DNA of 64,000 bases from Haplodiscus bocki (lineage: Eukaryota), in assembly GCA_965655095.1 (NCBI GenBank), contig OZ296652.1, forward strand, positions 70,804,001 through 70,868,000, read 5' to 3'. A model generated the notes under the pieces. That model made no database searches, was not told the origin of the DNA, and worked only from the letters and a program-made list of their open reading frames with translations. A program made the position numbers and the translations under genes. Shown here one piece after another: positions 1-64,000 of the stretch (position 1 is its first letter; every line of letters starts with the position of its first letter).

Positions 1-1149
1 AGAATACCGAAAACTCGTGGCAATAAGTGTGCAACTATTGAATTATACCGACATAATTTTGCAGCAGTGTTTTGTATTTTGCGAAGCAACCGTTCAAAAA
101 TGAATCAACCGTAATCAAGAATGGATGTTCTTATTCTAAGGAGCACTTTTGGATACTACTCTGGATAAAAATTGTCGTTTGAAAACTTTTGTGTTCGCAG
201 ACACCTATTTCCCTGTACGTTCAAATGTTGAAAATATAGAACTTTCATAGGTCACGTGAACGCAAAAAAACCTTTTCTGGAATCAGTGGTTATAGAGACT
301 GGTAAATGGACTTTAACTTTTCCTACTCTCGAGCATTTAGACTAGATTCAAAAAGATATGACGCTGCTGGGGCAATAGAAGGACAGACTTGCAAACGATG
401 TGGCTACTGTTACTCGATTGGACGAGGGCCAAAATCAGGTTTGCTTGGTCACGTGACTGGACTTTTCTTTTGTTTTACGTCGAAGTTTTTCAACCTGCAT
501 TTTTCGCTTTCTCAAATTTCCTTATCGTTTGTCTCAAGTTTTCTTGGAGAATGACTTTCAAGGTGAAACTTTTTTTAAGGTGTTAAGAGTTTTTATAGAT
601 TGGATTGTTCAATGATACACATTTTGACCACCAAAAAAATACGAACCAGCAAAACAAACAGTTGGTTGTACAGAATTATGTGTGGAAATGCTTGGAACAG
701 TGGACGTTTGTATTACAGTAAGCTCCCAAACATACTTCCTAACGAGGTAAAAGTTTATTATTCTGCAAATGCGTTAAAAAACAGAAGATTTCCAGGAATT
801 CAAGTGACAAAAATTTTTCAGTTTTGCCGTTTGCCAATTTATGGCTGGTCAAAGTTCAGAGACCTTCTAGGTCCCAAAGCCCACAGAGAAATGTGGAATA
901 ATCAAATTAACCATTCCAGCACAAAACCATCGTTCACACTGCACAACCCAAGTCAGCATTTTTTGGTGGATGGACTAAACAGTATTTGATATTTGAACTT
1001 CGTAATGTGTAATGCGATATATACTGTCTGTGTCTACGTAAAAAATTCCTTCCAATTTTTTGTCGTTTTTTTCAAGAATTTTTATTGACACACCTAGCGT
1101 GCAAGGCAGTAGACTGCTGAAAAAAAAACAAAAATTGAGGCAAAATTTC

Positions 1150-3660
1150 AGTGGCGAGAACGGTGAGGAAAATAACTGAAGGTTTGTTTGAGACAAGCTT
1201 GTTCCAAGCCTCAGAACGTTTTTTGTCCAGACTTTCTGTCATTTTTTGGATTCAACCTTGTTTACCCGATTTCTATGCCAGTGCATAATAAGTCTGTTCA
1301 ATAGAAACCTGCAAAGCATAACAGAAACAACATGTAGCTAGAAATCGAAAAACGTTTCTTTCTTTATATCTAGTAAGAACACTTTGGAAGCAGACAAATA
1401 ACGTTTTGGCATGAAAAAATGCTCAGACCTCATGAAAATCTTTACTTTATACGTCATTAACTATTTTTTTTGACAAGGAGGACTTTGTTCTTGTCACTAC
1501 TTCTGCGTGTAACGACAGTTTCACTTCGCAAGCAAATACGAGGAAGAAACTTTCAATTGTCACACTCAAAAAAGTACCACGTACTGAATTGATTCGCTGA
1601 CAAATGAAATATACAGCAATAGTTTTGCCAAGACTGACTTAATATAGGTATTCATGTGTCCTGGTCTTGCTTTAGGTTTTCAGGTTTACAATCAAAAAAT
1701 TTCGATGGTGTAGAAAGTGGATTTTGCTGTGAAAGGTTTACAACAACTGCGTGCTAAAAACGCAGAAGTTCAGGACGTTCACTTTACTTCACTCCTAGCA
1801 GCTAGTATTCCTCCAACACTAATTTTGAATCGGGAGGATGCGTGGTCACTTTTAAAAAAGTAACGTGAGAAGGTGCAAAAAGTGAACAGAGATTGGTGCA
1901 GCTCTTGCGTCTGTACACTTTATATTGAAAACTGGCAATCTACCATTAAAAAAGGCCGCATGAATTTTGCATTGACAGACCTCCTGTACAAAATCTACAC
2001 TGGCGACATGTAAGTTTAACAGAAAGAAACCAGTTGTTTGATTGAAAAAAAAACAATTTGCTCTGAAGGTTTGGCAACCAAAGATACACTAGCAAAAAAC
2101 AAAAAAAATGTAAAACAACAACTTTGCCGGGACTTGTTTGATACAACCTTTCATGCAAAAAGTAAGAAAACCAAGAAACCCAAAAAATCCAGGGCAACTG
2201 TTCTAGCCTTTTTTCTGATTACAATAAAACTGACCTGAGATTGTTTGCGTAGGTAAGACACGGAATTTGCTGGAGAATTCATAAAACTCTGCGAAGCTGA
2301 AGAAGAAAGTCTCACTCTACCTTTGGTTAGAGTAACAAAAGCGAACAACTTTTGCATTTGCAGATGCTCTATACAGAAACTACTCAAGCGAGAGTTAACT
2401 TCAAGCGAACGAAAGCAAAAGTTGTACTGAAAAACGCATATTGCTGTGTGAATTTGAAATACAATTACAAACTGAAAAAAAAGCAAAAGCAAAATATATA
2501 TTTTCAATATTACACCAAAACTAGTCAGATTGAACCGTTCATGAAAAAAGAAAAAAAAACAAGAATTCGTTTGGTGAACGTACAAAACCATCCTTGAGAA
2601 CTTTCTGTACCGTTGAGTGGAAGACCCTGGATACAACTACTGTCACAAATTGGCTAAATTCGCCACATCACTGAATTCGTGAAGCAAATACTCGATGGGT
2701 ATGAACTCGAAAAAAAGTTCTTTTCCATGCGATACAACACAAACCAATACGAGGATCCGGAAAACTCATTTTGAAAACTAAAGTCAGAATTGACATCTCC
2801 AAGCGGGATTGGTGAGAAGTTGCAAGCCACAAAGTACTGAGAAAAATTTTGAAGTGGTTGCAATTGCTTCCTGAAAACCATCAACGTACACAGTAGGTGA
2901 TGAAAAAGATGAGATCAAATGTGGTTATATTTTCAAACAAAGTTGATCAAAGTCATTTACAAAACGGAATCGTTTACGAAGAGTTCGTTTTCAATGAAAT
3001 TGCACAGATTTTTCCCGTAAAAACAATTAACTATCTCACAAACTTTTTACTGCAGGAACTGAATCCGGCGAGCACATGAAGGTTGCATCTTCGGAAAAAT
3101 CCAAATCATCCTTTTAAAAGATTGTTACTGAGGAGATTTTCAGGTTTTAAAGAGAAAGTTTTCATACTCAACAGATTTGCATCGCTTGGAACCCGGTCAG
3201 CGAGCGTCCTTTACTGATATCATGGAAGCCACGAACACACTTATTCAAAAGTGATGCAATCAAACCGGAAGTAGTATCACAGTCCGAGTGTGGGAAAACG
3301 AAGAATTGGAAATTCAAGTTGCTATTAGAGGTTCTGATATTGCAACCTTTAGTTCGGTTCACATTGGGTCACAGTTTTGGAAGTGTTGTTCTCTATGTGT
3401 CTGGAGAGATGCTGAGAGAAGGAGGTCCTCACGGATTAGAATTTGTATGCATTCTTTCTGTAGGATTAGAATTCTGTAGGCATTCTTTCGCATGATATAC
3501 TCAGATCAAATTGAATACAATATTCTGGACGACACAAAACCTCCTTTGATGCCTATCTTCCTTTTTGTTTCAATGCGAAACTTTGGGGACACCAGAACTA
3601 ATAAACAGTACATAATCTATCAGACCTTTGATAATGTAAAAAGTTCAATGCTGCTCGAAA
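1150..3660 (+). mobile_element. Polinton/Maverick remnant, copy A (ATPase tail, small conserved ORF, integrase fragment, minor capsid fragment)
   Basis: Colinear similarity to 4100-6400: 1261 gtttacccgatttctatgccagtgcat vs 4161 gtttatccgttttctctgcgagtgcat; 2257 DTEFAGEFIKLCEAEE vs 5152 DMATGFAGEFKKLCRAEG; 3492 MIYSDQIEYNILDDTKPPL vs 6152 MVYSDLIGYCVIDDTNISLL. Heavily frameshifted; boundaries approximate. Confidence 0.75.
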
Positions 3661-3699
3661 CCTTTTTTCACTTCAAACAAAACAACATGAGAAACCTGA

Positions 3700-4240
3700 A
3701 AACAGATTTGCAGCTCAAAGCATTTGTTAATATTGCCACTGCTTTAAGATATCGCCTATTGAGTACTATTCGCATTCAGCACAACTTGTTTCATCATTCA
3801 AACTTGGGCGCCAGGTCTAGCTCTAAAACGCTCACATTGTTTTTTTATACTCATACCGTTATCTGATGCAAGTCAGTTGTCTCTGTGCACAACGAAAATT
3901 TAGATCACATCTAGTTTTTGGGTACTGATACAAAATGTGTTCACTTTGATCATTCAATGAATGATATGTCGCCACGAGCAGACGATGGACTACCTTACTG
4001 TACAGAAACAGGGTCTCTTCCCTCCAAATTTTTAATCCCTAAAAGAAAGAAGCATTCAAAGTTTCGGGACGATTACTACACAGAAATGATCTGCTGTCCA
4101 TTTGTTGCAATCGTTTTTCCGCAAAATTAAAAGTCAATTACTTCAGTCGTGTCCAAAATAGTTTATCCGTTTTCTCTGCGAGTGCATATTAAATTGCTGA
4201 ACGGAAACATTCAGAGCGAAAAAAGACAACCATGTGGTAA
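3700..4240 (+). pseudogene. Polinton packaging ATPase (A32-like), C-terminal part
   Basis: KAFVNIATALRYRLLSTIRIQHNLFHHSNLG (the GRH/arginine-finger region, degenerate) and DMSPRADDGLPYCTETGSLPSKFLIP; the Walker A part is missing. Confidence 0.65.
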
Positions 4241-4789
4241 AATTTCAAAACGACGTTTGACAGTTATTTCTAGAACGAACAGTCTGGAAGCAAAGAAGAG
4301 ACGTTTTGGCGTTCCCCAAAAAGCGTCCGAAAGTCAATACTCTTCCCGTCATTAGCTTTTTGTTTTGATATGGAGCAGCTTTTTCTTGTCCCTGCTTCTG
4401 TGTACCACAAAACTATGATTTCCCTGTTTGTTACACAACCGGAGCCTCCAAAATATCCAGCTGAACGTAATCTCACGCACCCTATTGATTCGATTGAAAA
4501 GGAAGAAAAACAAAAATTTATATGCCAAAACTAACTCATTAGTAGATGAAGTTTTGTATTAATCCCGTTTTAAGTTTTCAATTTCGCAATGTTCAACATG
4601 GTATGGCGTAGGAACTGGAATTTCACTGTCAGAATTTGCAATACTTTTGCGTGAAAAAAATTGCAGAAGTAGCAATTAAATAATTTGCTTTACTTGACGC
4701 CGCTGGTATACCTCCAACCAAGCTTCTGTAGCAAAGTGCCAGCGCGAATGAGAGACGAATCTAGGTCCTTTTTTGCATATAAACGTCAA

Positions 4790-5655
4790 AAAGTGCATGG
4801 ACTTTGAACACAGGGTGGCGCTGGTTTTGGGTCAGTGCACAATTCAGAAAAATCTAGCATTCTTCCAGCAACGAAAGTCAAAAAAATTTTGCCTTCAAAA
4901 CCTTCCTTTACAAAATCTACTCTTGCCACCCCTAATTTCGAGAAAATGAAGGCAATTGCTAATCTCAAAAAAATCTGGCGCATTATTCTGGTACAGATTG
5001 ATGATTTCGCGAAGGTCAAAGCCAGTGTGTTTTTTTCACTAGTTCGTCAAAACTTGTTTGGTAGAACAGTAGAGGCAAACAAAATGATTGAAAACAAAAG
5101 CTTCCGTTGAAACAAGATAATAAAAGCAAGTCGACCAAAAATGTTTGGTTTGACATGGCTACAGGTTTCGCTGGAGAGTTTAAGAAACTTTGCAGAGCTG
5201 AAGGAAAAGACATTTACACCACAATGCGTGAAAATAAGGCTGTTTTCGCTGAACAGACCGCAAGACCCTTGAAAAGTTTTTTTTACCGCTACATGGAAGC
5301 TTTGGATAAAAGCACTTTCACAAACTACCTGAATTCGTTACAACTTTGAATTTCTGAGAAAAACGGTTGACAGACTTGATTCTAAAGAATGTCGCGGATT
5401 CTGAAATTTTGTCCATTCTATGCAGGAAGCCAGAACGAGAAAATGCAAAAACCACGTTTAAATTTAGAGACAAGGTTAACATCTCCAAGTATAATTCACA
5501 CATCAAGAAAGGTTGTAAACCACAGTGTACACGAGAAATTTTAAAAATTGTGGCAATTGCTTCTCGAGAACCACCAGCATCACAAAAAACACGTGAAACT
5601 GGAAAAAATTCATCGGGGTAGGTTTTTATCAAAAAAAGAGTTGATGAAGGTCAAT
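4790..5655 (+). pseudogene. Polinton retroviral-like (rve) integrase
   Basis: Fragments SKPSFTKSTLAT..., KNVWFDMATGFAGEFKKLCRAEG..., KAVFAEQTARPLK (D..E region) and C-terminal FKFRDKVNISKY...KGCKPQCTREILKIVAI; several frameshifts. Confidence 0.8.
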
Positions 5656-5679
5656 TGACAGTGGAATGGTTTACAATAG

Positions 5680-6425
5680 AGTTGGCTTCTAATGTATCTG
5701 CAGAACTAATTCCAGACAAGGCAATCAGCTCTTTCACAAGCTTTTTACTGGAGCAACCGAATCTGGAGGGGCAACCGGAGATTGAATTGTCGGATAAATC
5801 CTAAATCTTAATCTACCAATACTTTACAGGGGGAAAAATAATGTGGTTTGATTGAAAACTATCAAAATCGAAAGCACTTTACATTCTGGAACCCAGTCTT
5901 TACCTTTTTGCTGCGGATAATGTTTAGGAAATGATCACAATCATTCAAGTTGATCACAGTTAAAAATTTTTCCAAGATTGCAAAAAATTGGTCTTTACCT
6001 TGCAAATGAAAGATCAAGTCGTGCTTTCTTTACTATAGAATTGAGACAGATTTTCAGAAGAATTGTTGGCAATGAACTTGGGTTGATGTTGAGCGGAAGA
6101 AGACCTCACAAACCAAAATTTGCTTACAACCTTGCCCGCATATATTCTCGCATGGTTTACTCAGACCTGATTGGTTACTGTGTTATTGACGACACAAATA
6201 TTTCTTTGCTGCGTTGCTTTGCTTCTATATCAAAAAGAAAAAATGGAGACAGTTTATGTCTTCGACAGTACATGAACTGTCAGACATTCAGTAACCTACA
6301 ATTCCCAACGCTGCTCAAAATAGAATTAGATAGTACTCACGTTGACCTGAGAGATGCCAGTTGTTAAAAATTACATTCTGTCTTTGTCCGTATCGCTTAT
6401 TTTTTTGATGTACAGAAAAACCTCC
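5680..6425 (+). pseudogene. Polinton minor capsid (penton-like) protein
   Basis: N-terminal FTIELASNVSAELIPDKAISSFTSFLLEQ and C-terminal MVYSDLIGYCVIDDTNISLLRCF...HVDLRDAS, the pattern of Polinton single jelly-roll proteins. Confidence 0.7.
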
Positions 6426-6457
6426 ATCAATCATTCTCAACGGAAGAGACGCTACAA

Positions 6458-6815
6458 TATAGTTCCTTCAAAACAAACAGTGTTTCCATTCAAAGGAGGT
6501 TTTGGTTGATATCGTGGAATCAGAATCGTTCCGCTCGCACAAGTTATTGGAAAAACTGCCATTCACTTTTTACCGAGATATGTTGTCCAGCTGCAAAACG
6601 TGTAGGTGCTGACTTGTTTAATTTTTCTACGCCAGGAACTGCGGAAGTTGATAGCGAATATTCTGTTTCAAGAAAGCTGCAAGTGATGTGGGTAGACAAA
6701 CTCCGGTAAAACACTGGAATTGTTTCACCAGGAAGTGATTTGCAAGCAAAATTATTCCAACAGAAAGAGCAAAACAAGTCAATCTGTTGCCAGGAGACTT
6801 TTATACAACCATTCT
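6458..6815 (+). pseudogene. Polinton small basic core-like protein remnant
   Basis: LAQVIGKTAI...PAAKRVGADLFNF segment, lying between the minor and major capsid genes. Confidence 0.45.
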
Positions 6816-6859
6816 CGGTAAAATTGTAGGTACAATTTCCAAAACAAACTTTTGTGTCA

Positions 6860-7600
6860 CTTTCGGGAAGTCTTGGAAGGTAGTCCCAGTAGTTGACAAT
6901 TTATTGCCATCCCACGAACAGGAAATGCATCCAACTACCTCAATTGATGAAACTTGCATAAAGTTTGAGTTTCAAATGGATTCGAGCAACTATTTTGATT
7001 CGAGACAGACTATATTGGCTTTGCAAAAAAAATTGATCAAATGTCGTGTTTAGAAAACATACAGTACAAAAGAAGTTAAAAAGCACAGGAAAGAATGATA
7101 AGGAGCTGCAGTGGAACATGAGGTTGAAGTAGAAGATCCAGTCCTTCTGGTTACTCATGTAAAAAACATATTGCGTTCAATTGCCTTTATCGTTCAGGTG
7201 TGTAAAAACAAGCAGCAGAAACAATTCAAATGGACTCTGTGCACACAAATCTTACCTTTCCAAAAACAAAAGGGTTCCAGTTTTGAATACAAAGGTGTGT
7301 TGCACTGCAAAAGTTATGGCTATGATGAACCTAGCGATAAGATTATGAAACGCTTCTCCACAAGTTAGTTGAAAATGTTTAGAAGAGTCGATGGTTTCAT
7401 GTTGTATGACTAATTGACGGTCAAAATTTTTTCCAATCTGAATTGCTATATCCGAACACGAAAATCATGCTACTACTAATCCGAGGCAGGCCTAATTTTG
7501 ACGAGGTCAGTGGCATTTCCAACATTTACACTCAATGTAATGCTCTTGAAGATGGTAATCACATGAAGAGAATGGAAATGTCTGCGTACAATTCATCTCC
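6860..7600 (+). pseudogene. Polinton major capsid (double jelly-roll) protein, N-terminal half
   Basis: HPTTSIDETCIKFEFQMDSSNYFDSRQTILAL, VTHVKNILRSI, YKGVLHCKSYGYDE, LYPNTKIMLLLIRGRPNF; truncated at about 7600. Confidence 0.7.
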
Positions 7601-7699
7601 AGTTAAGATTTCAATAGTCACAATGACAAGACCGAAACTTCCTTTATAACATGGCCTTACACCAAAAAAGTGGACTCCCAACTGTAACCTTCTTCATTG

Positions 7700-10050
7700 C
7701 GCGCAGTAGTAGCTCTGAAAAAGCCAACGAACTGTTCGACAAGTATAGATCAACAGAAGACCTCCGTCGAGGAAAGCAACCAGTTGACTTAAATATCAGG
7801 TCCAAGTTATTTGAGATAAAGGCCTCAAAGCAAATGGAACCATAGTCACATCGCGTTAAGGTGAGTACTCTCGACAGTGCTTTAACGAGCTACAATTGCT
7901 GCTTCAATCGGACTACACTCTAACCTACCGATAAATGCAATCTGACAGCCTCTAGAAAATCTTGATAACGAACAACTTCGACATACGACGTTGATTTACG
8001 GTCTTTACCGGAGGACAACCGCGGTCGAGACGTCCCTGGAAAAAAGGATCTCCCTGAAAGTTTACCTCACAATCGTTCCAGAATAGAACAACCATGAAAA
8101 CCCCTACAAAATCTGAGACAGTCACTGCAATTCTTCTTAACAAACATTTGCAAGTTTCCCAAGAGATGGATCGCGACCCTTCCCGGTACAAATACTGACC
8201 CAACGATGACTTTTGCCACTTAGCTTCAACAGACGTCACCGGTTATCCCACTCAATCGCAGAAACCCTGAAGGAGAATTTTCATCCGGGCAGAATGCTCC
8301 ATAGGTTGCTGATTAGAACTATCTTTCCTAATGCAGTCTGCCAAAACTACCCTTTTGCCACGCAGTACTTGGCAACGAAGGGCACCATTTGTTGAAAGTG
8401 TATCGATTGCCTCCCTGCTGAGTAACGTTATCTCTTCAGCATATTGATTATCCTTGATAACCTTCTTGCCATAGGTATCTCGCTCTTACTCCTAGATCAA
8501 AAATCTGGCAATTTACCATCTGTTACGCAGCCCTAGTTTTTGTTTGAGGCATCATTCATTTTCATCGACACTCTCCAAAGTCGACCTACCTCCCTTTTGA
8601 TACCCTGCCTCCCTGATTCGTTTATCGGCCCGTTGGAGAAAAACGCAGTCCTCAGAGTTTTGACTGCCTATTATTTGTCGGTATCTGCTTTGTATTGAGA
8701 GCACGCTATATGCCTGTGGATGAGACATCCAGACCAAACCTGTCTCGGCCGGCAGTTTTCTCAATTGTCCAAGACTAGTTTGATTTTTACAAAATTGGAG
8801 GGCATTGATTTCACCTTGACGTCTTGGCCTTTTGGGGGTTGGTAAACCCAATTGCACGAGTTTGCCCATTAATCATGTCAGAGAATACCCATGGATTACG
8901 AAGAATGTGCTAATGTACTCAGCCCTATCAAAGTGATGAAAAAAAAACACCATAACCATCCCTCACCGGAAAACCAAACTCATGTACAGGAACAACCCGA
9001 TCATATTAGATAAAATTTTTTGCTGACGAGAACACCACTCAACTGGTATTTATGAGCAACAGAATTAACCAAGAGCCAAAGATCACTCCTTAAACTAACC
9101 CAAAAGGGGTTAGACAGCTGTTTGAGAAATGCAAACATTATATGGAGTTGCTGAACAATCTGACTTTGCGTAATAAAGTAACCATTGATCTGGGGATTTC
9201 TGTTCGGCAACATTTGTTTTATCGTAAGGCTATCCACTGATTTGACAAACTTGGATTGGTAGGAAAAGTAAAGAATGAGCCGCGAAGCTCACCAATTTGA
9301 ACGTGAGTCAGCAAGAGCAAAAAACCTGCTTTTTCCTCACTATCAGAACCGAAAAACGTTCTTCTTTACTACGCTGAAAATCAAAAGTCGTTCAAACGCA
9401 CACCAACAATTATCTTTTGTGCTAAGTGGCAGTTACTGAAGTTATTCAAACTTTTAGCTTTCACTGCTTCTCCCTCGTAACATCTTCTTCACCATGGGAA
9501 CGACTACACAAGATTACGTTTCACAGAAGACACAAAATTGTGCTTTTGTATCCAGGATCATCATGCCATTGGAAAAACTTAGACCTACAGGGAAATCAGA
9601 TGCTTTGACCAAAAAAATTGGTTCTTGTCTCAAATGATTGCCGTCGACCGCCATCATTGAATCCGTTTCTTTTTTTTCTTGTAGGCGAATTCCTGATGTT
9701 TCGTCGAAATTTCTGTACCCCATAGTAGCGGCAAGTAAGGCAAACCTGGTAAAAAAGACCTCGAGACAAAATAGAGAAAATATAGTCTACCAACACGCCT
9801 GACAAAGTAAAAAATTTTATATCTGAGTGGAAACTCGACAATCAGTAAGAGGGAAAAGAGCTGTCAGCAGGAAGTCCTACAAAGTTTGAACAACCATTTT
9901 ATCAGACATCTGAAAATAACCAGGTTATGCAGGAGCTACGATTCAATACAGAAGCCAGGAATTTTTTTCTCGATTTTTAGCACTAGGTTTGAACCTGGAT
10001 AAGACATCGAAGCATCAATTTCACCGGACCGCTTTGGTTTATGAGAACTT
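7700..10050 (-). mobile_element. Degenerate Ty3/Gypsy gag-pol remnant
   Basis: Minus-strand fragments in PR-RT-RH-IN order: MILDTKAQ (protease DTG-like, ~9545), RNPQI...MFAFL (RT), HHFD...DMINGQTRAIGF (RNase H, ~8860-8940), WETCK..RRI...DFVGVFM (integrase core, ~8090-8165). Confidence 0.55.
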
Positions 10051-10099
10051 CATTGCAAAACTTATGGTCACTTCGGCACACAAGCTTTGGATTTCAGTT

Positions 10100-12355
10100 C
10101 TCTCGAGGATCTACCGGATTGTCTGCTGCCAACTGCTATACATTTTCTAGAGACAATCCCCAAGACTACCTTTGAAAGGAATCGGTCCTCCGAGTTTTTT
10201 TTGCCTCAAAATGTGATGCAAATATGGCCATTAGCTTGTGTAACTTGCAAGGGAAAGCCAACCAAATCCTATTTTTTGGAGAACTTGATTCCACCAGAAG
10301 TTACTATAAGGGGTGTCCTACAAAAGCGGAGAAACTTCGTCAACTCACAAGAACCTAAAGCGGACAGTACCGTACTGCCAACAACCCGTACATCCCCTGT
10401 AGTCCTTGTTCTTGCTTTGGTTGACACAGACCTTCAGTATGCATTTGTGTCACGCACTTGTCATCAATTTGGAAAAGACAGAAAAGATGATGACGTTCAT
10501 TTCATTGGCCAAATTGAAACCCTTACGGGACAACAGAACATTTTTCACGCTTATTTGGAAATTTCTTTACTTAAACATTTTCCATTTGAAATGTGATCGG
10601 TAAACCACGCATAAAAGTGGATTTTTTCCAGCTTTGAATGCATCCCACAGGAACGGATCACTTATACTTACAAGAATCTTTTTGAACTCAGCATCTGTTC
10701 TTTGGGAAAAAAGAATTTTTCCACAATCCTCCGGCCAACTACAGTTCCATTGTTGGCTCCTCGACAAAAGACAACGCGAACTGAAAGCAACTAGTTTTAC
10801 GTGGACGACTTTGGAGGGGCCTACACGGTCTAAGGTCTTCAATGCCCTGGATTAGGTGAAACAAGGGGAAGCATCTTGATTGAACACATGTTCGAGTTCG
10901 AAACTACCTGCTTCTGCAGCGCCAAGGAAAAAAACACATACCTAAGGGTCAAACGATGCTTTTTCATACGCAGTCGAATTTCTCATACTATTGTCAGGAC
11001 CGCGGGATTTCTCCTGTTAATTGCGAAAACAAAGGGCAATCAGGATTCAATCGGTGTGTGCCACCCAGATATTTAATTCCGATTCCTGGAGGCTCCAGCG
11101 GATAAAATAGACAAGAAAAAAGTTTTTCCTGACTGAATGCAAGTCGCAAGCACAGAGAGATTATACAAAAGACCCTGAAACCAAAAATGGTTTACAAATT
11201 CGTAATTGATCAAAGAGCTCAGTTGATTTTGCAAAAGGAAATGTTCACCAATGGGATTATGTTAACGACAGGGAACCCCTTAACCACGGTAGGACACAGC
11301 CTCTGATTTTAGAGAATGCTCAGCGAAACCGTACAGAAGCTCAACACATTCTTTTTGCGAGCCCGGTTATCAGGCCTAACGATTCAAGAAGATCTCCAGA
11401 TTCCTTGCACCATTGATCGTGTTCGTCTAAACTTAATCCAGGCAGGCAGTGTGATTGGTCAGTTTCTCTCTACCGCTTATGGAAACCCCTTAGCAGACCA
11501 AAACTGACCGTCCAGCGCTTGCAAGTTCTGGACGCGGTCCACTTGGTTGCAAAACTGTTCACGAAAACGTTTGTTCCGTCAGAAGAAAAAATAGTGATCC
11601 CACACCACCCACCACCATGGGACTTCAAGAGCCCCTACTGGAGCACCTGTTGCTATGGTCAAGAAGTTGTCAAAATGTACCACGACCTCTAATTTTGTTC
11701 TTGCTACGCCAATCATCTCTTGAATCAACCAAAACCGACAATCCTAATTTGCTGAGACATCCTTAATTTGATCTCTGAAGAAAACTGGACTTCGAAGGAC
11801 GAAACTACAAAACGCGCCCAGTCTACTTTCTCCTACCCAACGAACGCTTCACCAGACTGAACCTTTCCGCAACAGCCTGCCGTCCACGATTGAACGGATC
11901 AATTCGTTACAGTTGGTTGCACCGTTACGAATTCACTGAGCGGTTTCTAATTTTACGAACTTCCTGCATCGTTGATAACTGAAATCCTGTGCCGAGTAGC
12001 CGAGACAAACAAAAGGAGCCGTCATGCTACAACTCTTTCATCAGTGTGCCGCACCTGTTATCGCGTTACTCCAGGTTGTTACCGATGTTGTTTGTCCGGA
12101 ATGTCTGCTGGTATAAGGGTACCTGTTTATAAAAGATTCCGTCTTTCCTTCCTCGGCAGCATCGAAAAATAGCACTGGCTACAGCCTTGATTAAACACCG
12201 GCGCCTCGATGATTGGCTTAAGAGAAATAACTTGAGAATGGTGCAAGGAAACTGTCGCGCCGAATCCAAAAGCCATAGAAAGACAAAGGTGATTAAAAAA
12301 GGCCTCACAAAACAACGTCTGACACAACAAACACTGTCCTCTGGCGGACCAGTTG
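10100..12355 (-). mobile_element. Second degenerate Ty3/Gypsy pol remnant with possible PBS
   Basis: Minus strand: LINYEFVN and IKYLG (RT), DAS...LVAFSSRCL (RNase H), GHP...NFWW...C (integrase Zn-finger, ~10240-10320). The minus strand also reads CA-AC-TGGTCCGCCAGAGGA at ~12337-12355, which is PBS-like. Confidence 0.5.
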
Positions 12356-12476
12356 AACCTCCAACGAGATGAAATTTTCGTTTTGTTATAGCTTGGTGTA
12401 CAGGAACACTTTAAGAGCTAAACTTTTCTGTAGGTTGTAACTTTCGTGTGAAAGTGGTTGCCTTCGCCTAATTGTT

Positions 12477-15400
12477 GTGATAAACTTATTAAATAGTTTC
12501 ATATTGCATATGCGCAACAAAAATCGGCAAAAAAGCTCGGCAGTCACCGAATTTTGCTCTCAATGCAATTCATACACATACGTCGACACTGGCAAGTGCA
12601 TCGAGTGTACATTGCGTTCTGACTGGATCCATCTGACAGGCTCTAATATTAACGCAGATAAGTTCGACTTACTTAAGTCATCTCCTATTATGCTTTTCGC
12701 ATGCAATAACTGTTTGAGCTCAAGCAAAAAGTTGATTCTAACGACAGCTGAAATACATTGCAAAGTAGAAAAATATCGTAATATGTCTGAATTGTAAGCT
12801 TAGTCAACCAGAACATATGCAGACGTACTGGGTGAAAAAGTCCAAGTGCCAAAGAGTGATAATGTTTCAGTTATTTCTGACAACCACATTCTTGAATAAA
12901 AACTTTCTGGTATAGCCCAACAATAGTCTCTAAATGGAAAAGAACGATTTCTCTCCGATGTTGAAGTAGTTGCTGGCATAGTTTTCTATCTTGACACAAC
13001 CTCAGCTTGTTTGTGGACAGCGCATGTTTAGGAACCAACAAAACTTACAACGGTATTTGTCAGCCTTAGAAGTGAATGGGATGTCAGAATGCGCTTATCA
13101 AACTCAAATTTTCTGAGCTCCAGTAATTTTAACGCTATCTTTGTCTCACGTTTCTTACCTTCATCGGATCAAACTGATCTACGAAAGCCTTTCAAATTGA
13201 GGTTCGAGTTTGCCTCACTAAAAGTATCCCAAGAAGTGAGTTGAAGATACACAGCCATTCAATCAGAGAAAAAACAGTTTACCATCATAAAAAACACAAT
13301 TTCAATACTGGTATCTATGCACCCATCGTAGACGCCAGGACATATCAAACTGACTGACATTCAACTCTTTTAGCGCAGCTCTTAATGTACATAGCGTTTC
13401 GTTAACCACCAACGCTTCAAATTATTAAGTCATATTCAATGTCACCAGCCAGTCATTGTCTTCTCGTGTGAAATATGACTCACTTCTGAAGATGATAACA
13501 ATGAAATCTTTCCCTTGACGGATCTATCCATGTTAATCAGAAAGGACAAGAAAACTGGATCTCATGGGTGTACATTAATTGCCTTCAAGTCTTTTTTGAA
13601 CCAGCTTATCGTTGACACCTACCTCTGTGATTTGGTGCCTCCGGCATATTTCTTGAAGATACACTAACATCACTCTCTCTTTTAATTCTGTGTTACAATC
13701 CGCCAAAAACTTCAACTCATTCTATCAAAACATGCTATGGGTTTTTATTATCGAAAGGTCGAAGTTAGCACACTGGCAAAAGAAGGCAACTTGGCATATC
13801 GTTTGGAAAATGCAACGTTTCGGTTTTTGGTGAATTCGATTACCCAGATATCGTTTCGGACAACATGTCGCTTATTTCGAACGATAAAACAATTCTGGGT
13901 GTTTTTGATGAAAGAAATCTCCTAATTTGTTGACACACCTACAAATCAAGGATGAAATATGGGAAATAGTTGCTACAACTAGCAGCAACCTATCGAAAGT
14001 GTTTGTTGTTAACGATCAATTTTCTGATCCTTATCCAGTAAACATTACAATTGTCATCGAAAACGTTCAAAGTACTTCAAAAGTCTCATTTCAATTCATT
14101 CCAAATCATCGTTTGACAACTTTTGTTTTATTGATTTCTTGAGTCCTGCCTATCAATTTCTCCAATATTCGTTTGAAATCACATCACAGAATTTGAACTA
14201 TTTATCGTAAATTCTCCGAAACACAGCTGCAAAAAAACAAAAGGCGTTGTGAATTCCATTGCTACATCTCGTCTCATAGTAATATTCCTTCGGCAAACAA
14301 GCTTCGCTCCGCTTTGAAAAGAAAAGATCTGAAAGCTGCTTCACTAAGACATGCCTCTATTGAGTCCGTTGAATTGAACAAAGTTTTTTGTTTAATTGAA
14401 CCACTCCGAGAAATGTTAATCAAGTCTACAAGTTCTTCAGGCACGTCCAAAGTAACTCAATTATTCCTGACAAAGTGTTCTACCAATCCAATAACTATTG
14501 ACTTTGGTTTAGCTGAAGCTTCTAACAACTTGTTTGCATCACCTTTTACCACGCCTTTACCATTGGATGATTTTGATGAGTCCCTAACTTCAGAATATAA
14601 CCTCAGTAGTGTAAAGTTTACGGATTTTGTTCTTTCAACGAAGTTTATCCCGAATCATTTAGCCAACAGTAACAACAACCACCCAAACGACCCAAACCCT
14701 CCATTTCAACACCATTGTGCATATCATATCCTTTCCCTTCTAGTTTTAACACTGAACTACATTTTTCTGAAATCTTGTGAATAGCCCCCTGAATGGAAAA
14801 TCTCGATTGTATCGCCTATCCACAAGTCAGGGCTTTTGAAAAAAATTGAGAACTATAGACCAATTCATTTAACTTTTATCTCTCGCACTTGTGAATACAC
14901 TAAGTTATATTTTGGTGAACAAATTGGTAAGAAGACTCAAATCAGCTCAATATGGCATTGTACCGAGGAACTCACTGGTTACTCAGTTCTTGCCTACATT
15001 GAAGAAGTTTTAGCTGCTGTTGATAGTGGAAACTTTGCAACTGCAGCGTACTTCAACTTTGTTGAAGCCTTTGACTCTGTTCCCCAATCTAGGTTGATCA
15101 AAACACTTTCTAAACAGGGCCGGGATCAAGATTTTTCACACTTCTTATATTCTATCTTGCTAACAGAACTCAAAATGTGCGTGTGAAACAACAATTTTCC
15201 AACACTATGCCTATTTCAAGCGGAGTTCCTCAGGCAGTATCTTCGGTCCCCTTCTCTTTGTCTTGTATATTGATGATATATCAAACTACATTGACTGCCC
15301 AATCTGTTTATAAGCTGGCGATGCCAAACTTGTTACTCAAACGCAAGACAATTTTTTTCAACATTTTGCCCTATTTCAGATGTGGTCGTCAGATACTCAA

Positions 15401-16234
15401 TTAACAATACGTCAGTTTAAAAGAAAAATTCTTGTTTTCAACAGCGGGCCAAGGGACGCTTTTTCTGGTCGTTCTGAAACTGTTCTGTTTTTTGAAATTC
15501 TTGATGTTATTTTCTCGAAGTTTTTCACTTGGACTACTCATTTCCCCCATTAATGTTCCAAAAATGAGTAGCACTCTTCGTTTCTTACGCAGAACGGTTC
15601 CTTTTATTGTATCCACAAATGTAAAAATCAATGTGCTTGAGACCTATGTTTTCTCTAGGATGTTTTTTCGGCTGGCGGGTTTGGGTTGCCTCGATTGGAA
15701 GACTGAGGAAGTTATTAAATTTTCTAAAAGGAGCTCTGAAATGGGCCTCTGGCATTCAGAATAACAAACTTCTCCTTTGTGCGTCAATTTTTTCACCGGT
15801 CTGATACACTATCATCATTTGACAAATGATTTTCCTCAGCAAAATTTTAACCGGGTCCATCAGTTTAGTTTTATCAAAGAACATATATGTTCAATCCTGT
15901 CCTTTGCCACTTCACTCTGAACGCTACCCTCACTTCAAAACTATGAATAACTTCAAACTAAGAATGAGAGAATTATGTTTTTTCATTGTCGCCTGTGAAA
16001 TTGCCAACAAGCTATCAGAATTGAGACTGGATTTACGTGAGCGTTCTTAATCTGTGAAATGGGATCCAACTAAATATTTTCGACAACGAATCATTTTTTG
16101 CTGCAACGAGCGTCTCTCAAACTCTTGGATTCTAGATTGTGACTGTAATCACTGTAATTCCTTTGGACTTAATCACCATATGTAAACTTCATGTATCACA
16201 TTCTTGTAATACCACAAGAGAATTAAGTCTTGTT

Positions 16235-16278
<44 letters not shown>
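12477..16278 (+). mobile_element. Non-LTR retrotransposon (CR1/L2-group LINE), near full length, decayed
   Basis: ORF1 PHD finger (CSQC...CIECTL..DWIHLT...ACNNC); endonuclease remnants ~13370-14050; RT motifs EWKISIVSPIHKSG..ENYRPI, FNFVEAFDSVP, SGVPQ; C-terminal CDCNHC; ends in a (GTA)n tail. Confidence 0.85.
16235..16278 (+). repeat. (GTA)14 microsatellite, probably the LINE 3' tail
   Basis: 14 perfect GTA units directly after the LINE 3' end. Confidence 0.95.
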
Positions 16279-18870
16279 CTACGTGAAGTTAGAGGGAGTC
16301 AAAACCAGAAAAGTCGGATTGGAGATTGGAGATTACCCTCAGAAAAGTAATTTATCCGATCAAGCCAAATTGGAAATTCAACTGCATTGTTCAACCTCGA
16401 CAGTTCTGAATTCGAAATACAACTTTTTAACATTGTCAAAAAAAGCAAGACTAAGTAATAGTGTCATTGTTCACTGACTGAATTGTTCCTGTTAAAACTA
16501 ACGTTGCTAGTTGAGGTCGCCTCTAGTGCTGAATTGACAAATGTACAACAGTACAACAGTACAGCTTTCAACAATGCTGGAAGATGCTTCTCCATTTTTT
16601 GTACGCGGTGATAAAATATGCAATCTATCGAAAAAAACGTCTACCATATCTCAACAGACGTTAGCCACTTTGGCCTCAACGGTCAATCCACCTTGATTTC
16701 AACAATAGCCAAAGTTAACCCGGTCACTCAAATATCCCTCACGTTCAGGGTGTTCAAGTTTACAGTATGGCAAGCAAATATCAACTGACACATTTGCATC
16801 GAGTTTCGCAGGTTCAAAAACTAACTCTCCTCAAAAATCCAAAATTGACGCTTCCTCCAACCAGGAACTGACACCTCGGGATACGATTTTCTCACGGCTC
16901 CACAACACATGAAAACAGCAAGAAGGTGGTAAAGTCAAATCATTGCTTCCCACATCAATCCGTCATGTTAGCTCAATTCTGTCCGAAACTGCTCCCACAC
17001 TAATAGTTGAACTCATCCAAATATCTCGTAGCCGGATGAATTTTTTCGTTTGACCCTGAATTGTGGTTTTGGATAGGAATCTTTTGACCGGTATTAACAG
17101 TTATCAGACATTATAGGAGCACGTTTTCCTAAATTGAGACCTCATCACACCACCCTTTGCACAGAAACAACTCCACAAAACGTCGGAAGTTCAGTTAAAT
17201 TGTTGTGACAGCTCATCTTAAAATGTTGAAATTTTCTGATTAATGATGTTGTCCACGATGGTGTATTCTCTTTAGAGCTTTTGGTTTTAGCGATAAGATA
17301 ATGAAATTCTTCACATTGCATTTCAACCAGAGCATCTCAGGCCTCAGTGAAACCTGTCATTTTAGTGAAGTAGCTCCCGCGAGCGATGTAGAATTTGCTA
17401 AAAACGTAGTAAACTTGTTTTCATGAACTCAGCAAATGTTAGCCCGTGGGCCCCAAGCTACGAACAAGTTCGGTTCCAACAGCAGCTAACACTCTTCCAA
17501 TCTCTCAAGTGTCCTCCAGTTGCCCGGGACTAAGGTTTTACGTCTGTTTCAGCTGGAAACAAACAAGGCGACCGGCTTTCACCGGCATATTTACCCCTCC
17601 CCATTTTTGGAAAGAAGCCTTTAAAAACACTGTGAAAAAACACTCTTTCTTCGTCTTGTTTTCCAACTTTTGCAACTTCGAAGGTTTTGCTACCGTAATA
17701 GAAATAAAATGGAGCAAACTAATAAAATAGCACAAAATAACAAACTGGCGGCCAGATCCGCGGATTCAAAAAGTGACGCTTCCCCGCATCGAAAGTTGAT
17801 TTTTCTCTGCATCGAAAACTGATTACTTGAGAAGAAGTTTGCTCAAGGGAGAACAACACAAGAGTACCGTAAGAAAGTAACAAAACTAACATTTTACGCA
17901 AGAATCAATCGTATGTGCTCTTTCTCCACCAAATTGCTCCCGCACTGCATTTTGGACTCCTCTGCATCTGTTCCAGCCGTAAGTGTTTTGGTTAACTTGA
18001 AATCTTTTAACAGTTATTGACAGGTATCGGTTCTATCGGCGGCGAGCCTTATTTTCTGAAAACAATTCTCGACACACGAAACCCTGCTCGGGAACAACCC
18101 CAAAAATATCAGAAAAGAAGCTGATATTTTTTATTGGTGTTGTAGAATTTTCGCAACCTCGGTGTGAAGTATATGTCATGGGTGGTATTTCCAATCTAGA
18201 GATCTTGAAATTTGATAATGTCCTAAAACTTTTCACGTTGCAGTTCACCAAGAAAGTCCGTGGCAGTGTGTACAATTTATTTTTACGCAGTGGCCCCCAC
18301 AGAACAAGAGAGGACTTGGCCACTTACTGAAGAAGTCTATTACTTTACCGGTGCTTGACGTTTCGCAGGTTTTTCTATTGTATAACTCAACTTCGCTTGT
18401 TATACCGCAGCAAGATTGAGGGCAAGGTAAGCGGGGGAATATTCTCCAGTATAAGACTCAGGCCGGCTAGGGCTGCCGATTCGATGAAAATGGTGTTTAC
18501 CAGTTAAACGAGAGTAATATTTGAGGGGTATTAGAATCTTAGTCTGTTCTCCTCTAGCTCCTTTTTGAATCCTTCCGCACTGGTTATTCTAGCTAGTTTG
18601 TGACATGCTGACCATTTCCCTTCAGCTGTAATTTCGAAGCAATCTCTCTACACTTGAATACATGCTCAGTGGTTGCTACATTTGTGTCCCGGATTTCCTG
18701 TGATTCGCGGCCGTTGTCTTGAAATTTTATAGGGTTGTATACCAATATTCAAGCCATCTACCCATTCAAAGGGACAAAGATTCATGACGTTCTGTGTTAT
18801 CTGATGATAAGTTTGAAAAATTCAATCGGCTGCTAATTTGAAACAATAGCAAAATAAATGTATCCTCGAA

Positions 18871-19552
18871 GGTTTTGTTGTTGTTGGATATTTTCGACAG
18901 CGTCGAAAGGATTCTTTCCCACTACTGAAATCAGAACTTCTTCCTCGTATTTCTGCAGCTACCACAATCACAGAAGATTATCCAGCTGCAGACATCAATC
19001 TCACAAAAACCAGAGCTGACGAATTTCCACATAATTGGCAGAATTCTTTCCTTGAGGCCCGTTGTCACCGAGAAATCTATAAATTCATGTAGATTGTTGA
19101 TCAATCGACAGTTTCTGAGAGTGATTTCGCCTTTTGTTTTTTCAGTTCTCGTAGTAGGAAGTTTGAAAATTTCAGTACCTCTACCCAAGTTTTCATTTTT
19201 CTGAAGTTGGAGTTGGTTTAACTCATTTGACAATTTGACAAGTAACAAAATGTCGCTCAGTTGCAGGAACATAGGTAATGGAAGCAGATTGAGCAAACGG
19301 AGTTGACTTGTAGAACTAGAGATTTTGGAGCCAGTTATCTATAACACTACCTTTTCTGGAACTTCTCCAGGCATTTCATGTCCGCTCTTGATAATCCAGC
19401 ACAGAAGAATCCGTCAGTCAAAATGGGCAATAGCAACGACTTGTAGAGTCCCGGTTTACCGTTGGCTTGAAAATTATAGGAAAGGTTCCTTTTGAGCATA
19501 TAGAAGAAACTGTTAGCTTTCTTCATTCTTGCAGAACTGTGGGCATGCCAAC
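18871..19552 (-). mobile_element. CR1/L2-group LINE family B copy 1, 3' portion (split by the LTR element)
   Basis: SWHAHSSARMKKAN...LYKSLLLPIL, LNLLPLPMFLQLSDILLL...CDCGSC and a short (CAA)n tail; highly similar to 54600-55075. Confidence 0.85.
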
Positions 19553-19988
19553 TGTAACATTCCATGTTCCGAAGAAAGTTACGATGACAGCTGAAGCAAG
19601 AAACTTTTCTCAGAAAGAGCCCCAAGACTTTAATCTTAAGTAAAACTGACAACTTAATTGGGCGCCAGAGAGATGACTGAGAAAGATACTAATGTCAAAT
19701 TTCCTGTTGACTGTTCATGAGAAACTAATGAACTTTAAACTTTTGTATATAAATACGAGATAATCTTTAACTTTAATCACTACAGAAATCGGACTGTCAA
19801 TAATAAAGTTGACTGCTGAAACTCACTATTTTGGCCCTAGTTGCTGAGAACTTCGTTGGAATTCAGTTGGTGAACCCGCATCTAGTTGAACATAAAACTT
19901 GAAAGTAGATTCAACAATCTATAACCCACTCTCGCCTTAGGAGAAATTTGAAACTCTAAAACTATACAGGAAAGTTGCAAACGTTAGG
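19553..19988 (+). repeat. 5' LTR (436 bp)
   Basis: Starts TGTAAC right after the TSD; TATATAAA at 19746 and AATAAA at 19802; 19816-19988 matches 33288-33460 (about 17 mismatches in 173 bp by eye). Confidence 0.9.
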
Positions 19989-20004
19989 TGGTGACAGCTC
20001 GTGG
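19989..20004 (+). promoter_or_regulatory. Primer binding site (TGGTGACAGCTCGTGG), possibly tRNA-Leu
   Basis: TGG-starting motif immediately after the LTR end; its complement ...AGCTGTCACCA resembles a tRNA 3' end. The tRNA identity is inference. Confidence 0.7.
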
Positions 20005-20594
20005 ACGAAGATTTCCAACGTTGCAAACAACAGCAGCCCAACAGAAGACAATTGGATTCGTTGATCTGAAACAGAACAGACGAGCAGTACGATCTTGTCA
20101 AACAGCGAAAAAGAAGACAAAAAGGGCTACTCTTAGGAGACAGGGTACAAGACGAACGCTTTTAAAACCCCAGACGACTCCCTACACGAAAAACAGTGGC
20201 CGAACAGTGGAGTGACCGGAACAGAGGAACTTTTGGGATGTTTTGAGTGACATCATTTTTCTCTCACAGAAACTACAATCAGTTAAAACGAAGAAACTTC
20301 TAGCAGCCTGTAAGTCCAACAATTTTTTTAGGATCTTAAGCAGTGTTAAAATTCATACGCGCTCAAATTGTTCTGAAAAAACTGAATTCGTCAATTGCCT
20401 ATCATCATTCATCAAGGAGCGCACGCAGTGATTTGATATTGAAGCAGTAGTTGTTATTTTCTCTCACCACTCATTGCTTCTTAAAAATTATTTTATGGCA
20501 TCCCAAAATTCTGTATTTCTGCCGATATCAACTAAGCGGAACGCATTCGGTAGGTTATTGAAACGAACCGCCAAATTTGGAGAAAATCAGAACT

Positions 20595-21850
20595 ATGGCA
20601 GCAGCATCGCTGATATCGATTCAAAAATTTGGAGGTTCTTCAACAGAAAAATGGACAGACTTTGAGTCCTTTTTCCGTAGCTTAGCTGATGTGTCAAATA
20701 TAAACGAAGACAGAGAAGTAAACTACTTCAAGTTGCAACTGCAACATGCAGCTCTTCAATTTTTTCACACACTGGACAACGAAACCAGAAATGATCTGGA
20801 ACTGACATTGACAGCATTGAAAGATTACTTTTGTAATCCGAATTTGAAAGAAATCCATCATATCAACTTGGAAAACCTAAAATTCAACAATAAAATAGAT
20901 TCACCAGAAAGATTTGTGGTAAAATTGCAAAACCTAGCAATGAAAGCATATCCGCCACCAGGGGATTTGCCTGTTCAGCCACTCAATGAAGATGTAGCGA
21001 ATAATTAAGAGAGTTGATAAAGAAAACAGAGAAAATGAGAATAGGGGAAACTTTGCGACAAGGGAAAGAGACAGACATGTCATTAGACTATTCAAGAAAG
21101 CAATGCCAAAATTTATCAGACTTAAACTCCTAAAAGAACCAGAAATTGCCCCAATCCAAAGTCAATGCACGAAAACAAGACAAAAATTGGTTTTGAGAGA
21201 ACTTTGTACCGTAGATGACTGGTCGCGAGATGAATTAAATGAAATGAATAATGATTATACGGACAAATTCTTGAACGTTATAACAAAAGTGTCAGAAAAA
21301 TCAAACCTCATTAGAAACGAAACTGAATGCCCTCACTGAAAAATTTAACACCCAACAATCTCCAAACATTTCAGGATCAAACTACCATAAAATTATCAAA
21401 ACCAGAGAAAGAGAGGTTCTTATCGATGTAGATAGAACAAAAGGGGAACTAATTATAGAAAAAAGAGTCTTGGAAGATATGGAAAAAATTATAGAGGAAA
21501 TAATCGGGGGAGATATAACTATAGACCAAAATATCGTGGACAGAATTCAAGTAACTTTAAGAGTGATTACCACAGCTACAATAACTACAACAACAATAGT
21601 TTCAGACAAAATGCATCAAACGATGAAACAACAGTAAATTCTGGAAATTATGACGAACACAATGAAACCACCGCATTTTCTCAAAACGTTTGCTACACTT
21701 GTGGTTATCCAAACCATACAGCACGCAATTGCGAAGTAAAAGGAAGAAATAGCTCAAGAGGGGGTCAAACTGCTTTCAACTCGCAACCGAAAAACGCGCA
21801 GAGCCACACACATCAGCCAGTCCATTTAACTTACAAAACTCAGATTTGTA
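20595..21850 (+). pseudogene. gag: gag (capsid + CCHC nucleocapsid)
   Basis: IQKFGGSSTEKWTDFESFF...LQHAALQFFHTL retrotransposon-gag pattern; Gly/Arg/Asn-rich stretch; zinc knuckle CYTCGYPNHTARNC (CX2CX4HX4C) at 21691-21732. Confidence 0.88.
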
Positions 21851-24800
21851 TGACGCTGATTTTAAAAAATTATGTTCTGCAAATGAAGTCTCAGTTCTAG
21901 TTTTTGATCTTATTTTCACACATTCATTGACAGGTCAGTCAATGTCAGATGAAACACAATCAAACGCACTTATTTTTCTTATTTCAGCTGAAGGAGAAAA
22001 TTTGATGTATATTCCATTGAAATTTGAAAACGATGTTCGCAGAAGAGGAATCACTGATACTGGAGCATGTGCAAATGCAATGCCAACAGACATTTGTGAA
22101 AAATTAAAAACACAATGCCCAAACTACGTTTCAGAAATACAACGAGCATCACTTTTAAATGTGAAAGAAGCTTCAAGACGTACAGTAAAAGCCTTAGCAC
22201 AAGTGGATGTCAACTTGAAAACTAATGAGCACCAATTCGACGACGTTTTTCTACTTTTACCTTCGATGAACAGTGTTGTGCTAGGCAACCCATTTTTCAA
22301 AAAATATAATATCGAGATAAATCCTGGAGAAAACATACTCATACTCTCAGATATGAATTATCATTTAAAAGAAATCAAAACTCCTAGTCAAAGCAGGAGG
22401 GAAATTCCAAGAACGAAATATCCTCTCCGTCTACTACAAAAAACTGTAATCAGACCTCAGCAACCAGAAAGTCTCTATTCAAAAATAGGTGTTCCAAAGA
22501 AACTGGAAAGTCATACATGAATTGTAATTCGAGACGAACAATTTGAAGAAAGTACAGCCCCTAAAGTTTTCGTTAGTCGTTTTAAAAGTTGAAGAAGACA
22601 ACAATATATCAATAATTGCTTTTAATTTGAACAAACATATTGTGACACTTGCAGAAAACAAACAAATTGCCGTATTCCAATTCCTTTCACCCCAGGAGGA
22701 AGAAGAATTGATTGAAATTGGTCCAGATCTCTTAGCCTTGGACACAATGAAAGATGGATGAACTTTCAAAAGCGTAAATCAAGTTTTGAGTACAGCAAAA
22801 GTATATGGCAAAAATCAACATAAACATCCACCACCGGACTACAACCAGATTTGGTTTCCAACGCCGGCAACCTGTCGAAACCCTGAAAACTTGCTTTGTC
22901 TACAGAGAAAAATTTATGATAACATTACAGAGTTACAAAAACGAGGTACTTTAGATCCTCAAAAGAATTCAATAGACCAAGAACTTTTTATAAAACCAAA
23001 TTGATTGGTCACGGTCTACCCTGATAGCAACACAGGTTCAGGAAATGCAGGAAATAATCGTTGAATATTATGATATTTTGGCAAAACATAGATTTGATGT
23101 TGGCTATAATGCTGAATTGAAAGTCAATAAATCCAGAGCATGATTTACCCGTTTATGTTCAAAGTCCACCAACAATTCATTTGAGAGACGAAATCATAGT
23201 TGAACTTGCCTTAATGCAATATTATGGTATCGTGACACTCCTACCAATTTCAAGATATAGTAGTCCCATAATTACTCAACGCAGGTCATCAGGGAAACTG
23301 AGAATTTTGATTGATCTTAGACGAGTTAATCAAATCCATTGGAATGATTACAAAAACAATACTTTTCCGATAACAAACATGACTGACGCGGTTCGTCAAT
23401 TCGCAAGAAAGACTTTGTTTACAAAGTTAGAGTGCTCTCAAGTTTATCACTGTGTATAAATGGCAGACCAATTATCAATGAAATTACTTTCGTTCAACTT
23501 TGTCTGACGAACATACGCCTACACGAGATTAGCACAAGGATTAAACAAATCAGTGACAGGGTCTAGGTCATTTGTCAGATCTTTTCTAGATTCCTGTCTG
23601 GCAGCAAACATATGTACACAATTTGTGGACGATATCGGTCCCGGAGTGGAGACAATTGAACAAATGATTCACACATTGAGACAAAACTCTGATTGCCTTA
23701 AGAAGTCAGGATTAAGATTCACCTCCCAGAAATGCGAATCTAGAAAATCTTTGATGAATTTTCTTGGCAACACGATAATATATGAAGGACTTAAGCTAGA
23801 GAAAGAAAAAATATAAAAGTTTCTGAATAAAAGTTCCAGCCACTGTGAAAGGAGTGAAAAGACTAGTTGGTTTCACCCTATTCTTTCGATCATTTCTTCC
23901 TAGTATAGCACAAAACTTGATGCCATGGTATAAACTCCTCAGAAAAGATGTAGGATTCCTTCTTGCAGGATGAACTACCGAAACGTTTTGACATCATAAA
24001 GAAAGATTTGCTCAAAGCAACTCAAACTACTTTACGTTTAGCAAAACCAAGACAAAAATATGTATATCTGTGTGACTTAAGATATTATAATAGCGGATTT
24101 GTCTTAATGATTGAAGACTACCTAGAACAAGAAGACGGAAAGAAAAAACAAGCGTACGCACCTGTAACCTACGGATCACAGTTAGTTAATGCAAGTCAGT
24201 TAAAAATGTCTATGTATTGCAAAGAACTTCTAACTCTCCCTTTTGCGCCAGAGTTTTTCTCTCACTTCATTTGGGGAGCTGAAAAACCAGTAATTGTCTC
24301 AACAGACAACAAAAGATTGACGAGTGTTTTCCAATGAAAGTGACTTCATCCAGAATTGTGGAAGTTCGTGGACAGAGTCATTGCCTACAATATAGTTCTT
24401 GCACATAATCCTGGTGGAGCAAATGCAGCAGCAGATTTTCGATCATGAATGCAAACCGATCCAACTCAAAGCTTGGAAGTACAACTTCACGACTCCATCC
24501 CAATCAACGAAATTGAGATAGACATGGAAGCGAAAACACCTGAGTCATCGATCATACCAATAAAACTTGATCAACTAGAACAAGTAGGCTCTCAGCCTCA
24601 CGTTTTATCAGAAGATATAATAAGCTTCATAAGCTCAAGTCATGTCCTACAAAACCTAAACCCTCAATTGAATGATCTTTCGGCATCTGTATCAAAAGAT
24701 ACCATTTCAGAAGTTTGCCTCAAAAAACGTGCACCAGAAATCAATTCAATTCAACAAAATGATCCTTTGAACCAATTTAAAAGTTCAATTCCAAACTCTA

Positions 24801-27530
24801 AACCACTGAAAATACAAGAGAAGCAGAAAAAATATCCAGTGATTAGAAAAGAAAAGGACTGGATTGAAAATGGATGTACTGATGACCTAACTTATGCTTC
24901 TTTCGAACTGATAAAGTGTCATAAACATTTGATGAGACTACAAATACACAAAGGGATTTTAATGCGACATTTTTTTGACAATATTGGAAAAAAATCACAC
25001 TCAAAAGTTTTTGTACCGAAACATTTGAGAAAAGAAGTCTCTTACAGAATACATAATTCTCCCACAGGAAGACATCTTGGTATTGGCAGAACAGCGAAAG
25101 AACTTCGCAAATTATTCTATTTTCCTGGATTTTCAGTATAATTGACTGACTACATCAAGAAGTCTCTTTCTTGCTCGACTCTCAAAAGAGTCACCAAAAA
25201 ACAAATACACCCACCACTTCAACCAATTTCATCCGAACAACTTTTGCCGGGTGACTTGATGAAAATAGACCTATTTGGACCATTCCAATCACCCGTTCAC
25301 AAGTATGTGCTCTCAAGATTAGATGTTTTCTCCAAATATCTTTTCGCAGTTTCTTTAACACCTGCACATGCAGGTACAGTTGCAAAAGCTTTAATTCCGA
25401 GATTTTTTCAACACAGTTACATTCCTACCATAATCCTATCTGACTTAGGTATCAGTTTTGTTGCAGAAGTAGTTCATGGGTTATCAAAACTTCTTGAAAT
25501 ACGACTCTAACATGTTTCATTGAAGCACCCTCAAACAATCGGAGTTGTTGAAAGATCACATGCAGAATTGAAACGAATTTTGAAGCTCAACACTGATGAA
25601 AAGTGGACAACGTGGTATCCATATGTTGACGTAGCCACCTTTATCCATTACACGTCGTACCATTCATCAATTGGCTGTACTCCAAGCTCACTGTTCCATG
25701 GACGTGAACTCAATAAACCAATTGATCTACGTTTTCGATGACATGCATTAGCTCATAAAGAAAAATTGTCTGACTACTTAGTCGATTTGCAAGGTTCATT
25801 ACTGGAACAACTTTCACATACAAAACTGAGACTATTGGATGCGTATCACAAATATCGTACTTATTATGACTAAAAAGCAGCTGCAAAACCTTTGATGCAA
25901 CATCAATATGGTTTATTGTTGAATCCAACTCCACTTACACGAAGTGATTTTGCCGCAAAGTCAACTACCATTTGGCTTTCTTTGTACAGAGTAGAATAAA
26001 TCTTAACAAAATCTAAATATTTAAAAAAAAAAGTTGGTACTCCGTACACACAGTGTGTTCATCGAATCCGTTTGCGACTTATTACACGTAATTATCAGGT
26101 TCAGCACATCCAATTAATTATGGATGACTTCCGACCCAACCCTAGTTTAGGAAAATACAGGTCGGAGGAAGAAATGTTCGATGACGCTCTGGAGGACTTA
26201 CTACGAGAAGGTAAAATTTATGACCCTAATATTGACAAACCGTTTTTGCAGAAAAACATTGAGGTAGAAGATGTCATTGCAGGTGCAGCAGTTGTTCCAG
26301 CCGCACCTAGAGAAGAAGTACACCTCGAAGCACAAAATGCAGTGCGAGAGGTGCACCAATACCCGCCACTACAAACCGCACCTGAACCAGCTCCAATGGA
26401 AGGAGTTGAAAATTAGTTATTTCCAGAGCCTCTTGAACCAACGGCTCCAGTCCAGGTACACTTTGAGAGTCCCGAGCCAGCTGTGTCTCCTAAACCAAAC
26501 TCAAATCAAGAAAAATCATTGACTAGAACAGAAATGTCTGATACAAAAGCAAAAACTATACCATCTCGGATACGGATCAGTAGCAGTGCACAATCAACCG
26601 CTGCTATTTCGCAGAGAATTCGGTTTGATCAATATGAATATGATAGCGGAATTTCGTCGCGACAAGACTTAACGAAAACGTGTTATTATGCATATCTTGA
26701 GCAACAAGCTAAGACTCCACCGTCAGTGGACACAAAAAGAACTATGTTACGGAACAACGCATCTACTACGCGACAAAAACTAGTAAATTCAACACCCTCA
26801 GCTCAAAATTTAACGCAATTACCGGACAAAAAGATTCCGAAAAACCGTTATCCAGTTCTATCGAATAGAAGTCAACCGCCATCCTCTTCTGATGTCCATT
26901 CGCAAAACTTTCAGGTAAACCAAATTTCTAATGACACTGAAAGTATTTTACTACCACCAAATCTTGAAAATATACAAAGAGATCTGTTCAAAAACCCTAA
27001 TACTAATTTTGGACATTGCGTCTTCTCTGATTTAGTAATGGCAGCAGGAACAACTAAACATTCTTAAGATTGTTCCCTGGTTCGAACGACATTCGACAAA
27101 GAAAATTGTTTTCACCGCCAGGTTCACTTATAGCACATTTTTCTCACCAACGACAGAACTGGATATATAACTGAGTGACAAAACAGCACGGCAATTTGAA
27201 GCCTACTTACCATAACTTACATAAAAACCTATGTAGCACGAAAAGTCACTTGTTAGACCACGGAATAACAGAAATTAGCTTACCGCAAAATGGGTGTGGA
27301 TCAGACGAACCGACTGGAAAAAAGTACTGCTTGACATCATCCACAAATTTGGACACAGTGAAGTTTGTGTAAAACCCTTTTTACGAAAATGGCACAGCAA
27401 TCCATGGAATGCAAATCTGATAAATGCTGAAGAGTACGATAAAGACGAAGAAACAAATAGAAGATTGTTCCATATGTGCACGACTCGTAAGTTAGCTTTT
27501 GAAGGGTTACTGCAAAGTCCGCCTCCTTGA
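21846..27530 (+). pseudogene. pol: pol polyprotein PR-RT-RNase H-IN plus C-terminal linker and macrodomain
   Basis: Protease ITDTGA...VLGNPF; RT YSSPI...LRILIDLRRVN and FVDD; RNase H YLCD...TDNK; integrase H...GRHLG...CSTL, IDLFGPF, ILSDLG, VVERSH. ORFs starting 23963, 24449, 25142, 25520, 26072 and 26483 share one frame, broken only by point stops. Confidence 0.92.
26972..27375 (+). pseudogene. TARG1/OARD1 (Poa1p-like) macrodomain at the end of pol
   Basis: IQRDLFKNPNTNFGHCVFSDLVMAAGTTKH/FLRLFP...WIYN*VTKQHGNLKPTYHNLHKNLCSTKSHLLDHGITEISLPQNGCGSD/RTDWKKV matches the family pattern GDLF..LAHC.S.D..MGAG..F...IY.LITK....KPTY..L..SL...K.H....G...L.MP.IGCGLD.L.W..V. Confidence 0.88.
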
Positions 27531-27737
27531 TAAACCAAATAGGAGTGACATACTGAACTCTGAACTGTCACCTAAAGATTGACATATATTTGCTTAGATT
27601 CTTATCAATTCAGTGGCGCCAGCAGTCTGGCAAAGTAGCTAATTAAAGTTGTTATCAGCAGTCAATCAAACAAACAACTATTTCACATTTGAATTTAACT
27701 AACGCTCAAAATGAGCTGCAAAAATTAATAATCTATA

Positions 27738-28554
27738 ATGGCCATTCGCTCATCGAGTTTTGTTTTGTGAAATCTTCAATAGCATCACCATCAAACAAAC
27801 TGATCGAGAGTTTTTGGAGCCTCCAAGACTTGCGTTGTATACTCAGCGTCATCAAAACCAAATCTTGATCCATGAAGAAGTGGAAATTGTCCCTCGCTCC
27901 TTTGAATGGAGAGAACTGATAGCCTCTGCAAGTCAATTTGCTGATAATGACCAGTTAGAACAAGTTAGGCAGCGGCTCGTCAAAATGGACCAACAACAGC
28001 AACGCAATGTGTTCTTCACTGTCTCGTAAAGTGACACGTGACCTTACCTTTATCAACATAACCTTTAAAAATTCAATATTTCATTAAACAGGAAACATTT
28101 CCATATTAAAGTCGGATATTCTCTTCAATTTTACGATTCTGCACACCAAAACCACTCTCAGAAGATTCAGCGACTCCATGGACCTCCCAACAACGATGAA
28201 CAACTTTTCTTGGAAACTTTTTCTCAAGGAGAAAGTGTGTGACACGTACGAATACTAGAGAGTCCATGATATTTGGACCCCTTTCCAAGATCCCCCACTG
28301 ATTATCACAATCAGCTACTGGCAAGGCAACACCCTGCTCCTGGACGATCTTTATCTCTATCCCGACACGATTGAATGGAACTCCCTGCTTGAAACCGAGC
28401 AATATTGACCGCTGGAGAATCTAGAAGCGTCACCTTAGTGGTTTGGATAGAAGATATGGGACCAGGAAGCCGTGAATACCCAATGTTTCAACAAGTCTTG
28501 GTAAATATTAACCAATTTCACGGAAAAACAAACTCAATGTTTATTTGGACATAA
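27738..28554 (+). pseudogene. Accessory ORF of unknown function (~270 codons, decayed)
   Basis: ATG at 27738, an early frameshift into frame 27760, then protein-like reading to TAA 28552 with several scattered stops, mostly TGA. Confidence 0.5.
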
Positions 28555-29055
28555 TTGTTATTCAGGAAGAAATGTTCTTGATGAATTGGGCTACGTTTCT
28601 TTTTTCCTGTTTCTCCTCTCAACTTTTTTGGAATTGATGAAATATAGGTTCAACTAAAGACTTCTACGTCAAAACTCGAACCACAAACAGCTGGAAATTT
28701 TTGAAAAAAAACTGTCTTTGATAGAATCGTCAAATAGTAACCACAGCGTATTCAGTTCTTTGGTTTTGTATATTATTGACAAACAGGACCATCAAAATTG
28801 ATGCTGTAATTTTTTTAGTCTCATTGATCACTTTTTTACCTTTTTTTCAATTTTGAGATCGAAAATCAAAAATTCGCCGCAATACAATTATGGCCTAGAT
28901 TTCTGCTTGCTCACTTAAGCCCACGTTTGTATGCTCAACGTTGACTAAACCAAACGCTCCCCCTTGAACTTCATGAAAAGTCAGCACGGTTGGAAATTTT
29001 TTTTTTCCAACTATGTTTTTTCAACTTCTTGGAAGAAATTCCAATTTCGCCCATA

Positions 29056-30347
29056 TTACGATTGTACCGCAGGAAGTTTCCGTTCAAACCCAGGTATTCT
29101 TCCCAAAATTACAGTTCTTTTACATTGAGCGAGACCAATTTCTAATTTGTAAGTCTTACAAAGTAATTTTGTTTTTCCACAGCAGCCTCCCAGTTGGCCA
29201 CTTGGGCTAAAAACAAACCTCATATACCACAGAAAAAGAACTATTGTTCTTTCTGAAGATAAAATCAACTCCGTACTTTGTATTTTAGCAGCTTTTTGAT
29301 TATATTTTGCCCTGACACGAGATGGGAAAAGCAATCTTCGTTTTCGCATCGAGACTTTTACATCCCTTGCTAGAATTGAGGAGGCAGATCTTCCATCGTC
29401 ATACTAGAAGCAGTTTAAGTGTTCGAACAGGGCTGTTTTAGTCTTTTTCAAGGTGCTTAAACTCCACAGAGCTTGCTTCTTTTATTATTTTTCCAGCATC
29501 ACGTTCCTCCTCTCAACTCCCAGCCCAGTGGAGTAATAGTTTAGAACTTGCTTGCGCCGTTTTAAATCACTTTCATCCTTGCCCTCAAATCCAACCACAA
29601 GCGCAGCCCCATTTCCCATAGTCACAACAGTATGAGCACATAATGCAGGCTGAGTCTATAGGGCATCATTATATGTTATGAAAAACTTCACGATATTTTT
29701 CATCAACTTAGAAGCCAGTTTGGATAAACAGTCCGTAATAGCGGTCCATGAGGTAAATAACGACTCCAAACAACGAGTTGCTCTCTCACGTTCAGCAATT
29801 AGCATTAGATATTTCCCAACTGGAACACTGGTAATACTGCCGACTCCGCCTGTCTCAATATGGCCAGCAGTGAACCAAGGGCCAAAAAAGAAAATACCAT
29901 CTAATTTTGTCAACGTGAGAGCATTAGTCATCTTATATTCCACTAATCCGTCCAAATTAAAAGAGCATGTGGAAGAATTTTCAGTAAATTTTGTATCGAA
30001 ACTCGATATAGGCCCAGACACACGATCTTGGCCACGTAATTTCCAAAACTTACGATGATTTAAAATCAACCTTACTCCAGTTGATACACTTGATACATTT
30101 TCAACAAACCCTGCGTGCATGGTGAATAACGATTGATTCCTCATGACAACCCGTTCTTTCGCCCAATTCTGTCAACTCCTAAACTAAGGCCACAAAATTT
30201 CACTTCAGAAGTAAAGTCGTCCCAAGTACTACCTTTGGATCCATCAATAGCTGTCACTGCTTGCCAGCCCAGTTCAATCAATTTTTCTTCATTCAAATTA
30301 TCTTCCCAATTGATGTTGAAATGCGCTTCATCACATCGCGTTTCCAT
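29056..30347 (-). pseudogene. Antisense JmjC-like Fe(II)/2-oxoglutarate oxygenase carried by the LTR element
   Basis: ATG 30347 (METRCDEAHF...), frameshift ~30150, then FFFGPWFTAGHIETGGVGSITSVPVGKYLMLIA; reading through the TAG at 29656 gives TQPALCAHTVVTMGNGAALVVGFE. This is an H-x-E...H triad with the two His 76 aa apart. The same frame continues into MRKRRLLF (ORF 29056-29349). Confidence 0.75.
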
Positions 30348-30451
30348 ATTAAACGATCTTTGAAAAAAAAACAAAATTATAGCAGCTAACCAGTCCTGAA
30401 GTTGCAAACGTAAGGTGTTTTAATCACACTCAGTACTCTGAAAACAAGCAA

Positions 30452-30862
30452 CTATTGAATTCTTTCCAGAGTACCCTTCACTTTATCTCTAACAGCAAAA
30501 GCAAACCACTTAGCATAACAGTAAACTACATTCAAAGTAACAACTATAAGCAACGCTGCTGGAGAATCTAAACAACGTATCTGTTTTATACCCCTCAACA
30601 CTACAGTTAAGTTAATCTGAGCATTTTTTGCCGTCACAGCATGTTTTCGGCGACACAGCCGCATAATGCAATAGAACATCTTCACTCCCAACAGAACGAA
30701 TAGCAACACCCAAGACAAATCGGGTCGCACCTCTTCTGGCACATTGATGGGTTGTCCTTGCAGACACACATCCATTAATTCGGGGATGCATTGCTGGCCT
30801 ACGCAAGTCTTATCTGGACAGCAGTGGATATCAACCCCACCAACATTACTAGTAAAACACAT
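30452..30862 (-). CDS. Small antisense Cys-rich membrane protein (unknown)
   Basis: ATG 30862: MCFTSNVGGVDIHCCPDKTCVGQQCIPELMDVC...; hydrophobic LSWVLLFVLLGVKMFYCIM followed by basic RLCRRKH; open to 30452. Confidence 0.45.
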   Translation of the reverse strand: MCFTSNVGGVDIHCCPDKTCVGQQCIPELMDVCLQGQPINVPEEVRPDLSWVLLFVLLGVKMFYCIMRLCRRKHAVTAKNAQINLTVVLRGIKQIRCLDSPAALLIVVTLNVVYCYAKWFAFAVRDKVKGTLERIQ

Positions 30863-31000
30863 TTTGCTAACTCTCTGAAAACCTCGGAAAAATTGGAAAA
30901 AGCTGACTTTCCTGGGATGGCAACTGAAAAAATGTAGAAATACAACGCCAAAACTTACAAAGTACCTCAAAATCAAAAAACGCAAAAACAAAACAAAAAA

Positions 31001-33160
31001 ATGCTGGATCCGCAGGATTCCACCTATACTTTTCTCTTCAATGAATTTTTTTCGGTCGCCTCGAAAACTTTTTCGGTTTCAGTGCTATCGACATGCATTG
31101 CCAGAATTCTCACGGATCAATTGAAATGGACTTGGAAAACCGTTCCAGAACAAGCACAAGGCGCAATACTTGAAACGGCATCATCTTTTACTGGCTGAAA
31201 AATTCATCAACGTTGACTTTCTAGTCCCATTTCCAAAATTTGAGCATAACTTACGCGCCGAAATAGGCGCCTACATTGAAAAACCTGGAAAGCTCTGGGC
31301 TTCTCCTAGCTGGCAGTGTCACTTGGATTACTCGACAAATTTTCAGAAAAACGACTCAACTATTGATGTTGGTTGGCTTCTTCACCAAGTTGAAAAAGAA
31401 GTTAACCTTGCAGAGCAAGAGTTTGACGTTCCTCGCAACTATACTTCATCTTTTTTAAACAATGAAGCAACTGAAGTGCAGGATATTCATCGACCACCGA
31501 GCAATGATGGCAGTTGCGTCGGTTGGATTATTTCGACTCGGAATCGCGCTTGGAGTAGGATCCTACAAAATTAAAGGAATTTTTGGTTCTTGCCATGATA
31601 AATCCAAAAGCAATGCAGAAAATATTCAAAAACTCGCTGACTTCATAGAAACCTTAACAAAAGATGTTTTTAAATTACGAAACAAAGTAAACGATAATTT
31701 TTTTATTGTAGCGTCCGAACTTGCTGCAAATAACTCCTTTGAAAAGGAAATGTTTGAAGTTCAAAACCGTGACCGGCAAATCATTGAAGACCACTTTAAA
31801 GTATGTCAAATCAATATTCACTTCTTACGAGATTGTGATCAGTTACTTTTCTCTCGCCAGCAGATCAATCCCAATTATGACACTAATTCTTCATTGCTTG
31901 CCATAAGACGTTATCGAGGCGCAATTTACACCTACCGTAATAATATGATGAACTCTTTTCGTACAATTCTGAGCAATTATTTGCCAAGGTCGCTTGTTCC
32001 TCGACAATCGCTCCTAACGATTCTAGAGAATGTTACAGCGGAAGAAATTCGCTCCAATGTCAGACTTTCTGTAGCAATTCCAATGGATGAAATAGTTTCC
32101 TATTACGAGTCACGAATTTTACGAGATGTCGTTACTGTAGACCAAGGTCTAGTCATGCGTATTGCCATTCCTTGAGCATCAAAACAAACTGCATTTACAG
32201 TTTTTCGTTCGTAGTGGAACCTGATGTGGCAATCAAATGGAAATTAGAAGCGCTATATTTGGCGATATGGGAAGATAACATGGAAACAGCATATCTGACA
32301 GAATATGGTCTCTCACGATGTATCGGATCCTCACGGTATCAATTATGCCTCGACATGATTGCAACAGAAACAGGACATGGATCTTGTAAAGCAACACTTT
32401 TATTCTAAGGCAGCGTGGAAGCATTACAGATATGCGATACGGAACCAATTGCACTTCCAGCGACGAAAAAAGCTGAAAACTTGGATTTGGTGTTTGGCTC
32501 ATAACGTCTGCAACCACAACCTATACTCTCTTTGAATCCAATACAGCCTCAACTATTTCATCAGAAACAATTAAACACCCTGGATGCCAAATTGGTATTA
32601 TCACATTGGAATGCGGAAAGCAGTTAGTAGGTCCACACATCAAAATTAGGTCGGACCTGAGTACTTGCGAATAGATTCCAGCAACTAAAATTAAGGTGAA
32701 GTTCCCAGATCAGTTGAAACATTTTCGAGGTGATCTTCCAGAAGTTGATGATGTGCCTTATTTTTCGGCAAAAAAGGCAGGTGGAAATGCAACGCTGAAA
32801 GAAGTCCGAGAAAATTTACTTGACAGCCCTAAAATGCGAGACCCGGAAAAACATTTGGGAAGAGCAGGTCCGTAAAATTCAAAAATAACTCAACTGCGTT
32901 CAACTCTTTCAAAAGACTTCGATTCTCATTTGTCTATCAAGCCCTCCCTTTTAATGTGCCTCCGATCATTTTTGGGATCAATGGTTTTAAATATGCTTTT
33001 TGTCTGCATTTATCATTGGTATAAACACAAGCATCGCGAAAAACCTCTATTTTTCCCGAAAAAAATCCCTTGTCCCAGGACGAGAAGAAAAAATCAAGCG
33101 CACAGTTTTTCTATCGACTTTTGGCAGATGCACGAGAAACCACTTTGGACATTGAATTAA
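31001..33160 (+). pseudogene. env: env-like class I fusion glycoprotein (baculovirus F/errantivirus Env-like)
   Basis: Fusion-peptide-like AMMAVASVGLFRLGIALG after a damaged basic site; heptad region AENIQKLADFIETLTKDVFKLRNKV; VVTVDQGLVMRIAIP strand; Cys-rich region (SRCIGSSRYQLC...SCKATL); C-terminal TM FLGSMVLNMLFVCIY then HWYKHK; N-glycosylation sequons NDS and NYT. Confidence 0.8.
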
Positions 33161-33274
33161 ATCTAACAGGCCACGGTATGGAACGAACTGCTTCGAAAAT
33201 TGGTGTTGTAAGTTCTGGGAGCAGCAAGTTCACAACAGTTGAGACAATCCCATGTCCTTCTTACGATACCGTTC

Positions 33275-33284
33275 AACGGAGAGG
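33275..33284 (+). promoter_or_regulatory. Polypurine tract
   Basis: AACGGAGAGG immediately before the TGT that starts the 3' LTR. Confidence 0.7.
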
Positions 33285-33460
33285 TGTCTGAAACTCACTA
33301 CTTTGGCCTTAGCTGCTGAGAACTTAGTTGGAATTCACTCGTTGAACTCGCATCCAATAGAACATAAAACTTGAAAGTAGATTCAACAATCTATAACCCA
33401 CTCTCGCCTTAAGAGAAATTTGAAACTCTAAAACTAGACAAGAGAGTTGCAAACGTTCGA
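33285..33460 (+). repeat. 3' LTR (176 bp, internally deleted)
   Basis: TGT joined directly to the sequence matching 19816-19988; followed by the CCAAC TSD. Confidence 0.9.
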
Positions 33461-35285
33461 CCAACTTAGGATATTATTCACGTAAACTCCCAGGTCCTTT
33501 ATGAATTTTGTCGAATTGAGAGCAAAACGTAGAAAACTTGGAGTCATCACCTCTGAAGGTTTCCTTGAGACATTTGTCCATTGCCAGATACCTTTTGTTA
33601 TCTGTTGCCCAGTTGTCAGCTGCATCTAGATCAGCCTGTACTTTCAGCCAGTTGTTCTTTTTGCACAAAATTTTTAAATCATCCGCAAGCAGATGTGAGT
33701 CACTGAATTTTGAAGCAGCCAGCAGATCGTTCATGAAAATGCAAAACATAAGTGGTCCCACCGCAGACCCCTGAGCTACGCCGCTTTTAACAAAGAGAAT
33801 TTGCGAGCTTGTAATTTCCACATGGAAAATTTGCTTACGTTGATCAAGGTAATCAGATATCAGCTCAAGAATGCAACCCTCAATGCCGATTCGACTGAGT
33901 TTTTTCGAAAGTTCCAAATAGGGTAACTTGTCAGAAGGCTTTGACAAATCGGTGTAGAAGGCGATGATTTCACTTGATGACTCTTTGTCCAGAATATCTT
34001 GGATTCATTTCAGAGACAAGCATATGGATTGGAACTGAAAATTGTTTCACGAAAGCATGCTGACGCTTTGTTGGGAATTTGGTATAATGGTCATACAGGG
34101 ACTGGTAAGTGCAATTCTCGCAGACTTTGACGACAATGTATGAAAGCGATACTGGTCGGTACTTTTTCAAGTGGCGTCTGTCTCCTTAAAAATCGGGGAT
34201 ACAGCCGCAATTTTCCAAGTGACCATATTTTGCAGACATTTTATGTTTTTTGGAACTTCATGGAGGATTTCTGCCCTGGCAGCAGAATAAAATTGGTGCA
34301 AGTGCGTCAGGTCCTCGCGCTTTTCGAATACCTAAGGTAGCCAGAATATTGGAGAAATTCTTTTTCGAGATGCTGAAGTTCGTTAAAAAAATGTTCTTCC
34401 GGTTCAATGTCTTTGATGTTAAGAGGTTCTATTGCTGTGAAAACCGAATGCAAAAAATGATTCTACATGTTGACTTTTTCGACTGTTTTTCTGCTGGAAA
34501 CTTCGTCCTGGATGAGAACTTGTGGCACTTTACTTGTCTTGTTGTGGTTTCTGAGATATTTGGAATTGAAATGTGTGTTCCTTTGTTCCAAGAGGTTTTG
34601 TGGGTAAGCAAAGGTATCACTCTCCGCGCATTCAGTCATAAATAATCTCTGCTTTTCCATAACTCGCTTTCTGCGTGGGGTTGGTTTTCTCAAGTAACAG
34701 TTGCTCTTTCGTCTCAAGTCTTCTCAAAAGGTTCGAAGTACTTGATCAAATCCACGGAGGAAGAATTTGTCGGTGGCGGGTTCTCCTAGGCACACAAATT
34801 CCTGTAAACTCTCCGAAATAATGGTACATATCTTATTGCATTCGGTCGATGTTTGAGTAGCAAGTTGCCTCAAAAGGTTTGATAATCATAATCTCATTTA
34901 CTTGGGTATAGTCTGCATTGCCAAAGCTTCGGAAGATCTCGATAATTGGTTTTGCATCAACGTTCGGACACTCTACCAAAAGTGAAACATCTCCATGGTC
35001 TGTGCAGTCGTATACTTTGGTCACGTGTTTGTTCGGTTCAGCATTGACTAAACAATTGCGTTGGAGAGCGATGTCGAGTAGGCTGTCTGCACGACGTTCA
35101 AAATCTACAGCTTGTTCCAAAAGATTTTCTTCGAAAAGGTCAACAATTTCCTGCTCGAACTCGTCGCTACTCATAAGAGTTCCCCAGTCATTCTTCGGCA
35201 AGTTTACATCACCGCATATGGGGAGTTGTTTGGATTTAGAAAAGTTACTGTAACTTCAAAGTCTTTCGTGTATCTGTACCTACTG
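33461..35285 (-). mobile_element. CR1/L2-group LINE family B copy 1, 5' portion (EN-RT), 5'-truncated
   Basis: ICGDVN, YRPVSL, FYTDLSKPSDK, SGVAQGSAVGPLMFCIFMNDL, LLADDLKI, IKDLGVYVNNILSW; the last peptide continues as SWHAHSSARMKK at 19552 across the insertion. Confidence 0.9.
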
Positions 35286-36086
35286 TCTTGCCAACAGGCG
35301 CTAAAGTATTGTCGAATCGACCAAACCTCTTCTCTAATAATTGTTATGCGAGAAAGCTACAACCTCTGTTTTGGCGACAAGTAACGTAGCCTTCATTCTG
35401 CCATCAGAAGTAGCGGTAAAAGTAACGACACGAGCAGCGTGTGCTTTTTCTGAAGCATTGTTGAGGTGGATATCAATGGAGTTGGAGAATCCGTCCTTTG
35501 CAACAAAGCTTCACAATTGCAGTGCTCAATTGAGTGAATTTTGATGGCTGTGACATCTGAAAAATATACGTCATATTTATCTTTATGGAAAAATAGATGT
35601 AATTTCTATATACGAGTAATTAAACTTTCGTTGAATGTTAAATTACTTTGTTGTTTATGTATGAGTTATGATTTAGCTGAAGTACCTGAAGAGGAATTTG
35701 GAGCAATCAACAACCTAACTAAACGAGTACTCACAAACAGAAACGATTGTCTACAAACAGAGCACCCTTTTACTCAGAGGATACTTCCGACTAAAGAAAT
35801 GGATTCTACTTGAAAATTTAAACTTTAATAGTTGTTTACATACATAATCATCGTACATAAATATTTTATTGAAGTATCTGAAAGAAATCAGAAAACAACA
35901 GATTGAGAACAGGAAAAACTGGATAGATACAAGTTCTTAATTGTCTTAATTCAGTCTTGAATATACCGGCAGAAGGGTTTGCTAGTCTACTAATTTAATT
36001 TTGAAAGAAGGTAGAAATTCTCAACCGTTGATTTTTGTTTCTTATTGGTTAATGATTCAGATTTGTATGTCACTAATCAGTATCCA

Positions 36087-38705
36087 ATGAGTTGTGACAG
36101 CGAAGACAACTTGGTCCTTGGCGTCGTGGGAGACTTGTGTGAAGACTCGGAGATACTACAAGCCGCTCGAATTCTTGGGTTGAAGTACAAATTAATTCCT
36201 GATGTCAGAGAGCATCATTGTGAAGAAGATGTTTACGTTGTTCCATCTTTCGATTCTACCCAGTACAAAACCCTTCGTCACTTGAAAATTAACAAAATTA
36301 TAGGACCACCGGTTCTTCTGAGCAATGCAGCGACAAACCGTTTGGGTTTCGAGCCCCCAAGCAAACCCGTGTATTGTTTGGCAATGGATGGTGCAGTTGT
36401 ATGTGTTTCTGGCATCTACGAAGAATCAGAATGGAATCAACTGATGTCTTATGCTATTAAAATGGGTGCCCGTGTTAGATCTGAGGTTACTCTACAATGT
36501 ACGCATTTAGTTTCAGCTACAACTTATTCTGAAAAATATCGACTTGCAGTGAACTTTGGTTGTGAAATTTTATCCACGGAGTGGATTTATCAGTCCTGGG
36601 CCCAAAAAGATGAGCATTTGTTCTCCGCAACAGACAAAAGTTTTGTCACAAAATACAAACTGGCACCGTTTTACTATTGTAAATTAGCTATTTACGGGTT
36701 CGTAAAACAAGAAGCTGATCACATGCAAGAAATTGCTGTTGAGAACGGGGCGCAAATTGTTGACCCTGATGCTGCCGATTGTGAAGTTTTGGTGATAGAT
36801 GATGCAAGGATCAGTGCCCTTCCTGAAAACTTGGTCAGCGATAAGGCCAGCATCGCATTTGTTCGCGCGGAGTGGTTTTGGGTTAGTGTACAAATGCAAG
36901 TTTTTGCACGACCAGAGCAGTTTCCTTACATTGATAAAGTTGGCACCCCGTTGCTGCAAAAAGCCAAAACACCCCGTTCTGAGGGAGTTAATAATTCCAA
37001 TTCAAAGAAGACAAAGCGAAGGAGACTCCAAGATAATCTGACGTTGTTAGCTCAAGACAATGCCTCGCCAGTTTCTTCTATGGTTGCAAATTTTGAGGAA
37101 GCAAACGCTGGTTCTATAATAATTGATTCTCCTGATTGCAGCTCTGAAAAGTGTGATAAAAAGGCGGTCCCTATTACTCCGAAAAGTTTTTACAAAAACG
37201 ATGATACAATTGAGACATCAACACCAGATAAATTCTTAGTACCCAAAACTAAGCGACATGAAATTGTAATGGAACTATATCAAACGGAAACAAACTACTT
37301 GACTATTTTGCAAACAATCATCAAGGAATTCAAAGAGCAATTGGAATCGGAAGAAGCTGTGGGAAACTCTCTTATTGATCCTGAGAAACGAAAAATTATT
37401 TTTGATCGAATTCCAAATTTGTATGCTGTACACAGCAAAATTCAATCAAAACTGTTTTCCTCGGTTACTAACTGGAAAGAAGATATTTCGATTGGAAAAA
37501 TTTTCTTAGATGCAGCGGATGATTTACAGAAAACTTACCCCCCGTTTGTTAATTTTTTCGAAATTGCGAAAGAAACGCTTGAAGAATGCGATCGCACAAA
37601 GCCTCGATTTCATGCTTTTTTGAAAGTGCGAGCCACGAAACCTGAGTGTGGTAGACAAACCTTAAGTGACCTTTTCATTCGGCCCGTTCAGAGGTTGCCG
37701 AGTATTTTACTGCTCATGACAGATTTGTTGAAAAAGACTGACTCGGCTCATTGTGATCACAGCCCGTTAGAAGAGGCTTTGGAAAAACTAAAAAGAGTGA
37801 CTTCACACATAAACGAAGACAAGCGCAAAACTGAAAGTAGATTGGAGATGCTCAATATAGCGACTACCATTGAAAATATCCCAGCTACAATCATATCTTC
37901 CCATCGCCAGTTGATCATAAGTGTGGATGCTACTGAAGTAACTGATCAAATAACTTATCGACAAGAACAACTGTGTCTGTTTCTATTCTCTGATTGTTTA
38001 TTGGTGGCAAAGAAACGGCATAGAGCTTTGAAAAGTCCAGCTACTAAAACACCCCAACAGAAAAGTTACAAATACCAGGCTGTCATCAATCTTGGACAGG
38101 TTAAACGAGTAGTTGATGTCGAGTGCAATACAAATTTGCCTCCTTCAGTTTTTGGTGTAGTTTTCAAACCACAAAGTGAAACATGTGAGACACTATTTGC
38201 GTTTAGTCTTTCAGAAGAATACTGCAAAAGCGATTTTATCAAAAAGTTGGCAGAACAAACTAGCATCACTCAAATGAGGACTGATTCCGAAAATTTAATA
38301 ACAATAATGCCTGCTAGTGAATTGAATCTTGATGGCGTAGACGCAGTCAATACTTCTCTTACAAAAGCTATTTCAAAAGTGGCCAAGAAAACATCAATGA
38401 AGGTTTCACAAGCCTTGACAGGTAGTGCTGGGAAATCTGCTCCGGGGAAAGAAAACTATTGCCAAACGAGTATTCTTCAGAAGGGGTCTTCAGATATGTC
38501 TGTTGATGGTGTGTCGACCACTCCCATTAGGAGCAGCAGCAGAGGTTTCATGTTCAGCAAAAAGTTGATGAGCACTCTGGATTTAACAAGTGTTCCCAAT
38601 TCTTCTAGAGAGGATAAAATGGAATACAGAAAACGGACACTGCCCGACCGATCCTCGACAATGGCTGAAAGTTCTGTGTCGTTGTCTAGAAATAACTTTC
38701 GCTGA
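36087..38705 (+). CDS. ECT2: Protein ECT2/Pebble RhoGEF (BRCT repeats - DH - PH), single open frame of 872 aa from the first ATG
   Basis: IIGPPVL; BRCT MGARVRSEVTLQCTHLV...EWIYQSW; second BRCT ...VRAEWFWVSVQM; NLS KKTKRRR; DH RHEIVMELYQTETNY...YPPFVNFFE...KPECGRQTLSDLFIRPVQRLPSILLL...HINEDKRKTE; PH LFLFSDCLLVAKKR; several S/T-P sites. Confidence 0.96.
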   Translation: MSCDSEDNLVLGVVGDLCEDSEILQAARILGLKYKLIPDVREHHCEEDVYVVPSFDSTQYKTLRHLKINKIIGPPVLLSNAATNRLGFEPPSKPVYCLAMDGAVVCVSGIYEESEWNQLMSYAIKMGARVRSEVTLQCTHLVSATTYSEKYRLAVNFGCEILSTEWIYQSWAQKDEHLFSATDKSFVTKYKLAPFYYCKLAIYGFVKQEADHMQEIAVENGAQIVDPDAADCEVLVIDDARISALPENLVSDKASIAFVRAEWFWVSVQMQVFARPEQFPYIDKVGTPLLQKAKTPRSEGVNNSNSKKTKRRRLQDNLTLLAQDNASPVSSMVANFEEANAGSIIIDSPDCSSEKCDKKAVPITPKSFYKNDDTIETSTPDKFLVPKTKRHEIVMELYQTETNYLTILQTIIKEFKEQLESEEAVGNSLIDPEKRKIIFDRIPNLYAVHSKIQSKLFSSVTNWKEDISIGKIFLDAADDLQKTYPPFVNFFEIAKETLEECDRTKPRFHAFLKVRATKPECGRQTLSDLFIRPVQRLPSILLLMTDLLKKTDSAHCDHSPLEEALEKLKRVTSHINEDKRKTESRLEMLNIATTIENIPATIISSHRQLIISVDATEVTDQITYRQEQLCLFLFSDCLLVAKKRHRALKSPATKTPQQKSYKYQAVINLGQVKRVVDVECNTNLPPSVFGVVFKPQSETCETLFAFSLSEEYCKSDFIKKLAEQTSITQMRTDSENLITIMPASELNLDGVDAVNTSLTKAISKVAKKTSMKVSQALTGSAGKSAPGKENYCQTSILQKGSSDMSVDGVSTTPIRSSSRGFMFSKKLMSTLDLTSVPNSSREDKMEYRKRTLPDRSSTMAESSVSLSRNNFR

Positions 38706-41700
38706 CTCGAAGACTGATCAGCGTTAATGATCGAAACTGACAATTCTTCAGATTAAATTTTAGATAGAATTTCAGGGAAACGATCGAAATATCAACCAAC
38801 CATTTTGCAATTATTTGTGAAAATATTCTTTCTGGATGATAAGAATTGTGAATTCTTCGAACTTGTGTAAATCATGATTTGCTACAGCCGAACTGAGGTT
38901 CGTGCTTGAATTGAAAGTCAACAGTAACATGATAGGTGATTTAATTGTTGTAGTTAATCGATGTTACCAAAGTTGCGTACAGATCAAGCATTGTTATGTT
39001 TTTGATAATTTTGTTAAACGTGTTGACGTTGTTTGGTTCCACTTGGTGATAAGTGTCACCTTTCAGCATTTTAGTGTGTGAAAAAAGCTCAAATGGTGCA
39101 ACTCGTCATAGTCAATTCACTGCATCTTTTAATTTTTGGATTCATTTAATTCAATAACGTTGTGCAATATTATGAATAATTGATAGTTTGTTTTAGCCAC
39201 CAATCCTTTCACTTTTGCAATAAGTACTTCTAGAATGGAGGACATAAAGGAAAGAGGAATTCCCCAAGTGATCAGTTACTGACAAAATGACTTTTTTCTA
39301 AATGAAATGAATTCTTGAACAAAACTACCATCCCTACCCGCATTAAGCCAAGCACACCGCAGTCAGCTCTTCCCGTGAAATGAACAGAGAAATTTTGTAT
39401 AACAAACCGAAATTTTGCCAAAATAAAGCCATTTTTCTGCTGATTTTTTTCTGACTGTGCCGAAGATGTCGTAGGTGGCCGTATTTTCTTGAACTGAATA
39501 TCGAACATTTTTTTTTCCAATTTAAAAATGAGTTTCAGGAAAACATTCTTCTTTTGAAGCTAACAAACCGCCAGCTAAATACGGTCAACCTTTGTTTTTT
39601 GTCGTATTGTTAACAAATCGCCCAAGATGATAATGGAATGAATCTAGCCAAAGTCAGGTAGAATCTGGGCTAGTGGTTAATGACGACGTCCATGGCGATT
39701 GGTTGGTTATATTACGACCGTCCGAGGTCGAATTTCATCTCCACCAATTTCTGCGCTCGATATTTCCTTTTTTTTCAATTTGGCATATTTTCCTTGAAAT
39801 TGGGCTCAATGAAAGTGGTTTTTTTTCTGCTTTCGAAGAAAATCTGGAACTTTTTTCTGCCTTGAAACTTTCTGAATTTTTTCTTTCGCCGAGACTTCAA
39901 TTTGGTATAGAAAAGTTTTACATTATTTTCGACATTGAGCCAAAATTTTGATCGTTAGAATGAAATATGCTATTTTCGGCCGAGTTTTCGCTATTTCCCC
40001 TACCTCGTTAAATTTTTCGTGTGGGAATTTCGTAAATTTTCATACAGAAATAGCTTTTGTAGCTGCATTTGGTGCAACTTTCACTGTTTTGCCGTTTGGT
40101 TAATCGTCTGAACTCTTCGTGCAGCTTCATCAGTGAAAACGTTGAGTTGCCAGAATTCCAAATGTGGGAAACGTGTGTCAAAATATTGTTTTTCGTTTTT
40201 CAAAGTACGCCGAAATTGAGCTGGTTTCCTGATTTTTTTTTGCAATTTTGATTCAATTATCAACTTTTAGCTGCGTGTCTAGACAAATACAACAGGAAGT
40301 ACAACTGTAGTCAAAGTCAGTAAAGCTGGGTTTTTTGGGGGATTTCAAGTGGCATTCTTCATGCTATATAAATGGCAAGAATAGCTAATATCGTCTTACC
40401 TGAAATTTTGCACTTTCGCCTTCGTTATCAGCCATCTTGCCATTAGGCCAAACTAGTATAATACAGACACACAAGTATGGCAATGTACAGAAAGAATATC
40501 AAATCTGTTCTTCAGGCAAGTTTTTCGGTGATTTGAAGTAAAAAAAAATAGCTAGTTTTTCTACATTTTTGGAACTTTCGCTCGATTGCTTTCTAATTTT
40601 GTTTTTCAGTTACGAGCTAAATAAACACCAATACGACAGAACATCGTTCAATTATCCATGAGTTACTAAATTTTTTTCTAGAAAATGGTCGTTCTCGGCG
40701 TTCTTAATCCACCAAAATAACTAATTTCACATTTTTCGCTCATTTCTGGTCGTTTGCTTTCCAATTCATTTTTGAGACTACGGATTGAGCTCAATTTCTT
40801 AATTGAATCTCGATATTTTTTTCTGACTGTCAAAAATTCCTTTGGGAAAGGTACTTTTTTTGCGAAAGATACAGTTTTAATCGGCCTTTTGGCCACAATT
40901 GCTTTAGATAAGGCTCAAAGCGAAAAGTTTTTGCTATAAATCCTTCAAGCTGAATGTAAGGTATTCTACTCTCAGCCATTAGTTACCTGGCGCTTATCTG
41001 TGCTATGGTTTTTATTAAAGAAACCTTACATGTAACAAAGTTTGCTTTTTATGGAAGTTCGTATGCTTTTTCACAGTTAAAAAGCTGTAATGTTCAACAA
41101 AAATCCCAGAAATGATTTTGAGACAATCTGGCGACTTTCGGCTTTTTTTAACTATGGTAGATTTTCGTTTGATAATTTTTGATAATTTGGGAAATGTTCA
41201 TATATTTTTTCGACAGCTTATTACCGGTATTTATGGTTAGTGCTTTTCGGATACTCATTTTTACCAGCTTTGCAAAGCTCTACGTCGCCTCTGTGCTACA
41301 CTTCTATATACATCTACTAGAATTGACTGATTTAATTAAATTTGTGAACAAGTTTAATCATTAGTATTCGTAGTACCGTGGCTCCTTTAAAAATCGATTA
41401 TAATTTTCATGTACTGGAACATTCAATTTGTTCGCCGGTTTTTTTCCGTTGGCGCATGTTTTGCGAAGCGCAGCTTTGCTTTTGTGTAAAATTACTGTCG
41501 CCAACTTGTATATTTTCTTAATGTGAATTTTCAACGTCAGGATAGTGAAATTATATCAAAATATTTGAATTCACAAATTTCGATGAGGGAATCCGCTCAA
41601 AATATCGTAGAAAATAGCTATTTTCCCATAGTATTTTGTAATGGCTTTATGATGAAAATTTTTTGATGTGCTTAGTGGTTTCTTGAATACTCGTGTTAGA

Positions 41701-41829
41701 ATGTCAGGGTTACATTTCTGATCAATTCTGAGTTTGATGAGTTTTTCAGATTTGTGAACAGAAATGGCGCCATCATTTTCACTTTTTGCGTGTTCGTAGT
41801 CAACACTTAACAGTGAAGACGTGTGTAGC

Positions 41830-42282
41830 ATGGAAGAGATGTCATCTCATAGCGACGATGAGAATCTGGAAATATCGTCTCGAAGTGGATCTGTATTGGA
41901 TGAATCCCCAGCACCGACTCCGGATCTTGAGCCAACTGGAGCAGGCCAAGACCCACTAGACTCGGGGGCTTTCCCAGATGATATTTCCGAGGACAACCTT
42001 CCTGCATCCGATGATCTTGTAGTGCCATTTGATAGGATAAAGTCAGTGCCCAACTTCTCGGTGCATCCTTCTAGAGAAGCGGAAGCCATGATGCATAGAT
42101 GTTCAATTGATGCTTCTGAAGCACCTTCGACTTCTGCCGGCAGTAAAGAGCAGACATCGAAAGCGGGAACATTGACCAGTAGCAATAGCAGTCGAAAGCA
42201 GTTGCCGTGGGACAACATGCAACAATGGCTTTATTGTGTTGTTATTGTTACGTTTGATGTGGAACTTGGGCAAACCATAGAA
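41830..42282 (+). CDS. DENND6: DENND6 (FAM116) Rab GEF, coding exon 1
   Basis: ATG 41830; acidic N-terminal extension then LPWDNMQQWLYCVVIVTFDVELGQTIE; donor GTATGT. Confidence 0.88.
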
Positions 42283-42855
42283 GTATGTAATGCATCTGTA
42301 TCACACGTCTATCGAAATATATTATGTACAGAAATTTAAAACTAGAGGTCAGTATAAAATTACATCGTCTAGAAATTTCAAAATATATTAAAGGAGTAAA
42401 AAGAACAAAATAAAATAATGCTATCGCCACATTCACAGATAATCTATACTGAGAAAAGTTGTTTACCTTATAGACTTTCACAGAGTATTTTTTGAGGACA
42501 TTAGCCCCACTTCGAATTGGCTTTGTATTCGAGAAAACTTGCAGATATTAGTGAAGTTTATGATTTCTATCCCCAAAAATCATATTCTGTGAAGGACAGT
42601 CTTCCTTCTTCAATGATCGAACTAAATGAGGCGTCGACATACGTATTATTTTTCGTAAAACTAAGGATGATGCAGTTACTTATTTTACTTGATCCAGATT
42701 AAGGGATGAAACATGCTGATAAGACTGCTAATATTCCATTTTTGGCGCGAAACTTAAAAACTCTCACCTCACAGGAAAATTAAAAACCCATTAATTTGGA
42801 GTTTAGTCTAAAATCTATAGCTTCATCGGTATCGTCTAAATTTTGTCTGTTTCAG

Positions 42856-42894
42856 CAAATTTACCCACCTCATATAGCTTTGGATGCTAAAGAA
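42856..42894 (+). CDS. DENND6: DENND6 exon 2
   Basis: tttcag|QIYPPHIALDAKE|gttagt, phase 0. Confidence 0.85.
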
Positions 42895-43476
42895 GTTAGT
42901 AGCTCTTGGTCTATTTTATAGGAATTGCATGAAGAGATATTGCAGAGGGTTATTGGAGTTAATTAATTACGGAGCTTAAGTTGGAATCTGAAGTTTCTGA
43001 AAAAGCTAACTCAGTTCAATATGATTCTGTAATCTGTCTGATTCTCTGAGATCCGTTTTCATGGGGTCAGACAACCATCAGTTCTCTATTGAAATGTATT
43101 CTGATGAACATAACCTGTGAGTGTGCAATAGATCTTGAGCATAGCTTCTGCTAGAGCAAAAACATTTGTCTCTGTTTCATCAGCAAGTTAAATATGATAC
43201 CTCATTTTATTACCTCCAAAGTTTGCGCGAGAGTTCTAAATGATAGTTTTCAGTTAAACACATATGTGTAGTTTCACGAATAACAGTATACAACTACTTG
43301 TGCCTTTCCGCTTGTTATATCCGCGTTGAAATGAATTAAATTTACACGGTTAAAAATTTTTGTGTGAACTCAGAAACAAGTAGAATCGACCAGGGGTTTT
43401 GTCAAATTTCAATTAGAATTCGTCGAATATTCTCTGCAATACCAATACAACAAAAAGTTTACATTGCGTGTTTCAG

Positions 43477-43635
43477 AAGTCAAATATCTGTTTTTTATCC
43501 TTTCCTGATTCGAATTCTGGTTGTATGGGAGATACAATTTACTCCTTCAGAATACGTCACGCATCGCCCACTTTGAAACGACTCTCTAATCTACAGAAAC
43601 ATCACTTCAATGTATATGCTTTCAACAAATACCAG
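43477..43635 (+). CDS. DENND6: DENND6 exon 3
   Basis: tttcag|[27 protein letters not shown]...KYQ|gtgagc. Confidence 0.92.
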
Positions 43636-44290
43636 GTGAGCTTCTCAGCACACAGCTTGAATTTCTATCGTAAAGTTTGGTGAAAAACCCCTTGTCTCTT
43701 TTATAAAAGGTTGCAGTAGTCGAACTTTTTTAGAAGCTATTGTCAACTAATGAATTTGTTTTGTATTTAAATAGGAACATAAAGTGAGTAAATGTACCAT
43801 TGAACTTCAGAAATATCAACATTTCTATCGAAATTGTGGTTTATGTTTTGCTTTACAGACGTCTAAACGTCATTCTCTTCATCAGTGTCTATGAAATCTT
43901 CAATACCATCGAATGATTAGACAAAATCGCACTTCGTGTTTTTTTGTTTGGGTGCACTAGACTGCTCATTTTAAAGCTAATAGCTGCTTCAAAATGCAGA
44001 GATTTCAACCTTTGAAAATAAATAGATTAAAGGTAATTATAGCCGGAAATATGCCATTTGAAGCAACTACTTCAATAAATAAAATTCAAACTTCAATGAT
44101 TTTGATCCCAAATCTGTCTCTTTGCGGTGACGAATCAAAAATTTAGATAATTTTTGTCATCGAACTGTTACATTTTCTACCTTTTTCTTGTTACTGGTTA
44201 TAGTTCGGCTCTGGAAAGAAATCATTTCTCAGTTCCCCGTTTTTATGCTTCCTTTCATATGGCTAAAAGATTAATTGAATCTGATTTCAG

Positions 44291-44371
44291 GCATTTCAAG
44301 ATTATCTCTATGGGGCTGTGCATTTTAGACAACTCAAAGATGCAAATATTAAACGAGGTTATTTTCAAAAG
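44291..44371 (+). CDS. DENND6: DENND6 exon 4
   Basis: tttcag|AFQDYLYGAVHFRQLKDANIKRGYFQK|gttggt (not in the ORF track). Confidence 0.92.
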
Positions 44372-44561
44372 GTTGGTTTGTTTGCTTTTATGTTGGAAAA
44401 TGATAAATTCTGACAGCATGAAACTTTCTGTTAGAATGAACTTGATTAGAAAGTTTCTGATTCCTTGCTCTTTCTATCATTCTACTAGGAATAAAAAGAT
44501 GTATATCCAGTTTGTCGGATCATCTAAGTTGCATATTGAACAACTGAATTAATTGTTTTAG

Positions 44562-44747
44562 TCGGTTGTAGTTTTGTCGTCCTTGCCGTTTGTATCCTTG
44601 TGGCTGGAAGTAGTGCGTGTTGTAGCAGAAGACTTTTTCATTAATGCCGAAGTTTCATTAGAAGCTGCTTGCCATGACATTGATCAATGGCCGCTGCCCT
44701 TGCCAGGATCTCACTTGCAACTGCCGCTCATGGGAAATGTTTTCGAG
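44562..44747 (+). CDS. DENND6: DENND6 exon 5
   Basis: ttttag|SVVVLSSLPF...LEAACHDIDQWPLPLPG..LQLPLMGNVFE|gtgaga. Confidence 0.92.
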
Positions 44748-45205
44748 GTGAGATCACAGCCTGAAGTGAAGTTTGATCCAACATAACCACCACCAAATCT
44801 TGTTTAAAAACAAACTCATTTACCAACCATTTACTCTAAAAACCAAAACTCCGCGATTTCTACCAAGGGTCGGGTTTATATTGAGATCCAATACAAAATT
44901 GTTTTGCTGTCATTTAAGGCAGTGGTGTAATAAGGGAGTCAAACAAAATCAGATCCATCTAATTATCTCTGTGATGGAGTATCTCTCATATCATATTGTG
45001 CTGGTACTATGATCCTGTAAATAGGTAATAAAATATGATGTTTTACGCTGTAAGCGATCTGGTTTGATATGAAATCAGCCAAATCATTCCAAGTGAGCTC
45101 AGGTAGATAATAGATTACAAGTTCTGTTTTTGAATCTCAGGTTTCTGCACTCTGGATTGTAATGTGCACTTTGATAGATTCGGCCATGGTTCTTTTATTT
45201 GGCAG

Positions 45206-45418
45206 GTGACATTGCCCCAACAAGGTCAAATGACGTCACAGCATGGTCGTAGAGCAGTCGACGTGGGCTACAATGATGTAAGCCTGGCGCACAGACCAAG
45301 GGGAGATGAAAGAATTAGTAGAGTTCTGGGGTCTGTGGTGGACTTTGACCTCTTTCAATGCTTTGAAACTTTGCTGCCACATATTCAACTTATCTGGGAA
45401 CTTGTTCTTCTCGGCCAG
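45206..45418 (+). CDS. DENND6: DENND6 exon 6
   Basis: tggcag|VTLPQQ...DLFQCFETLLPHIQLIWELVLLGQ|gttaaa. Confidence 0.9.
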
Positions 45419-45538
45419 GTTAAAGTTTATGCCGTACCTTTCAATGCATGGGCATTATATACATCAAAGTAAATGCATATTTTCGTAAAGAATGATATTT
45501 AGAAATTTTGGAGCACTTGTATAAACTATATATTTTAG

Positions 45539-45600
45539 CCAATTGTCGTTATGGGGCCATCTCCTGATGTGACATCCAAGATGGTGTATGCTTTGACTAG
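45539..45600 (+). CDS. DENND6: DENND6 exon 7
   Basis: ttttag|PIVVMGPSPDVTSKMVYALT(S)|gtgagt, phase 2, compatible with exon 8. Confidence 0.9.
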
Positions 45601-46104
45601 GTGAGTTTGAATTCCTTTCCCATGTCATATTCTTACCTCTTCCTATCTTCGTCAACATTAATCGAATCTTGTAGAAAAATTTTCGAGACACTGTGGTTTT
45701 ATTTCTTCCTGAATGGGAACGATAATGCGCAAGAAAGGTATCCGCAGTATTGCAATTCTTTCGTGAAACCCATAATTTAACACTATGTTCTAGTCAATAG
45801 TAGAAAGAAGTCAATTTTGGTATCAAATCTCACATAAATAGTATATTCGAGCAATCTTTTTAGGCATTAAATGAAACTTAATTCCTATACAGTGTGATTT
45901 CGTCCACATTCGGACTGGAAGAAAGAATGTGTATTGGACTCCGGTTGAGGTGTATTTTTTTATCCTGTCCAAAACTTGCATTTTGTGACGTCATCAGAGA
46001 GTCTAGTCGACGTTTAGTGTAAACGGTCAAAAATGGTCTCTTTGGCAGGTACTTGTTCATTTTTGCATTATTTACAAAGCAAATCTCTTAAAATTTAGTG
46101 AAAA

Positions 46105-46447
46105 AATGGCGTAACCTGAGAAACACGACTGAAATATCAATGTGAGCAGTGTATTCGATGTGCCCAAGAAAACGTTAAATGTCAAAATTTTGAGATCCCA
46201 AAATGGTTAAAATTGGTAAACAAAACATCGGAAATTCTTTCAGGTCGGCATGCGTGAATCTTTTAAACATTGGCTGCATAATGGCGAATCTAAAAAGGCG
46301 TGATTGACAGATCAAATTGTCGAGTATTAGACACTGTGACTGCTAATTGTCTCAATTCGACTTTTTTGAACAATCCTTTTTATCTTTTTTATCCCTGATT
46401 AGAACTGACAAGTCAGAATATGGTGCGAAGTTCCACTTCGCATCTGT
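46105..46447 (+). repeat. Dispersed direct repeat, partner at 50247-50495
   Basis: Shared aaatggcgtaacctga... start and ...actgacaagtcagaat.tg.tgcgaagttcc..ttcgc.tctgt end. Confidence 0.65.
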
Positions 46448-47599
46448 CAAAATTCCCAAAACTTAACGAGCGTTTAGTAAATATATAATTGAGCTAGTGG
46501 GATGAAATTTGGATAGGTACTGGAAATTGGGGCTCTTCTTCATTTTTCGAATAAATTTGAGCCAATCGAAACCAAACGCACCCCTTTTCCCAAAAACGCC
46601 ACTTTTCGAACAATAAAGCGAAAATCGCCTTGAAATTGTTGTAAACTCAGCACTTAAAGCGCTCCATAAATGGAGATTTCACAACTGTTAACCACTCTTT
46701 TAATGTTGATTCGTTTGAAAAACCCCTAAGTCATACGAAAATAATCATCTTTCTCGGACACTTGAGAAGCTGAAAAGATACCGTTCTTTTTGAAAAAAAC
46801 AGGTCATGGCTTTCAAGCCTTTTCCCATTTGGGGAGCTGTCGAGCAAAAAGGATTTCCACCCAATTGTTGTTGTTTTCGAGGAAGTTTTTTATTAAAATG
46901 TTTCGATTCGTCGAGTTTGTTATTTTTGTTAAAAAAAATCACAGATTGAACGAAAGAGGCCATCAAAATAAATTTCTCAGATCGACAGATTTTCGGGAAA
47001 GAATTTTCGTTGTTTTCGGTTGTGTCATTTTTTCCTTAAGTTTTGTATCACCGCCGTTTATGAAAAGATTGGCAAAGGTGGTTTTTAAGCCCGATGCAAA
47101 ACTGTCCCCAGGAACTCTTGTGTCGCGCATTTTATTCTACGTCAGAGTTCTCAAAAGTTTTCGTTTTAGAAAACTGTCTTTCCGGAAGTTTCCTGGTTTA
47201 CACGCGCACAAGCAAGTGTTAAACCACAGGCTTTGGCTTTTTCCTGATCCGTTCGCAACTCGCTTTGTGCCTACATTCAATTCTTGCTTAGATTTTGTTC
47301 TTGCGCTCTCGCTCTCTTGCAGAAATTTTTTCATGCGGTCTTGCGCATTTGTGAAATTGTGTTCATGTAGCCTCGTCTCCGGCATGCGCGCTTGTTTTAC
47401 ATTTCTGAACAATTAACTGAGGTAATTGAATTTCTGTTTGTTTTATTCAGTTATTTGTTGTACCGTAGTGCCTTCAGAAGTCAGTTTCACTTGTTCGTTC
47501 CAATCACTATATTCCTGTTGGTGAAAGTTTCCTGAAACCCAGCTTCATCTCTGTGTGTCAACAAATGTTTTCCTGAAAGTTAGCAACGTTTAGAAGAGT

Positions 47600-48900
47600 T
47601 GAATTGCAATCGATCTTATCGTTTTTTTCTCGTAGTCCAGTTTTGATGGTCAAGGTAACAGAAAACGCCTGAAATTCTGCTTTTAGGACACGTTGAAAGG
47701 GTTTTTTCTTAATTTCATCACTCAGTTCCTGTTATCTGAAGACTAATGAAAAGCTTTTTCTTTGTAGGTTGATTCAAGCATTTTTCGAGAATTTTTGATA
47801 GAAATAATTGTACTAACATTGATCCAATTGCTAATGATTTAGCTTCCAGTTTTTTTTCCATAACTTGCTCCCTTATACTAATTACATAATTTTTTTATTC
47901 AAAGACTAATCAAATTTTTAATAAGTGTACTTTTATATAAAAGGAGTACTTTCCTGAGCTTTTTTGTTTTCGAGAGATGATGGTCCAAACATTGTTACAA
48001 TTGTTCATGGCGTCGATTTTAAGTCAGTTTGCCAAGCGATTTTCTTCTCTCAAAGTAATCACTCAGTTCCTTTTATTTGAGGTATAATGGAGGGCCTACA
48101 TATGTGTACTGGAAAAATTGGAGTATTTTCCTAGTTTTTTTGTTTTCCAGATATGATGATCCGAACATTGCTACAACTGCGCATCGTGGCAGTTTGTCAA
48201 TTTTCTAAACGCGTTTCCCAAACCTCCCGCTGAATTCTTTTTTCCTTGCCTAATCGGCAGCATTTTATATGTGACTTACTTAATTCGACATTTTTTTGCA
48301 GATTTTGTTCGAATTTTGGTCAACGACGATCCAAACGTTGATTTGTAAACATTTTATGTTGTTTTTTCTTCCAAAATTGTACCCTTAAACTTCCTTTTCA
48401 ACATCTTTCATCCAATAAGCAATCTAAAGACCTTTCTATGTAGATTGATTCGAGTAGATCTTTTTTTTAGAGGTTTGGTTTCATTTTCAAGATGACGATG
48501 CAAGCACTGCGTCAAAGGAATCGAATTTCGATGTTTTGCCATTGTTCCAATTAGTTATTCTCTGCAACCAGGCATTGATCCTTTCAATCTAGGGCTAAGC
48601 GAGAGACTGCTCTATGTAGATTGACTTCAATGGAGAAACTTTGAACATTTTTTTCTCGGATTGATGCAACCATTTTCGAGAATTGATAGTCCGAACATTA
48701 CTTCAGAAAGATATGCTGCCGTGCTTAGTCTGGTTTGAAAATACTTTTTTGCCTCAACTATGAATTGAATTTCTGTCATTTAGGGCTTAACTGGGAGATT
48801 TTTCTGTTTGATGATGTAATTCGAACTGTTTTGCAGTGCAGTTATTGGTAAATTAAAATGCTACTATTATTCGCGCACATGATGCGGAAGTTGCTCAAGT
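47600..48900. repeat. Decayed tandem repeat, period ~170 bp
   Basis: GA(T/C)GaTCCaAACatTG-like landmark at 47979, 48155, 48325, 48494, 48685; tcactcagttcct at 47718 and 48059; tatgtagattga at ~48437 and ~48613. Confidence 0.65.
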
Positions 48901-50246
48901 TTCCAAATACGTTCTAATTCAATTTCTTTTATTCGAGGCTTTATCAGAAGCCTATAAGGCGTATCTTGCTTTCATAGATGCCAATTTTTCAGTAAACATC
49001 TTGTTTTTTGTAGTGCTGTTCAACGCATGTGGGTTTGTCAGTTTCAAGAAAAAGTTCATATCGATATCAAACCTTTGTTTTTGACAAGCCAACAGTTGTG
49101 TTGTACAAAGTTGCCTCGGTCCTTTGTGCAAGTGTTATTGTATCTAGCGACTGTTTGAGACATTGCTATCATACTTTGATTATTGATCGGGAGTGTCAAT
49201 ACAATTACATGAAAATAACGGTTGAAAGTGGCCAGTGGTCTAATTTCTTGAAACATGCTGAACAAATTTGGCTTGGTGTCTCCGAGGCAAGCTGATCTTT
49301 AGCCACATTTTTTTGCAATAATATACTATCACTTTCTGTCTGTAATGAATTGAGGACAAAAAACAATGAGATGATCACCTTTTTCTGATTTTTTTGATGT
49401 TTTTCCACTTGGGTAGGTGGTTTCGTTGTAGTATTCAAGTTTTAGATTGGAACATATTAAAAACCGCCCTCCTTATTTTCTTTATTGTTGCTTCTTTTTC
49501 TTCTGACTGCGCAAACGCGCCGTGATTGGCCTTTTGAGGGAAGTTGAGCGGTAGTGAAACACAGTTCTTATTTACTTTTTCAAATTGTTTTCATTTACTC
49601 CTTGGCTTCCTCAAGCTAGAGGGGACGCCACTCTTCGCTATTTTTTTTTCATTTTCGATTACTTATGCTAATTGATATTCCCTTATATTAACTTTTCTCA
49701 TTTTTGGCACATCTTTTTTCCGATTCCTTGATATGATGACCATTTATTGCATCGAAATTTTCTTGAGTCTCAAAGCATCGAAAATTTGCAATTTTTTCAC
49801 AGCATGGAAAATTTCCAAATTTTGAAGTGTTCCGAAATTTTTGACGCTTTGAATGTTAAACTTATGGGATTTTTGGCTGATTTTGCCTAACTCATTTTTT
49901 GTCGAATCGATAAGATTTTCCAATTTGTTTCAGCTGTTCTAAATTCTTCGCTCTTAATGCCTGGTGGCATCCTTGATGACTATGTTTTCTCATTCTGACT
50001 GGGTTTTGAAACTGGCTCACGCATAGTTTTTTTTCTTATCGAAACTTAAATTTTTAATGTCATTAGAATGTCTGTTTTCTCGTTCTGAAAAGTGCTTTTT
50101 TTTGAAAAGTTATTGGTCTAAAAACTGAACACCTTGTCTTAGAAGCCTCCGATTAACGTACTAAGATTTTGCATGAGAAAGTCTGGCTGATATTTGTTCG
50201 ATTTAGTATTTTAAGATGTGGAAATTCCTCAAACATTGGGCTGTGA

Positions 50247-50495
50247 AATGGCGTAACCTGAAGAGACATGATTGACTTTTCAAATGCTTGTGTATGAGAC
50301 ACTCTGGCAAGTACTTATCTCTTTGGCTTTTTCGAACAAACGCTTAATTGAAAGCTGGTGTAGTGTTTCTAAATGTATCGATCACGTTTCAGATCGTCGT
50401 TTTGAAGTGTCTCTCAGAATCTGGGATGTATCCTTTTTATCCGTGATCACAACTGACAAGTCAGAATGTGTTGCGAAGTTCCGGTTCGCCTCTGT
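50247..50495 (+). repeat. Dispersed direct repeat, partner at 46105-46447
   Basis: Same start and end motifs as the 46105 copy; this copy is shorter. Confidence 0.65.
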
Positions 50496-51843
50496 GTGAG
50501 AAATCTGGAGACAGTCACTGGAGTCATGCTATCAAATAATAAGATGACAATGAGGTTTTTTTTGTTTTGATGCTGTTGTTTTATATCGTTTTCAGTAGGG
50601 TCATAAAGAAAAACACTTTGACCATTGCAGTGCGTTATGTTTTTCAAGACTGCGAAATCGACGAAATTCGAGAACGAAATTTTATGTCATACCAGCAAAA
50701 AATTAGTCAAAGTAGAGCTTTTCTGGTATGCGCGTGGCCGAAAACAAAGAGGCATTGAAAAGACACCGATCGCAGAACTTTCAACAAGTTTAAAAACTGC
50801 TGTAGCAAAATATTGACTGCCCTCTTGTAGATAACCAAAGTTGTTGCTGACACGAAAACCGAAGTTTTACATGATACCTCTTTCTATGCCCAAAATTTCT
50901 CTCAAAACGTTTTGCGCTGATTAGATAATCTGATATAACTGGTCTGTTTGGCAGGCAATATAAATAAATTGACTATACGTTTGCGTTGCAAATTTCGTGT
51001 TTTCAACTCCAGGCAGTTATCATAAATCCTAGTCAATTGGAGTCCAGGCTACGCCGGGTGATGTTGAAAATGAAGACGAACAGCCTTTTTGATCACTATT
51101 TATACTGAGCTTTTCTTCATCCCCTTTGAAGTGCGTTTTTATGAGAACTGCTCCGCTGACTATTTTTCATTTCTTTTTACTCTGATTTTGTTTTTATTCA
51201 TATCTTAAACGAACCGTTTGGTTCTCGCTACTGTAACACAGAGGCAAAGCGGAGCTTAGCAAAGCTGGCAACACGATTTGAGCTACGATTAAGTCTTTCT
51301 CCAATCAATAGCAGTGTTCAAAATAATCTTTTCCGAAATGCCTAAATCTAATGAAAAACAACCTAAGTTTCGAAATGTAAGTTAGACATTTTCCACGTAA
51401 AGTATGAAAATGGAGATTCCCGGCTGGCAGTACATTTTCCGAGCTGCGAGTGTTTGAAGTAAAAACCGGACAAAAAAGCTTTCGAAAGCATCTTTCTGGT
51501 AAAAAAAAACAACTAAATTTCTTAGGTTCAACTCGAATATTTTCCAGATAATGTTTAAGAATAGAGATCCGTGGCTTTCAATACGTTTTCAAACCTCCGT
51601 GCGGTTGAATCAACACTTGGATATTTTGAATCTGGTCAGTAGTACTCAAGGAAATTACGTTGGAAACCATAATTCTGTAGAAAAATATGTTTCGAAATAT
51701 AAATATCGATATTTCCACTAAGTACGAAAGTGGAGATCCTAGATTTTCCGAATAGCAATTACTTGAAATTAAATTAGATGATTGCAATCCGATCTACAGT
51801 TAATGAAGAAATCGTGTCTATAAAAAGCTCAGGTAGATAAATT

Positions 51844-51891
51844 ACTATCCATTTCGGCGGTCCCATCACTATCCATTTCGGCGGTCCCATC
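51844..51891 (+). repeat. Perfect 24-bp tandem duplication
   Basis: actatccatttcggcggtcccatc twice. Confidence 0.95.
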
Positions 51892-53014
51892 TTTTATATT
51901 CTCAGCACTTTTCGTCTTATTATCTCTTAATATCTAGATTAACAAGGACGGAAAAAAAGAATTTTATTGGATTTCGACAGTTTCGACCATCCCTCTCCTC
52001 TCAAATTAAGTGAAGCAGCGAAGGAAGCAAATATTCAATGATTAAGACAAGTTGTTAACAGCCAGACCTAAAAACATCAATCCTAATATGCTGCCGTAGA
52101 GTGCTCAAAAAGCAAGAATTTCATTCAACTTGTTAGTTTTTCATGATTTGAAATACATGAACTGATCCACTGCAAGTTGGGCTATACTTTTAGAGCCGTC
52201 CTTTGTTGCTGGTCCTGAGTTGGTCTTTTTCGCCTTGAAAAAGGTTCTTTCAATTTGATTTTTCTCATTCATTTTTGGTATATTGCTCTAATAGTTTCCT
52301 TGATTTTCACCTTTTCATTTCCTTCGATTGTTGTGAACCTGTTGATTTCGATATTAGCTGTGATTTCGCATTTTTTTAAACAATTTTCATGTATCAATAG
52401 TGGTGTGCTCACTTTAATTTGCGGAAGTAGTGTTTCACGGAATCTTCGTGATGCCAAAATTAGCAAGATAATTGCAACAATAGAATTGAAGTGCGATTGA
52501 AAGTATCTTTGTATGGATCTTGCAGAGCTACAAATTATGATGTCACGTAATTCAATTCAATGGATGAAAAAGCGTGAAGGCTTTTCACTAGGGAAATCAC
52601 AATAATGTAGGCAGTTGTGATTTTTCATGACTGCCCCTCGAAAGGGGGTAAAAAAAAGACATGCCTGATCTCACTTTGCATTTCTTACGTCTATTTGTAG
52701 GAATGGAATGAACATTATCTCTATAGTCAAAAAACCTGCCGACCGATTACTGGTAGCCCAGTCAATGGTTGAAAACGTGAGTTGTTTTTTTCTAGAGACG
52801 AATTCGAAGTAAATTTTGATTTCTGCCGGACCTCTAAATTAGACTAAATAGTTAGTATGACCTTACCGCGCAATTTGTATTTTTGTTTAGGCTGCTTATA
52901 GCTGGGTTCTGGGGCATGATGCAGCCAGGTGTTAGCTCAGAAATTTCTAAGTGGCACCAATATTTCGATTTCATCCGAGATAACTGCCAAAAAACCTTGG
53001 TTGCGATGTTATTA

Positions 53015-53447
53015 CTGTAAAGTCCGGCGTATAAGACCTTTTCATAACCAAAATTAAGCTCCAAACTTGAGGGCAGAGTCTTATACGCCGAGGAAGAAAA
53101 TCTCAAGTCAATAGGTTATTCTAAATTAAATTAGATGGTGGCATATTATCTCAGATGAGGAAGATTTTGCTCGGCTTGATGATTAAGACCTTTATTTTTG
53201 AACTTTTTGTTGTTTTGTTGAAGGTATTTTATTATCTAGATAGTTTTTTGTTTTTTTGATAGTTTTATACGAAAAACGTTTTTCTTTCGGAACAACAAAT
53301 CCCAATTAATTTTCTTATTTTCAGGTATGCATTCCGGTATTTTATACGAGGGGTCTTATACGGCGAAGATATAATAAATCCTAGCTTTGCTTCAAAAGGT
53401 AAGGGGTGTCTTGTACACCGAGGGGTCTTATAAACCGGACTTTACGG
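53015..53447. mobile_element. Tc1/mariner-superfamily (pogo/Tigger-like) MITE
   Basis: TIRs CTGTAAAGTCCGGCGTATAAGACC and GGTCTTATAAACCGGACTTTACGG, TA on both flanks, internal GTCTTaTAC.cCGA subterminal repeats. Confidence 0.85.
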
Positions 53448-54599
53448 TAATGAAATGAAGTCAAACATTACAGGACATGTAATGCACGTTCAAGGCAACG
53501 CCAGTCAAATGAGGCGAATATAACATCCCATTACCCGTAGTTAGCTGTGATTTTTGAGATACATTTTTGGTCTCTGAACAATTTCTCACCTATTTGATTT
53601 CTCGTTTTTCAGAACTTTTCGCTTTTCGATTGAACGAGAAGATGCCTGTGTGCTTGCAAGTGGCATATTAGCTGCTAATGACGTTTTTAAATGTCTCCTC
53701 AGAGTATTTAGCTCGATTATGTTGCTTCAAAGTCAGCTTCTTGCAAATTCATTTGGCAGCGACAATCTGAGAGCTTTTCTTAACTTCACACTTTTTTACC
53801 GTTTTAATTTCCTCTCAAATTATTGTGGAATATCGTTTTTTTTGTAATCAGCATTCATTTTTGAGTGAGAACTCAACAAAAAGTTTTTCAGCCTTTTCAA
53901 ATTTTCGACTGGAATAAAGCTATTGTCATGAAGTGTACAACGTTGACAGGAAATGGTGGATTCAACTAATGCAACTTTCCAGCCCATGTCAATAATTGTC
54001 TTCCACACGCTTCGAAAAAGTTGAATTTAACTATTTTTAGCTATCGTATAGCAAGTATGATTGTCACGTTAGTAATTTAGTAATAGCATTTTCAAAGTTG
54101 AGCAAGCTTCTGGATTTCAAATTAGAAACATAGTGGCCTTGCCTTTTGTTTGGCGAATTTTATTTGGCCTGCAAATTTGGCACAAAATTTCCGTAAATAT
54201 TGGAGTGGATCTTGAAGAGTTGGTAGAACGATTGGGACGCTTTAAAAGAACCGTATATTGCGTTGCAGTCTCTGAGAAGAGGTCTTTATTGGTATCTAAA
54301 ACGTCTACTTTCATTTTTCATAACACATTCATGAAATGGGAAGCCTTCACCAGCCTCATTACACTTGCACAAGGAAGTGTTATATCTCAGGCTTCTGATT
54401 CGTTTTTCCGATCTGTTCATAACTTACATTTGTGCCCACGGTTGATGTTGCCCAGTTTTTGTTCATGCGCTCTCGTATTCTTGTAAAAATTTGTTCATGC
54501 ACTCTTGCGAAGTTGCTAAAATTTATTCACGTGGCCTATTTTCCAGCGTACGCGCTTGTTTTAAAAATAAAACGAATTAATTGCTCTGGGCGTTACACT

Positions 54600-57500
54600 T
54601 TTATTGTTGTTGTTCTTGAGGTTTTTCGACAGCGTCGAAGGGATTCTCTCCCATTACTGAAATCAGAACTCCTTCCTCGTATTTCTGGAGTTACCATAAT
54701 CACAGAAGATTATCCAGCTGCAGACATCATTTTCACAAAATCCAGAGTTCACGAATTTCCACATAATTGCCACAATTCTTTCCTTGAGGCCAGTTGTCAC
54801 CGAGAAATCCATAAATTTGTGTAGATTGTTGATCAATCGACAGATTCTCAGAGTAAATTCGCCTCTTGCTCTTTCAGTTCTCCTAGTAGGAAGTTTGAAA
54901 ATTTCAGTACGTCTACCCAAATTTCCTTTTTTCTGAAGTTTGAGTTGGTTTGACTCATTTGACAATTTGACAAGTAACAATATGTCGTTCTATTGCAGGA
55001 AGACAGTCAAATGAAGCAGATTGAGCAAGCGGAGTTGACTTTTATAACCTGAGACTTTGGAGCCAGTTATCCATTACACCTTGTAGAAAAAACTTGGAGT
55101 CATCAGCTCTGAAGTTTACTTCAAAACATTTGTCCATTGCCAGAGTCGTTTTGTTATCCTTTACCCAGTTGTCAACTGCATCTAGATCAGCCTGTACTTT
55201 CAGCCAGTTATTCTTTTTAGACAAAATTTCTAAATCATCTGCAAACATATGTGGGTCACTGAATTTCCAAGCAGCCAGCAGATGGTTTATGAAAATGCAA
55301 AACATAAGTGGTCCCACCACAGACCCTTGAGGTAGGCCGCATTTAACATCCAGAAGTTGCGAGCTTGTATTATCCACACAAACAAATTTCATACGTTGAT
55401 CAAGGTAATCAGATATCACCTCAAGAATGCTGCCCCCACCGCCGATTTGACTGAGTTTTTTCAAAAGTTCCAAACGCTGTACGTTGTCTGAAGCCTTTGA
55501 AAAATCAGTGTAGAAGGCGATGATTTTTATTGATGACTCTTTGTCCAAAGCATCGCGAATTGGTCGCAAAGCAAATTGGTTGCAACTGACTTTTTCCACG
55601 AAACCATGCTGACGCTTTGTTGGGAATTTGGCACAATCGTCATATAGGGACTGGTAATTGCATTTCTCGAAGATTTGGCCGACAATGTTTAAAGGCGTTT
55701 CCGGTCGGTAATTTTCTACTTGCCGTCTGTCTCCTTTCTTAAAAATAGGGGAAACAGCTGCAATTTTCCAAGCGACCGGCATTTTTCGCAGACGCTTTAT
55801 GGTTATGGAAACTTTGTGGAGGATTTCTGCCATAGCAGCAGAAGTCTTTAGGAAAAAATTGGTGGAAGTCCGTCTGGTCCTCGGGCTTTTTTAATATCTA
55901 GGATAGCCAAAATCTCGCGGAGTATCCTTTTCGAGATACTGAATTTCGTTAAAAGTGGCTTTTTTGATCCAATGTCTTTGATGTTACAAGTTTCTTTTGG
56001 TGTGAAAACTGAATTGAAATAGTGATTCAACAAGTTGACTTTTTCGACTGTGTTTCTGCGGGGAACTTTGTCGTTGATGAGAACTTGTGGCAAATCACAT
56101 GCTTGTTGAGGCTTTTGAGATGTTTGAAAATCAAATGTGTGTTTTTTTGTTCCAAGAGTTTTTGTTGTTAAGCTAGACGATCACCTTCCGCGCATTCTGT
56201 CACACTTGACCTCAGATTTTCCCATCTCGCTTCCTCTATGAGCTTGGTTTCTTAAGTAACAGTCGCTCTTTCGTCTCAATTCTTTTTAAAAGTTAACAAG
56301 TACTTGATGAAATCCACGGAGGATGATTTTTTCGGTGTTGGGTTGCCCTAGGCACACAAATTACTATCGACTCTTCGAAATGATTGAACATTTCTTCTTT
56401 CATTCGGTTGATGTTTGAGTAGCAAGTTGCCTCAAAAGGTTTGATTATCATAATCTCATTTACTTGGGTATAGTCTGCATTGCCAAAGCTTCGGAAGATC
56501 TCGATAATTGGTTTTGCATCAACGTTCGGACACTCTACCAAAAGTGAAACTGCACCGTGGTCTGAGCAGTCGTATAGCTTGGTCACCTGTTTGTTCGGTT
56601 CAGCATTGACTAAACGATTGCGTTGGAGAGCGATGTCGAGTAGGCTGTCTCCGCGAGGTTTAAAATCTACAGCTTGTTCCAAAGGATTTTCTTCGAAAAG
56701 GTCAACAATTTCCTGCTCGAACTCGTCGCTACTCACAAGAGTTTCCCAGTTAGATTTGGGGAAGTTAACATCACTGCATATGAGGAGTTGCTTGGTTTTG
56801 GGAAAGCCGTTTATAATAGCTTCAAAGTCTTCTTTCGTGTATCTATACTTACTGCCCTCAGGAGGATTGTAAAAAACGCAAATTTTAGTTTCACTTTCAG
56901 CTAACTATATATTGCAGGCTATACAGCAGTCAGGGAGAGCGGTATCCAATTTTTGAGAGTCTAAAGTTTTTCACAGCAATCAGCGAACAGCCATGTGGAC
57001 TGATATCGGTTTCAAGAGGCCTGTCTGCCCTGTAAATTTGGTAATCTCCCTGCTTTAATTAAGAGTTTTGAAATTCTTTGGTCAGCCAGGTTTCGTAAAT
57101 ACACAAAACATGAAAAGAGTCGTTCAAGACAGCATTCGCCAGTTTGAACCGGCGTTCACTGTTAAATAAAGTTTTTGCGTTAAATAAGAAAAGATTCAGG
57201 AAAGCTAGACATTTTCCTTTCTGAGCATCAGGTTCAGAATTAATATCCACTTTGACTCCATCGTTGAACGGTTGGGAATTTCTGATTTTCAAATTTTCTC
57301 CGGCAACTCCCTGATTGAGTAGATCACGTCGATTTTTCAATATCAAATTTTCTTTGATGGCATCGTCTTTCGATAACGCTGGAAGGAGATATATGCCCAT
57401 TTCAGACAAGGCTTCCCGTTGTTCCTTTGCCTTTGCCAATACCAAACGCGCTTCGTGCTCACTTGATAATGTTATAAACAAGCTCCGCGGTTTCTTTTTT

Positions 57501-58080
57501 TTCGTCAAACTTGCCGAGTCTCTTCAATTCAACAAAGTTCGGTTTCTCACCAATGAGATTCAACATTTCATTCACTTTTGTTGTTGGTAGTAAGTTCTCA
57601 GCTTTTGTTTTCTTCGGGTCCTCGGCGACCCCTTGCATTCTGAAACTCTGACTGATATTGTGATCAAATTTTGATCCATCGTTTTGATGTTTCACTGGCT
57701 GCACTTTACCACTACCTTTTTCGGTTTTTGCATCCAAAACAGATGAGTATGTTTTCTCAACTTTGTCTTGCTTCATTTGCAGTGCTTCAACTACTTTCTT
57801 GTCAACAAGCTGTCAATTATGCTTCGACCGTTTGCAATTTCTCTACGATTTTCAGTCTCTCCACTTTCGCTACAGTTCTGCTTCGAATGAAACTATCACG
57901 CTCATTGTTATCGAGACAGGTATTGCACAGCAGCATTACATTACTTCCTAACTCACGAATGCCGTTTAAAGCGACATTCGAGAGGGCAGTACATTGCGGG
58001 GTTAGGTGAAGGTGACAGTTGCACAAGACGCATTCATATGACTTTTCGTAACCTTTTATCTTGTTTCTGCAAGTTCGAGT
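54600..58080 (-). mobile_element. CR1/L2-group LINE family B copy 2, near full length, inside DENND6 intron 7
   Basis: ORF1 with PHD-like CNCHLHLTPQC...LLCNTC and PRSLFITL; EN (ETWL, YNPP, CSDH); RT ARGPDGLP, WKIAAVSPIFKKGD..ENYRP, TDFSKASD, GLPQGSVVGP, FADD; internal deletion near 55075; (CAA)n tail. Confidence 0.92.
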
Positions 58081-60030
58081 GATTTTTACTTTTCACGTTT
58101 TATATCCAACTAAAGGGGAGAAAGAAAAACCACTGGGTTTTGATTTATCCGGTGGCACTTGAGGGTACCCTTGGAAAACCAAAGCACAAATGGGAGGAGA
58201 GGTAAGTATTAACTCACCGATGGTACATGAGGGTACCTTTGGAGAATTAACAGTAATTGGATTGATTTCTCCGGGGACTTGGACACCGACAGCTGTTATA
58301 TTCACAATTAAACACCTTTGAAATTCCCGCGTTTAGTTCCTTGTTGTATTTCGAGTAAAGAATTTTTCTTTGATCATTAGATTCTTGAAGTCGTTTAATC
58401 CGTCGTTGTTCAAGTGAATTTTATCCGCTTTGAAGTAGCGTCGACCAGATGTGAAACTACTAGCACTGCGATATTTCCACTTGTGTTATACGTCGTTTTC
58501 GGGGGGGTGTTTCTTTCAGCTTCAGCTTTGAGAGTAGTGTTAGCTTGACTTGCTCTGATGTGGTTTTCGTCCCGCTCAAGTATTCTAAGCGCGAAAACTT
58601 TACTTTCAGTTCTCTGGCAAACGAAATCTGCAAGTTCAATCAAGTCTTGGGGAACTTTTTGGGGAGAATTCCGGGAAGGTGCGAATCCGTCGAAAAGATG
58701 GTTCCCTCCAAGGAATAATATTATAACTTTATACTCTTTTTTGGGGAATGAAGTTGTACGCGTGACGTATTCAGGCTCCAGGGAGTGACAGGATATTGAG
58801 ATTACCAGCTTCTAAATATCTTGCTGGAGAATCAGCTAAAAGGAAGCAGTTCGTCGACGAAAATTTGAAGATGTGATACCTCGAATATCCAGACATACAA
58901 CAGTCGTTCTTTTATCTAAAATCCTCCCATTGGAGGCCTTCCACACAAGAAACGATTCATAAGAACCTATTTAATAAGTTTATCACAACAATTAGGTATA
59001 TAAGTCTATAGGAATTAATTGAGTTTATTAAATTTCTGTTTGTTTAATCAGTATTTTTCGTAGTTCCGTGGCCTCGTAAAAAACAGTTATCCTTGTTCGA
59101 TTTGTTCGCTAGTATTTCGTTGGCCTAAGTGTTGCGACGCCCAGCTTCGCCTAATGTAAATTATAGGCAAAATTTTCTTGAGTGAAAGAGGTACCTTCTG
59201 GTTATTCGAAGGGCTTTATTCCGTTTGTAATTGAATGTCTGATAGCATCTGGCTTGAGACTTGCAATAGCGAGTGAATTGAGAACTGATTTATCGTACGG
59301 TTGGGTGACTTCTTGTCAAGGTTTTCCAAATTTACAGGTGCTCTTGCCTTTGTAGTACTGATTGCTTCATTGCCTCGATTTTGTCGGGCCAAACTGGTGT
59401 GTCTGATATATTTTTGACGTTACTGTTTTGCCTATTTTGTCTTCCGTTTTCTGGATAGAATAATTCTTCGAATGCAAAGCTTCAAGATGTAGCCTTTTTC
59501 CTGAATGATAAATTGTGAACTAATTTAATATCAGTTTCTGTCTGATCTGTGCTTCTCTTCTTGAATGCCGGTAATGGTAGATGCCAAATAATATAGCTTG
59601 TGAGCAGAGTGAGGCAGGTGGTTGATTGGGGATAACTTGACGTAAATTGTTAGTTAAGTATAAATAACTCAACTTGGGAAATAATCCTCCGATATCCAGT
59701 TTTGGCACTCGCAGTTAACATAGTTCCAATTAACCAGAAACATTACTTGTTGCAAACCTGAACTGATGCCAACTTTATTTACCGAATTTACCGATCGCTT
59801 TCGTTTTTTTCAATCAACATTGCTAACTTCAGCGGAATTAATTGCAATGGTTTCTCTAACGTGTAGTACAAAAGTGTCATTCTTATGAATTTTAGTGACC
59901 ATTTTATCTTGCAAAAACTATTGACCAGCAGAAACTATTGATATAAATACTGACTTGAACATGAGAAATTGGTTCGAAAAATAGTGTTTTTCGACTAATA
60001 AAACGTTTCTTACTCAAACACTGATTTTAG

Positions 60031-60365
60031 CATCATATATCCATTCAAATGGGGCTCAGACTACCGACCATATTTCACTATTCATGACTCCGAATTCAAA
60101 GAATTCACATTGTCTGCAATGGGAGGCAACAGGAAAGACGGAGCGAGCGGGTCCCTTGACACAAGAGCAACTTCTGCACGTCCCACTTCCGAGTACCCTC
60201 ATAATCCTCCGAGAATTATTCTGGGAGTTACCAACCCTTTCTTTGCTAAGACGCTTAGTCATTGGCCAAATTTAATCAGAATTGGCGATGTATCCGAGGC
60301 ACCGTCGGCTGCAGCTTCTACCGCCAACCAATTAGAAGAGGGGCGCAATCACAAGCGCATAAAGC
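60031..60365 (+). CDS. DENND6: DENND6 exon 8
   Basis: ttttag|[26 protein letters not shown]...[27 protein letters not shown]...|gtaagt. Confidence 0.93.
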
Positions 60366-60992
60366 GTAAGTTTGTCTGTTGAAATTTGTTTCCATTAAAA
60401 AAAGGTGCTGAGAATGCCTTGTCATCGCAGGCCAAAAAAGTTGTCCCACGGTGGCGAAAATTTTTAGGGAGTTCTATTGGACTTGTCCCTTCAGTCGGCG
60501 TTTTTTACACTAAAGGTACCCAATTATTACATTGGCTTTTCATTGCGTAAAACTGCCAACTGCTCAGACGCCAAAATTTATCAATTTCAGGGCCAAAATC
60601 AGTAATAAGGAGATGAGTTTACTATGTGTGAGAAAGCTTGAACTTCGTTCCCATTTTTTTGTGTGACCCAGCTCCTAAAGAAAGTTAGCAGAATAAATGT
60701 TTACGAATGTTCATGTTACGGCAACTCCAGGCAGTCCATTACGTACCTAAGAACCCCATTTCTAGCTCGCAGTATTATGGATATTTTTGTGACAAAAAAT
60801 TACAATTATCTCCCTTTGCATATTTCTGCTTTAGGGATGGTGCCGACTTGAATCATGTCAAAAAATTAGGCGTCGAAGTTTTTCATCTATTCAAACAAAC
60901 CAAGTCTTGGAAGAGAAACAACAGAGGAGTAAAGGTCTGGCAATTTCCAAAGCAGCGAATATAAATGAATGTAAACAAATGAAATGTTTCAG

Positions 60993-61052
60993 ATTCCTCG
61001 AAAGTTATGAAAAGCAGCAAGGGATCCGTGAGAATCTTAGATTGCAAACCAG
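60993..61052 (+). CDS. DENND6: DENND6 exon 9
   Basis: tttcag|SSKVMKSSKGSVRILDCKP(G)|gttttt; weak donor but phases fit. Confidence 0.8.
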
Positions 61053-61118
61053 GTTTTTTTGTTAATCTGTAATCGATTTTTTTGTGAATATACAAGTTCG
61101 TCAAAAAGACTTTTTCAG

Positions 61119-61273
61119 GTGTTTATACAAATCATAAACTGTTCTTGGAGAAAGACCGAACAATGGTGAAAAAACTATTGCGTGGTAGAGAGCATCGGAA
61201 GCCCCCGGAAGTTTTATCTTCGTGGATGCGAAAATTTTTCAGGGAGTTAACAGAAAGCTTTTCCATACCTTTA
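61119..61273 (+). CDS. DENND6: DENND6 exon 10
   Basis: tttcag|GVYTNHKLFLEKD...MRKFFRELTESFSIPL|gtaagt. Confidence 0.92.
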
Positions 61274-61500
61274 GTAAGTATGGCCACGCCTACAAGCCTG
61301 CTCTTTTGATTTTCGTAAACATTAATCGCACGTAAAGCAAAGAGAATTAAAATTTCCGATTAGAGTAGTTTCTGGTGGAAGTGTGACAATTTCAGACTTC
61401 GTCAGAGCTTTAATGATGTTAAATAGTTTTGAATAGTTTACGATTAAGTTCAACAAGTAGAATGGAATAACATTAAAAGCACGTTCCCTTTTTGTTTCAG

Positions 61501-61664
61501 GAGCATTATCTATCAACGTTAATGCCTCTTGCGAAAACAGTTTCGCCATGGAAGGAACCTCCACAGTTAAAACCATTTGTTCCTTCTGATTTTCTCAAAC
61601 ATATCGAGAAGGCTGGACCTCAACTCACATCAGGACTAAAAGGGGACTGGGTAGGGCTATACAG
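61501..61664 (+). CDS. DENND6: DENND6 exon 11
   Basis: tttcag|[26 protein letters not shown]...[16 protein letters not shown](R)|gttgat. Confidence 0.93.
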
Positions 61665-61731
61665 GTTGATATATTTTGGTAATTTGAATTTTTTTTGCAA
61701 TCAGTTGTTTGAAATGTTTCGCAATTTTTAG

Positions 61732-61834
61732 GCATTTTCTTTCGAGTCACAATTTCAACTGTTGGCTGTTGTCAAGAAGGACAGAAATTAATCAACGCTT
61801 GCAGTTGGTACATCTGGATGCCATAAGCCAGGCG
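61732..61834 (+). CDS. DENND6: DENND6 exon 12 (gene continues beyond the window)
   Basis: ttttag|HFLSSHNFNCWLLSRRTEINQRLQLVHLDAISQA|gttatt; donor position slightly uncertain. Confidence 0.85.
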
Positions 61835-62099
61835 GTTATTATCTTACAGCATCATTTCCCTTTCTGGTGTACTATTGGTGGTGGTTCAACAATATACAAA
61901 ACCGTCAAATTGTTCAGCTTAAGCGTGGAAATGAATACGTTCAATGCAAAAGTCATGTTGAAAATGGCAAATGTTGAGAAAACAAAACTTTTGGAGTTTC
62001 AATTAACCTCATATTGCAAGTCGGCGCTTTGGTTATTATTAAAACGCCTGACTGTATTAGGACTTTATTTTTTAGGGAATTGGAAATAGTATTGCTCGG

Positions 62100-63000
62100 C
62101 AGTGGCCTCTCTAGAAATTTCTGAACGGGGGGGCGGAAAACAATTTTCAAGCATTAAGTAAATTTCAAACGTCGATTTTTAAGAGCAAACTTAGAAATTA
62201 TAACATCAGAGTCTATCTTCATGTCACTGTGGATATAGGCTAAAGCTAAATTTCTTGAGAGGTTTGTTCAACAAAAAGATTTCATTCACACCTGCTTTTT
62301 GACATATCTGGTCAATATCGGCAAATACAAGGCAAACTTTGCAGTATAACCCACCATGTTCACGTGAAAGTGCCAGAAATGCGTTTTTCTGAAGGTGTTC
62401 TGGTCGCAAATAACGTCGTTCAGTTTTACTTTTGCTTAATCTTTCTTCATAAGGCCAATTAAAATTTGCAGGAGGGTCAAAAGAATGCGTTAAAATGAAG
62501 TGCTTATCTGCTGTTGATATGGTCTGACGATTTAAGACTTGTGAGATGTCGTATATCGGGTTTTCATTGGCGGTAGATACTGCTGCACTACCGAAGTCTG
62601 AAATCGATACCGTGTTAATTCGTTTCGACATGTCATCTGAAATATGCCGCACAGTCATACATGCACGCTAAATGTATTCGTTGATGACGCAAATGCACTC
62701 AGAAAGACGCCTCACATGTCAAAACGACGTTAGCGCAATATCTGTTCACTTTGTTCACACAACCAATCACGTCACAGCAGCGTAGCAACGTGCCGCGCCT
62801 TGCTTTGCCATGCATCGCGAGTCGCGTCGCGACCGAATACGAGCTATAGTGCACGCCTTTGAAGCCAAGTTCACCTTAACATTTACGCACGTGCTCAATT
62901 TGACCAAATTCGGGTGTTAAATTGATATATTACCCGATATATTTTGCCACTGAACAGGGGGAGGGGCGGTCGCCCCCCGCCCCCCTTAAAGACGCCACTG
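62100..63000 (-). mobile_element. hAT-superfamily deletion derivative (901 bp)
   Basis: TIRs CAGTGGCCTCT and AGACGCCACTG; exact 8-bp TSD TTGCTCGG (62092-62099 and 63001-63008); ORF 62224-62658 encodes a TTF-type zinc finger (FNWP...RRYLRPEHL...GGLYCKVCLVF) typical of hAT transposase N-termini. Confidence 0.93.
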
Positions 63001-63462
63001 TTGCTCGGTTCTTGTTGATGAACTCTTTTTTTGTACTTTTGTACGATATTTTGCGACTTCGTCCAATATAAGGATTTTCATGCGACATCTTGAAAAATGA
63101 AAATGAATCCAGAACTCAGCAAAGCTGCATGAGAGTTCGGGAGGGATCATGCGGATCATCATAGCAGCGGTGAGAGCGCGCAAATAAAAAAATAAGCGCG
63201 CAAAATGAAAATAATTTTTTGTTCTCCAGTCAATATAGTTATAAAAGCGTAAACCGTGGGACATTTTACATTCATCTTTCCCAATTCGCGGGAAAACGGA
63301 ATAAGGGTTAATGCGGGGCCGTATACATTTTGCATAAATTTTTCGAAATCCTGTCCGCTTTGGGCGGCTATGTTTCAGGAACTTTGCAAAATTTCAATTT
63401 AACGAAGAGCTCAGTGTTACTTGTTGTTGTTGTTGACGCTTTTTCGTATGACATTTTGCAAC

Positions 63463-63538
63463 CTAATCCAAAATAAGGAATTTCGTGCGACATTTGAAAA
63501 CTAATCCAAAATGAGGAATTTCGTGCGACATATGAAAA
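63463..63538 (+). repeat. 38-bp tandem duplication inside a larger direct repeat (63060-63200 vs 63465-63610)
   Basis: ctaatccaaaat(a/g)aggaatttcgtgcgacat(t/a)tgaaaa twice; gcgacat..tgaaaa and catcat...gtgagag.gcgcaaat also occur ~410 bp upstream. Confidence 0.8.
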
Positions 63539-64000
63539 ACTTGTGCGCTTACAGGAGGCGCCATACGGACCATCATGGTAGCAGTGAGAGTGCGCAAATT
63601 AAAAACATTTTGAAAACTGAAATTTTTCAAACATCGAAAGCCTCCGTCTTATGAGGATTATGAGCCTTACGTGCGTGCCAACTTGGCCGTTCTCAGCTTG
63701 TTTTCATAAGATGACAGAGCTCACCCTTACCGACACTTTTCATATAGGATATATAACTAAAATGTAGCTATGTCAAGGCCAAGAGTAACAAAACACGAAA
63801 AAGCCGGAAAATTTTGCAAAAGCAGTCTCAAAAATTTTTCTACTTTAGACAAGTGCCAAAATAAATTTTTGCTCTATATAATTTTTTCGAAGCAGCAAAA
63901 ACGGAAAAAAATCGTGATAACCCCTCTTAAGTTAAAAAAAAGTTTCGAGCAGGTAAATATCTGAAATATTTCTGATGTCCACTGCGATTCTTTTGGAAAA

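Follow-up and report, generated by a model that had tools for sequence, protein, structure and literature searches.

The window analysed here, a stretch of 64,000 nucleotides of Haplodiscus bocki DNA (contig OZ296652.1 of GCA_965655095.1, forward-strand positions 70,804,001 to 70,868,000), contains a degraded, env-bearing LTR retroelement of the Ty3/gypsy type, 13.9 kb in length and located on the plus strand at 19553-33460. The element is flanked by a perfect 5-bp target-site duplication (CCAAC, 19548-19552 and 33461-33465) and is nested in one copy of an RT-bearing repeat which is seen again at 54607-56854. Its 5' LTR (435 bp, 19553-19987) matches the LTRs of L005, a second genomic copy of the same element family, and of the related locus L004 over 410-439 bp, and the last 170 bp of it match the 3' LTR of the window at 91%. 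The 3' LTR (33288-33460) is a remnant of which only the last ~173 bp remain. Comparison with L005, which has about 590 bp more internal sequence plus the full LTR, shows that a deletion removed the end of the internal region and the first part of the LTR. The window also holds an uninterrupted 886-aa ECT2-like ORF at 36045-38705 with BRCT, RhoGEF and ECT2-PH domains, which matches human ECT2 in the PDB (E 7e-135) and is 37-39% identical to named vertebrate ECT2 proteins, closer relatives being found only in unnamed ENA and Logan contigs. No tRNA genes were found in the window.

All four genes of the element are broken. The gag gene (20601-21795, plus strand), located with the intact gag of the related locus L003 (35% identity), carries at least one frameshift and four stops, while pol (outer bounds 21978-27366, plus strand), located with the 1818-aa pol of L003 (48% identity), carries at least six frame changes and 14 stops. 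Pfam searches of the open pieces identify RVT_1, RT_RNaseH, Integrase_H2C2 and rve in that order along the plus strand, as also seen in relatives, and close pol relatives occur only in unnamed ENA assemblies. An env-like gene (31173-33067, plus strand), located with the 870-aa ORF of L003 (44% identity), has at least three frame changes and five stops and has lost its 3' end in the deletion. A profile of five such env-like ORFs from relatives gives weak but consistent hits to paramyxovirus F0 fusion glycoproteins (best E 0.002), and although no Pfam hit was obtained, all five have a furin-like site followed within a few residues by a hydrophobic segment and three have a C-terminal hydrophobic anchor. 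This is consistent with an env of the paramyxovirus-F type.

Between pol and the env-like gene lies a spacer (27367-31172) which carries, on the minus strand and hence antisense to the element, one gene of about 430 codons. It runs from an ATG at 30345-30347 to a TAA at 29056-29058 and is broken by one frameshift and four in-frame stops, natural intact relatives aligning to the window over 29284-30347 in two reading frames. This confirms the initial annotation, in which three open pieces were joined into a single antisense gene with an H-x-E...H triad. The His-x-Glu codons are intact at 29854-29862 (His 29860-29862, Glu 29854-29856) and the distal His codon at 29632-29634, 76 codons after the first His. 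Also intact are a Thr codon at 29869-29871, three residues before the first His, and a Lys codon at 29812-29814, 17 residues after it. Small ORFs flanking the gene (179 aa in the window; 100, 231 and 89 aa in relatives) are lineage-specific, and as that of the window is not open in its sister copy they are probably not genes.

In order to examine whether the antisense gene belongs to a family, its longest open piece (162 aa) was searched with phmmer against 1.84 billion representative proteins. This returned 65 relatives at E<=1e-3, 26 at E<=1e-10 and four at E<=1e-30, with E-values down to 3e-52, several of them being intact proteins of 346-394 aa; a word-indexed search with the family alignment added only one new member. 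None of the hits carries a name in any source. Nor does any sequence search significantly link the family to JmjC, as Pfam searches of the four open pieces of the window (E<=1) and of 10 long relatives (E<=0.1), an NCBIfam search of five relatives, a PDB search with the longest piece and a PDB search with the family profile all gave nothing for JmjC, and a scan of all 60 aligned members at E<=10 gave a single non-significant hit to Pfam JmjC (PF02373, E 0.11). The near residue-for-residue match to the KDM2/KDM7-type JmjC strand claimed in the initial annotation could thus not be reproduced at the sequence level, and by sequence criteria the family is unclassified.

AlphaFold2 models of two intact relatives only 23-24% identical to each other, P0024 (computed with a 60-sequence family alignment) and P0035 (from an element with long open gag, pol and env-like ORFs), have a pLDDT of 88.3 and a pTM of 0.82, and a pLDDT of 86.3 and a pTM of 0.81, respectively. 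Both show an N-terminal alpha/beta region, an eight-strand double-stranded beta-helix with a two-helix insert after the fourth strand, and a helical tail. Foldseek returned more than 350 PDB matches at E<=1e-3, and the top hits of both models are exclusively JmjC enzymes (E 2e-9 to 1e-6, probability 1.00): C. elegans and human KDM7A, PHF2, PHF8, TYW5, KDM2A and JMJD6 for P0024, and PHF8, PHF2, KDM7A, TYW5, KDM2A, JMJD5, FIH and JMJD6 for P0035. The TM-scores are, however, moderate (0.35-0.46). Among predicted viral structures the best named hits are cupin, JmjC and 2OG-oxygenase proteins of giant viruses and phages, together with polyproteins and replicases of plant RNA viruses.

Eighteen long members of the family share 17 invariant columns, which include Thr171, His174, Glu176, Lys191 and His250 (P0024 numbering). 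Across 60 members the Thr is retained in 57/60, the first His in 56/60, the Glu in 52/60 (with Asp in a further four), the Lys in 55/59 and the distal His in 37 of the 43 sequences which have a residue there, that is, in 86-95% of members. In the P0024 model, where the strands occupy residues 156-268, the first His ends strand II (169-174), the Lys lies on strand IV and the distal His begins strand VII (249-254). Judged from these strand positions, rather than from measured distances, the His-x-Glu and distal His probably correspond to the Fe(II) ligands of JmjC enzymes, and the Lys and Thr may represent their 2-oxoglutarate contacts. A basic patch near the C-terminus (at least four K/R in six residues), noted in the initial annotation as an NLS-like motif, is present in 12 of 16 long members.

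The gene is part of the element and not private to this copy. L005 is collinear with the window at 85-87% DNA identity over 19977-33288, straight through the gene, and in all 10 related genomic loci examined, from three ENA assemblies, the gene is antisense to, and just beyond, the integrase end of pol, while in nine of them an env-like ORF of 446-870 aa on the pol strand follows on its other side. Two of these loci, L003 and L009, show long open ORFs for gag (428 aa), pol (1818 and 1704 aa), the antisense gene (346 and 345 aa) and the third, env-like ORF (870 aa). Two further family members, P0024 and P0031, lie on short Logan contigs that hold only the gene and give no context. Between sub-lineages differing at 54-60 nucleotides the dN/dS of the gene is 0.27 and 0.23, close to the values for gag, integrase and env in the same or sister pairs (0.06-0.30), whereas it is about 1 or above between copies only 5-6 differences apart; the tandem copies of loci L001 and L002 are identical and hence uninformative. 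This is the usual picture for a gene selected while the element replicates and neutral after insertion.

The spacer with its gene is exchanged as a unit. The related loci L006 and L010 are 93-96% identical in DNA over gag-pol and over env, but share no DNA similarity over the entire pol-env spacer (about 2.9 kb, from about 120 bp past the pol stop to about 56 bp before the env ATG), and their antisense proteins are only 40% identical. The same pattern is seen between the window and L004, with gag-pol and env 81-83% identical and a spacer without DNA similarity that still encodes a family member (P0002, 50% identical). This fits a self-contained transcription unit, although the upstream regions of different lineages do not align and TATA-like and poly(A)-like hexamers are no more frequent than shuffles predict.

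Taken together, the segment is best explained, with moderate confidence, as a dead copy of an accessory gene belonging to a lineage of env-bearing Ty3/gypsy-type retroelements of animals. Its intact relatives most likely encode an active Fe(II)/2-oxoglutarate oxygenase of the JmjC type, a reading that can be held with considerable confidence although catalysis is inferred, and this enzyme is inferred to work in the nucleus. Being on the opposite strand the gene cannot be translated from the genomic RNA of the element, which suggests, in the absence of transcript evidence, that it is transcribed from the DNA copy by a promoter of its own in the roughly 500-1100 bp between its ATG and the env ATG. 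The most likely role, inferred and only tentatively assigned, is removal of repressive lysine methylation from chromatin, so that one expressed copy keeps the DNA copies of the family transcribable; as in the initial annotation, a demethylase or anti-silencing role remains an inference. It is possible, though less likely than not, that this lineage of retrovirus-like elements carries its own histone demethylase as a counter-defence against heterochromatin-based (piRNA/H3K9me-type) silencing, exchanged between element lineages like a cassette, which would be the first eraser of repressive chromatin marks encoded by a reverse-transcribing element.

The main alternative, less probable but not firmly separable from the above, is that the enzyme is a hydroxylase which modifies a host or element protein, or an RNA such as the tRNA primer. 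TYW5, JMJD6, JMJD5 and FIH are among the top 10-25 Foldseek hits of both models, with E-values within about 10- to 100-fold of those of the demethylases, and the protein resembles such JmjC-only hydroxylases in being small and lacking a histone-reader domain. On the other hand, the very best hits of both models are KDM7A, PHF8 and PHF2, and the conserved basic patch points to the nucleus, although several hydroxylases are nuclear too. A role without catalysis, as a binding or scaffolding factor built on a JmjC fold, has been argued for fission-yeast Epe1 (PMC7192584) but appears unlikely here, as all five residues expected for Fe(II) and 2-oxoglutarate binding are retained in 86-95% of members, across lineages only 25-40% identical overall, which a pure scaffold would not need.

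That the segment is an unrelated secondary insertion, or a fragment of a host gene, might be suggested by the lack of DNA similarity between the spacers of the window and L004, but is very improbable and not supported by the collinearity with L005, by the constant position and orientation in the 10 loci, or by a search for terminal repeats of a nested element around the gene, which yielded only short, chance-level repeats. The spacer of L004 encodes a family member and hence represents another version of the same unit. Chance open reading frames with a chance H-x-E...H pattern, for which nothing speaks beyond the absence of Pfam and PDB sequence hits, are refuted by the homologues, the confident folds and the dN/dS values.

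Mobile elements are known to counter silencing with proteins of their own, such as VANC in plant Mutator-like elements. No JmjC gene in an LTR retroelement was found in the literature searched, an absence which is not proof. The element fits the env-carrying Ty3/gypsy elements ('ancient errantiviruses') of metazoans (PMC13524379), with gag-pol encoding RT, RNase H and integrase, an env that is F-type in that survey, and many near-identical copies per genome, while a term search of the text of that survey revealed none of the terms 'antisense', 'opposite strand', 'demethylase', 'dioxygenase' or 'accessory'. LTR retrotransposons of bdelloid rotifers acquire third ORFs with enzymatic domains (PMC5408684), the listed ORF3 types being env, DEDDy, GDSL, CC and TM; no JmjC, cupin or dioxygenase term occurs in that paper and its one use of 'antisense' refers to small RNAs. 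The replacement of the antisense unit with its flanks between near-identical elements represents a modular style of evolution better known for env genes. TET/JBP dioxygenase genes carried by fungal DNA transposons and Helitrons (PMC12730594) likewise place a 2-oxoglutarate dioxygenase, thought to counter epigenetic silencing of its own family, on a mobile element, but belong to a different branch of the superfamily which acts on DNA bases, and none was found in retrotransposons by the authors of that work; no TET/JBP structure is among the listed top fold matches here and no Pfam hit was obtained. The JmjC-only hydroxylases TYW5, JMJD6, JMJD5 and FIH share a similar size and single-domain build, but are slightly weaker structural matches without a sequence-level relationship. 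The KDM7/PHF8/PHF2 and KDM2 group (PDB 3n9o, 3kv5, 3k3o, 8f8y, 2yu1), the nearest folds of which are histone lysine demethylases, provides the best structural matches of both models by a small margin and shares the barrel, the strand positions of His-x-Glu and His and probably that of the Lys, a helical insert between strands IV and V and a helical C-terminal region. However, the retroelement-encoded protein (about 350-390 aa) has no detectable sequence similarity to this group and lacks a PHD, CXXC, F-box or other recognisable reader domain in any long member. It is therefore regarded as a new, divergent family with a predicted JmjC fold, and not as a member of KDM2/7.

The whole pol-env spacer, together with the antisense gene that it carries, has been replaced between elements that are otherwise highly similar. 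This is seen for the related loci L006 (9148-12022) and L010 (8392-11378), which are otherwise 93-96% identical in DNA while the encoded proteins are only 40% identical, and for the window (26243-30872) compared with the related locus L004, where the corresponding values are 81-83% and 50%. L001 and L002 are two loci on one contig of the ENA assembly ERZ25071359, which contains at least five identical tandem units of 4.1 kb. Each unit holds the C-terminal part of integrase plus an intact antisense gene, next to one full pol, while no env-like ORF is seen there. This could represent a real amplification or an assembly effect.

Upstream of the antisense gene (window 30348-30680, minus strand) and in the matching upstream stretches of the related loci L003, L006 and L008 and of L005, the sister copy of the window's element, a single TATA-like hexamer is located 206-243 nt upstream of the ATG in three separate lineages. 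However, the regions do not align, and such hexamers are expected by chance in 37-69% of shuffles. A hydrophobic ORF of 179 aa (30452-30991, minus strand) is also situated just upstream of the antisense gene on the same strand, but as it is split over two frames in L005 and absent from other lineages, it is probably not a gene. Among the proteins matched, P0062, a very long protein of 2452 aa, has six weak matched stretches to residues 55-103 of the query (E 4.6e-4).

The LTR element lies inside the first of two copies (83-89% identical) of an RT-bearing repeat of about 2.2 kb, represented by 18875-19347 + 33533-35285, and 54607-56854 (-). Unexplained stretches of 205 bp (19348-19552) and 67 bp (33466-33532) separate the repeat from the target duplication of the element. 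Adjacent to the second copy of the RT-bearing repeat, a 200-bp direct repeat (47198-47399 and 54359-54563) is present at 75% identity. Throughout the window CpG depletion is only mild, with an observed/expected ratio of 0.81-0.88 in the element, the ECT2 ORF and the rest, which hints that heavy germline cytosine methylation is not the main silencing route of the host.

The window also contains an uninterrupted ECT2-like ORF of 886 aa (36045-38705, plus strand) with BRCT, RhoGEF and ECT2-PH domains. A single-exon ECT2 is unusual for an animal, and the ORF could be a retrocopy or could reflect an intron-poor host. It is 37-39% identical to vertebrate ECT2, while relatives at 64-86% occur only in unnamed ENA/Logan contigs. 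All proteins that are 38-96% identical to the pol of this lineage (P0199-P0305) originate from unnamed ENA metagenome assemblies, with one cluster encompassing more than 1,500 member sequences, and the hosts appear unrepresented among named genomes. The nearest named protein is that of a plant retrotransposon, at 26% identity.
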